IMG/VR virus record: IMGVR_UViG_3300008111_001458
Strand: one strand, 5' to 3'
Source of the DNA: a virus
Lineage: Duplodnaviria > Heunggongvirae > Uroviricota > Caudoviricetes
DNA length: 41,951 nt
Numbering within the stretch: the first letter of the stretch is position 1; each line of letters starts with the position of its first letter. The notes below the pieces were generated by a model. The model saw only the letters and a program-made list of their open reading frames with translations. It did no database searches and had not been told where the DNA came from. Position numbers and translations under genes: made by a program. Shown here piece after piece: positions 1 to 41,951 of this stretch.

Positions 1-2
1 AA

Positions 3-905
3 TTGAATAATCTTTGCAATTTAAAATGTCGAATGTGCAACCCTACAGATAGCACTAGTTGGAATGATTGGAAACAGGTTGAGGAATTTTACGACAAAGA
101 AGGAAATTTTATTTCTAAAAATGTAAGAAAACTTAATCTTATAAACAAACCCTACTTGGATAAATTTGAGGATAATCCTAACTGGTGGAATTCTTTTAAA
201 AAATTACTTCCTTACTTTAGACGAGTAGAATTTGCTGGTGGTGAACCACTAATGGATCCACAGCATTATCGCATACTAGATATGCTAGCTCCTTACGGAA
301 ATCAAATAGAAATTAAGTATGCCACTAACCTGAATATTTTAGGTAAAAGCAATCGCACTATTTGGGAATATTGGCCTAAATTTAAAAGTGTAGCTGTAAA
401 TGTTTCTATTGATGGTATTGGTTCAAGTTATGAGTACATTCGTGGAAACGCAAGTTGGTCAGAATTAATTAACAATATTAAACAGATACAGACTATTCCT
501 AATGTCAGTAGAATAGTAGGCGCTGTAGCTGTACAGATTAGTAATGTATTAATACTGGATGAAATGATAGAATACTTTTTAAATGATTTAGGAATCGTAT
601 TCTATACCAATATGGTAAAGTATCCTAAAGTTCTATCTATTCAAACACTTCCTCCAGAACTAAAAACTCAAGCTATAGAAAGATTAGAAAATGTTAAACC
701 TCGGATTGAAAAATTTAAATTAATAAAAGAACATCCAATGCTTTATAATTTAACTATGGGACAAATACAAGGTGTTATCAATTTTCTTAATTCTAAAGAC
801 GAAAGCCATCTGTGGAAAGACTGCGTAGAATTTAATCATAGACTTGATGTCACAAGAGAACAACGATTTGAAGAAGTGACTCCGGAATTTACTGCCTATG
901 TATAA
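3..905 (+). CDS. Radical SAM protein (5'-truncated by window edge)
   Basis: CNLKCRMC CxxxCxxC motif and FAGGEP motif; similar to the 3305..4603 protein. Confidence 0.85.
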   Translation: MNNLCNLKCRMCNPTDSTSWNDWKQVEEFYDKEGNFISKNVRKLNLINKPYLDKFEDNPNWWNSFKKLLPYFRRVEFAGGEPLMDPQHYRILDMLAPYGNQIEIKYATNLNILGKSNRTIWEYWPKFKSVAVNVSIDGIGSSYEYIRGNASWSELINNIKQIQTIPNVSRIVGAVAVQISNVLILDEMIEYFLNDLGIVFYTNMVKYPKVLSIQTLPPELKTQAIERLENVKPRIEKFKLIKEHPMLYNLTMGQIQGVINFLNSKDESHLWKDCVEFNHRLDVTREQRFEEVTPEFTAYV

Positions 906-1815
906 AATAACCTCAGTATGGCCACATCAAGATCAAATCAAGATCGAGTGGAATCTTGGTAAACGCTGTAACTACGATTGCTCATATTGCCCTGCAGAGA
1001 TACATGATAACTTTAGTCCGCATACGGATATAAATTTATTAGAACGAGCCGTAGATAGACTCTGCGAAATAGGTAAACCTTTGCGTATTAGCCTCACGGG
1101 AGGGGAACCCTGTGTGCATCCAGATATAGAAGACTTATTAGAATATTTCAAACGCAAAGATATTTTTTGGGTAAACTTAACTACCAATGGAACTAGAGGA
1201 TATCAATGGTATTTAAATCATGAAATGTTTTATAATCACATCGTGTTCAGTCTGCACTTTGAACAGGAATGGATGAGAATATTTGATAATATAATGAAAT
1301 TTTATGACAGTACTGAGCGTGACTTTCATGTTAATGTAATGGCACACTATAAACACATGCACGGTGTTCGTACAGTGGTTAAAAAGTTTGATGAACTAGG
1401 TATTAGATATGCTGTACGGCGTATCCGTTGGACAGAAGGAGATCACAATGTGTTTGATGATCTTAGATACGAAGGTCAAGATCTTGAGTGGATATTAAAC
1501 AAGAATGCCACAGCTAAACCCAATTGCCGCATAGACGATGAACAGATCATTCATGCCAACGATGTAATCAAACAACATCTAAATCAATTCAAAGGATGGC
1601 AATGTAATGCAGGTCTCGAAAGTCTCATGATCAATTGGGATGGAGAAGTACATCGTGCTACCTGCCGTGTTGGTGGAAGTTTAGGTAATATCTATCAAGA
1701 CACCTTTACTGTACCCAATCAACCTGTTGATTGCACTAGAGACTGGTGTACATGTGCCGCAGACATTCCGCTAACTAAAGAGAATAAAAATGAAACAAAA
1801 AGTTCTAATAATTGA
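898..1815 (+). CDS. Radical SAM protein with C-terminal SPASM/twitch-like Cys cluster
   Basis: CNYDCSYC, LTGGEP, C-terminal CNAG...ATC...CTRDWCTC. Confidence 0.9.
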   Translation: MYKITSVWPHQDQIKIEWNLGKRCNYDCSYCPAEIHDNFSPHTDINLLERAVDRLCEIGKPLRISLTGGEPCVHPDIEDLLEYFKRKDIFWVNLTTNGTRGYQWYLNHEMFYNHIVFSLHFEQEWMRIFDNIMKFYDSTERDFHVNVMAHYKHMHGVRTVVKKFDELGIRYAVRRIRWTEGDHNVFDDLRYEGQDLEWILNKNATAKPNCRIDDEQIIHANDVIKQHLNQFKGWQCNAGLESLMINWDGEVHRATCRVGGSLGNIYQDTFTVPNQPVDCTRDWCTCAADIPLTKENKNETKSSNN

Positions 1816-2476
1816 GCCGCATAGTGATGACAGTTATATAGGTGCCGGTGGATTCTTTTTAAAGAATCGAGATCAGTATGATTTTTACTTTTGTTTAGTT
1901 GCGGCTTCGGATATAGAACTACATCACAAAACTGTAACTAGAGAAGAACGTCTAGCAGAGTATCAACAATTTGTTAAATGGGCTAATGGTACATGGGTAC
2001 GTCCCACAACTGGCGAGTTTCAATTGCCATTAGACTTTGATTCCAAGTTAGATTTGTTTCCTCGTTCTAAACTAGTCAAATTAGTAGAAAATGCCATTAT
2101 GGAAATTACGCCAGATATCATTATGACCATGGGTCCTAGTTTTCACATTGATCACACTACTGTCTATGAAGCAGTGATAGCGGCAACTCGTCCAACGTTT
2201 AACTACTGTCCTAAGACTATGTACATACTGGAAAACCCAACGTATGTGCATAAGTTATATAAAACAGATTATGACACTCCGAATGTATATGTAGAATTAA
2301 CTGAGCAAGTAGTACAAGAAAAAATTGATTCATTTGCTAAAATTTTTAAATCGCAAGTGCGTCCACAAGACAACTACTTGTCTAGTAAAGGCATGCTTGA
2401 TTGGGCAAAATACCGGGGTATCGAAGCACGTTGTGAATACGCAGAAGCATTTTACCAATACTACCATAGGATATAA
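1790..2476 (+). CDS. PIG-L/LmbE family N-acetyl-sugar deacetylase
   Basis: N-terminal IIEPHSDD (HxDD) motif, HIDH motif, typical C-terminal YAEAF. Confidence 0.85.
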   Translation: MKQKVLIIEPHSDDSYIGAGGFFLKNRDQYDFYFCLVAASDIELHHKTVTREERLAEYQQFVKWANGTWVRPTTGEFQLPLDFDSKLDLFPRSKLVKLVENAIMEITPDIIMTMGPSFHIDHTTVYEAVIAATRPTFNYCPKTMYILENPTYVHKLYKTDYDTPNVYVELTEQVVQEKIDSFAKIFKSQVRPQDNYLSSKGMLDWAKYRGIEARCEYAEAFYQYYHRI

Positions 2477-2477
2477 G

Positions 2478-3341
2478 ATGGATTTAGTAACTATTGCGTG
2501 TGAGCAAGATTTTGATGTAATGCGACTACAGGCCGAAAGCATCAGTAAGTTTCTACAGCCATGTACACATTGGGTTACTATTAACGAACGTTTTCCAGAT
2601 AAGCAACGCTGGAAGGACATGTTAGAGCCATACTACACAAAACATAAACTTGTTTTATTATTTCCTAAATGGTACGAATACTTGCATGTCCCTGATGGAT
2701 TTGAGCGCCACCAAGTTTATAAACTTAAAATGGTCAACTATATAAAAGACGAAGAGTTTTTATGTTTAGACCCTAAAGACTTTTTTGTTAAACCTTGCAG
2801 TACGACTGACTGGGCAGGTGTACTAGGTTGCGGTTGGATCGCTTATGATTCTAACTGGGAACCAGTTATTAAACGATTTGCTGAATACTTTAATGTAGAC
2901 CCTGTAAGAGAAAAACAGTTTGCGTCAGAATGTCCGTTTGTATGGCGTACTGAACTAGTTAAAAGTTTAGGTGATATTGAAAAGTTTTGTAGCTGGTATT
3001 TAAAAGGTAAGTGTGGTGAACTAGTATTGTATTCATATCTTGCTAATCATCTAGTTGACGAGTCATTTGTTCCTCGTAAATTTGCTAGAATATTCTGGAG
3101 GGGAGAAACAGTTAACGAAACTGTTTTACAAGATACCTATAATACAGATTACGTTAAAGTTATGGGGTTCCACAGATATGTACGCTATGCCGCAACTGAC
3201 GAACAACTTGCGGCTATTAATGTTTGGCTTAACCAACTAGGATTTAAAACACCTGTTGTAAGATTTAAACCATCTTGGTTTGAACGTTTTAGAAACAGCC
3301 GTTATTACAAAACGCTCAACTCTGGAAATACATCTCGATAA
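2478..3341 (+). CDS. Hypothetical protein, possibly glycosyltransferase-like
   Basis: ATG at 2478 directly after the deacetylase stop; LDPKDFF acidic motif; family not certain. Confidence 0.55.
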   Translation: MDLVTIACEQDFDVMRLQAESISKFLQPCTHWVTINERFPDKQRWKDMLEPYYTKHKLVLLFPKWYEYLHVPDGFERHQVYKLKMVNYIKDEEFLCLDPKDFFVKPCSTTDWAGVLGCGWIAYDSNWEPVIKRFAEYFNVDPVREKQFASECPFVWRTELVKSLGDIEKFCSWYLKGKCGELVLYSYLANHLVDESFVPRKFARIFWRGETVNETVLQDTYNTDYVKVMGFHRYVRYAATDEQLAAINVWLNQLGFKTPVVRFKPSWFERFRNSRYYKTLNSGNTSR

Positions 3342-4603
3342 TTAGTTCCACGCTGTGTATCTGTGGTTTCTAAATAATCTAGTAGTGTAGGAATTTTATC
3401 AGTCCAGTCTGCTGAATTCATGTATTTGATTAATCCCATCCAACGTTGAGCACCATATGGGTCTGTAGCAAAGTCTTTGTAGCCCATATGTTTAGCACAA
3501 AAATATTCAATGCGTTTTGCTACTTGATCTTTAATTTCTTTTGGTAGAACACGTACATTTAAGTAATCGGGCAAGTAGACTAAGTGTGTTCCAATAATGC
3601 CAGCGCCATGCGGTGGCAAATTAATCTTTTTAAAGTTCTTGCTAATCTTCCAATTGGCTAATTCTGGTATGCTTGATACGTTAAGCAACTGTACAGCACA
3701 AGCAATATTAATAATAATGTTATCGGGTGTGTCGTCTAATCTTTCTAAGTTAGTAACAACATTATTCCATTTACTAGGATAACGAATATAATCGTTACGT
3801 TGGCCAAAAGCATCTACACTAAAGTTAAATTTAACCTGCTTAAAATAATTCCACAACTCAAATAACTTCTCTGGCAGTTCCATGCCGTTGCTGTTATAAC
3901 GTAGTACACAGTTCTTAGCATTACCTGTTTCAACCATAAACTCTAATATTTTATAGTGTTCTGGTATAAGCAACGGTTCACCACCTGCAAAGTACAACTC
4001 TTTGATATTGTGTGATTGCGTTCTTAAACTTGATAAGAATTCACCTTTTTGATACCAAGTGTAGTCAAAGTCAATGTTCCATCCTTGATCTTGTTTAAGT
4101 TCTATTGTTTTGTATTTTGGATACTGTGCTTTCCATTCTTTAATCCAACTACTTGAATCGTGTGGACTACACATAATACACTTTAACTGGCACATATTCC
4201 CCAGGCGTAAATCAAAGTAAGGAATGTCTACAGGCAAAGTTCCGTCGGGGGTTGTTCTAGACACAACGGCATCAAGGTTTAATCGTTCTTTCCACACAAC
4301 AGTTTCCCATTGGCGTTTACTAACAATACCGTTGAGTTCTTCTTGATAACATTTGGTACAACTGTATGGTTGTTCTCCATTAAGCATTTGTAGCCGTGTC
4401 TGCTTCATAAAACTGCTGTTCCACACTTGCTCAATTGAGTGTGATTGTAAGTTCATGTTTACGCCATTATCTTTAACAAGGCCTGATTCTTTGTCTGCGG
4501 TACCCGCACCAGATGCGTTAGCAGTGCAACATAAACGGACATCGCCGTTAGGTCTAGTAGCTAAATGGATCCATGGTAATGGACAAAATGTTTTATTGAA
4601 CAA
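3305..4603 (-). CDS. Radical SAM protein with N-terminal twitch/SPASM-like domain
   Basis: CPLPW...LCC...CTKC, then CQLKCIMC and FAGGEP. Confidence 0.9.
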   Translation of the reverse strand: MFNKTFCPLPWIHLATRPNGDVRLCCTANASGAGTADKESGLVKDNGVNMNLQSHSIEQVWNSSFMKQTRLQMLNGEQPYSCTKCYQEELNGIVSKRQWETVVWKERLNLDAVVSRTTPDGTLPVDIPYFDLRLGNMCQLKCIMCSPHDSSSWIKEWKAQYPKYKTIELKQDQGWNIDFDYTWYQKGEFLSSLRTQSHNIKELYFAGGEPLLIPEHYKILEFMVETGNAKNCVLRYNSNGMELPEKLFELWNYFKQVKFNFSVDAFGQRNDYIRYPSKWNNVVTNLERLDDTPDNIIINIACAVQLLNVSSIPELANWKISKNFKKINLPPHGAGIIGTHLVYLPDYLNVRVLPKEIKDQVAKRIEYFCAKHMGYKDFATDPYGAQRWMGLIKYMNSADWTDKIPTLLDYLETTDTQRGTNYRDVFPELSVL

Positions 4604-5648
4604 TTTGGTCTCTTGGTTTTATAAAATCAGTATTTGTGCCACAGGTTCTAGCACAAGTCACTAGTTTATTGATAGACCAAAAATCATCCCATACAGTTTG
4701 ATACGCATGGCTTTCTATGATCTCTTTGATTGATCTTTCAAAAGTATTAACAGATCCTAATTTCTTTACCAATTCATCGTGTTGCTCTCTCATCTTTTGC
4801 CTTACTGCTAACGCCTCATCTGGATTAATATAACTGTACGGAACGCTAGCTAACCAACAACATGGAAAAAGATCTCCATATGCATCAATGTAAACTTCTT
4901 TATCATTTTTAGACTTGCAACTAATGATAGATTTGTCAACTATTTGTTGATAATTATCAATTATCTTTTTATCTATAAATTTTAAAGGTACATCTGATGC
5001 TGGTTCTATAAAATGGGTTATTTTCTTTTGTTTATTCATTACATTTATTTTAGGTTCTAATATGAATCTACTAGAATTTTTAAGAGTAAAATATTTAAAA
5101 CCTAATTGTTGAGATAGTAATCTTGCTTCGTCAACTTGATGTTCATTGTGTTTAAATTTTATAAAAACCCATTCGGCAATACCCCCGGCTTCAATAAATG
5201 TTTTGGCATTTTCTAAAACAGTTTCAAACTTGGTTCCTATTCTGTATAATTGATGAGTATCGAATAGACCATCTAATGCAAACACTACTCTATGATTTTT
5301 TGGTAGGACATTCGCTAAAGTTTTCCACCAATCAACAGATCTAGCACTACCGTTAGTGTGGATTACAATTCCGGTATTTGGCGAATGATTATTGCTATAT
5401 TCACACATTTTTATTAGATCGTTATTAAGAATTGGATCTCCAAAGTTGCCACAAAAATAATAACTACTAAGTTGTTGCAATACTTCTAAAGTTATTACTT
5501 TTTTAAAATCATCAATAGTCCAATTTTTTATTTTGATCAATGGATTGTCTATTCCTCCATTTATATTTCTATTACACATAGGGCAACTAGCTTGACAATT
5601 GTTTGTAATTTCAAGATGAATTTGTTTTAAATTTGAAAAATTAAACAT
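4593..5648 (-). CDS. Radical SAM/SPASM-like protein
   Basis: EITNNCQASCPMC, GNFGDP, C-terminal GDLFPCC...CARTC. Confidence 0.9.
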   Translation of the reverse strand: MFNFSNLKQIHLEITNNCQASCPMCNRNINGGIDNPLIKIKNWTIDDFKKVITLEVLQQLSSYYFCGNFGDPILNNDLIKMCEYSNNHSPNTGIVIHTNGSARSVDWWKTLANVLPKNHRVVFALDGLFDTHQLYRIGTKFETVLENAKTFIEAGGIAEWVFIKFKHNEHQVDEARLLSQQLGFKYFTLKNSSRFILEPKINVMNKQKKITHFIEPASDVPLKFIDKKIIDNYQQIVDKSIISCKSKNDKEVYIDAYGDLFPCCWLASVPYSYINPDEALAVRQKMREQHDELVKKLGSVNTFERSIKEIIESHAYQTVWDDFWSINKLVTCARTCGTNTDFIKPRDQIVQ

Positions 5649-6627
5649 TTTTTTCTTTTGGTATTTTGCTGTCTGCAGAACTTACACAAGTTTCTGTTAT
5701 GCACGAAACAGGATTTCCAAATAAACTAAATCCCTGTTCTAAAGTTCCCAATCTTAAATCTCTGCAACTGTATCCTCTTTTTACTTCATTACCTCGTATA
5801 ATGACACTTTGGTATCCTGAATTACATTTCCAATCTTTAAATTTGTTAAACCCAAATGCATTAAATCTTTCTGCTTGATCAAACAGATATTCTCTGCCTT
5901 CTTGATCGTACAGAGCAATCTGATATAGTTGTTCTCCCTCTACTGTTTGTGGAAATCCTGTTTGCATTAGATTGATCATTTCCTCAGTGTAACCACTTAC
6001 TACAAAACTAGCAGTAGGATCGCTCTGAGGTTTTAAAGTTACATTAATGCCTTTCTTATGAAACCTCTCGCAGCGTTCATATAATTCGTAAAACTTTTCA
6101 GGTACCATTACTTGATTGACAGTAACATAAACATATTCGTTCATTAATTTTAAGCATTTGTTAACGAAATCTGATTCTTTAGCATGTTCTACATGGTAAC
6201 TGGCTGTAACACTCTTTCTCTGCAACATACTAACAGCATTGGCCCAACTTTTCCACCAATTGATGCTCGGGCTGAGATTGGTAGTCATGTGTACACTTTG
6301 GTACGGTGTAGTTGGACCATCGTCAAGATGTTGTATTAATTGCAACAGATCTTTGTAGGCTGTGGGTTCTCCGCCACTGAAACTCCAATGAAAACGATTA
6401 AATCCATTATTACGGGCTTGACTTTTTATTTGATCGATTGTATTCTTGTAAACTTCAATGGTTTGGTGATCGGGTTTGTCACTGTGTGCATAGGGCCAAC
6501 AATAGGAACAACTGTAGTTACAAAATCTTCCTAGGATCCAACTCACAGAAAACAGATTAGTGTCTAACATTGTACGTTGACCAAATCTTACAACTTGCTC
6601 AAAAGGTATTTTTTGAAATTCTGACAT
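5641..6627 (-). CDS. Radical SAM protein with C-terminal Cys cluster
   Basis: CNYSCSYC, FSGGEP, C-terminal CNSG...YSC...CITETC; similar to 898..1815. Confidence 0.9.
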   Translation of the reverse strand: MSEFQKIPFEQVVRFGQRTMLDTNLFSVSWILGRFCNYSCSYCWPYAHSDKPDHQTIEVYKNTIDQIKSQARNNGFNRFHWSFSGGEPTAYKDLLQLIQHLDDGPTTPYQSVHMTTNLSPSINWWKSWANAVSMLQRKSVTASYHVEHAKESDFVNKCLKLMNEYVYVTVNQVMVPEKFYELYERCERFHKKGINVTLKPQSDPTASFVVSGYTEEMINLMQTGFPQTVEGEQLYQIALYDQEGREYLFDQAERFNAFGFNKFKDWKCNSGYQSVIIRGNEVKRGYSCRDLRLGTLEQGFSLFGNPVSCITETCVSSADSKIPKEKNV

Positions 6628-6721
6628 ATATAAATAAAGTTAGAATATTTAGTGAGTTATTTTTTTGCTAGTGAGATTTTAGAATTTGGCGAAATTGCCA
6701 CATTTGAGTGCAAAATTTTTG

Positions 6722-6750
6722 TTGACAGCTAAATAAACATACCATATAAT
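6722..6750 (+). promoter_or_regulatory. Sigma70 consensus promoter heading the tRNA array
   Basis: TTGACA(6722-6727)-17 bp-TATAAT(6745-6750), a perfect consensus. Confidence 0.9.
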
Positions 6751-6794
6751 TATTAAACGCTGCATGGTGCAGCCTAAAAAGGATATAGAAGCAA

Positions 6795-6935
6795 ATGAAA
6801 TTAACGTCATTACATGGACAATTTAGATCGATAGCCAAACAGGCAGGCTTTATGCCCACCTATTGGTCATGCGAGACAATTAGCCTATCTAATGATCGTG
6901 TGCCAGGTAAGGGGTCCGTGAAGATCACGAGTTAA
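6795..6935 (+). CDS. 46-aa leader peptide (putative attenuator leader) MKLTSLHGQFRSIAKQAGFMPTYWSCETISLSNDRVPGKGSVKITS
   Basis: AAGGA at 6779-6783, ATG 6795, TAA 6933-6935; lies between promoter and terminator. Confidence 0.7.
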   Translation: MKLTSLHGQFRSIAKQAGFMPTYWSCETISLSNDRVPGKGSVKITS

Positions 6936-6960
6936 CGAAAAAGTAAACTCAAACTTCAAA

Positions 6961-6996
6961 AGGACCCCAGGATTAAAAACCCTGGGGTTTTTGTTT
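6961..6996 (+). terminator. Intrinsic terminator (attenuator) with competing antiterminator strand at 6911-6917
   Basis: ACCCCAGG(6964-6971)/CCTGGGGT(6981-6988) stem followed by TTTTTGTTT; GGGGTCC(6911-6917) is complementary to GGACCCC(6962-6968). Confidence 0.85.
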
Positions 6997-7010
6997 GTAG
7001 CAAGGATAAA

Positions 7011-7169
7011 ATGAAATTTGATATTGAAGACAGTTATAAAGTAGAGCACAGTGAAGGTTTTGTTTTAACTGAAGACCAGTTTAAAAAACTAATTGAGTCT
7101 AAAGTTGAAAGAAACAAAGCACTTTACTCGCTGGACAAAGTGCGGGAACGTAGGGAAAACCTTTCGTAG
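7011..7169 (+). CDS. Small hypothetical protein (52 aa)
   Basis: AAGGA RBS, MKFDIEDSYK...RENLS, TAG stop. Confidence 0.55.
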   Translation: MKFDIEDSYKVEHSEGFVLTEDQFKKLIESKVERNKALYSLDKVRERRENLS

Positions 7170-7286
7170 AACGCGAAGTGTAATAGGGAACGCGACCCTG
7201 CAGGGCACTATAAACATCTTGCTACTAATGAGGGCGGCCTTGGGGATGAGAAGTCTGTGGCGATAACGCAGATGTGTAAAAACCAA

Positions 7287-7356
7287 GTGTAGTTAAGTAT
7301 TCACCATTCGCCCTACGACGGCGTCTAAAAGCATAGCGGAGAATACTTAACTACAC
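7287..7356 (+). repeat. 16-bp perfect inverted repeat enclosing a 38-nt GC-richer loop
   Basis: GTGTAGTTAAGTATTC(7287-7302)/GAATACTTAACTACAC(7341-7356). Confidence 0.85.
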
Positions 7357-7409
7357 ACTCTCCTAATCATTTCAAAAAAAGGAATGAATGGTTACAATTA
7401 GGAGAGTGT
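7355..7409 (+). repeat. 13-bp perfect inverted repeat directly upstream of tRNA-Tyr
   Basis: ACACTCTCCTAAT(7355-7367)/ATTAGGAGAGTGT(7397-7409). Confidence 0.85.
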
Positions 7410-7419
7410 TATTTGTTAT

Positions 7420-7507
7420 GGATGGGTGTGCCGAATGGTTGAAGGCAACGGACTGTAAATCCGCCACATAAGAAACGCTGTAGGTTCGAATCCTACTCCA
7501 TCCACCA
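7420..7507 (+). tRNA. tRNA-Tyr(GTA)
   Basis: Cloverleaf, ctGTAaa loop, long variable arm, encoded CCA. Confidence 0.95.
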
Positions 7508-7511
7508 CTGT

Positions 7512-7586
7512 GTATCCCTGGTGTTAACGGCAGCATGACGGTCTCCAAAACCGCTGGTGGGGGTTCGAATCCCTCGGGGTATGCCA
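7512..7586 (+). tRNA. tRNA-Trp(CCA)
   Basis: ctCCAaa loop, TTCGAAT T-loop, CCA end. Confidence 0.9.
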
Positions 7587-7640
7587 TTGAAACACGGCCT
7601 TTGTCTCTAGGTCATAGATCTACACAAAGGTTCTTTTTAT

Positions 7641-7715
7641 GCACGGTTCGTCTATCGGTTAGGACACCCGCCTTTCACGCAGGTAAGAGGGGTTCGATTC
7701 CCCTACCGTGTACCA
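7641..7715 (+). tRNA. tRNA-Glu(TTC)
   Basis: ctTTCac loop, CCA end. Confidence 0.95.
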
Positions 7716-7721
7716 TATAAT

Positions 7722-7799
7722 GTGAGGATGGCAGAGAGGCCCAATGCAAGAGTCTGCAAAACTCTAAAACCGTCGGTTCAAATCCGACTCCTCACTCCA
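7722..7799 (+). tRNA. tRNA-Cys(GCA)
   Basis: ctGCAaa loop, U73 discriminator, CCA end. Confidence 0.95.
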
Positions 7800-7828
7800 T
7801 TGACATTTATATTTTTTTTCTATATTAT
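7800..7828 (+). promoter_or_regulatory. Sigma70-type promoter abutting the tRNA-Cys 3' end
   Basis: TTGACA(7800-7805)-17-TATTAT(7823-7828). Confidence 0.65.
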
Positions 7829-7833
7829 AAGGT

Positions 7834-8295
7834 ATGGGACAAAGATTTTTAGAAAGCCTTAAAATTGGTGAAACTTGGGAAACTAAGATGGAAGATTGGA
7901 TGCAAAGACATTTTGCAAAAACCAATTGGACTATTCACGACACTAGGGATATTCATAGAGACAGCGACGACGATCAGATTCCTGATTACGTTTTACACAA
8001 TGTTCAATCAGACAAAGCCTGTTTTATTGATGCTAAAAAAAGAAATGTCTATAATATCCGAGGCGTTAATTATTTTGGATTTGATGAAAAATTTTACACC
8101 AGCTATACAAACATAGCTCGTAAATGTAACACAAAAGTTTATATAGGATTCAATGATCCTATATATGATTCAACTCATGTTTATATTCTTGATGTGGATC
8201 ACCCTCCATCATTAAGACTCTACTTCAATAATGAGTATGGTAAAGGATACGCCTATCGTTGGCGTGTTGAAGATTTAACAAAATACAAAATCTAG
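7834..8295 (+). CDS. Putative PD-(D/E)xK nuclease-fold protein
   Basis: IPDYVL...FIDAKKR motif spacing; inserted between tRNA-Cys and tRNA-Ser. Confidence 0.6.
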   Translation: MGQRFLESLKIGETWETKMEDWMQRHFAKTNWTIHDTRDIHRDSDDDQIPDYVLHNVQSDKACFIDAKKRNVYNIRGVNYFGFDEKFYTSYTNIARKCNTKVYIGFNDPIYDSTHVYILDVDHPPSLRLYFNNEYGKGYAYRWRVEDLTKYKI

Positions 8296-8384
8296 GAAGT
8301 GTGGCAGAGTCCGGTTTATTGCACCTGTCTTGAAAACAGACGATCAGAAATGGTCCGTGAGTTCAAATCTCACCGCTTCCGCCA
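8295..8384 (+). tRNA. tRNA-Ser(TGA)
   Basis: ctTGAaa loop, long variable arm, GCCA end. Confidence 0.95.
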
Positions 8385-8388
8385 ATAA

Positions 8389-8463
8389 GGTCTCAAAGTG
8401 TTTATGGACGCACACAAGCCTGTCACGCTTGAAGAAGGGGATCGTTACCCCTTGGGACCGCCA
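8389..8463 (+). tRNA. tRNA-Asp(GTC)
   Basis: ctGTCac loop, GCCA end; atypical T-loop ATCGTTA. Confidence 0.9.
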
Positions 8464-8529
8464 CAATAAGGAGAACTCAAAATGGGGCGATCGCAGTTAT
8501 TATTATGTTAGTAGTGTTAATATTGTATA

Positions 8530-8558
8530 TTGACAAGAATCTTAAATGAAAGTAAATT
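8530..8558 (+). promoter_or_regulatory. Sigma70-type internal promoter
   Basis: TTGACA(8530-8535)-17-TAAATT(8553-8558). Confidence 0.55.
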
Positions 8559-8662
8559 ATGTTCACAAAGGAGAACGACATGAAACGAGGTAAACAGTAG
8601 TGTCGCCTGGAATCCCGTATGGTCCAGGTTGGCACAGTAAATCAACTTAATACGGACTATAT

Positions 8663-8737
8663 GGGAGTATAGCTCAGCGGTAGAGCAGCGGACTTTTAAT
8701 CCGTTGGTCCAGGGTTCAAATCCCTGTGCTCCTACCA
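8663..8737 (+). tRNA. tRNA-Lys(TTT)
   Basis: ctTTTaa loop, CCA end. Confidence 0.95.
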
Positions 8738-8814
8738 TATAAAAACATATTAACCACAGCCTGCACACATAGAAGCAGGGTGCATAGCACATTGTTGTTC
8801 GTGTGTTTCTATAT

Positions 8815-8889
8815 GGTAATGTAGCATAACGGTAGTGCAGCACCTTCATACGGTGTTCAGTGAAAGTTCAACTCTTTCCATTACCACCA
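8815..8889 (+). tRNA. tRNA with CAT anticodon (elongator Met, or Ile2)
   Basis: ttCATac loop, paired 1:72, CCA end. Confidence 0.85.
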
Positions 8890-8890
8890 T

Positions 8891-8965
8891 GCCTGTTTAG
8901 CTCAGTGGTAGAGCATCGTCTTGATAAGGCGAGGGTCCGTGGATCGTTCCCACGAACAGGCACCA
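8891..8965 (+). tRNA. tRNA-Ile(GAT)
   Basis: ttGATaa loop, CCA end; atypical T-loop ATCGTTC. Confidence 0.9.
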
Positions 8966-8968
8966 AGT

Positions 8969-9189
8969 TTGTAGCGTCAGCAAGAGAAAAACACATTGTT
9001 GAGAGGTTCGAAACTTAATACAGTGTAAAGCAGATGTGGGTTCAACTCCCAGCGGATCGGAAGATCCGCGCAGATTGGTTGCCGCTGGTTAAGTATCTCA
9101 AGTGACATGTCCTGGAAAACCTCCGCATAAGGAAGTCCGGCTCTGTATGCGTAAACACTAGTGATAAACCTGAGGACACTAGGCTACAA
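8969..9189 (+). ncRNA. Candidate ~220-nt structured ncRNA between tRNA-Ile and tRNA-Arg
   Basis: Terminal stem TTGTAGC/GCTACAA, T-loop hairpin, GNRA hairpin and several 6-7 bp helices. Confidence 0.6.
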
Positions 9190-9195
9190 TTTAAT

Positions 9196-9272
9196 CGGTC
9201 CTTACGTCAACTGGAGAGACTACCTGTCTTCGAAACAGGAGGTTGTGGGTTCAAATCCTGCAGGACCGGCCA
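9196..9272 (+). tRNA. tRNA-Arg(TCG)
   Basis: ctTCGaa loop, CCA end. Confidence 0.9.
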
Positions 9273-9277
9273 GTTAT

Positions 9278-9353
9278 TGGGGATTCGCCAAGTTGGTAAG
9301 GCACCGGATTTTGATTCCGGCATTCGGTGGTTCGAGTCCATCATCCCCAGCCA
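9278..9353 (+). tRNA. tRNA-Gln(TTG)
   Basis: ttTTGat loop, U1-A72, GCCA end. Confidence 0.95.
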
Positions 9354-9355
9354 AT

Positions 9356-9431
9356 GGTGTCCTTAATGTAGTGGCCTGCATACTAGTCTGTGAAACTGGA
9401 AGTACGAGATCGATACTCGTAGGACACCCCA
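9356..9431 (+). tRNA. tRNA-His(GTG)
   Basis: ctGTGaa loop, encoded G-1 and C73; atypical T-loop ATCGATA. Confidence 0.9.
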
Positions 9432-9433
9432 AT

Positions 9434-9509
9434 GCTGCTTTAGCTGATGTGGTCATAGCGGCGGTCTGAAGAGCCGTTGAACTAGGTTCGATTCCTAGAG
9501 GCAGCACCA
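9434..9509 (+). tRNA. tRNA-Phe(GAA)
   Basis: ctGAAga loop, CCA end. Confidence 0.95.
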
Positions 9510-9512
9510 TAT

Positions 9513-9589
9513 GCGGATGTGATGGAATTGGTATACATATCAGACTTAAAATCTGAGTCCTGAGGGTTCGAGTCCCTCCATCCGTACCA
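9513..9589 (+). tRNA. tRNA-Leu(TAA), short variable region
   Basis: ctTAAaa loop, Leu-type D-loop, A73, CCA. Confidence 0.9.
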
Positions 9590-9605
9590 GAACAAGGAGA
9601 TTAAC

Positions 9606-9791
9606 ATGAAAACCTTATTATTCAAAAATCGTATGAACAGTGAACAATTTTATTGTAATGATCCTAAGGTTGTTCAAACTATAGATGGAGTGGAATATCT
9701 TGTTGTTCATCGACCAGGACAAGAAAGACAATTCCTTATGCGTAAAGATGCATTAGAAAAAATAGGAAAAGTTGTTGACAAGACTAAGTAA
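9606..9791 (+). CDS. Hypothetical protein (61 aa)
   Basis: AAGGAGA RBS; fills the gap between tRNAs. Confidence 0.75.
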   Translation: MKTLLFKNRMNSEQFYCNDPKVVQTIDGVEYLVVHRPGQERQFLMRKDALEKIGKVVDKTK

Positions 9792-9814
9792 TTCTGCAAT
9801 AATTAAATTTTTAT

Positions 9815-9891
9815 GCCCCGGTGACGGAATTGGTATACGTGTTGGTCTTAGAAGCCAAATTTTAGGAGTTCGAGTCTCCTCTGGGGCACCA
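9815..9891 (+). tRNA. tRNA-Leu(TAG), short variable region
   Basis: ctTAGaa loop, Leu-type D-loop, A73, CCA. Confidence 0.9.
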
Positions 9892-9900
9892 AGGAATATT

Positions 9901-10113
9901 ATGGAAGAAGATATTGACTTTTTTGAATTTGCAGAATTAATGCAGAAATATGAACAAGCTCTTGGTGGAATAGAATTTTCTATAGAACAAAAACCAGGAC
10001 CTCAGGAAGGCGATGAAGTTTGGCAACTCGACATTGATGGACAAACTGTGTTTTTTCAAAACTTTGATGAAGTTAAAGTTTACTTAGATAAATTAGTTGT
10101 AGAAAGAAATTAA
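9901..10113 (+). CDS. Acidic hypothetical protein (70 aa)
   Basis: AAGGA RBS before ATG 9901; the longer ORF call overlaps tRNA-Leu. Confidence 0.7.
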   Translation: MEEDIDFFEFAELMQKYEQALGGIEFSIEQKPGPQEGDEVWQLDIDGQTVFFQNFDEVKVYLDKLVVERN

Positions 10114-10114
10114 T

Positions 10115-10189
10115 GCATCGTTAGTTCAGCGGTAGAACGTCGCCCTTACAAGGCGAATGTCAGTGGTTCGACTCCATTACGATGCACCA
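10115..10189 (+). tRNA. tRNA-Val(TAC)
   Basis: ctTACaa loop, CCA end. Confidence 0.95.
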
Positions 10190-10198
10190 GCGTATCAG

Positions 10199-10298
10199 GC
10201 CTCTGTAGCTTAATTGGTAAAGACGGGAGCTTATATCTCCCCAAAGCACCGGCCAGATAAGCCGGCGTGTGCAGGTTCGAGTCCTGCCAGAGGCACCA
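10199..10298 (+). tRNA. tRNA-Ile(TAT) with ~29-nt extra arm
   Basis: GCCTCTG/CAGAGGC acceptor, GGGAG-ctTATat-CTCCC, TTCGAGT T-loop, ACCA. Confidence 0.8.
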
Positions 10299-10303
10299 GA
10301 ATT

Positions 10304-10391
10304 GGAGAGTTGGCCGAGTGGTTAAGGCAGCGGTTTGCTAAACCGTCGTTGCGAAAGTGGCGCATAGGTTCGAATCCTATACTCTCCGCCA
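10304..10391 (+). tRNA. tRNA-Ser(GCT)
   Basis: ttGCTaa loop, long variable arm, GCCA. Confidence 0.95.
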
Positions 10392-10411
10392 AGTTTATAA
10401 AAGGAAAAATA

Positions 10412-10603
10412 ATGTTAAAAGCAGGTCCAAACTTTAAGTTAAGTAAGCAGTCCAAAAGATTGATAGCAACTATTATTGATAATCACGAACGTGGCGCATT
10501 TAAACGTAGTGCTATTCAAGCAGAATTAGCAGCAGCTATTCAGCCCAAGAGAGAAAAAGGTAAACGAAACGAAGGATCTAGGGATAATGGTAGCAAAGAA
10601 TGA
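10412..10603 (+). CDS. Small basic hypothetical protein (63 aa)
   Basis: AAGGA RBS before ATG 10412 (MLKAGPNFKLSK). Confidence 0.7.
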   Translation: MLKAGPNFKLSKQSKRLIATIIDNHERGAFKRSAIQAELAAAIQPKREKGKRNEGSRDNGSKE

Positions 10604-10835
10604 TGTCACTGGGGATTCCATTCAGACTAAGTCAGCATCAAAATCTTACAGAGATAACTACGATAATATTTTTAGAAAGAACACTATGACACCTAAATTG
10701 CAAGAAAACGATAATGAAGTTGGTAAATGTGGCTGCGGTCGTAGTCCAACTGGAAAGTGCATCGGATGGCATTCATTGTCCGAATCAGAGTATCAAAAAC
10801 GTTTAGCAGAATCTAAAGCAGTACAACAATCCTAA
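10587..10835 (+). CDS. Hypothetical protein with CDGSH-like Cys/His motif
   Basis: CGCGRSPTGKCIGWH resembles the CxCxxS...CDGSH 2Fe-2S ligand pattern. Confidence 0.6.
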   Translation: MVAKNDVTGDSIQTKSASKSYRDNYDNIFRKNTMTPKLQENDNEVGKCGCGRSPTGKCIGWHSLSESEYQKRLAESKAVQQS

Positions 10836-10845
10836 GGAAACTATC

Positions 10846-11049
10846 GTGAGAGAACAATTACTCAAAGCTGCAAAAGCACACTTCAAAAGTCATGTTGAAA
10901 AGCATCGCATGAATGTAGAAGTAATGTTAAATAATCCAATTGCTATACATGATCACACAGATTGGATGACTGCAATGGAAAATGAAATAGCACACATTGC
11001 TGAATATGAAGATAAATTAGAAGTGTTAGATAAACATTTCGGTAAATGA
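10846..11049 (+). CDS. Hypothetical protein (67 aa)
   Basis: AAGGA RBS, GTG start. Confidence 0.75.
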   Translation: MREQLLKAAKAHFKSHVEKHRMNVEVMLNNPIAIHDHTDWMTAMENEIAHIAEYEDKLEVLDKHFGK

Positions 11050-11054
11050 AATTA

Positions 11055-11130
11055 GGGCCAGTAGCTCATCTGGGAGAGCAGGACCTTTGCAAGGTCAAGG
11101 TGGCGGGTTCAAGTCCTGTCTGGTCCACCA
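11055..11130 (+). tRNA. tRNA-Ala(TGC)
   Basis: ttTGCaa loop, G3:U70, ACCA. Confidence 0.95.
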
Positions 11131-11150
11131 AATAACAAAAAGGAAACATT

Positions 11151-11279
11151 ATGGCAGTTAAAGGTCAAGCAGGTACTCATAAAAGAGTTCACAAAAATAC
11201 TTGTCAAAATGGTAGTAAGACATCTACTGCGAATAAGAGTAATAAAACTCGCAAAGCATATAGAGGACAAGGACGATAA
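11151..11279 (+). CDS. Small basic protein (42 aa) ending YRGQGR
   Basis: AGGA RBS; MAVKGQAGTHKRVHKN...KAYRGQGR; below ORF-track cutoff. Confidence 0.7.
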   Translation: MAVKGQAGTHKRVHKNTCQNGSKTSTANKSNKTRKAYRGQGR

Positions 11280-11281
11280 TT

Positions 11282-11443
11282 ATGGGCGAGAAAGGTGATC
11301 CAATGAAAACCAAGACAGGAAAAACACGCCTTGGTCCTTTAAATCTTGCGCAACTCAATGACATGTTAGAGAAATCTAGCAGACCAAAAGATAAAGCAAA
11401 GATTCGTAATCGTATTAAACAATTAGAATCGAGCAGTAAGTAA
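11282..11443 (+). CDS. Small basic protein (53 aa)
   Basis: MGEKGDPMKTKTGKTRLGPLN...; starts 2 nt after the previous stop. Confidence 0.6.
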   Translation: MGEKGDPMKTKTGKTRLGPLNLAQLNDMLEKSSRPKDKAKIRNRIKQLESSSK

Positions 11444-11448
11444 AAAAC

Positions 11449-11524
11449 GCTGGAGTAGCTCAGTTGGTAGAGCTCCTGATTTGTAATCAGGCGGTCGAGG
11501 GTTCGAATCCTTTCTCCAGCACCA
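11449..11524 (+). tRNA. tRNA-Thr(TGT)
   Basis: ttTGTaa loop, CCA end. Confidence 0.95.
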
Positions 11525-11531
11525 ATTGTCT

Positions 11532-12230
11532 ATGAAGTTATTTGCAAATGGATGCAGCCACACATGGGGCGGCGGAATCTTAGAAGAACAAGGTTTTGAT
11601 GGAGTATTATGGCCTAGTTTTTTTAATAAAGAAGAACAAGATAAAAAAAATTATCGGCTGTCTTCTGTATGGCCATCTCATTTATCAAATTTATTAAATT
11701 GTACAGAAACAGTTAATTTTGCAATTGGGTGTGGATCAAATCAAAGAATAGTTAGAACAACGTTTGATTTTTTTATAGATAAAATAAAAAATAACGAAAA
11801 TTTATCAGACTGGGTTGCAGTTATACAATGGACTGAACCATCAAGATATGAAATTTATGATGAAAAATTTGATAGATTTAATTTAATAAAATTAGATGTT
11901 GTAATTCCTAATGTTAAACAAAATAGATACGAGTACTTACAAAATAGATTTTACGAATCTGATGAACTGTTTATTTCAGAATTTTTAGTTCATCTTAATT
12001 CTCTAGCATCGTTTTTTGACAAATGGAATATAAATTATAGATTTACTAGAATTAATCCTAGTCCGCCTATTCCAGACTATTATAAAAATAATTTAAAATG
12101 GGTTGATGAATTTAGTTCAATGTTAGATCATCATAAAATATTTCAATATAAATGCGGCCATCCAAACATAGAAGGTCATAAATTAATAGCTAAAGAACTT
12201 TACAATAGTTTTAAAAAAGATTATAATTAA
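11532..12230 (+). CDS. SGNH/GDSL-like hydrolase family protein
   Basis: ANGCSHTWG block I and HPNIEGH block V; very AT-rich. Confidence 0.6.
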   Translation: MKLFANGCSHTWGGGILEEQGFDGVLWPSFFNKEEQDKKNYRLSSVWPSHLSNLLNCTETVNFAIGCGSNQRIVRTTFDFFIDKIKNNENLSDWVAVIQWTEPSRYEIYDEKFDRFNLIKLDVVIPNVKQNRYEYLQNRFYESDELFISEFLVHLNSLASFFDKWNINYRFTRINPSPPIPDYYKNNLKWVDEFSSMLDHHKIFQYKCGHPNIEGHKLIAKELYNSFKKDYN

Positions 12231-12236
12231 GAATAT

Positions 12237-12311
<75 letters not shown>

Positions 12312-12319
12312 AATATCTA

Positions 12320-12418
12320 AGGCGGACCTGTAACCATATTCCGCCTCCGCTGACGCGAAAACAGGATGGGCTGCGCTCACGGGGTTTGACAATCTTCCTG
12401 ACACAAAAAAGATTGTCA
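12320..12418 (+). ncRNA. Candidate pseudoknotted small RNA
   Basis: AGGCGGA/TCCGCCT stem with loop CCTGT pairing to ACAGG; 10-bp TGACAATCTT/AAGATTGTCA stem. Confidence 0.5.
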
Positions 12419-12425
12419 CTTTTTC

Positions 12426-12452
12426 AAAAAGACTTGACTAAAGTCTTTTTTT
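12426..12452 (+). terminator. Terminator-like hairpin overlapping the next -35 box
   Basis: AAAAAGACTT/AAGTCTTTTT inverted repeat followed by a T-run. Confidence 0.55.
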
Positions 12453-12462
12453 ATCATATACT
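12434..12462 (+). promoter_or_regulatory. Sigma70-type promoter upstream of a non-coding element
   Basis: TTGACT(12434-12439)-17-TATACT(12457-12462). Confidence 0.7.
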
Positions 12463-12468
12463 AGTTTT

Positions 12469-12721
12469 GTTGTAACAGAAATGTTGCAACCGGTGAAGTA
12501 AAAGGTAGATGAGAATAGACATATTGTGGCTTCATGCCGCAATGACTTAATCTGGCAAACACTCTTGAAAAGTGTCGTGCTTGAGTGAACCGATTCCAAA
12601 TATCTTTTATTAGACTGTCAATTGCTGATCGGAAATATTCAGGCCTCTGTAGCCTGTTTGTTGCACGTTGTAGAAGGAAATGCCTCATACGCTATCCTGT
12701 CTGTCAATTGTCCGGTCTATT
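12469..12721 (+). ncRNA. Candidate ~250-nt structured ncRNA
   Basis: 5' GAAA-capped 9-bp hairpin, AATAGAC/GTCTATT closing stem, several internal hairpins; lies between two promoters. Confidence 0.55.
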
Positions 12722-12723
12722 AC

Positions 12724-12752
12724 TTGACCTTTTACCGAACCGTCATTATAAT
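12724..12752 (+). promoter_or_regulatory. Sigma70 promoter for the omega-like gene
   Basis: TTGACC(12724-12729)-17-TATAAT(12747-12752), then AAGGAG RBS. Confidence 0.8.
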
Positions 12753-12764
12753 AAGGAGCGAGCA

Positions 12765-13010
12765 ATGGCAAAAGTAACATCAGAAAAAGCAGTAGAACAA
12801 ATTGGAAACAGATTTAATTTAGTGCTAGCGGCATCACAACGTGCAAGAGAATTAAAAAATGGTTCTATGCAACGTGTAGAAGGAAAGGATGCCTCAACAA
12901 CTGTAACTGCACTAAGAGAAATTGAACAAGGCAAATATACTTGGAAAGATTATTTGAGCAAAGTTAAAGGCAAAAAAAGGAAAGAAACAGATGAATATCA
13001 CACTACGTAA
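12765..13010 (+). CDS. rpoZ: RNA polymerase omega subunit homologue
   Basis: [30 protein letters not shown]...[12 protein letters not shown] matches proteobacterial omega (MARVT..AVEKIGNRFDLVL.A..RARQ...TTVIALREIEEG); RBS supports ATG 12765. Confidence 0.9.
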
Positions 13011-13563
13011 AGCAAGTGCTGTACAAAACAGCATCAATGAAGCAATCAAACATATCAAGATTGAAACTAATCTTGAACTCAACGAGTTTCAAAATGTAGA
13101 AGCAGAGATTGCTGCTGCACAAAAAAAACTAGAAGAAGCTGATCTTCGTCGTGAAAAGTTGTTGGTTGTACTCTACAACATTCGCGGCCTAGTTGGTCAA
13201 GCTAATGCCGAAAGCGGCATTGATCTTAAGTTGGCTCGTGCAGCCTATGTTGACAAGAGAATTAGTCAACTTGATGCTGTTGCTAACAGCAATGCAGTAA
13301 CCAGCCTTGACGTACTTAAAGGTAAACTTGAGAAAATCAAAAGTCTCAAAGACGAAGCACGTAGTCGCATTTATGGTTACGGCGACACTGTAACAACTTC
13401 TGTACTGACACAGGAAAAGATTGAAGCAATTCAATCCGAGATTAAAAATCTTAAAAAACAAAAACAAAAGCTCAATGACGAAATTCTTGAGCTTAATATT
13501 AAAACTGAGATTCCACTCAGTGACGAAGCAGCTCAAGTCCTTCAAATAGAAGGTTTGATCTAA
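12991..13563 (+). CDS. Coiled-coil hypothetical protein
   Basis: 190-aa ORF, helical heptad-rich. Confidence 0.8.
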
Positions 13564-13564
13564 C

Positions 13565-13761
13565 AGACCCCTGTTACACTTTTCAGGAAGAAAGTGCGCC
13601 ATTACCAAGCGATAGAAGGTACGGTGTTTAGGATCTACCGCAAGGCTCTCTTTAGGAGCGACTTGAGAAATCCTAGGTACGAACTGTAACGGCGCCAGAA
13701 GCAGAATACAGTGGACAGGGTAACAACTCAGTCTAGGGCGGACAGGGAACCGTGGCTAGAC
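13565..13761 (+). ncRNA. Candidate ~195-nt structured ncRNA
   Basis: GC-enriched non-coding stretch with many 5-7 bp complementary pairs. Confidence 0.5.
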
Positions 13762-13930
13762 ACTTTTATTGATAGCACTCTGCAGGTATCGTTTGTGGAC
13801 GCACAGACTCATGAAGAATAGGGCCATCTTTCTCTTCTGATAAAACTGCGGGCAATGGCTTATGAGGAGAATCGAACTCCACTCAGAAATTTGCTCAGTC
13901 CTATAAGGCTTGAGTACTATCAATAAAAGT
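13762..13930 (+). ncRNA. Candidate ~170-nt structured RNA closed by a 19-bp stem
   Basis: ACTTTTATTGATAGCACTC/GAGTACTATCAATAAAAGT (1 mismatch) plus internal helices. Confidence 0.55.
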
Positions 13931-13934
13931 TTGA

Positions 13935-14010
13935 CGCAGAGTATGGAAGTGGTCATCCGTCCGGTCTCATAAGCCGGGAATCGCAGGTTCGAATCCTGCC
14001 TCTGCAACCA
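13935..14010 (+). tRNA. tRNA-fMet(CAT), initiator-like
   Basis: C1:A72 mismatch, ctCATaa loop, ACCA. Confidence 0.9.
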
Positions 14011-14015
14011 ATTAC

Positions 14016-14094
14016 CCGGGTGTAGCTTAGTCTGGCTTAAAGCGCCTGCTTTGGGAGCAGGAGATCGTGAGTTCGAATCCCACTTCCCGGACCA
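14016..14094 (+). tRNA. tRNA-Pro(TGG)
   Basis: ttTGGga loop, ACCA. Confidence 0.9.
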
Positions 14095-14110
14095 TATTAA
14101 GGAGTATGAC

Positions 14111-14263
14111 ATGCCAATGTATGAAACAACTGTAAGAACATCCGGTGGTGAGGAAAAGAAAAGAATCTATGCAGATACACCGCAAGAGGCTAAAAAACTT
14201 TTTGAACAACTGTATGGTGGTCCTAGAGCAGTACCTTACATTCCTCATGTGGTACCAAGTTAA
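14111..14263 (+). CDS. Hypothetical protein (50 aa)
   Basis: AAGGAG RBS; MPMYETTVRTSGG; the longer ORF call overlaps tRNA-Pro. Confidence 0.7.
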   Translation: MPMYETTVRTSGGEEKKRIYADTPQEAKKLFEQLYGGPRAVPYIPHVVPS

Positions 14264-14313
14264 TTTCGCCCTGACACATGGCGTACAATGAGATAAGTAG
14301 TGTGTCATTTAAT

Positions 14314-14389
14314 GCGGGTGTAGCTCAGTTGGTAGAGCGTAACTTTGCCAAAGTTAAGGTCGACAGTTCGAGACTGTTCACCCGCTCCA
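14314..14389 (+). tRNA. tRNA-Gly(GCC)
   Basis: ttGCCaa loop, U73, CCA. Confidence 0.95.
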
Positions 14390-14400
14390 AAGGATATTAA

Positions 14401-14796
14401 ATGTTAGAATGTTTAATTGTAGGTGATAGTATTGCTGTTGGTACTGCTCAGTTCAGACCAGAATGTGTAAGTTTGAGTAAAGGCGGTATTAACAGTCATG
14501 ACTGGAATAAAAAGAATCGTGACAATCCCGTAGCAGCTAAAACTGTAATAATCAGTCTTGGATCTAACGATCATTCTGGCGTTCGCACACTCTGGGAATT
14601 ACAACAGTTAAGAAACAGAGTAAATGCAGATAAAGTATATTGGATAATGCCAGCTATCAAACCGCATATACAAAAGATGGTCGAACTAGTTGCAAAAGAT
14701 TATAATGATGTTATAATTCCAATTACTAAATTACAAAAAGATGGTGTTCACCCCACCGGAGCAGGTTATAAAGAGATTGCAGCAAAAACAAAATGA
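14401..14796 (+). CDS. SGNH/GDSL hydrolase family protein
   Basis: VGDSIAVG, SLGSND, DGVHPTGAGY blocks. Confidence 0.85.
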   Translation: MLECLIVGDSIAVGTAQFRPECVSLSKGGINSHDWNKKNRDNPVAAKTVIISLGSNDHSGVRTLWELQQLRNRVNADKVYWIMPAIKPHIQKMVELVAKDYNDVIIPITKLQKDGVHPTGAGYKEIAAKTK

Positions 14797-14814
14797 CTGT
14801 ATAATGTTTTTCAT

Positions 14815-14888
14815 GCGGGATTAGTTTAATGGTAAAACGAAAGCCTTCCAAGCTCTAGTCATCGGTTCGATTCCGATATTCCGCTCCA
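14815..14888 (+). tRNA. tRNA-Gly(TCC)
   Basis: ctTCCaa loop, U73, CCA. Confidence 0.95.
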
Positions 14889-14893
14889 AGTTT

Positions 14894-14968
14894 CTGGCTG
14901 TAGTTCAATGGATAGAACAAGGGTCTTCTAAACCCTAAATCTAGGTTCGATTCCTAGCAGCCGGGCCA
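14894..14968 (+). tRNA. tRNA-Arg(TCT)
   Basis: ctTCTaa loop, GCCA. Confidence 0.95.
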
Positions 14969-14975
14969 TTTACTA

Positions 14976-15051
14976 GCTGATGTGGCACAGTAGGTAGCGC
15001 ACATTCTTGGTAAGAATGAGGTCAGCGGTTCGATCCCGCTCATCAGCACCA
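14976..15051 (+). tRNA. tRNA-Thr(GGT)
   Basis: ttGGTaa loop, ACCA. Confidence 0.95.
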
Positions 15052-15064
15052 AATAAATAACAGT

Positions 15065-15307
15065 ATGAAAGAGCTACTGGAAAAGCTGCCGCAGATATTA
15101 GGAATGATGCCGCAAATCATTTCCTTTTTAAAATATATTCCTATCCTCATGCTATTAGCAGGTTTAGGTTACGGCGTTTATTATTTTGTTCAGAATAAAA
15201 AAGATCCTTACAAGTGTGTAAACAATCATGTATTTGAACAGTTGCGTATGGATTCAGATGTTTATGTATTTAAAGGCGGCACTTGTATAGATGCCAACGA
15301 TTTATAA
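15065..15307 (+). CDS. Small membrane protein
   Basis: Hydrophobic segment ILMLLAGLGYGVYYFV; ATAAATA late-type box at 15053-15059. Confidence 0.75.
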   Translation: MKELLEKLPQILGMMPQIISFLKYIPILMLLAGLGYGVYYFVQNKKDPYKCVNNHVFEQLRMDSDVYVFKGGTCIDANDL

Positions 15308-16081
15308 TTATTCACAAGTAGCCCAAACGGTATTAGTCCACTTTTTATAAAGATATGAACCTTTAGGAACCCAACAATTTCCAAGTTCTGGGTCACGCTC
15401 GATTCTTCCTTGTATGATTACCAAGAACATATAAGAAACTAAAAATATACAGGTTAAGATAGATATACCAATAACTGCTTGATGTGTCATTTTATCTTTC
15501 CTGGCTTTTTTTCTGCGCTGCTCTATTTCGTATCTGCGCATTTGATTGGTAATAGCAACTCTTTGTTCCTTTCCAACCGTTTGCATCATTTCTTCAACAT
15601 CACTCCACAATGCACCTAATTCTGGAGGAGACTGATACACCATGATTTCTCGAAGTTCAGAAGACATGTGTTCCAATTGTTTTTTCATTAGAACACGTTG
15701 TAGAGCACGTTTACCAAGACTATCTTCGCCAGTATAAACTTCTGTTTTGTTACGGCGTTCTTCTTCTTCAAATATTGCTAGACATTTGTAATAGTTGTCA
15801 AAATAGGCCCCTAGATGTTGACCAATTTCTTGATAGATATTAGTCGTTTCTCCACCTTTTTTGTTTAATTCAACTACTCGATTACGCTCGGTTACATATT
15901 GATTTCTTTCTGCAACTGTAGGCGTACGATCTTTGTATCTGTTATGGAATTGGTCATCCAGATCCTTGAGCACGTCTTTAACGTCGCCCGCGGCACCCTT
16001 TATATCTTTATAGAGTTTACACCCTTCTTTTACTAGCTTAACTGCTCCGTTAGCTAGTGCAAATAGCGTTACTGGATCCAT
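15308..16081 (-). CDS. Hypothetical protein with C-terminal TM segment
   Basis: 257-aa ORF, AGGAG RBS, ATAAATA box (complement of 16111-16117). Confidence 0.8.
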   Translation of the reverse strand: MDPVTLFALANGAVKLVKEGCKLYKDIKGAAGDVKDVLKDLDDQFHNRYKDRTPTVAERNQYVTERNRVVELNKKGGETTNIYQEIGQHLGAYFDNYYKCLAIFEEEERRNKTEVYTGEDSLGKRALQRVLMKKQLEHMSSELREIMVYQSPPELGALWSDVEEMMQTVGKEQRVAITNQMRRYEIEQRRKKARKDKMTHQAVIGISILTCIFLVSYMFLVIIQGRIERDPELGNCWVPKGSYLYKKWTNTVWATCE

Positions 16082-16118
16082 TCATTAGTTCGCTCCTAAT
16101 GGTTCAATGCTATTTATT

Positions 16119-16200
16119 GCCCCTGTGGCCAAATTGGTAAAGGCAGCTCTCTCAAAAGGAGTGTTAGATGTTCCCGGTTCGAGTCCGGGCAGGGGTACCA
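16119..16200 (+). tRNA. tRNA-Leu(CAA)
   Basis: ctCAAaa loop, A73, CCA; 10-nt variable region. Confidence 0.9.
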
Positions 16201-16207
16201 ATTTTCC

Positions 16208-16236
16208 TTGCATTTTAAGTGGGTTTATAATATAAT
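16208..16236 (+). promoter_or_regulatory. Sigma70-type promoter
   Basis: TTGCAT(16208-16213)-17-TATAAT(16231-16236). Confidence 0.7.
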
Positions 16237-16252
16237 ATATAAAGGATAAATT

Positions 16253-16819
16253 ATGACACCGTGGATTCAAAATGTATCGCTAGCCGATGTTCGTAACGGA
16301 TTTCATATAGATGCGGGCGTAAATTCTATGTTGATTCAAATTGTGGATCCGGATATGGAATTCCCCCAGCCAAAATATCAATTTCGCGAGAAACATCAAT
16401 TTAAGTTTTTAGATGTTGAAGAAAAAGATCAAGTATTAGACGAGTCTATGCGTTGCAGCCAGAAACAGGCCAGCGAACTGGTCGGACTCTTACAACATGC
16501 TCTTGAAAATAAGATGAATGTTGTAGTGCATTGCCATGCAGGTGTTTGTCGTTCTGGTGCAGTAGCAGAAGTTGGTGTTATGTTGGGCTTCCGTGATGCA
16601 GAAGCATTTCGTAGTCCAAACTTGCTAGTCAAGCACCGTATGATGAAATGTTTAGGTTGGACCTATGATGAAAATGAACCCCATACTATCAATGGTGTGA
16701 CTTTATCTAGCGGAATTATAATTCCCACCAAAACAGTAGATTGGACTAACGATAATGAAAAAGTCTTTATGTTAGCGGCAGAACGTCGTGAACGTAGAGA
16801 GCGTGAAGGAGATATTTGA
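16253..16819 (+). CDS. Cys-based (CX5R) phosphatase-like protein
   Basis: VVVHCHAGVCRSG P-loop motif. Confidence 0.75.
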   Translation: MTPWIQNVSLADVRNGFHIDAGVNSMLIQIVDPDMEFPQPKYQFREKHQFKFLDVEEKDQVLDESMRCSQKQASELVGLLQHALENKMNVVVHCHAGVCRSGAVAEVGVMLGFRDAEAFRSPNLLVKHRMMKCLGWTYDENEPHTINGVTLSSGIIIPTKTVDWTNDNEKVFMLAAERRERREREGDI

Positions 16820-17010
16820 TGTATCTACATAAAGAAGATTTAAAACTAATCAGTGAAATTTTAGCAGAGTTTCCAGAGGTGGAAACTTTTAAATTAGAAA
16901 GTGATAGTTCCAGTGGCATTGGATCTATTCTAAAGTTAATTGTAACAACAAAGGTTATGGGCAGAGATGCTGATATCACTTTTGACATTTCTGGCGTAGA
17001 AAATTGGTAA
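16816..17010 (+). CDS. Hypothetical protein (64 aa)
   Basis: GGAG RBS, overlaps upstream stop. Confidence 0.7.
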   Translation: MMYLHKEDLKLISEILAEFPEVETFKLESDSSSGIGSILKLIVTTKVMGRDADITFDISGVENW

Positions 17011-17025
17011 AAAAAGGAGGGCACT

Positions 17026-17631
17026 ATGCCTAGCGTATTTTTAGTTAGCGACACGCACTTTGGCCACGCTGGCGTGTGCCGATTTTTGCGTGATGATGGA
17101 ACTAAGTTAAGGCCGTGGGATGATCCAGATGAAATGGATGAAGCAATGATCGAGGCTTGGAACGAAAGAGTCAAGCCTACTGACAAGGTCTATCACTTAG
17201 GTGACGTTGTTATTAATCGCAAAGCATTAAAAACTTTAAGTAGATTAAATGGCGACAAAGTATTAATTCGTGGTAATCACGACATTTTTCGTGATACAGA
17301 ATATAACGAGTACTTCCGTGAGCTTCGTGCGTATCATATTATGAACGGAATGATCTTAAGTCATATTCCAGTCCACGAAGCAAGTTTAGGTCGCTTTGGT
17401 GTTAACATCCATGGTCACTTACACTCTAACAGAGTTAAGAAAGCACGTGGTGTAGATGCTAGAACCGGTGCTGTATTATACGGAGATGAGATTGATGTTA
17501 GATATCATTGCGTATGCGTAGAACAAATCCCAGACTTTGCTCCAATCTTGTTTGAAGATGTTATCAAACGTATTGAAGCAGAAGGCGGATCGGTTGGTTT
17601 TAAAAATGGCAACGGACCAATAGTTGATTAA
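17026..17631 (+). CDS. Calcineurin-like metallophosphoesterase
   Basis: SDTHFGH, LGDV, GNHD, HGHLH motifs. Confidence 0.9.
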   Translation: MPSVFLVSDTHFGHAGVCRFLRDDGTKLRPWDDPDEMDEAMIEAWNERVKPTDKVYHLGDVVINRKALKTLSRLNGDKVLIRGNHDIFRDTEYNEYFRELRAYHIMNGMILSHIPVHEASLGRFGVNIHGHLHSNRVKKARGVDARTGAVLYGDEIDVRYHCVCVEQIPDFAPILFEDVIKRIEAEGGSVGFKNGNGPIVD

Positions 17632-17638
17632 CTACATT

Positions 17639-17665
17639 TAGGGCACTTTGGTGCCCTATTTTTTT
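17639..17665 (+). terminator. Intrinsic terminator
   Basis: TAGGGCAC-TTTG-GTGCCCTA followed by T7. Confidence 0.85.
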
Positions 17666-17697
17666 GACTTTTATAATTAAGAATATATAATTTACAT

Positions 17698-17808
17698 GTG
17701 GTCGTGAGTGGAATATGGCAGACCTCCGGTCCGTTGCGAAACGCACTTGGGAATGGGGCGCCGACTTAGTCACAGCCTTTGTAGGTTCGAATCCTACCGA
17801 CCACACCA
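17698..17808 (+). ncRNA. tRNA-like RNA lacking a canonical anticodon loop
   Basis: GTGGTCG/CGACCAC acceptor, ACCA end, GTAGG-TTCGAAT-CCTAC T-arm, expanded central region; promoter TTGACT(17664)-16-TATAAT(17686). Confidence 0.7.
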
Positions 17809-17865
17809 GATTTTTACGCTATAGACTAGGTTGCCTATAAGTAAAAGACAAATAAAGGAGACTAT

Positions 17866-18060
17866 ATGTCAAACACAGTAGAACAAATTAAATCAGCAAT
17901 GGAAGCATTTTTGGCAGAAGATGCAAAATTTACCAGCGGCAATGGTGCAGCTGGAACTCGTGCTCGTAAAGCATTAGCTGAAATGAGCAAACTAATCAAA
18001 GCTCGCCGCAATGAAATTACAGAAGAAAAGAACGCTCGTAAAGAAGCCAAGGCAGCTTAA
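17866..18060 (+). CDS. Histone H1-like (Hc1-type) small basic protein
   Basis: GNGAAGTRARKAL motif typical of bacterial Hc1-like proteins; AAGGAG RBS. Confidence 0.7.
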   Translation: MSNTVEQIKSAMEAFLAEDAKFTSGNGAAGTRARKALAEMSKLIKARRNEITEEKNARKEAKAA

Positions 18061-18061
18061 T

Positions 18062-18562
18062 ATGAACAGTAAGGATCTACCAGCTATATCATTAGATGAT
18101 ATAATTTTAGATCTTGATAAAATCGACGTCGGCGGAGATACCATGCATGTTACTGGTGGCGGGGGCGTCGATTATATCACAATAGATCCCCTTCCTATAG
18201 AATCAATTGATTTGTCCGGTCTTAATAATTTTTCTAGTTCAGTAACTATTCCCACAACAAATTATAGTCCATATAACTGGACAACTACATCGTCTGGTAC
18301 TTATACAGTGTCTAATACCTGGACTAGTAGTCCATCGACAGTAACTATAGGAACCAATGGAATCGATATGGCTCCAGGTACTGATATTAAAGTAGATGGA
18401 AAAAGCCTAAAGGCTTTCATGGATAAAATGGAAGAACGATTGGCTATTTTGGTTCCGGATCCAAAAAAATTAGAAAAATTTGAAGCACTCAAAAAAGCAT
18501 ATGAACATTACAAGACTATGGAAAGTTTATGCTTTGATGAAGAGAAAGAAGAAAATAAATGA
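18062..18562 (+). CDS. Hypothetical protein, Thr/Ser-rich
   Basis: ATG at 18062 directly after the upstream stop. Confidence 0.7.
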   Translation: MNSKDLPAISLDDIILDLDKIDVGGDTMHVTGGGGVDYITIDPLPIESIDLSGLNNFSSSVTIPTTNYSPYNWTTTSSGTYTVSNTWTSSPSTVTIGTNGIDMAPGTDIKVDGKSLKAFMDKMEERLAILVPDPKKLEKFEALKKAYEHYKTMESLCFDEEKEENK

Positions 18563-19245
18563 ATGTTAAACTCGTATCCTACTCACAACCAACAGCAGAA
18601 TTTGCCAACATGGGAATCGGAGATGCACAAGAACTCATTGCGTATTGCGCCCGTGTCAGCAACCCAAACAACCAATTCAATACAGAGACATCAGAGAAGC
18701 TTATTCGATATCTTGTTAAACACGCACACTGGAGTCCCTTGGAAATGGTTTCAGCCTGTGTTGAAATCACAACCACAAGAGACATTGCAAGACAAATTCT
18801 ACGACACAGAAGCTTTTCCTTCCAAGAGTTTAGTCAACGATACGCTGACCCTACAAAAGATCTTAACTTCATCACTAGAGAAGCACGGTTGCAGGACACC
18901 AGAAACAGACAAAATTCTGTTGAATTGGACATGGCAGACCCTGAGCAGAGAGAGCTTGCACGTCTATGGGAAGAAAAACAACAGGCTGTCATTAGAGCCT
19001 CTAAGGAAGCCTACACTTGGGCTGTCTCGAACGGCCTAGCCAAAGAACAAGCTCGTGCTGTACTGCCAGAAGGTAACATTGAAAGTAAACTTTACATGAA
19101 TGGCACGTTACGGTCTTGGGTACATTTTATTGAATTACGATCAGCCAACGGCACACAGAAAGAACATCAATTAGTGGCTCTGGCCTGTGCTAAAGCAATT
19201 GCTGCGATCTTCCCGATGACTGAGAGTCTAATCCAAAATGGATAA
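18559..19245 (+). CDS. thyX: Flavin-dependent thymidylate synthase
   Basis: RHRSFSFQEFSQRY ThyX signature, HWSPLE. Confidence 0.95.
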   Translation: MNVKLVSYSQPTAEFANMGIGDAQELIAYCARVSNPNNQFNTETSEKLIRYLVKHAHWSPLEMVSACVEITTTRDIARQILRHRSFSFQEFSQRYADPTKDLNFITREARLQDTRNRQNSVELDMADPEQRELARLWEEKQQAVIRASKEAYTWAVSNGLAKEQARAVLPEGNIESKLYMNGTLRSWVHFIELRSANGTQKEHQLVALACAKAIAAIFPMTESLIQNG

Positions 19246-19621
19246 AGAAGTCACAGAGTTTTGTGAAAACTACGAGGTGCGTGTCCTAAACGATTCTAAA
19301 CGCAGGGCACGATACCATCCTCCAAAGTTTTTTACAGACCCAGAACGTGCTGATATTATTCGCAACGATGTTGTTGAATATGAAACAGAGCGTGTAATTA
19401 CTATGGAAATTCCAGAAGGCAGATTACGTACTCTAATAGAATTAGAAAAGCGTTTCTTCAAATGGCAACGACACAGCAAAGGCGAAATTGATATGTTTCA
19501 AACTCTAATGGACAAAGAAAGAGAAGAAGCAAATTATCGAAATATCAATCCTGCGGTAAAAAAAGCCTATGAGCAGTATTCAATTATGCTTAACTTGGCA
19601 GGATACCAAAGAAAATTTTGA
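19238..19621 (+). CDS. Hypothetical protein
   Basis: 127-aa ORF coupled to thyX. Confidence 0.8.
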   Translation: MDKEVTEFCENYEVRVLNDSKRRARYHPPKFFTDPERADIIRNDVVEYETERVITMEIPEGRLRTLIELEKRFFKWQRHSKGEIDMFQTLMDKEREEANYRNINPAVKKAYEQYSIMLNLAGYQRKF

Positions 19622-19638
19622 TTCATTTTTTTGCCATA

Positions 19639-19667
19639 TTGACAGGTTTTTAAAAAGATCATATAAT
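19639..19667 (+). promoter_or_regulatory. Sigma70 consensus promoter
   Basis: TTGACA(19639-19644)-17-TATAAT(19662-19667). Confidence 0.85.
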
Positions 19668-19705
19668 TAAAGTGTTCGACTACTAAGTCTGAAAAGGAAT
19701 TATAT

Positions 19706-20521
19706 ATGAGAAATTATTGGACCTGTTCCCCATTTGCTGATTGGATCCGTGGCACCACTAAGTTAAAGTGCGGCACAGGAAAAGAATGGCGCGAATGGGA
19801 AGAGGCTGCTAAAGCCAAGTATCCAATCCGTTGGTGGATTGCTGAGGAAGGTTTAGATCGCATTCAAGATGTTTGGTGTTGGATTCCAGAAAGGATCAAT
19901 GATGTACGCTACTATATCAACAATCGCTGGGTTACTAAAGCCCACGCTCTTACTGCTCACCCAAGCGACATTCCTCGCGGCGAGTGGCGTGATGTTGGCA
20001 ACCGTTTTCTTCCATGTCTTTTTAATGAGCTTGTTGACTTTGTTGAAATAGAACAGGCATGGCATCATTGCGTTTGGAGTGATGAGGATAAGAAAAAATA
20101 CGATTATCCATGGTGGCGTCGTTGGTATCGTAACTGGCGTTGCCCCGAAGCAGGCATTGCTTATCTAGAATGGGCAATGACTCTAACCAACGAAGAATTT
20201 TTAGACGAAGATCAAAAGCATCTAGCAGAGCCTACCTATCAGGCCAAAGCTGCTAAAGAAATACTAGAACTATATACTTGGTGGAAGGAAATCTATCCAA
20301 AGCGTCCAGATGTTTATGATGCCAGCGGATGGAGTGCTTACTGTGACATGCGTCGCGAAAAAGGGTATCATCTTCTTGATATGGAAGATAAAAACAAGGA
20401 AGAAGCAGAAATGTGTAAAATTGCCCTGGCTAAGAGTCAAGAGATTGAAAAAGCCTACAATGATGAAGATGAAGCAATGATGATTCGTTTGATTAAAGTA
20501 AGAGAAAGCTTATGGACCTAA
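19706..20521 (+). CDS. Hypothetical protein, Trp-rich
   Basis: 271-aa ORF with AAGGA RBS. Confidence 0.85.
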   Translation: MRNYWTCSPFADWIRGTTKLKCGTGKEWREWEEAAKAKYPIRWWIAEEGLDRIQDVWCWIPERINDVRYYINNRWVTKAHALTAHPSDIPRGEWRDVGNRFLPCLFNELVDFVEIEQAWHHCVWSDEDKKKYDYPWWRRWYRNWRCPEAGIAYLEWAMTLTNEEFLDEDQKHLAEPTYQAKAAKEILELYTWWKEIYPKRPDVYDASGWSAYCDMRREKGYHLLDMEDKNKEEAEMCKIALAKSQEIEKAYNDEDEAMMIRLIKVRESLWT

Positions 20522-20772
20522 TGAAAACTGTTGATTCAGAACGAGAACAAAAACTAATTCAGTTGTATAAATCCTTTTTAGATTTAACGGATAAATCTTT
20601 AGGTGAAGGATATTCTGGTTTAGAAGTTGCACCTATCTTAATTAAGTTAGGTTTAGAGATATATAAAACTAGTTTGTCAGAACAAGACTTTGAAAAAATT
20701 TGTTCTTTTATATACGACAGTAGAGATCAAATTAATAAATTTAATATCAAGGACGAAGGAATTTTACATTAA
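20512..20772 (+). CDS. Hypothetical protein
   Basis: Overlaps neighbours in operon. Confidence 0.65.
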   Translation: MDLMKTVDSEREQKLIQLYKSFLDLTDKSLGEGYSGLEVAPILIKLGLEIYKTSLSEQDFEKICSFIYDSRDQINKFNIKDEGILH

Positions 20773-21161
20773 TGAAATTACAGACACCAGCAGAAGGTAT
20801 TCTTAAAAAGAATGATTGGGGTGATACTAAAATGTATCACGTTGTCTGTGACTGTGGTTCAGACGATCACACTCATAATCTTTGGGTAGAAGCAGAGGAT
20901 ATTGGTATCAGTGTAACTATCTATGCTACTGTAAAATCGCCTTGGTGGTCTACAAATCGTTTCAAACAGATTTGGACTCTCTTAACTAAGGGCTATCTTG
21001 AACACGAAACTGTATTAACAATGAATGAACAAACTGCATTAAATTATGCAGAAACTTTAAAGTCTGCTATAGTTGATACAACAAATTTTCGCAATCAACG
21101 ATTGTCTAAAAAAGAAAACAAAAAAGTTTTAAAAGAAGCAAATGAGCAAGACTGTGTCTAA
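20772..21161 (+). CDS. Hypothetical protein
   Basis: TAATG coupling; CDC...H motif. Confidence 0.8.
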   Translation: MKLQTPAEGILKKNDWGDTKMYHVVCDCGSDDHTHNLWVEAEDIGISVTIYATVKSPWWSTNRFKQIWTLLTKGYLEHETVLTMNEQTALNYAETLKSAIVDTTNFRNQRLSKKENKKVLKEANEQDCV

Positions 21162-21696
21162 AAGTCCCGATCGTTTTTCTTTCCAAAAGGAAGGATATGT
21201 TAAGCGTCAGGCAGAAAAGGGCGAATCAGTTAACGAAGATTATCTTGATTATTTTGAAAAAATAATCGACCATCACGATCATAAATTTGATGATCCCGCT
21301 AGCCACGTTAATAATATGGAATACGATCTAGTAACCACTGATTGGATTTTGGAAAAAGTTCGTGCCAGCGAAACTTATGCCCAAAATTTATATGCGTCAA
21401 TATGTAACAACGATTTTATAAAACTAGAAGTTGTTCCAATTCTTAGACAAGATCCAGACAAAGACTATTGGTCAGCTTCATGGAGATCAGCAGGTGGAAT
21501 TATTGCAGACATGCGACAGGAAGGTGACTACATCGATTGGTACTGCTCTGGTATTGGAGATGGATTAGGTAACGGCGATGCTGATGGAATTAAAGGATAT
21601 GTGCCAGAAGGCATGGTAACCGACGAGATCCGGAATGATCTCCAACGTCTTGGCTGGGCAGTGGTGCCTGGTGGAGATTGGGAAAAATTTGTTTAA
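21142..21696 (+). CDS. Hypothetical protein
   Basis: 184-aa ORF in operon. Confidence 0.8.
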   Translation: MSKTVSKSPDRFSFQKEGYVKRQAEKGESVNEDYLDYFEKIIDHHDHKFDDPASHVNNMEYDLVTTDWILEKVRASETYAQNLYASICNNDFIKLEVVPILRQDPDKDYWSASWRSAGGIIADMRQEGDYIDWYCSGIGDGLGNGDADGIKGYVPEGMVTDEIRNDLQRLGWAVVPGGDWEKFV

Positions 21697-21721
21697 CTTA
21701 ATAGGAGATTAATAATATATC

Positions 21722-21919
21722 ATGACCTGGGAATTCTACGAGGTCTGGGCCGAAGATGATGACGGTCACGAAGAATTGGTTGAAACTACCAAAAGCAGAA
21801 CTGAAGCACTTACTCTTGCCAAAAAAGCATTAGAAGAAGGTGAATATGCTTCTACCGTAATATATCAAGAAAATCCAGATGGTGATTTAATTACCATAGA
21901 GCGATTTTATGCAGATTGA
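21722..21919 (+). CDS. Acidic hypothetical protein
   Basis: AGGAG RBS. Confidence 0.75.
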   Translation: MTWEFYEVWAEDDDGHEELVETTKSRTEALTLAKKALEEGEYASTVIYQENPDGDLITIERFYAD

Positions 21920-21944
21920 CAAATCCAAAAAATGGTGCTATACT
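21916..21944 (+). promoter_or_regulatory. Sigma70 promoter with extended -10
   Basis: TTGACA(21916-21921)-17-TATACT(21939-21944) with TGn. Confidence 0.8.
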
Positions 21945-21977
21945 GTATTTGTTTTATAACACACACAGGAGATAATT

Positions 21978-23144
21978 GTGGCAACAACTAAAAGTAAATC
22001 CGTAGCTATTCGTGAAAATTCAAAACGTGATGTTAGTCCAAAATGGGATGGTCACGAAAGTTGGTCTGCTGAACAATTCAACAGACAGTTTCGTATCTCT
22101 ATGGAATACTATCGCTTAGAGCATTCTGGCAGGGAATTAAAACCAAAAATTATCAACTGGATGAGTCAAGCAGGATATAGCAAAGATCAGATTGCACAAT
22201 TTAAAAAGACCCGCGATAATCGTTGTAATGTCACTATGGGTGCTATTGCAGCCAACCTATTAAAAGGAATGCCGCCGGTTCGTGCAGACTTTAACGAGGG
22301 GCGCAACACTGCACAATGGTTAGGTGAAGCAATTCAAAAGATTGTTATTGAAGGTAAAAATGACGTTGAGGATGAAGAAATTGACGAAGCAAAACCTGTA
22401 ATTCCTCAAATTACAATCCAAGAACGTGTTCGAGAAGCTAGTTTTAAAATGACTGAAGAGATTGAAGATGCTCTAGAAAACTTTTCTCAAGATCCAGAAT
22501 CTTTTGATCCAAAAGCATTTAAGGTCATGAATTTGTTGCGAGGCAAAGACGCTAAAGCTGCACACGCTCGTATTATTAAAGATTTTTATCAACGTCAGTA
22601 TGACGAATATCTTGACTTACAAGAAGGTAAAGACGAACAACTTAAAGAAGGTTACAGTCATTTGACTAAAGCACAGGTCAAAAAAATTGTAGCATTTTAC
22701 CATGAAATTCTCAGTGCTTGCGATATGTTGGCACAAGAAGCCAAAATTAATCGTAAACCACGTAAAGCCAAAGTTGTTCCCAAGGATAAAATTGTTGCTA
22801 AACTTAAATTTAAAAAGACTGATGAGCCTTTGAAACTTGTAAGTATTAATCCTGCTGACATTATTGGTAGCAAGGAATTGTGGATTTTTAACACTAAAAC
22901 ACGTAAACTTGGCAAGTATGTTGCTAACGAATACATGGAGTTAAGTGTCAAAGGAACGTCAATTACAGGGTTTAACGAAAACACCAGCATTCAAAAAACT
23001 ATTCGCAAACCTGAAGAAAAACTCAAAGAGTTTAAGGCTGCTGGTAAAGTAGCATTGCGCAAGTTTTTAGATGATATTAATGCTACAGACACTAAAATGA
23101 ACGGACGCATTAATGAAGATGTGATTCTACTAAAAGTAGCATAA
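21978..23144 (+). CDS. Hypothetical protein (388 aa)
   Basis: AGGAG RBS, GTG start, long ORF. Confidence 0.85.
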   Translation: MATTKSKSVAIRENSKRDVSPKWDGHESWSAEQFNRQFRISMEYYRLEHSGRELKPKIINWMSQAGYSKDQIAQFKKTRDNRCNVTMGAIAANLLKGMPPVRADFNEGRNTAQWLGEAIQKIVIEGKNDVEDEEIDEAKPVIPQITIQERVREASFKMTEEIEDALENFSQDPESFDPKAFKVMNLLRGKDAKAAHARIIKDFYQRQYDEYLDLQEGKDEQLKEGYSHLTKAQVKKIVAFYHEILSACDMLAQEAKINRKPRKAKVVPKDKIVAKLKFKKTDEPLKLVSINPADIIGSKELWIFNTKTRKLGKYVANEYMELSVKGTSITGFNENTSIQKTIRKPEEKLKEFKAAGKVALRKFLDDINATDTKMNGRINEDVILLKVA

Positions 23145-23161
23145 TCAATGTAAATATAGGC

Positions 23162-23193
23162 GGATAAATACTCCAAATAAGGAGTGTTTATCC
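23162..23193 (+). promoter_or_regulatory. RBS-sequestering hairpin containing a late-type ATAAATA promoter
   Basis: GGATAAATACTCC/GGAGTGTTTATCC 13-bp stem (1 G-U) ending at the ATG. Confidence 0.75.
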
Positions 23194-26193
23194 ATGCCTG
23201 ATATTGGGCGAGTTGCCGTAGCAGATGCTTTTAGACGCATCATCCTCCAACCAAATAATGTAACTATTTCAGCTGATGATGTTGATGACGGTTTAACTTT
23301 AACCGCGGGCAACTTCATTGAATTCGTGCCTAATGAAGCAGGCGACGCTATTCAAATAAATGCTAACTCTACTATTTCTGCTGCCTTTGAAGGCGGCAAT
23401 GTTCCCCTAGTAACAAACTTTCAAAACAGTCAGGCAGCTACTAATACTACTTCAGGTGCAGTGAGAATTACCGGAGGACTCGGAGTAGGTGGTGCGATAT
23501 ATGCTAGTAGTATACAGGCAACACCGGTTGGATCTGTAACAAAAGCCACAGGCGGATTTACCACACTGACTGCCACCGGAACAACTACATTAGAAGGCAC
23601 TGTTAACATTAACGGTCTTGATGTTACTACTACGATTAGTCCATTAGGAACTGGTTCCGTAGTAATCAATCCAGCCACTGCTGGTACTATTAATAATATG
23701 AGTATTGGAGCCAGTACAAGAGGAACTGGTGCATTTACTACACTAGCCGCTAATAGTACAACTACGCTAACTGGTGCAGTTGACATCAACGGCAGTAATG
23801 TCAACACTACAATTTCGCCTACAGGAACTGGTACCGTCACAATACAACCAGCTGGCGGGTTAACTGTTAATCCAACTACCGCTGGTAACATTAATAATAC
23901 AAACATTGGTGCAAGTACAAGAGGTACTGGTGCATTTACTACGTTAGATGCCAATTCAACTGTTGGTCTTAGTCCATCAAATGCCAATGTAACTATTAGT
24001 CCGACTGGTTCTGGTACTGTCACAATACAACCAGTGGGTGGTTTAACTATTAATCCAACTACCGCTGGTAATATCAATAATACAAATATCGGTGCAAGTA
24101 CAAGAGGAACTGGTGCGTTTACTACATTAGATGCCAATTCAACTGTTGGATTAAGTCCTTTAGATGCTAATGTGACCATTAGTCCAACTGGTACTGGAAC
24201 TGTTACAATTAATCCCACAACTGCCGGTAACATCAATAATATCAATATTGGTGCAAGTACTAGAGGTACTGGTGCATTTACTACATTAGGTGCCAATAGT
24301 ACTGCAACTTTCACCGGTGTTGTAACTTTTAATACAACTACCAATAATCAAAGTTATACAACGACTGGAGCAGGTACTATCACTGTAAGTTCCGGCACAG
24401 TTGGTTCTATTGACAATATGAATGTCGGTGCCTCAACTAGAGGAACTGGTGCATTTACTACCTTAGCTGCCAATAATGCTGTCACGCTTTCGGCAGGTGC
24501 TAATAATTCATCATTTACTACCACAGGTGCAGGCGTCCTAACAATTAGTTCTGGAACAGTTGGTTCTATTGACAATATGAATGTTGGAGCCTCAACTAGA
24601 GGTACTGGTGCATTTACTACTCTAGCTGCCAACAGCACAACAACTTTAACAGGAGCAGTCGATGTAAATGGTGCCAATGTTAATACAACATTGTCTCCGA
24701 CTGGTACTGGAACAGTTACAATACAACCAGCGGGTGGTTTAACTGTTAATCCAACTACTGCCGGTAACATTAATAATACAAACATCGGTGCAAGTACTAG
24801 AGGTACTGGTGCGTTTACTACATTGGGTGCAAATAGTACAATAAACATAGACACCACAACTAATAATCAAAGTTATACTACCACAGGTGCTGGTGCAATT
24901 ACCATGTCATCTGGGGCTACTGGTTCTATTAATAACATGACAGTTGGTGCTACGACCGCAGCCACAGGAAGATTTACAACTGTTGAATCCACTATAGCAG
25001 ATGGTACTGCACCATTTACAGTTGTATCAACTACCAAGGTTAACAATTTACAGGCCAATAGTGCCAGTAAGTTACACACAGCTAGAAACATTGGACTGTC
25101 TGGATTTATTACAGGAACTGCAAGTTTTGACGGAACACAAGACATAACCATAAGTACAACTTCCGGTCTTGATGTTATTACACTAGGGACCAGCACCGTT
25201 GGTCAGTATGCTATTACAGTCGGTGTTAGCGGTAGTGGTTTATCAGCAACTGCACCAAATGCTGCTGACGGAACATCTTATACTATTACGTCTAACGCTA
25301 CTTCTGCAAACACTGCTGGTACATTAGTATTTAGAGAAGCGGTAACTGGAAATTTTAGCGCAGGAACAATTAGTGCTGCTATCAATGCTTCAACAATATC
25401 TGCATCAAGTACAGTGACATTAGATCCAGCAAATGCTAACTTATCGTTAGCACCAACAGGGACTGGCACTGTTACTATCAACCCAGCTACCGCAGGTTCA
25501 ATTAATAGAATGAGTATTGGTGTTACAACTAGAGCAGCAGGTAATTTTACAACTCTTGAATCTAACGGACAGACCAGATTCACCGCAGGCTTTGCAAGTA
25601 CTAACACAACAACTGGAACATTAGTGGTAACTGGTGGAGTAGGAATCAGCGGAGCATTAAGAGTGGGCGGAGCAATTAATGGCTCTACCTCAATTAGTAC
25701 ATCTTCACTTAGTAGTAATACATATACTTTTTCCAGCGGTGTTGGCGGTGGATTAAGACAGGGCATCGCTGGATTCTCGGTTTTTGTCGATGCCTTCAGT
25801 CAATTTAATACTGATACTCAAACAGATTTTGATATCACTTCAGAATTATGGCCATTTAGTAACGGGTACAGCTTTGTAAGGATTAGTTGCATTGCCATAT
25901 ACGAAAATGATTTTGGTGCTCCGACAGCTAGAGCTAGATTGCATAAATCTTGGATCCAAGGACTTTGGTATAACGATGCAACCTCAACCTGGACTATTGA
26001 AGGTGCAGCGTTAGAACACGGTGCATTTAATACGGATTCTACTAACTTTCCAGCAGGAGCAGTTAATGCTGGAAAAGCATTAATTGTAGCTTCAGGATCT
26101 AGCGTAATATTAAGATTTATAAACAGAAACAGTCCATCAACTAGTTCATTAACTCGTTGGTCATGGAGAGCGGAGGTATTCTATGCTTGGTAA
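23194..26193 (+). CDS. Repetitive Thr/Gly-rich virion (tail fibre-like) protein
   Basis: Seven exact GASTRGTGAFTTL repeats; late-type promoter. Confidence 0.75.
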   Translation: MPDIGRVAVADAFRRIILQPNNVTISADDVDDGLTLTAGNFIEFVPNEAGDAIQINANSTISAAFEGGNVPLVTNFQNSQAATNTTSGAVRITGGLGVGGAIYASSIQATPVGSVTKATGGFTTLTATGTTTLEGTVNINGLDVTTTISPLGTGSVVINPATAGTINNMSIGASTRGTGAFTTLAANSTTTLTGAVDINGSNVNTTISPTGTGTVTIQPAGGLTVNPTTAGNINNTNIGASTRGTGAFTTLDANSTVGLSPSNANVTISPTGSGTVTIQPVGGLTINPTTAGNINNTNIGASTRGTGAFTTLDANSTVGLSPLDANVTISPTGTGTVTINPTTAGNINNINIGASTRGTGAFTTLGANSTATFTGVVTFNTTTNNQSYTTTGAGTITVSSGTVGSIDNMNVGASTRGTGAFTTLAANNAVTLSAGANNSSFTTTGAGVLTISSGTVGSIDNMNVGASTRGTGAFTTLAANSTTTLTGAVDVNGANVNTTLSPTGTGTVTIQPAGGLTVNPTTAGNINNTNIGASTRGTGAFTTLGANSTINIDTTTNNQSYTTTGAGAITMSSGATGSINNMTVGATTAATGRFTTVESTIADGTAPFTVVSTTKVNNLQANSASKLHTARNIGLSGFITGTASFDGTQDITISTTSGLDVITLGTSTVGQYAITVGVSGSGLSATAPNAADGTSYTITSNATSANTAGTLVFREAVTGNFSAGTISAAINASTISASSTVTLDPANANLSLAPTGTGTVTINPATAGSINRMSIGVTTRAAGNFTTLESNGQTRFTAGFASTNTTTGTLVVTGGVGISGALRVGGAINGSTSISTSSLSSNTYTFSSGVGGGLRQGIAGFSVFVDAFSQFNTDTQTDFDITSELWPFSNGYSFVRISCIAIYENDFGAPTARARLHKSWIQGLWYNDATSTWTIEGAALEHGAFNTDSTNFPAGAVNAGKALIVASGSSVILRFINRNSPSTSSLTRWSWRAEVFYAW

Positions 26194-26443
26194 TAAAAAA
26201 GATTTATTGTTTAGAACTAATCAAAATATAAACGGAAAATCTATTGAAATAAGAAAATACAGTGAACGCACTGAAATTTATGTAATAAATCCTCTAGATC
26301 CAGGACACAAAATTTTAAAATCATTTGATCATTTTGAAAATCTTACAGAAGAAAATTGTGTGCAGATTCTTTCTGCAGATCAGCAGGTTTTAGAATTTGT
26401 TAACAAAGAACACACTTCTTTTAACACGCCCAATCCTGAATAA
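26183..26443 (+). CDS. Hypothetical protein
   Basis: Overlaps the upstream stop. Confidence 0.55.
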   Translation: MLGNKKDLLFRTNQNINGKSIEIRKYSERTEIYVINPLDPGHKILKSFDHFENLTEENCVQILSADQQVLEFVNKEHTSFNTPNPE

Positions 26444-26468
26444 AATATAGGTAGATAAATATTAAATC

Positions 26469-27611
26469 ATGAACAAAACTACCGTAGATCAAGCATTAGA
26501 ATTACTGGGCACAGCCATAAAATCACAGGCTGCAGCCAATGTAAACGTTGAACATTTTCTTCAAAATCTTCCAAAACGTTCCCTGAGTGGGGACCATATT
26601 AATGGAGGCAAGATTGTTAATTTTGCCAGCACTGGTATCGCTGATCGTGCTACAAAAACTCAGCTAACTATTACAGATCAAGAAATTGCAGTTGATAATC
26701 TACGTGTAAACACAGTCAAAGATAATCTTGCTGTAGAAGGTAACATCACTGCTCAAAGTATGGAAGTGGCTGGTTTGCTCAAAGCAGGACTATTACAAGT
26801 TGACGAAATTAGAGCCGATGTAAAATTAGAAAAGTTCAGTCCTTTAGAGTTTAAATCAACATCAGAGGACACATACTACGGTAAAGGTATTATTTGGACT
26901 GGTGGTAAAATTACCAAACAGTTTGTTATGAGTGCTAATCCAGATCGTTTATTTTCCACAGAAAATTTAGACTTGGCAAAAGATCGTCACTTGTCTATAA
27001 ACAATGTGACTGTACTAAACGAAAACGAACTAGGACCTAGTGTTACTAAAAGTAACATTAAAGAATTAGGTAGACTAAGAGGATTAACAGTAGATGGAGA
27101 CATTATTGTTAATCAATACATGTTCTATGATTCAATCAGTGATAGATTAGGACTAGGCACCGATACTCCTCATGCTGCACTTAGCGTAGCAGAAGATGCC
27201 ATAGAAGTAGTGTTAGGCACCAGAGAAAGTTCCAGAGGTATGGTTGGAACTTATGCCAGCTTACCTTTTGATATTGTTACTGATAACAGACCAAGAATCA
27301 GCGTAGAGCAAAATGGCGATATTAAATTAGGCAATACTACACAGGCGCCTGTGCAAATTTCAGTGCATGGAAAATTAGCTATCAAAGTTAAAAATCCAGA
27401 TCCTGAAGTAGATTTGCATGTAGCTGGTCCAATTAGATATCACGGACATATTCATATGTATGGTGAAGTTGCACCATCAGCAGGCGAATATGTCAAGGGC
27501 GATGTTGTTTGGAATACTAATCCACAAGTTGGATCACATGCTGGTTGGATCTGCACTGCCAGTGGTAACCCCGGTCGTTGGGCTGCATTTGGAGCAATAG
27601 TTAACGTATGA
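26469..27611 (+). CDS. Putative virion structural protein (paralog 1)
   Basis: ATAAATA at 26455-26461; C-terminal GDVVWN...GWICT...G.W motif seen in tail fibre/spike proteins. Confidence 0.7.
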   Translation: MNKTTVDQALELLGTAIKSQAAANVNVEHFLQNLPKRSLSGDHINGGKIVNFASTGIADRATKTQLTITDQEIAVDNLRVNTVKDNLAVEGNITAQSMEVAGLLKAGLLQVDEIRADVKLEKFSPLEFKSTSEDTYYGKGIIWTGGKITKQFVMSANPDRLFSTENLDLAKDRHLSINNVTVLNENELGPSVTKSNIKELGRLRGLTVDGDIIVNQYMFYDSISDRLGLGTDTPHAALSVAEDAIEVVLGTRESSRGMVGTYASLPFDIVTDNRPRISVEQNGDIKLGNTTQAPVQISVHGKLAIKVKNPDPEVDLHVAGPIRYHGHIHMYGEVAPSAGEYVKGDVVWNTNPQVGSHAGWICTASGNPGRWAAFGAIVNV

Positions 27612-28477
27612 GCAATGTAGATCAAAAAATTACCGCAGTCACTGACGCACTGAAATTATTACTACAAGAAGAATTTCAAGAAGTCAGTCTGGTCAATATA
27701 CAGCATGTGGAATTCAAAGCAGGCAAGGAAGGCACTGTTGTAGGCAAAGGGTTACTTTGGACTGGCAATGGTCTGGTAACTAAACAATTTGTTGCTACCA
27801 CAGGTCCAGATAGATTTTTCAGTACTGATTCAATTGACCTAGGCAAAGATAAAAATTTTAGTATTAACAACGTTCCTGTATTAAATGAAAAAGAATTAGG
27901 ACCAACTGTAACAAAAAGTAATTTAAAAGAAGTTGGTAGATTAAAAGGATTAATTGTTGATGGCGATCTACAAATTAATCAATACTTGTTTTACGATAGT
28001 TCATCAGACAGATTAGGCCTTGGAACAGATGCTCCTAATGCCATGTTCAGTATTTTAGAAAATGGTGTTGAAGTAATGTTAGGAACCACTGAACATAGTA
28101 GAGGAGCTGTGGGTACATATGCTGCCAACGACTTTGATATTGTTACTGATAATACTGCAAGAATTTCAGTAAGCGGCAGCGGAGACATTGAATTAGGAAA
28201 TAAAAACTTTGGACCCAGCAAAGTAACTGTTAATGGTAAATTAGGGATCAATGTTTCCCAAGTAGATCCTAGAGCAGAATTACAGGTCAGTGGTGCTATA
28301 AAATTCAATAACACACTACATCTACGCGGCACTGAACCTCCTAGTGGCGGCAATCATTCAGTAGGTGACATTGTTTGGAATTCACAACCAGCAATCAACA
28401 GCTTTATTGGTTGGGTATGTGTTCAATCCGGCATTCCTGGTCAATGGCTACCGTTTGGACAAATTCAACCATCATAA
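27608..28477 (+). CDS. Putative virion structural protein (paralog 2)
   Basis: Shares NE.ELGP.VTKSN.KE.GRL.GL.VDGD and C-terminal motifs with paralog 1. Confidence 0.7.
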   Translation: MSNVDQKITAVTDALKLLLQEEFQEVSLVNIQHVEFKAGKEGTVVGKGLLWTGNGLVTKQFVATTGPDRFFSTDSIDLGKDKNFSINNVPVLNEKELGPTVTKSNLKEVGRLKGLIVDGDLQINQYLFYDSSSDRLGLGTDAPNAMFSILENGVEVMLGTTEHSRGAVGTYAANDFDIVTDNTARISVSGSGDIELGNKNFGPSKVTVNGKLGINVSQVDPRAELQVSGAIKFNNTLHLRGTEPPSGGNHSVGDIVWNSQPAINSFIGWVCVQSGIPGQWLPFGQIQPS

Positions 28478-29074
28478 ATGCAGTCTCTAGTAATTGGCAA
28501 TGGCGAAAGCCGTAAATCTATAGATATCAGTAAAATTAACTGTGTCAAATATGGATGTAATGCTATACATAGAGATCTACATGTTGATCATTTAATCTGT
28601 GTTGACAGTAGAATGGTCGATGAAGCATTAAGATCCCAGTTGTTAATTTATACTAGACACAATTGGATTAATCAATATCAACAGCATTCACATGTGCGAC
28701 TAGTACCAGATTTACCATATAAAGGTAATGCAAGGCCCGACGATCCATGGCATTGGGGTAGTGGTCCATATGCTGTGTTGTTGGCTACTAATAGACACGA
28801 TGAAATTAATCTAATAGGGTTTGATCTTTACAGCAAAGACGGATTAGTTAATAATGTCTATAAAGACACTAAAAATTATCTTACTGCGGATAAACCCAAA
28901 GTAGATCCCAGTTATTGGGTTTATCAAATAGGTCGTGTGTTTGAATGCAATCCAAAGAAAACATTTAAAATTTACAATGAAGATGAATGGCAATTGCCTA
29001 GAGAGTGGCAATTGCCCAATGTCAGTAAAGAAAATTTACAGGGTCTTGCAAACTTCATAAATAGTTCTGTATAA
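28478..29074 (+). CDS. Hypothetical protein, possibly DUF115/MptE- or sialyltransferase-like Rossmann fold
   Basis: VIGNGESR...YGCNA...GFD motifs. Confidence 0.55.
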   Translation: MQSLVIGNGESRKSIDISKINCVKYGCNAIHRDLHVDHLICVDSRMVDEALRSQLLIYTRHNWINQYQQHSHVRLVPDLPYKGNARPDDPWHWGSGPYAVLLATNRHDEINLIGFDLYSKDGLVNNVYKDTKNYLTADKPKVDPSYWVYQIGRVFECNPKKTFKIYNEDEWQLPREWQLPNVSKENLQGLANFINSSV

Positions 29075-29075
29075 T
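29046..29075 (+). promoter_or_regulatory. Sigma70-type promoter for the queD operon
   Basis: TTGCAA(29046-29051)-18-TATAAT(29070-29075). Confidence 0.6.
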
Positions 29076-29082
29076 AACACAC

Positions 29083-29129
29083 AGCGGTCTTCAATGGCAT
29101 TCACCCCGCTTTATAAATTCTGCATGTCA
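29083..29129 (+). promoter_or_regulatory. Riboswitch-like H-type pseudoknot in the queD leader
   Basis: AGCGG/CCGCT stem, UUAUAAA linker, loop TGGCAT pairs with ATGTCA. Confidence 0.5.
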
Positions 29130-29163
29130 TCAAACTTGCTCATTTTTCATAAGGAGACTAGAG

Positions 29164-29730
29164 ATGGCAAATTATCTTTCAACAAAAACATATGGCAACG
29201 ACAGAGGTCTTAGTTGCTGTTTTAGACAATGGCGTTCAACGCACAGTCATTGTTCATTAATCCACGGATATAGTATTGGAATCAAACTTGTTTTCGAATC
29301 TGAAACTTTAGATGATCGCAATTGGGTCATGGACTTTGGTGGACTCAAAGCATTCAAAGAATGGTCAGAATGGCAATTTGATCACACTCTGGTGGTTGCT
29401 AACGATGACCCCCACTTAAGCTTTTTTAGGCAAATGAGTCACTTGGGAGATCCTCCTGTATCAGGAACAGGATCAATTGTAAATGTTAAACCTCATGAAC
29501 GTAAGGCTTTGTGCGATCTTAGAATTGTAGATGGGGTTGGCTGCGAAAAGTTTGCAGAACTGGTATATCGTACAATGAACGAAATTTTAGAAGCATATCA
29601 AGAAGGAAGAGGATGGACACATCCTGATGGTCGTGTGTTTGAAGCACGTTATCCTGTTGGACAAGGTGTACGTCTTCGTTCAGCAGAAGTATTTGAACAC
29701 GCAGGAAATTCAGCTGTATACGAAGGATGA
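29164..29730 (+). CDS. queD: 6-pyruvoyl-tetrahydropterin synthase family (QueD-like)
   Basis: HCSLIHGY, DFGGLK, FDHT motifs; AAGGAG RBS. Confidence 0.85.
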   Translation: MANYLSTKTYGNDRGLSCCFRQWRSTHSHCSLIHGYSIGIKLVFESETLDDRNWVMDFGGLKAFKEWSEWQFDHTLVVANDDPHLSFFRQMSHLGDPPVSGTGSIVNVKPHERKALCDLRIVDGVGCEKFAELVYRTMNEILEAYQEGRGWTHPDGRVFEARYPVGQGVRLRSAEVFEHAGNSAVYEG

Positions 29731-29918
29731 ATAGTTTAGAAAAAATATGGGCTCGGGCAACTGGGCATCTAATGGGACAAACAGACGAAGATCGTCCGGA
29801 TGTTCCAATTCTTACTGTACGTGAAGCGAGGATCGCATTGTTTCTCAAAACTTTTTGGGTTATAATTCATGTGGTAACCTGTTTGTTTATTATAGCCAAC
29901 GTAATTAGACACTGGTAA
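29727..29918 (+). CDS. Small membrane protein
   Basis: C-terminal hydrophobic helix. Confidence 0.7.
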   Translation: MNSLEKIWARATGHLMGQTDEDRPDVPILTVREARIALFLKTFWVIIHVVTCLFIIANVIRHW

Positions 29919-30613
29919 TGTTAAACGTAATCTGTCTCAAGCATGGTACAAAATACGGTGCCAACTACGTAAACAATCTTTACAGTATGATACAACGGCA
30001 TCTAACTGTGCCGCACAATTTTATCTGTTTTACAGATGACCCTACAGACTTTAATCCTAGTATCAGTGTAAGAATACTGCCAAACAATCCTGTTCAAGGT
30101 TGGTGGTGGAAACCTTACATTTTTAAACGCGGCCATTTTTACAAGGAAGATATCAACTTATTTTTTGATCTAGATATGGTCATTGTAAGGAACATTGATC
30201 ATTTTGTAAATTATAATTCTGGTAAATTTGTAGGACTTGAGGATGTTGGTCGCATATGGGGAACAAGACCTCCAAAACTAGGAAGTGCCGTGTTAAGATG
30301 GCAAGGTGATCACTACGAACATTTGTGGAATAATATAGAACAAGATCCTGGTATCTGTAAAAAATTTCACGGAGATCAAGATTATATCTGGAGTGTATGT
30401 AGAGAACAAATTGAATTCTTTCCTGCAGATTGGATACGCAGTTATAAATGGGAAATAAGAAAGCACGAAGAATTGGTTAGGCAAGGCAGCGGCTATAACT
30501 TTAAAAATATTGCCAATCCAATTATTCCTACAGAAACTTCTGTACTGGCATTCCACGGTACTCCTAATCCCCATGAAGTAATGGATCCTGTAATTGTTGA
30601 CAATTGGCGGTAA
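29918..30613 (+). CDS. GT-A fold glycosyltransferase-like protein
   Basis: FICFTDD, FFDLD (DxD), GDQD motifs. Confidence 0.7.
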   Translation: MLNVICLKHGTKYGANYVNNLYSMIQRHLTVPHNFICFTDDPTDFNPSISVRILPNNPVQGWWWKPYIFKRGHFYKEDINLFFDLDMVIVRNIDHFVNYNSGKFVGLEDVGRIWGTRPPKLGSAVLRWQGDHYEHLWNNIEQDPGICKKFHGDQDYIWSVCREQIEFFPADWIRSYKWEIRKHEELVRQGSGYNFKNIANPIIPTETSVLAFHGTPNPHEVMDPVIVDNWR

Positions 30614-30631
30614 TGAGTATACAATTACTGC

Positions 30632-31657
30632 ATGACTAAACGTATAGGTTTTGCCTGCAAGTGGATTGATTCTCCTACACAAGTAGATGGGATCAAACCC
30701 AAAGATGATTGTAAAAAATACAATACCGGTAGTACTACCGTAGCCTGGTTAAATAGACAGACTAAAGACGTGGCTACTGAAAAACTCTGGTCCCTTATGG
30801 AACAGAACATTGAATCGTGCCGCTTACTTGTACAACGAGTAGGAGAATTAGATGAAGATCTTAGAATGGTACGACTCAGTAGCGATATCCTTCCTGTGTA
30901 CACTGAGCCAACTTGGAGTTGGTTTTGGCGGACTCCCGATGTCCGAGCCTATTGCGAAACAGCATTTCGAACCGTGGGCGAAGTGGCCCGCAAGAATAAT
31001 GTTAGGCTTAGTTTTCATCCTGGTCAGTTTACTGTGCTGGCATCTGAGTCAGACGATATTGTAAATCGTTCAATAGAGGAATTTGAATATCATGTGGACA
31101 TGGCTCGCTGGATGGAATATGGTAAAACGTTTCAAGACTTTAAAATCAACGTTCATATCGCGGGTAGACGAGGCCCCGATGGAATTCGTGCTGCGTTACT
31201 TCGGTTAACTCCAGAAGCACGTAATACTATTACTATTGAAAATGAAGAAAATGCATGGGGGTTAGATGACTGTCTTAGTATTTCTGATGTTGTTCCTATT
31301 GTGCTTGACATACATCATCACTGGTGTCGTGAAGGTGAGTATATTGCTCCAGCAGATGCCAGCGTCAAAAAGGTCATCGATAGTTGGCGCGGTGTTCGTC
31401 CTGCTATGCACTATTCCGTTAGCCGTGAAGATATTCTTGTTGGACACACAAGAGATCAATTCCCAATCATGGAATCTTTACTTTCAAGTGGGTATAAAAA
31501 AGCAAAACTCAGAGCACATTCAGACTTCTACTGGAATACAGCAGTGAATGAATGGGCACTGAGTTTTAGGGAAAACTTCGACATCATGTGCGAGAGCAAA
31601 GCTAAAAATTTAGCATCGTTCGCACTCTACGAAGAAGCTAAAAGATTAGGCCTTTGA
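30632..31657 (+). CDS. uvsE: UV-damage endonuclease
   Basis: RIGFACK, RLSSD, SFHPGQF, TIENEE, LDIHHH motifs. Confidence 0.9.
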   Translation: MTKRIGFACKWIDSPTQVDGIKPKDDCKKYNTGSTTVAWLNRQTKDVATEKLWSLMEQNIESCRLLVQRVGELDEDLRMVRLSSDILPVYTEPTWSWFWRTPDVRAYCETAFRTVGEVARKNNVRLSFHPGQFTVLASESDDIVNRSIEEFEYHVDMARWMEYGKTFQDFKINVHIAGRRGPDGIRAALLRLTPEARNTITIENEENAWGLDDCLSISDVVPIVLDIHHHWCREGEYIAPADASVKKVIDSWRGVRPAMHYSVSREDILVGHTRDQFPIMESLLSSGYKKAKLRAHSDFYWNTAVNEWALSFRENFDIMCESKAKNLASFALYEEAKRLGL

Positions 31658-31951
31658 TTTAGGGGTACGACCAGCTGATTTCTTAACAGTTTCTTTAGCC
31701 TTGGCTGTTGTCTTTTTGGCAACTGTCTTGGCTTTTTCTTTTACAACTGCTACATCAGCAGAATCAACCTTGCCATCCTTGTTAACATCGGCAGTGGCTT
31801 TTACACCTTCTACCACATTTTGGACAGCGGCCTTAGCATCAGCAGCATCTACTTTACCATCATTGTTTACGTCTAAGCCCTTAGAGCTACGATTGTAATA
31901 AATGAAAGCACCTAGTGCTACTACAACTACTGCGAAAAGTACGATTTCCAT
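31646..31951 (-). CDS. Membrane-anchored protein with two EF-hand/dockerin-like loops and a Lys-rich tail
   Basis: N-terminal TM, DVNNDGKVDAAD and DVNKDGKVDSAD; TATAAATA (complement of 31972-31979) and AAGGAG RBS. Confidence 0.75.
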   Translation of the reverse strand: MEIVLFAVVVVALGAFIYYNRSSKGLDVNNDGKVDAADAKAAVQNVVEGVKATADVNKDGKVDSADVAVVKEKAKTVAKKTTAKAKETVKKSAGRTPKSKA

Positions 31952-31993
31952 GGTTAAATCTCCTTGTGGTTTATTTATACGGTAAATATAGAC

Positions 31994-32548
31994 ATGCTAC
32001 ATTTTATTAAAAGTTTACAAGAATCTAAAGATCGAAGAGAAATTTACCAAGACAAACTTAAATTTGGTAAAGATGAGCTTGCACCTGTGATGAGCGAAGA
32101 TACTGTAAAGTATCACTACGACGGGCTAGCAGCAAAATATTCAGAGAGATATAATAAAGGAGAAGGTGATGCTGACTTTAACTACGGCGGCGCTGTTTTA
32201 CATAATTTGTTTTTTGGCAATCTGGCCCCTCCCAGAGCTGCAAACAAACCAGAAGGAATTAGTAAAACCTTAATAGAAGAAAAATACAGTAGTTTTGACA
32301 AGTTTAAAGAAGCAGTTGAAAAAGAGTTCATGGCAGCACAAGGATCTAATTGGATCTATATGGACACTGACGGTGAACTACATACTATTCATAATCACGA
32401 ATACCGTAAAGGTATGAAAATTGCACTGTTAATAGATGCTTGGGAACATGCTTGGGCTCTTGACTATCAGCAGGATAAAGCCAAATATCTATCAAATATT
32501 TGGAGAATCATTAACTGGGATGTTGTTGATATTAGATTAGGAGTTTAA
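31994..32548 (+). CDS. sod: Fe/Mn superoxide dismutase family protein
   Basis: KYHY, GGAVLHNLFF, DAWEHA metal-ligand motifs; ATG 31994. Confidence 0.85.
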   Translation: MLHFIKSLQESKDRREIYQDKLKFGKDELAPVMSEDTVKYHYDGLAAKYSERYNKGEGDADFNYGGAVLHNLFFGNLAPPRAANKPEGISKTLIEEKYSSFDKFKEAVEKEFMAAQGSNWIYMDTDGELHTIHNHEYRKGMKIALLIDAWEHAWALDYQQDKAKYLSNIWRIINWDVVDIRLGV

Positions 32549-32549
32549 T

Positions 32550-32945
32550 ATGGCATATTCAGATAAAGTCATAGATCATTATGAAAATCCACGCAATGTG
32601 GGCAAGTTTGATATTGACGAAACTATTGGCACAGGTATGGTTGGAGCCCCTGCTTGTGGCGACGTAATGAAGTTACAAATTAAAGTAGAAAATGGAGTAA
32701 TAACTGATGCCAAATTCAAAACATACGGATGCGGATCAGCAATTGCAAGCTCGAGCCTTGTCACAGAATGGGTCAAGGGCAAATCGCTTGACGAAGCGAG
32801 AGAGATTACTAATTCAAGTATTGCTGAAGAACTTGCCCTTCCACCGGTTAAAATACATTGTTCAATACTTGCAGAAGATGCTATAAAAGCAGCCATAGAA
32901 GATTATAAGAAAAAACATGATATCACTAACTCCGTTAGCAGCTAA
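32550..32945 (+). CDS. iscU: Fe-S cluster scaffold
   Basis: MAYSDKVIDHYENPRNVG, GAPACGD, TYGCGSA, LPPVKIHC. Confidence 0.95.
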   Translation: MAYSDKVIDHYENPRNVGKFDIDETIGTGMVGAPACGDVMKLQIKVENGVITDAKFKTYGCGSAIASSSLVTEWVKGKSLDEAREITNSSIAEELALPPVKIHCSILAEDAIKAAIEDYKKKHDITNSVSS

Positions 32946-33237
32946 AAAAGTCAAGCAAAATCTAGATCGTAGAGGTAAAGGTTATGGAATTAAAGTAGGA
33001 GTAAAAACTACTGGATGTTCTGGCTTTGCATATGTTTTAGAGTATGTGGATAATCCTATAGAAGAAGATATGAGTTTTGTCAGTGAGGGTGTTCATATCT
33101 TTGTAGATCCAAAAGCACTACCGTATCTAGACGGAATGACTATGGATTGGTTTAGAAAAGGTCTAAACGAAGGATTTGATTTTGTAAATCCTAAAGAACG
33201 TGATCGCTGTGGCTGCGGCGAAAGCTTTAGAATTTAA
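32917..33237 (+). CDS. iscA: Fe-S cluster assembly accessory protein
   Basis: GVKTTGCSG, CGCGESF. Confidence 0.95.
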   Translation: MISLTPLAAKKVKQNLDRRGKGYGIKVGVKTTGCSGFAYVLEYVDNPIEEDMSFVSEGVHIFVDPKALPYLDGMTMDWFRKGLNEGFDFVNPKERDRCGCGESFRI

Positions 33238-33575
33238 ACTTTTCCCACCGGAATATCAACGCTAGCGGGCATGTCCCAGATTTTCTTACGCTCAACTCCT
33301 TTACGTTGAGCAAATTTTTTAGAATCGCATTCAGCACAACAATGAAAATAGTGATTACTTAGACGTTTAGTCTGTATCTTTTTTAATTCTCTTTCAAAGT
33401 TTTTTCCGCAGTTATCACAGATAAAAAGAGCAATGGTCTTTTTTCTTTGGTATTCGTGAACAGTACCCAATTTGCTAGGACGCTGATAGATTACTGTTAC
33501 AATTTCACTTTTGATATACATGACAATATTTACGTTAGGCTTATAGATTTTTTGAATAAATATTACGGTAACCAC
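33234..33575 (-). CDS. Hypothetical Cys-rich (zinc-ribbon-like) protein
   Basis: CDNCGKNF...HCCAEC; true start may be the downstream ATG. Confidence 0.65.
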   Translation of the reverse strand: MVTVIFIQKIYKPNVNIVMYIKSEIVTVIYQRPSKLGTVHEYQRKKTIALFICDNCGKNFERELKKIQTKRLSNHYFHCCAECDSKKFAQRKGVERKKIWDMPASVDIPVGKV

Positions 33576-33594
33576 ATTTTATTGGGGCTTTAGC

Positions 33595-36500
33595 ATGGTA
33601 AGAAAAGTAATTGACGTTGGCCTATCCAACAACGACGGCACAGGCGATAGTATTCGCGATTCGTTTAAGAAAGTAAACGACAACTTCCAAGAATTATATG
33701 CATCACTTGGTTTAGGTGAAAGACTTAGATTTATTAATTTAGATGATGCTCCGGGATCCTATCTTAATCAACAGGGAAAACTGTTAGTTGTTAATCAAAC
33801 ACAAGACGGCCTTGAATTTAGAAGAATTCAAGGTACAGCACAATTAGCTATTGATGTTGACGACACTGCCGGAACTATTACATTAAGACCGTTAAATCAA
33901 GACATTATAAATGATACAACTCCACAACTAGGTGGAGAATTAGATGCTAGACAAAACAGAATTAGAAATTTACCCACACCAGTTTCGGATTCTGATGCAT
34001 CAACTAAAAAATATTCAGATAGTAAGATAGCCGTTGCAGGTGTTGATGCTATCAACCCAGAAACCGGATTAAATGATGAGTCATACGGAACTATGACTGG
34101 GCCTTTGGTTCTTTCTAGAAATCCAATTACTGCAGATGATGAAGATTACGACGGGTTAGTTGCAGCATCAAAAAGATATGTTGACCTTTCAAGTTTTACC
34201 AGTACAACTTCATTGTATGTAAACCGAGGAGGACAGGATTCTAGAAATGATATTCCTGAAAATAGAATTGGTAGATCACCAGCATATGCATACAGAACTG
34301 TCGAAAAGGCTTTAAAAGAAGCTGAAAAACTTATTGCCGACAGTCCGTTTGAACTCAGCGTATATGCAAAAAGATTAGTGTACAGTGACGGTATCCCTTG
34401 TACTTTAACCAAAATTGAACCAGCATTAAATGCAGGGTCCGGCGGTGTAATCATTCCTCGATTAGCTGTAGACACTTTTACACTAAGAAATTCCGGTACT
34501 GGTTATAAAGCTGGTGATATTTTACAAATGGGATTGGCTTCAAATCCTGGAACATTTACCAGCAGAGCAAGTGTACGCATTCTTCGTGTTAGTAATGTAA
34601 ATGGAGCTATACTTACATATGAAATTATTGGTAACGGAAATTATACCGGATTACCTGGAGTTTCCGACGTCGGTACCACATTGTCTGTGGCGCAACAAGG
34701 ATCTGTTGGTGCTGGTGCTACCTTTAATTTAACGTATAGAGTATCAGAATTATCAATAACCACAGCAGGTTCTAACTACGGTCCGGTTAGTATCATTATC
34801 ACCGGTGGTGGAGGTAGTGGTGCTGCTGCATCTGCTATTGTTTCAAGTGGTCAAATTGTTGGCACCACACTATTACAATCAGGTAGTGGGTACACCTCTC
34901 TTCCTACTGTTGAAGTTTACCTTCCTAGATTATTTGTGTTTACCAACGGTGCTAGAACAGATTTTTCAGCATCAAACGATCCTCTAGCTAGAGATATTAG
35001 AGAAGGGTTAGGTATTAAAGGATCAACCTCTGGAGCAGTAGCAGAAATACTATCGCACAATGCTATTTTAGACGATTCGGCGGGAGGATATCCTTCGGGT
35101 ACTGGTAAGAACGAAATTTTTGATGTAGGTATCCTTAGCGGACAATTTATACCCGGGGAAGAATTATTGTATGGCGAATTAATCAAAACAAAACAACTTA
35201 CTGTTCAAATTGAATCGGGATCATTTGAAGAAAACTATCCGTTGAGAGTTGCTAATAACGTTTCTATTATTGGTGAAGAATTTCGTAGAACATTAATTAG
35301 ACCAAAACCTGGAGTTAGTACCAGTCCTTATACTCAGGTTTATTTTAGACGCGATCCGATCATTGATAACATGAGAGTTACTAATTTATTTGGTATTAAT
35401 TATGCTATCGACACAACAGCAACACCGAGTGCTATTAATGGAGACATTACTGTCACTTTGGGTGCAGGGTCAACAAACACTAATTGGGTCGGAAAAATTT
35501 GGAAATCATCTAGTTTGCGAGGCGAAGGAAGAATTTTATCTATTACTAATTCTACACAATTCCAAGTTAGAATTCATGATGATTTAACTGGTACCACAAC
35601 TATTCCTGCCGGAGCAGTATTTACAGCTACAATTTCTGGAACTACTTTAACAGTATTATCTCCGCCAACAAGCGGGTCGTTGACAGCAGGAATGGAGATA
35701 AACGCTGTTGGATCAACAGTCGTTTATATTGGTACTAGTATATTAAGACAGTTAACAGGAACCACTGGAGGGGCAGGAACTTACGAACTTAGTAGAGGTT
35801 CTAAAATTACTAACGCAACGTCCATGTTTGCTTCTAACTGGCAAATTTATTCTGTTAGTGAATACGGTTATCATTACCTATCTGATCCAAGTAGACCTAT
35901 TTGGCCATTGTTAGAAAACACTGGTCGATTAGTTAATGCAGCAACTCTTTTAAGAAGAAATAGAACATTTTTACAAGAAGAAGTTTTAAATGAAGTTATA
36001 AAAACTTTTACATCATTTAATACGGCCACTTGTAAAAGAGATGTAGGTCTTATAATTGATGCTATTGTTTATGACATGACCTATGGCGGCTATAGTAGAA
36101 CTGTCGAAGCTGCATTAAAATATTATCAAAGTCCTAGTGGTAGACTATCCATTGGTATTAGCGGAACTCCAGAGACTGGATTTATTGATCTTCCAGCTCA
36201 GGGAAATCAGAAAGGTCCCACTTTAGGTGCAATATCTTATCTTAATACGCTGACATTAAAAGTTATTAAAAATGAGCCTATAACCAGAACAAATACTAAT
36301 CCAGAGGCATTTCAAGAAATTAATTTTTCATTAACAAGAGAACCTGCTGCAGAAGGCATCCTGAACAATTTAATAAATGTTATTTTAGGAATGCTTGGTA
36401 GTCCAGAACAGGTAAATTTCCCCAAGGATAATAGAGAACTTGATGTGTTTATGATGAATGATGCTAATATTCTTCGTCAAATTACAATTCAAGGACACGG

Positions 36501-39500
36501 GGGGTTTGCACAGGTTCTTGATCCAGAAGGTCAAATTTTAAATAAATCACCGTACTCTCAACAGGGATCGGTATTCTCAGCTAGTACCAATGAACAAAGA
36601 TTTGCGGGCGGTATGTTTGTTGACGGTTATTCCGGCAATCAAATGATGAGAATACGCAGCAAAACCACAACAGGTAGTGAAGCTAATTATGTCTTTGAAG
36701 TAGACAAACTTAATAGAAGACCTCAATTACCATGTCCTTTTACTGTTGAGGGTGTAACATACATTGTCAACTACCTACGTAATTTTGTTTACAGTGTGGG
36801 AGCAAATGGATCTGCTGCTACTTTAGTTTTAGATAGTTCTACTCCGTATACGAATGCTATAGCTGGTATTATAACTCCGTGTACAGTCACAGGCGATGGA
36901 ACTTATGCTAGATTAACTTTCCCTTTAGCCAGAGCTAGTGCTCCGTTTACCGTAGGAAACATGATTGATGTCAGCGGATTTGTTAGTACTGCGGTTGGAT
37001 ATAATGGCGTATGGACCGTTACAGCCTGTACCACTACCTATGTTGAGTGGCTCAGTGGTGAAACTGTTTCAAGTAGTGGAGGAACAGTAGCGGAAAGTTT
37101 TGAATTAATTACAGCAGGATATAGAAGTTTATTAAGCAATGACTGGACCCAATTAAATGACATGGGCTACGGGTTGTTTGTTACCAACGGTGGTATTAGT
37201 GAAGCTGTTGGTATGTTTACCTACTATTGCTACAATGCATACTATTCTTTAAATGGCGGTCAAATCCGTTCAGTTGGAGGTTCGGCAGCACACGGTGTGT
37301 ATGCTTTAAGAGCAGAAGGTTCTGATCCTAAAGAAGTTCCTGATGCATGTATTGTCGGTAGAGATTTTATTATGACCGCTAGTGTGTATTCTCAAGGGCA
37401 ATACACTAATGCTAGGGGTGATAATGAACTCTATGTTACTAATTTTCCGTACGAACCATTAGTTGACAGTGAATTAGAAATCCTTCATTATAGAAATCTT
37501 ACCGCAGCAGACGGATTGCCAATTACACAAATTGCTCAGAGCGGAACAAAAACTGTTTTAAGTATTGCAAATGCCGATCAATATTTCCAGGCTAGAGAAT
37601 TTGTTCAAATTAACGGCATTGTATCGAGTGCCAGTCAAGCGGCGGTGTTTAATTACAATCAAAAAATTAGTACCAATGATAGCGGAACTTTTAGAGTTGA
37701 TTCTGTTACCTCAACAACTTTAACTATCGATGCTTCAAGTGTTGGAACATTAGCTACACCTGGTATTACATTAACTAGTCCAATATCGTTCTCTAACGGA
37801 GTAGTTACAGCAACGTTTGCTAGCCAAACACAAAATCCATATGTTACTGGTCAAAAGATTAGAGTCAGTGGTATTACTGTTAGCGGCGGTGCTGGAACCG
37901 TTACTGGTGCAACTGTAACCGGAAATGCAACAACTGGAATCGCAACTATTACCTATTCAGATAGAGCTGTTCCTTTTGCAGTTGGTCAAATAATTTCAAT
38001 TGCTAGTTTTGCCACTGGTGGATTTAATAATGCTACAGCTCAAGTATTAAGTTGTACTAGAACCACGTTAACTTACAGTAATGCCACAGCCGGTACCAAT
38101 GTAACCGGTGGTGTTTTAACTCCTAGCTATAATACTGAGCTTGGTGTTGTAACTGCGGTAACGCAAACTACAGTGTCATATAGTTTAGGTGCAGTTACTC
38201 CCGGAACTTATTCCAGTGGTGGAGCACTAAACGCAATGATTAGAGCAACCGGAGTTAGAAGAATCTATGCAATCAATAGTGCTAACTACGGCGATGGTTC
38301 AAGCTTTGGTGGAATACCAAATGGAACTGCTAGAGTGTTTTTTGAACCACTGGTTACACAACCAGGTGAGACTGGACTCTATGCCAGTGTTCAAGACGGT
38401 CAACCTGTAATTATTAGACAGTCTAGACAGGTATGGCTAAACGGGGTAAGCAATACTTCCGCTGCTAAAAAATCAACAGCACTGTTGTTTAACGCTGATA
38501 ATCCTTCCACTGATGTTATCGATGTTATTTCGTATACTACCGGCGGACTAGTAAACAGAATTAGTCCAAATGAAGAGGTGATTGCAGCCTGTAGAGAAGG
38601 CTATCGTTATATTGATTTAACCGCAGCTAACGTACAAAGAAAGGTAGGTAACGATTATTATGGATCTGTTGGATCAACTAATGTAACCGTAAGTACTATT
38701 ACAAACACATTTGATATCGCTAAATTAAATTCTGGTAGATATTGTTTCCATTGGTATGGAGTACAATATCGTGTGCTATCATATACTGCCCCAAACAGTC
38801 CAACCGCAGCATTTGTCACATTAGATCGAACATTACAACATCCGTTAACTGGTTACAATAGTCAAATTACAGTTCTTGTTGGACCTAAACACGGAGAAAC
38901 TGGTTCTATTACCATTAAAATTTCCACATTAAGGGCTACAGCGTTTGACCTGTTAGATATTGGGTCGGGAAGTTACGCAGACACTAACTACCCAAATAAT
39001 ATATTTGGGCCACCAGTTAATGCCAACCAACCTAACAATGAAGCTGCTGAAGTAGGAAAAGGTCGTGTATTTTATACAACTATCGATCAAGAAGGTAACT
39101 TTAAAGTTGGTAAATTGTTTGGAGTAAATCAATCAACCGGTGAGGCAACTTTAAGTGCTAGAATTTCCTTAACAAATATTGCATCTTTACAATTATCACA
39201 AGGTGTGCCAATTTCAGAATTTTCAGCTGATGGAAATTTTAGCAGTCCAAGTGCCGGAACTGTAGCTACTCAATTGGCCACAAAGCTATACATTGATAGA
39301 AGATTAGGTCATGATGGAACAGCAGCATTAACCGTTGACCGTATTGGTCCAGGGTTCATTGACACTGACGGCGATAACGCAATGGCCAATAACCTAAATA
39401 TGGGTAATGCTGGCCGTATTATTAACATGAAGAATCCGCAATCAGACAATGATGCGGCTACAAGACGTTGGATTAGTATTCCTCACTTAAATGGAAATGT

Positions 39501-41352
39501 TGGTTCAGTATCAATTCCCAACTGTTCAGTTGTTGGTAATGGTACTACTGCAACCGTAACATTTAGTGCTACTCAAGGAAGTGCACCGTTTGTTACTGGT
39601 CAGGTGATAGGAATTACAGGTTTTTCAATAGCCGGGTTTAATAATGACGAAGCTGTTGTTTTAACATGTAACACTACAGGATTAACTTATTCAAATACTA
39701 CTTCTGGTGGACCTGCTACTGGAGGAAAAATTAGTTCGGTTGGACGAGGAAACTTATTAGTTTATACCGGAACAAATAATTCTGATATCAATGAAACAAA
39801 CGTTGCTACAGAAGGTTTTGTAAATGCTGCGGTAACTGGTGATCTCGATATCACTCTTGATCAATCATTAAGAACAATTAATTTCCAGTTAGTTAATGAA
39901 ACTGTTGTTAATTCTGATATTAATTCATCGGCAGCAATTGAACAAAGAAAATTAGATATCACAAATAGTAAAGCAACTACTAGTTCATCAATTAGTAATG
40001 TGTCGGCAACTTCTACTGGTGGTATAGTTACAGTTACATACTCCGCTCAAACTGATTCTGTAACTGGTAATTCAGCAGTACCTGTAACAGCAGGTGATAG
40101 AGTTATTATTAGCGGATTTGCTAACAGTACTTTAAATGGTGTATTCACTGTTAATTCAAGTCCTACTCCTTCAGGTACATCATTTACATATAATGCAACT
40201 ACAACACCTTCTGTAATCTCAAGTGGACAGACAACAGGTGTAATTACTCTACAGAGAGGAGTAAGCACATTTGACCGAGGACAGTTTACTGTAACAAATG
40301 GTTATGCGTCAATTAAAAATAACGGTGTTCAATTAGGAAAACTTGTACCGATTAATCAAAATCGAGTATTGGGATATACAGGTGCTACTCAAACCGGTGA
40401 TGTTGGTGAAATTACACTAACTGCTGTTGTAAGTGGTGGTGGCGGAATTACCAAAGGATTATATACCTCGGCTGGTGTACTTTATGCCAAAGTTGGAGGG
40501 TCTCAAAATGATGCTGATTTTATTGTTTTACCAACCGAATCAACTACTTACACTACAAGTAATACAGCTAACAGTGTTCAAAATTTAGTTGCTAGAAACA
40601 ACAATGGAAATGTAGGACTTAATGATTTAATTCTTGATGGTGATCTATACTTAAGTAGATCAACAATTGGCAGCGGCGCTGATTATAAATTATTAACCAT
40701 AACCGCCGGTAGTGGTTTTAAATCAGCAACTTACTACGGTGCAGGTTCAGTAGCTAAAGGAAGAATTACTATTCAGGTTAGTGACTCTGGTACTAGCAAT
40801 GATATTACCAAATATTTTAACAATAAACATGTGTTTATTGGTTCAGACGGTATTCAAGACGGTGTTGTTGTAACCAAAGCTCTATCAGCTGGTGAAGATT
40901 TAGCAGATAACAATGGTGGCAAAGTCTACGGCAACTGGACATTGAATGGTAACAGTAAATTTGAAGCTACCTATGCTGACTTGGCAGAATACTATGAAGC
41001 AGATCGAGAATATGATGTAGGCACTGTGTTGGTGTTTGGCGGAGACAAAGAAGTTACAACTTCAAATGTTAAAAACGATCACAGGGTAGCAGGTGTTGTT
41101 TCTAATACTGCTGCCTACACAATGAATCAAGCATGTCCGGGTATTAAGACCTGCGTAGCACTACAGGGTCGATTACCAGTTAAGGTAGTAGGAAAAGTAA
41201 ACAAAGGGGATCTAATTGTCACATCGGGCATACCAGGTGTGGCGATGGCAGCGACTGGAGACGTCAAAGTTGGTACGTTGATAGGTAAGGCCATTGGATC
41301 TTACGATTCGGACAGAATTGGAACTGTTGAAGTCTCAGTGGGAAGAACATAA
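33595..41352 (+). CDS. Giant virion protein (baseplate/tail-fibre-like) with putative C-terminal intramolecular chaperone
   Basis: N-terminal NDGTGDSIRDSFKKVNDNFQELY motif typical of T4-like baseplate/fibre proteins; C-terminal ADLAEYYEAD...GTVLVFGG...ALQGR.PVKV; ATAAATA at 33556-33562. Confidence 0.8.
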   Translation: MVRKVIDVGLSNNDGTGDSIRDSFKKVNDNFQELYASLGLGERLRFINLDDAPGSYLNQQGKLLVVNQTQDGLEFRRIQGTAQLAIDVDDTAGTITLRPLNQDIINDTTPQLGGELDARQNRIRNLPTPVSDSDASTKKYSDSKIAVAGVDAINPETGLNDESYGTMTGPLVLSRNPITADDEDYDGLVAASKRYVDLSSFTSTTSLYVNRGGQDSRNDIPENRIGRSPAYAYRTVEKALKEAEKLIADSPFELSVYAKRLVYSDGIPCTLTKIEPALNAGSGGVIIPRLAVDTFTLRNSGTGYKAGDILQMGLASNPGTFTSRASVRILRVSNVNGAILTYEIIGNGNYTGLPGVSDVGTTLSVAQQGSVGAGATFNLTYRVSELSITTAGSNYGPVSIIITGGGGSGAAASAIVSSGQIVGTTLLQSGSGYTSLPTVEVYLPRLFVFTNGARTDFSASNDPLARDIREGLGIKGSTSGAVAEILSHNAILDDSAGGYPSGTGKNEIFDVGILSGQFIPGEELLYGELIKTKQLTVQIESGSFEENYPLRVANNVSIIGEEFRRTLIRPKPGVSTSPYTQVYFRRDPIIDNMRVTNLFGINYAIDTTATPSAINGDITVTLGAGSTNTNWVGKIWKSSSLRGEGRILSITNSTQFQVRIHDDLTGTTTIPAGAVFTATISGTTLTVLSPPTSGSLTAGMEINAVGSTVVYIGTSILRQLTGTTGGAGTYELSRGSKITNATSMFASNWQIYSVSEYGYHYLSDPSRPIWPLLENTGRLVNAATLLRRNRTFLQEEVLNEVIKTFTSFNTATCKRDVGLIIDAIVYDMTYGGYSRTVEAALKYYQSPSGRLSIGISGTPETGFIDLPAQGNQKGPTLGAISYLNTLTLKVIKNEPITRTNTNPEAFQEINFSLTREPAAEGILNNLINVILGMLGSPEQVNFPKDNRELDVFMMNDANILRQITIQGHGGFAQVLDPEGQILNKSPYSQQGSVFSASTNEQRFAGGMFVDGYSGNQMMRIRSKTTTGSEANYVFEVDKLNRRPQLPCPFTVEGVTYIVNYLRNFVYSVGANGSAATLVLDSSTPYTNAIAGIITPCTVTGDGTYARLTFPLARASAPFTVGNMIDVSGFVSTAVGYNGVWTVTACTTTYVEWLSGETVSSSGGTVAESFELITAGYRSLLSNDWTQLNDMGYGLFVTNGGISEAVGMFTYYCYNAYYSLNGGQIRSVGGSAAHGVYALRAEGSDPKEVPDACIVGRDFIMTASVYSQGQYTNARGDNELYVTNFPYEPLVDSELEILHYRNLTAADGLPITQIAQSGTKTVLSIANADQYFQAREFVQINGIVSSASQAAVFNYNQKISTNDSGTFRVDSVTSTTLTIDASSVGTLATPGITLTSPISFSNGVVTATFASQTQNPYVTGQKIRVSGITVSGGAGTVTGATVTGNATTGIATITYSDRAVPFAVGQIISIASFATGGFNNATAQVLSCTRTTLTYSNATAGTNVTGGVLTPSYNTELGVVTAVTQTTVSYSLGAVTPGTYSSGGALNAMIRATGVRRIYAINSANYGDGSSFGGIPNGTARVFFEPLVTQPGETGLYASVQDGQPVIIRQSRQVWLNGVSNTSAAKKSTALLFNADNPSTDVIDVISYTTGGLVNRISPNEEVIAACREGYRYIDLTAANVQRKVGNDYYGSVGSTNVTVSTITNTFDIAKLNSGRYCFHWYGVQYRVLSYTAPNSPTAAFVTLDRTLQHPLTGYNSQITVLVGPKHGETGSITIKISTLRATAFDLLDIGSGSYADTNYPNNIFGPPVNANQPNNEAAEVGKGRVFYTTIDQEGNFKVGKLFGVNQSTGEATLSARISLTNIASLQLSQGVPISEFSADGNFSSPSAGTVATQLATKLYIDRRLGHDGTAALTVDRIGPGFIDTDGDNAMANNLNMGNAGRIINMKNPQSDNDAATRRWISIPHLNGNVGSVSIPNCSVVGNGTTATVTFSATQGSAPFVTGQVIGITGFSIAGFNNDEAVVLTCNTTGLTYSNTTSGGPATGGKISSVGRGNLLVYTGTNNSDINETNVATEGFVNAAVTGDLDITLDQSLRTINFQLVNETVVNSDINSSAAIEQRKLDITNSKATTSSSISNVSATSTGGIVTVTYSAQTDSVTGNSAVPVTAGDRVIISGFANSTLNGVFTVNSSPTPSGTSFTYNATTTPSVISSGQTTGVITLQRGVSTFDRGQFTVTNGYASIKNNGVQLGKLVPINQNRVLGYTGATQTGDVGEITLTAVVSGGGGITKGLYTSAGVLYAKVGGSQNDADFIVLPTESTTYTTSNTANSVQNLVARNNNGNVGLNDLILDGDLYLSRSTIGSGADYKLLTITAGSGFKSATYYGAGSVAKGRITIQVSDSGTSNDITKYFNNKHVFIGSDGIQDGVVVTKALSAGEDLADNNGGKVYGNWTLNGNSKFEATYADLAEYYEADREYDVGTVLVFGGDKEVTTSNVKNDHRVAGVVSNTAAYTMNQACPGIKTCVALQGRLPVKVVGKVNKGDLIVTSGIPGVAMAATGDVKVGTLIGKAIGSYDSDRIGTVEVSVGRT

Positions 41353-41951
41353 TGGCTAAAAAAACTATAAACACACAACAACCGCAGGATTTTATCAACG
41401 TTGGTTCTGCACCTAACAGCAAAGACGGAGACAGTTTACGGGCAGCATTTGCTAGATTAAATGATGCTATTGATAATATTGATTCCAACTTTTCAGAATT
41501 ATATACCGCGGTTGGACAGCCTGTTGATGGTAATCTTAAAACTGACATTGTTGGTAGTGTATTTGGTGATGACAGCAGTTTGTTAGTCGATGGAGTAATG
41601 AACAGAATCGTTGGACCTGTTTACAATGCTGTTGGTAATATAAAAATCACAGGCGGAACTGTTGGACAGATTTTAAGGACTGATGGTAGTGGTAATTTAA
41701 GTTGGGTTACTACTTCACAATTTAGTGGTAATTACAACGACTTAACAAATAAACCAACTATACCTACCAGCTTTGATAGACTATCTAATAGCGGTGATGA
41801 AGTTATTTTAATTGGTGGAGCTAATCCGTTCGTTACTTTTCCTGCCATTACGGGCGGCGATCAACTAATAATACAAGGTGCTGAAGTTAGTTCAGTGTCA
41901 GGCAGTCTTGCACTTACTTCACAGGACAACCTTAACATAATAGCCAACGGG
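41352..41951 (+). CDS. Virion structural protein, 3'-truncated by window edge
   Basis: TAATG coupling; INVGSAPNSKDGDSLRAAF...NFSELY motif; no stop within the window. Confidence 0.75.
   Translation, partial: MAKKTINTQQPQDFINVGSAPNSKDGDSLRAAFARLNDAIDNIDSNFSELYTAVGQPVDGNLKTDIVGSVFGDDSSLLVDGVMNRIVGPVYNAVGNIKITGGTVGQILRTDGSGNLSWVTTSQFSGNYNDLTNKPTIPTSFDRLSNSGDEVILIGGANPFVTFPAITGGDQLIIQGAEVSSVSGSLALTSQDNLNIIANG

Follow-up and report, generated by a model that had tools for sequence, protein, structure and literature searches.

Evidence for a probable ribosome-mediated transcription attenuator, with a leader peptide holding all 20 amino acids, upstream of the tRNA genes of a phage

We analysed a stretch of viral DNA of 41,951 nt, referred to below in its whole length as the window, and found upstream of its tRNA gene array an element that is, with high probability, a ribosome-mediated (leader-peptide) transcription attenuator heading the array. 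The arrangement suggests that whenever any one amino acid is decoded slowly, transcription probably proceeds into the tRNA genes. The attenuator interpretation had been proposed in an original prediction made from the window, and comparative tests on the ORF, its length, its amino-acid completeness, the drift of its peptide and the covariation of its RNA helices were all favourable to it. The support is comparative and, judged from homologous sequences, extends to the promoter, the leader ORF and its selected completeness, the two alternative, covarying helices, the geometry, and the association with tRNA genes.

Results

Besides the window's own element, at least 108 distinct homologues were found in IMG/VR, which gave 109 sequences in all. 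In each of them, a promoter close to the consensus is followed by an ORF of 35-53 codons starting with ATG and by a terminator. Because either the terminator or the NDRTPE codons served to collect the homologues, the conservation of those two motifs is inflated. The phage carrying the window's element is an uncultured lake phage, and more than 100 relatives have a like unit. When the cultured phages of INPHARED were searched, neither a DNA match for 6640-7420 nor a protein match for the neighbouring radical-SAM gene was found. A 17-mer scan of genome contigs returned 61 matches, with the full element in one only, a contig of 6.2 kb that had been assigned to the bin of a Polynucleobacter MAG; the remaining matches were taken as chance because none of them had the full signature. 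The coordinates of the features in the window are given in Table 1.

Table 1. Features in and around the candidate attenuator of the window
Feature	Position	Strand	Description
Radical-SAM genes (three)	3305-6627	-	two with SPASM domains; directly upstream, divergent
Sigma-70 promoter	6722-6750	+	-35 TTGACA, 17-nt spacer, -10 TATAAT; 12/12 consensus match
5'-terminal stem-loop	6759-6773	+	GCUGCA-UGG-UGCAGC; in minimum-free-energy and centroid folds
Leader ORF	6795-6935	+	46 codons plus UAA; all 20 amino acids
Candidate internal hairpin	6863-6906	+	region of the invariant Trp codon paired with NDR(T/V)P codons; RNAalifold consensus
Antiterminator 5' strand	6911-6923	+	codons 39-43; outer GGGGUCC 6911-6917, middle UGAAG 6919-6923
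Apical hairpin of antiterminator	6929-6950	+	holds stop codon UAA 6933-6935
Shared strand	6954-6971	+	CUUCA 6954-6958 and GGACCCC 6962-6968 pair with antiterminator 5' strand
Intrinsic terminator	6962-6996	+	GC-rich stem of 8-10 bp, 9-nt loop, U-tract
52-aa ORF	7011-7169	+	first gene past terminator; good Shine-Dalgarno
Conserved structured non-coding block	7170-7409	+	between attenuator and first tRNA
tRNA-Tyr, Trp, Glu, Cys	7420-7799	+	tRNA genes ahead of next strong promoter

The promoter, claimed from the outset to be a perfect sigma-70 promoter, does match the consensus at every position, with its -35 element at 6722-6727 and its -10 element at 6745-6750. Among the homologues, a promoter with at least 10 of 12 matches lies no more than 130 nt upstream of the leader ATG in 109 of 109, and it is perfect in 58. 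In the window, transcription would start near 6757. The stem-loop predicted at the 5' end of the transcript may stabilise the RNA; this 5' part gave no alignment across homologues, and 25 relatives are near-leaderless. The leader ORF starts 45 nt beyond the -10 element and is preceded by a weak Shine-Dalgarno sequence (AAGGA, 11 nt upstream), which counts against the attenuator reading.

The leader ORF was found with the predicted position and length. A recount agreed that all 20 amino acids appear within codons 1-36 and that 38 of the 46 codons are distinct. At the window composition, the chance of such completeness, a point raised with the original prediction, amounts to 0.24% in a run of 36 codons and to 2% in one of 46, and the background among 4232 other ATG-ORFs of 35-53 codons from related loci is 1.09%. 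A second complete small ORF is present in the window, at 6184, antisense to a gene. The completeness of the single leader in the window, taken alone, is therefore only suggestive.

The comparative data turn this observation into a strong case. The ORF itself was kept in all 109 sequences, complete leaders were found upstream of tRNA arrays in 100 of them, and in 89 all 20 amino acids are encoded entirely 5' of the antiterminator strand. When the set was reduced to 44 representatives with less than 70% identity, 38 leaders were complete, whereas 5000 shuffles of the alignment columns gave 8.3 on average and never more than 18; at less than 50% identity, 13 of 18 were complete, compared with a shuffle mean of 2.6. 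Column shuffles of the thinned sets never attained the observed completeness. The rare residues change place from one leader to another: Cys, with 1.09 copies on average, is present in 103 of 106 peptides and occupies 21 different alignment columns; the number of columns is 14 for His (1.10 copies) and 15 for Tyr (1.21 copies). Altogether, these comparisons indicate that the amino-acid completeness of the leader is under selection. When we counted only a strict zone, where a ribosome stalled with the codon in its A site leaves the antiterminator core wholly outside, 20 residue types were found in only 20 of 109 leaders and 19 types in 63, the residue at the boundary of this zone usually being Glu. 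This shortfall counts against the attenuator reading.

The peptide sequence, as had been anticipated, drifts at a kept ORF length of 35-53 codons. Across the variable parts the pN/pS ratio lies at 0.9-1.05 (N-terminal part 0.93, C-terminal part 1.05), and the C-terminus is read in differing frames among homologues. No match to the leader peptide was found in Pfam or PHROG families, and the cultured phages of INPHARED gave only chance matches (E >= 0.3). Judged on these data, the leader peptide is without conservation as a protein. An invariant Trp and a conserved middle are nevertheless present in it. These, together with the three divergent radical-SAM genes directly upstream, could speak for a micro-protein with a function of its own, such as a precursor for modification by the adjacent radical-SAM/SPASM enzymes, with the terminator as an ordinary gene end. 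Yet the element is absent from the flanks of 80 kept relatives of the adjacent radical-SAM gene (1.0 Mb in all) and always adjoins tRNA genes instead. A pN/pS close to 1 and a C-terminus in differing frames also argue against such a protein, and the conserved middle is kept at synonymous sites as well, which points to RNA. We consider the micro-protein reading very improbable. A RiPP precursor of the radical-SAM/SPASM type was rejected, as neither co-location (1.0 Mb, 80 homologues) nor a conserved core peptide (pN/pS of about 1) was found.

At the conserved middle, most pairs of the candidate internal hairpin are kept in 72-108 of 109 sequences as judged with RNAalifold. Changes among the 109 sequences were one-sided G:C/G:U changes only, with no double compensation. 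The synonymous sites are unusually conserved there (pS of 0.18), a value partly due to ascertainment by the search pattern. This hairpin may serve as a pause or timing element.

At the codon level, the leaders cover 29.1 of the 32 NNY/NNR classes versus 26.9 on synonymous resampling, and AUA, both Leu boxes and both Arg boxes are over-represented. Completeness holds at the amino-acid level, with only a modest excess in the match to codons or isoacceptors. Tuning to codons or isoacceptors was set aside, since both relatedness and the constraints of RNA structure confound the excess. In the window, setting the leader codons against the tRNA anticodons supported the earlier tally, in which 27 of the 28 array tRNAs have a decodable codon in the leader. 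As also claimed, only UUG, read by Leu-CAA, is missing when ARAGORN anticodons are used, and neither of the phage Arg anticodons (UCG and UCU) reads CGU by the standard rules.

The terminator is present where it had been predicted, at 6964-6988 with its U-run. Its stem is formed by 6964-6971 with 6981-6988, two further G:U pairs join 6962/6963 to 6990/6989, and UUUUUGUUUGU follows. The hairpin has a computed energy of about -17 kcal/mol. It was missed by a consensus scanner, probably because the scanner limits loops to 8 nt and this one has 9. The exact 26-nt core of the terminator was found in 44 IMG/VR contigs, and compensated variants in others. The exact complementarity of GGGGUCC to GGACCCC, on which the idea of an antiterminator was built, was verified, and 6962-6971 within the shared strand is alternatively used as the terminator 5' arm. 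The antiterminator hairpin, folded over 6905-6972, has a computed energy of -25.1 kcal/mol with z = -4.7, and none of 200 shuffles was as good.

Among the homologues, the outer antiterminator stem is paired in 98.8% of the cells scored; sliding the partner by 1-2 nt lowers this to 29-65%. The reading frame across the core is frame 0 in 48 homologues, frame 1 in 58, and frame 2 in 3, and the strand is kept irrespective of the frame that reads it. At 6911:6968 the pair is G:C in 58 homologues and A:U in 42, terminator pair 6968:6984 is C:G in 62, U:G in 31 and U:A in 16, and compensated GGGUUC:GAACCC variants also occur. The covariation expected for the 2:3 and 3:4 helices was thus found, both pairings covarying through the shared nucleotide 6968. 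RNAalifold on a MAFFT alignment recovered the outer stem and part of the middle stem and missed the apical one because loop lengths vary; alignment-free folds were used for the antiterminator in its place. When RNAs were cut off just where the terminator 5' arm is complete, a three-tier antiterminator fold was obtained in 109 of 109 sequences. The three-tier hairpin was likewise present in 20 of 20 diverse homologues of differing sequence (z from -3.6 to -7.0), all 20 having the apical tier, in which the sequence differs. In 100 of 109 sequences the stop codon is placed 20-24 nt past the start of the core; it stands 20-34 nt ahead of the terminator arm, and a terminating ribosome would therefore keep the antiterminator open and the terminator arm free.

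The full-length naked RNA prefers the antiterminator fold in 93 of 109 homologues. A conserved 1:2 anti-antiterminator was not found: strand 2 pairs upstream in only 6 of 109 full-length folds, and the upstream pairing seen in the window is not conserved. Nor was a recognisable polymerase pause element found among the homologues. An attenuator would need the ribosome to catch up in time, and the failure to find either element weakens the case for this. The 1:2 pause hairpin is a trp-type feature and is not present in all attenuators.

Two mutually exclusive, covarying helices are also a hallmark of riboswitches, and the context of the element is related to tRNA. An RNA-only switch, either a riboswitch or T-box-like, might then be considered, in which a ligand or an uncharged tRNA picks the hairpin and the ORF is irrelevant. 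However, a search of Rfam at E <= 1 in 6400-17000 gave only tRNAs and chance plastid matches, with no family for the element and the T-box model unmatched, and no conserved core resembling a ligand pocket was found. Moreover, the ORF is maintained in 109 of 109 homologues despite neutral-like amino-acid change, its completeness is selected, and its stop codon is fixed in the apex. This makes an RNA-only switch very improbable. A leader-peptide attenuator accords with the features found: a short ORF near the promoter in the 5' leader, an intrinsic terminator separating this ORF from the genes under control, a competing antiterminator built with the terminator 5' arm and supported by covariation, an ORF that overlaps the antiterminator 5' strand with its stop codon in the apical stem, and regulatory codons that fit the regulated function at the amino-acid level. 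A conserved 1:2 pause or anti-antiterminator hairpin of the trp type was not found among the 109 homologues.

Co-oriented tRNA genes were found downstream in 104 of the 104 loci with enough flank, at a distance of 251-1015 nt (median 473 nt), and within 6 kb downstream these loci hold 1513 co-oriented tRNAs and none in the opposite orientation. In the window, ARAGORN detected 27 tRNAs and Rfam added a 28th at 10199-10295, which we read as a tRNA-Ile(UAU) with a long extra arm; the downstream array has tRNAs for all 20 amino acids. The 52-aa ORF behind the terminator had no match in Pfam or PHROG. A similar N-terminus (…EVEHS…) occurs in some relatives; others lack the ORF, and there the structured block stands directly behind the terminator. 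Using blastn, 7176-7364 of this block was found to be conserved in many relatives, and the block (7170-7409) had no Rfam match at E <= 1.

The next promoter, at 7800-7828, matches the consensus at 11 of 12 positions. A promoter of at least 11/12 lies between terminator and first tRNA in 32 of 104 loci, and further promoters were found inside the tRNA arrays. Because of these internal promoters, the switch is at most one input to tRNA expression. Of the original claim that the element switches on the replacement tRNA set, the link to tRNA genes held; the reach did not, as internal promoters leave only the first block gated directly. In the window this block would comprise the 52-aa ORF, the structured block and the genes for tRNA-Tyr, Trp, Glu and Cys.

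The promoters found past the terminator, together with the perfect promoter and strong terminator of the element itself, would also suit an autonomous small transcription unit, producing an abundant small RNA or a dual-function RNA with a constitutive end and no downstream regulation. The 2:3 helix would then be the structure of the released RNA, and the preference of the full-length RNA for the antiterminator fold could reflect this mature structure. But a 2:3 helix formed before the terminator 3' arm would block termination unless removed. An autonomous unit also gives no reason for the maintained ORF, the stop-codon geometry or the selected completeness, and the place of the element directly upstream of co-oriented tRNA genes is invariant. 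We regard such a unit as unlikely, though less so than the two readings weighed above, and retain the leader-peptide attenuator.

Discussion

The attenuator could work as follows. From the consensus promoter, a transcript of about 240 nt would be made, whose 46-codon ORF holds every amino acid. The last codons and the stop would lie in the 5' half of the three-tier antiterminator, and the 3' half would hold the terminator 5' arm. The antiterminator would be made first and be more stable than the terminator, resulting by default in read-through into the small ORF, the structured RNA and the first tRNA genes. Only when a ribosome finishes the approximately 39 upstream codons fast enough to melt the antiterminator 5' strand, with polymerase still making the terminator, would the terminator form and transcription stop. 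Our best reading is that the switch is ON by default and is turned OFF by fast, complete translation, a ribosome being needed for OFF because the naked RNA favours the antiterminator and no conserved anti-antiterminator was found. Since every amino acid lies upstream of the antiterminator strand, slow decoding of any of them, whether through uncharged tRNA, tRNA cleavage or general translation damage, would lead to more read-through, and transcription of the tRNA genes would be tied to the current decoding capacity of the cell. In this scheme the translation of the ORF, the kinetic competition and the kind of stress sensed are inferred.

We lean slightly towards a broader proposal: in large freshwater phages the leader is a 'pangram', a ribosome-read, codon-by-codon test of decoding in which the failure of any single tRNA turns on the phage tRNA genes, and which would be the first attenuator known for tRNA genes and the first with completeness as a selected trait. 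Such failure could be caused by cleavage by host anticodon nucleases or by phage-induced loss of host tRNAs. Phage tRNA arrays are now regarded as a means of countering mismatched codon usage, the loss of host tRNAs and immunity that acts by tRNA cleavage (for example PMC11555353, PMC12409363). Our literature search found nothing on the regulation of phage tRNA array expression and no publication on an element such as this one, in accordance with the original view that no phage attenuator of this kind had been described. The element would provide a testable feedback circuit, with decoding capacity as input and tRNA transcription as output, and would add tRNA genes to the amino-acid and resistance genes for which leader-peptide attenuation is known. 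The selection it suggests is unusual, as the presence of every residue type and not the sequence would be kept. Kept completeness would also be a clean bioinformatic signature for finding more translation sensors, and the element, compact at about 240 nt, could be used to report translation stress in general.

The classical leaders (trpL, hisL, leuL, thrL, pheL, and the multivalent leader of ilvGMEDA) control biosynthetic enzymes and contain runs of codons for one to three cognate amino acids, and their 1:2 pause/anti-antiterminator hairpin makes an untranslated leader terminate. In common with them, the phage element has a promoter, a short and presumably translated leader, and an antiterminator and terminator sharing a strand; in both, the position of the ribosome would decide, and fast, complete translation would lead to termination. 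It differs from them in that each amino acid occurs once or a few times, that tRNAs would be regulated, and that, having no conserved 1:2 pairing, its untranslated RNA should read through. T-box riboswitches sense tRNA charging and act via a choice between terminator and antiterminator; no ORF is required, since uncharged tRNA is bound directly, by way of a specifier loop and the T-box sequence. The phage element would make the same kind of choice, whereas it has an ORF and no Rfam match. For antibiotic-responsive ribosome-mediated attenuators such as the vmlR and mef/mel leaders, we know of no requirement for amino-acid completeness. According to two reports, transcription attenuation in the leader region controls resistance gene expression in vmlR (PMC9226507) and in mef/mel (PMC4335068). 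There the trigger is a drug and the targets are resistance genes, whereas the phage element precedes tRNA genes.

Among known systems, the uORF attenuator of mycobacterial whiB7 is the closest. In whiB7 (wblC) of mycobacteria and other Actinobacteria, a uORF is followed by a terminator, and stalling favours the antiterminator and read-through (PMC10274678). In M. smegmatis, whiB7 responds to shortage of 18 of 20 amino acids and its uORF has 19 of 20; variants lacking Trp or His have shown that sensing of an amino acid depends on its presence in the uORF (PMC10274678). A pan-amino-acid logic thus has experimental precedent, because whiB7 sensing follows the residue content of the uORF (PMC10274678). 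This content varies: the uORF of M. tuberculosis lacks several amino acids and whiB7 uORFs are enriched in Ala, and completeness has not been reported as a conserved trait (PMC10274678). In the phage element, by contrast, completeness within about 47 codons is the conserved trait, and the two have no common sequence. Ala, with 2.67 copies per peptide, is not enriched, and tRNA genes lie downstream, so that the phage element does not fall within the whiB7 type. Where whiB7 attenuation controls the gene of a transcription factor in a cell, the phage element precedes tRNA genes, and the resemblance between them would be one of function only.

The leader region of the window

The promoter, the ORF, the terminator and the complementarity between GGGGUCC and GGACCCC were all found where the original prediction had placed them (table below). 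A recount agreed with its claim of all 20 amino acids inside the first 36 codons of the leader ORF and 38 distinct codons out of 46. For the window, a complete set is expected by chance in 0.24% of cases with 36 codons and in 2% with 46. The whole-window check also gave a second complete small ORF, a chance case, and amino-acid completeness in this single sequence, taken alone, is only suggestive. Elsewhere in the window, a UvdE-type UV-damage endonuclease gene lies in a phage context (30632-31657; Pfam PF03851, E = 2e-37).

Features of the leader region and the adjoining downstream segment
Feature	Position	Strand	Remark
Sigma-70 promoter	6722-6750	+	12/12 match
5' stem-loop of the leader transcript	6759-6773	+	3' of the promoter
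Leader ORF, 46 codons	6795-6935	+	ORF reading
Outer antiterminator strands	GGGGUCC 6911-6917; GGACCCC 6962-6968	+	Exact complement
Intrinsic terminator	Stem 6964-6971:6981-6988, 9-nt loop, U-tract to 6996	+	
52-aa ORF	7011-7169	+	Downstream of the terminator
Structured block	7170-7409	+	After the 52-aa ORF, before the tRNA array

The element belongs to a family located ahead of tRNA genes

Nothing similar was found in the cultured-phage collection. In IMG/VR, the 26-nt terminator core occurs exactly in 44 contigs and a codon-pattern search for N/Y-D-R-T-P-E added over 120 stretches, a lower bound; these two search patterns, the terminator and the NDRTPE codons, inflate the apparent conservation of those same motifs. 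The contigs of the relatives reach 383 kb. Once duplicates and two loci were removed, 109 distinct sequences, window included, were analysed. The first of these loci, L177, was dropped as a chance match, and the second, L213, as a deletion derivative: at its positions 7870-7920 the terminator 3' arm follows immediately on the NDRTPE codons. Antiterminator and terminator 5' arm are missing there, a loss that looks like the outcome of recombination between the G-rich repeats. The sole true copy in the bacterial and archaeal genome collection (L273, contig JBBAKF010000113.1, 6.2 kb) is binned with a Polynucleobacter MAG, a placement that either gives a weak clue to the host or reflects faulty binning.

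In all 109 sequences a promoter with a match of 10/12 or better lies no farther than 130 nt upstream of the leader ATG (perfect in 58), and it is followed by an ATG-initiated ORF of 35-53 codons (median 47) that ends 20-34 nt ahead of the terminator arm, with UAA as the stop codon in 106. In 25 members the -10 element ends only 6-10 nt before the ATG, therefore a near-leaderless mRNA is implied. Where the flank was long enough (104 loci), the terminator is always followed by a tRNA gene in the same orientation, 251-1015 nt away (median 473), and the tRNA genes up to 6 kb downstream comprise 1513 that are co-oriented and none on the opposite strand. A subgroup carries the unit within the array, 3' of tRNA-Met and tRNA-Leu. 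Upstream of the leader of one relative (L118:4099-4559, minus strand), ARAGORN reported a two-piece tmRNA of the permuted type that encloses a tRNA-Arg(ccg) call; the tmRNA may be a false positive.

Completeness is kept while the peptide drifts

As the original prediction implied, homologues ahead of tRNA arrays keep ORF length and completeness while their peptides drift. All 20 amino acids are present in 100 of the 109 leaders and 19 in the other nine, compared with 46 of 4232 (1.09%) other ATG-ORFs of the same length from the same loci. In 89 leaders the full set lies within codons wholly 5' of the antiterminator strand. When the set was thinned to below 70, 60 and 50% peptide identity, complete leaders numbered 38/44, 21/27 and 13/18, whereas within-column residue shuffles gave means of 8.3, 4.8 and 2.6, and the observed counts were reached in 0 of 5000 trials for all three sets. 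Completeness exceeds the shuffle level because rare residues shift to other alignment columns instead of being lost: 103/106 peptides contain Cys, at 1.09 copies each over 21 columns, none above 22%, and His (1.10 copies over 14 columns), Tyr (1.21 over 15) and internal Met (1.34 over 19) behave likewise. This pattern points to completeness as a trait under selection in the leaders. In a stricter zone, where a ribosome stalled at its A site leaves the core of the antiterminator 5' strand (strand 2) fully outside (median 36 codons), only 20 leaders hold 20 types and 63 hold 19; the amino acid usually absent is Glu, whose codon immediately precedes the strand.

The peptide itself had no Pfam or PHROG family match, and only M1, a Trp and one Gly are invariant. 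The N-terminal part has a pN/pS ratio of 0.93, and the part past the conserved block one of 1.05. At least 18 lineages with less than 50% identity have preserved the open frame under such neutral-like change, which argues that translation itself, rather than the peptide product, matters. Divergent from the leader promoter, on the minus strand at 3305-6627, is a run of three radical-SAM genes, two of them with SPASM domains; IMG/VR has many homologues of these (217 confirmed stretches), the cultured-phage collection none. That the leader encodes a RiPP precursor for these neighbours is extremely unlikely, as its peptide is neutral-like and frame-variable and no such element was present in 1.0 Mb around 80 homologues of the adjacent radical-SAM gene.

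Antiterminator and terminator are alternative folds

For folding, the 109 sequences were cut where the terminator 5' arm ends, to represent the transcript before the 3' arm exists. All of them form a single extended hairpin of three tiers, in which 5-10 nt of the arm are paired with upstream sequence. The outer tier joins GGG(G)UCC with GGACCC(C), the middle tier has a purine-rich 5' strand (GGAG:CUCC, GAAG:CUUC, UUGG:CCAA and others), and the apical tier holds the leader stop codon. The window's hairpin has z = -4.7, and 20 members whose similarity here is below 80% share the architecture with differing middle and apical sequences (z -3.6 to -7.0). Nucleotide 6968 covaries with both 6911 and 6984, bearing out the predicted mutually exclusive pairings: in the reliably aligned outer stem, 6911:6968 is G:C in 58, A:U in 42 and non-canonical in 6, and the terminator pair 6968:6984 is C:G in 62, U:G in 31 and U:A in 16. 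Pairing across the outer stem amounts to 98.8% and drops to 29-65% once the partner is slid. Three members carry the compensated variant GGGUUC:GAACCC, and another variant, GGGGUUCCG:CGGGACCCC, is found in L096. The strand-2 core is conserved as RNA and not as peptide, because all three frames occur: 48 leaders read it as Gly-Ser, 58 read it in +1 as Arg-Val or Gly-Val, and 3 use the remaining frame.

In most members, the middle-stem portion of strand 2 (6919-6924 and homologous sites) is a Shine-Dalgarno-like purine run (GGAGG, GGAGA, GAAGA). A candidate hairpin at 6863-6906, with one-sided changes only, joins the invariant Trp codon with the NDR(T/V)P codons and would account for synonymous-site conservation in that part of the peptide. 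No convincing pause element was found in the family. An RNA-only riboswitch or T-box would likewise use alternative folds; we consider it very improbable, as it is without Rfam support and would not require the ORF.

Proposed mechanism

The antiterminator region is the more stable of the two structures. For the 85-nt truncated transcripts the median folding energy is -28 kcal/mol, the antiterminator hairpin reaches -19 to -29 and the terminator about -17, and full-length naked RNA retains the antiterminator in 93/109 cases. No upstream partner of strand 2 is conserved among the 109 sequences; a CAUGGAC:GUCCGUG pairing, through which the terminator prevails in the window's minimum-free-energy fold, is idiosyncratic to it. 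Since the antiterminator is synthesised before the terminator and is more stable, and strand 2 lacks such a partner, an untranslated leader should read through (default ON). Termination would then depend on the antiterminator hairpin's 5' half being opened by a ribosome. A ribosome covers roughly 15 nt on each side of its P site, and the stop codon lies 20-24 nt past the core start in 100/109. From this footprint and position, a ribosome at the stop codon would keep both the middle and the apical stem melted and partly cover the outer stem, leaving the terminator arm free, while one delayed anywhere in the first 36-39 codons would leave the antiterminator intact. A constitutively terminated small RNA is an unlikely reading of the same promoter and terminator, since it leaves the ORF, the stop geometry and the completeness unexplained.

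The tRNA array and the reach of the switch

The array holds 28 tRNAs, 27 detected by ARAGORN and one further by Rfam, covering all 20 amino acids. The 28th, at 10199-10295 (Rfam tRNA score 57.5 bits), is missed by ARAGORN in default mode and miscalled with -i as an intron-containing tRNA-Trp. It has an unusually long extra arm and is assigned as tRNA-Ile(UAU) because of its anticodon loop CUUAUAU; relatives carry 92-nt tRNA-Ile(tat) genes. The predicted match between leader codons and array held as a tally, with 26-27 of the 28 tRNAs addressed, UUG absent and CGU without a standard phage reader; statistically it amounts to a modest excess only (29.1 vs 26.9 of 32 codon classes), which is confounded by RNA constraints. 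Family leaders strongly avoid U-ending codons in four-fold boxes relative to long genes (ACU 0.07 vs 0.38, GCU 0.04 vs 0.32, CCU 0.03 vs 0.40, GUU 0.07 vs 0.39). RNA structure or GC content may impose this bias, or codons read by the phage U34 tRNAs may be favoured.

The structured block ahead of the array is non-coding and conserved, with a long hairpin at about 7291-7356. It is matched by blastn in many relatives, often directly 3' of the terminator, had no Rfam match at E <= 1, and may be the first product under switch control. The whole array is not gated by the switch, because promoters lie between terminator and tRNAs and inside the array: the window has an 11/12 promoter at 7800, 3' of tRNA-Cys, and several more further downstream, and 32/104 loci have one of at least 11/12 between the terminator and the first tRNA. 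In the family, the number of tRNA genes ahead of the next strong promoter has a median of five.

Comparison with known systems

A full-text literature search found no paper tying phage tRNA genes to leader-peptide attenuation. By analogy, the nearest described system is the whiB7 uORF attenuator, in which uORF stalling leads to antitermination; in M. smegmatis, whiB7 is activated on starvation for 18 of 20 amino acids, and its Trp or His response requires that residue within the uORF, whose content is variable and Ala-enriched (PMC10274678). Its target is a transcription factor (PMC10274678). The phage element would work like whiB7 and like the classical attenuators. It would differ from them in having tRNA genes as its target, a phage as its host and completeness itself as the conserved trait, and in being ON by default: unlike that of trp, its untranslated leader is expected to read through.
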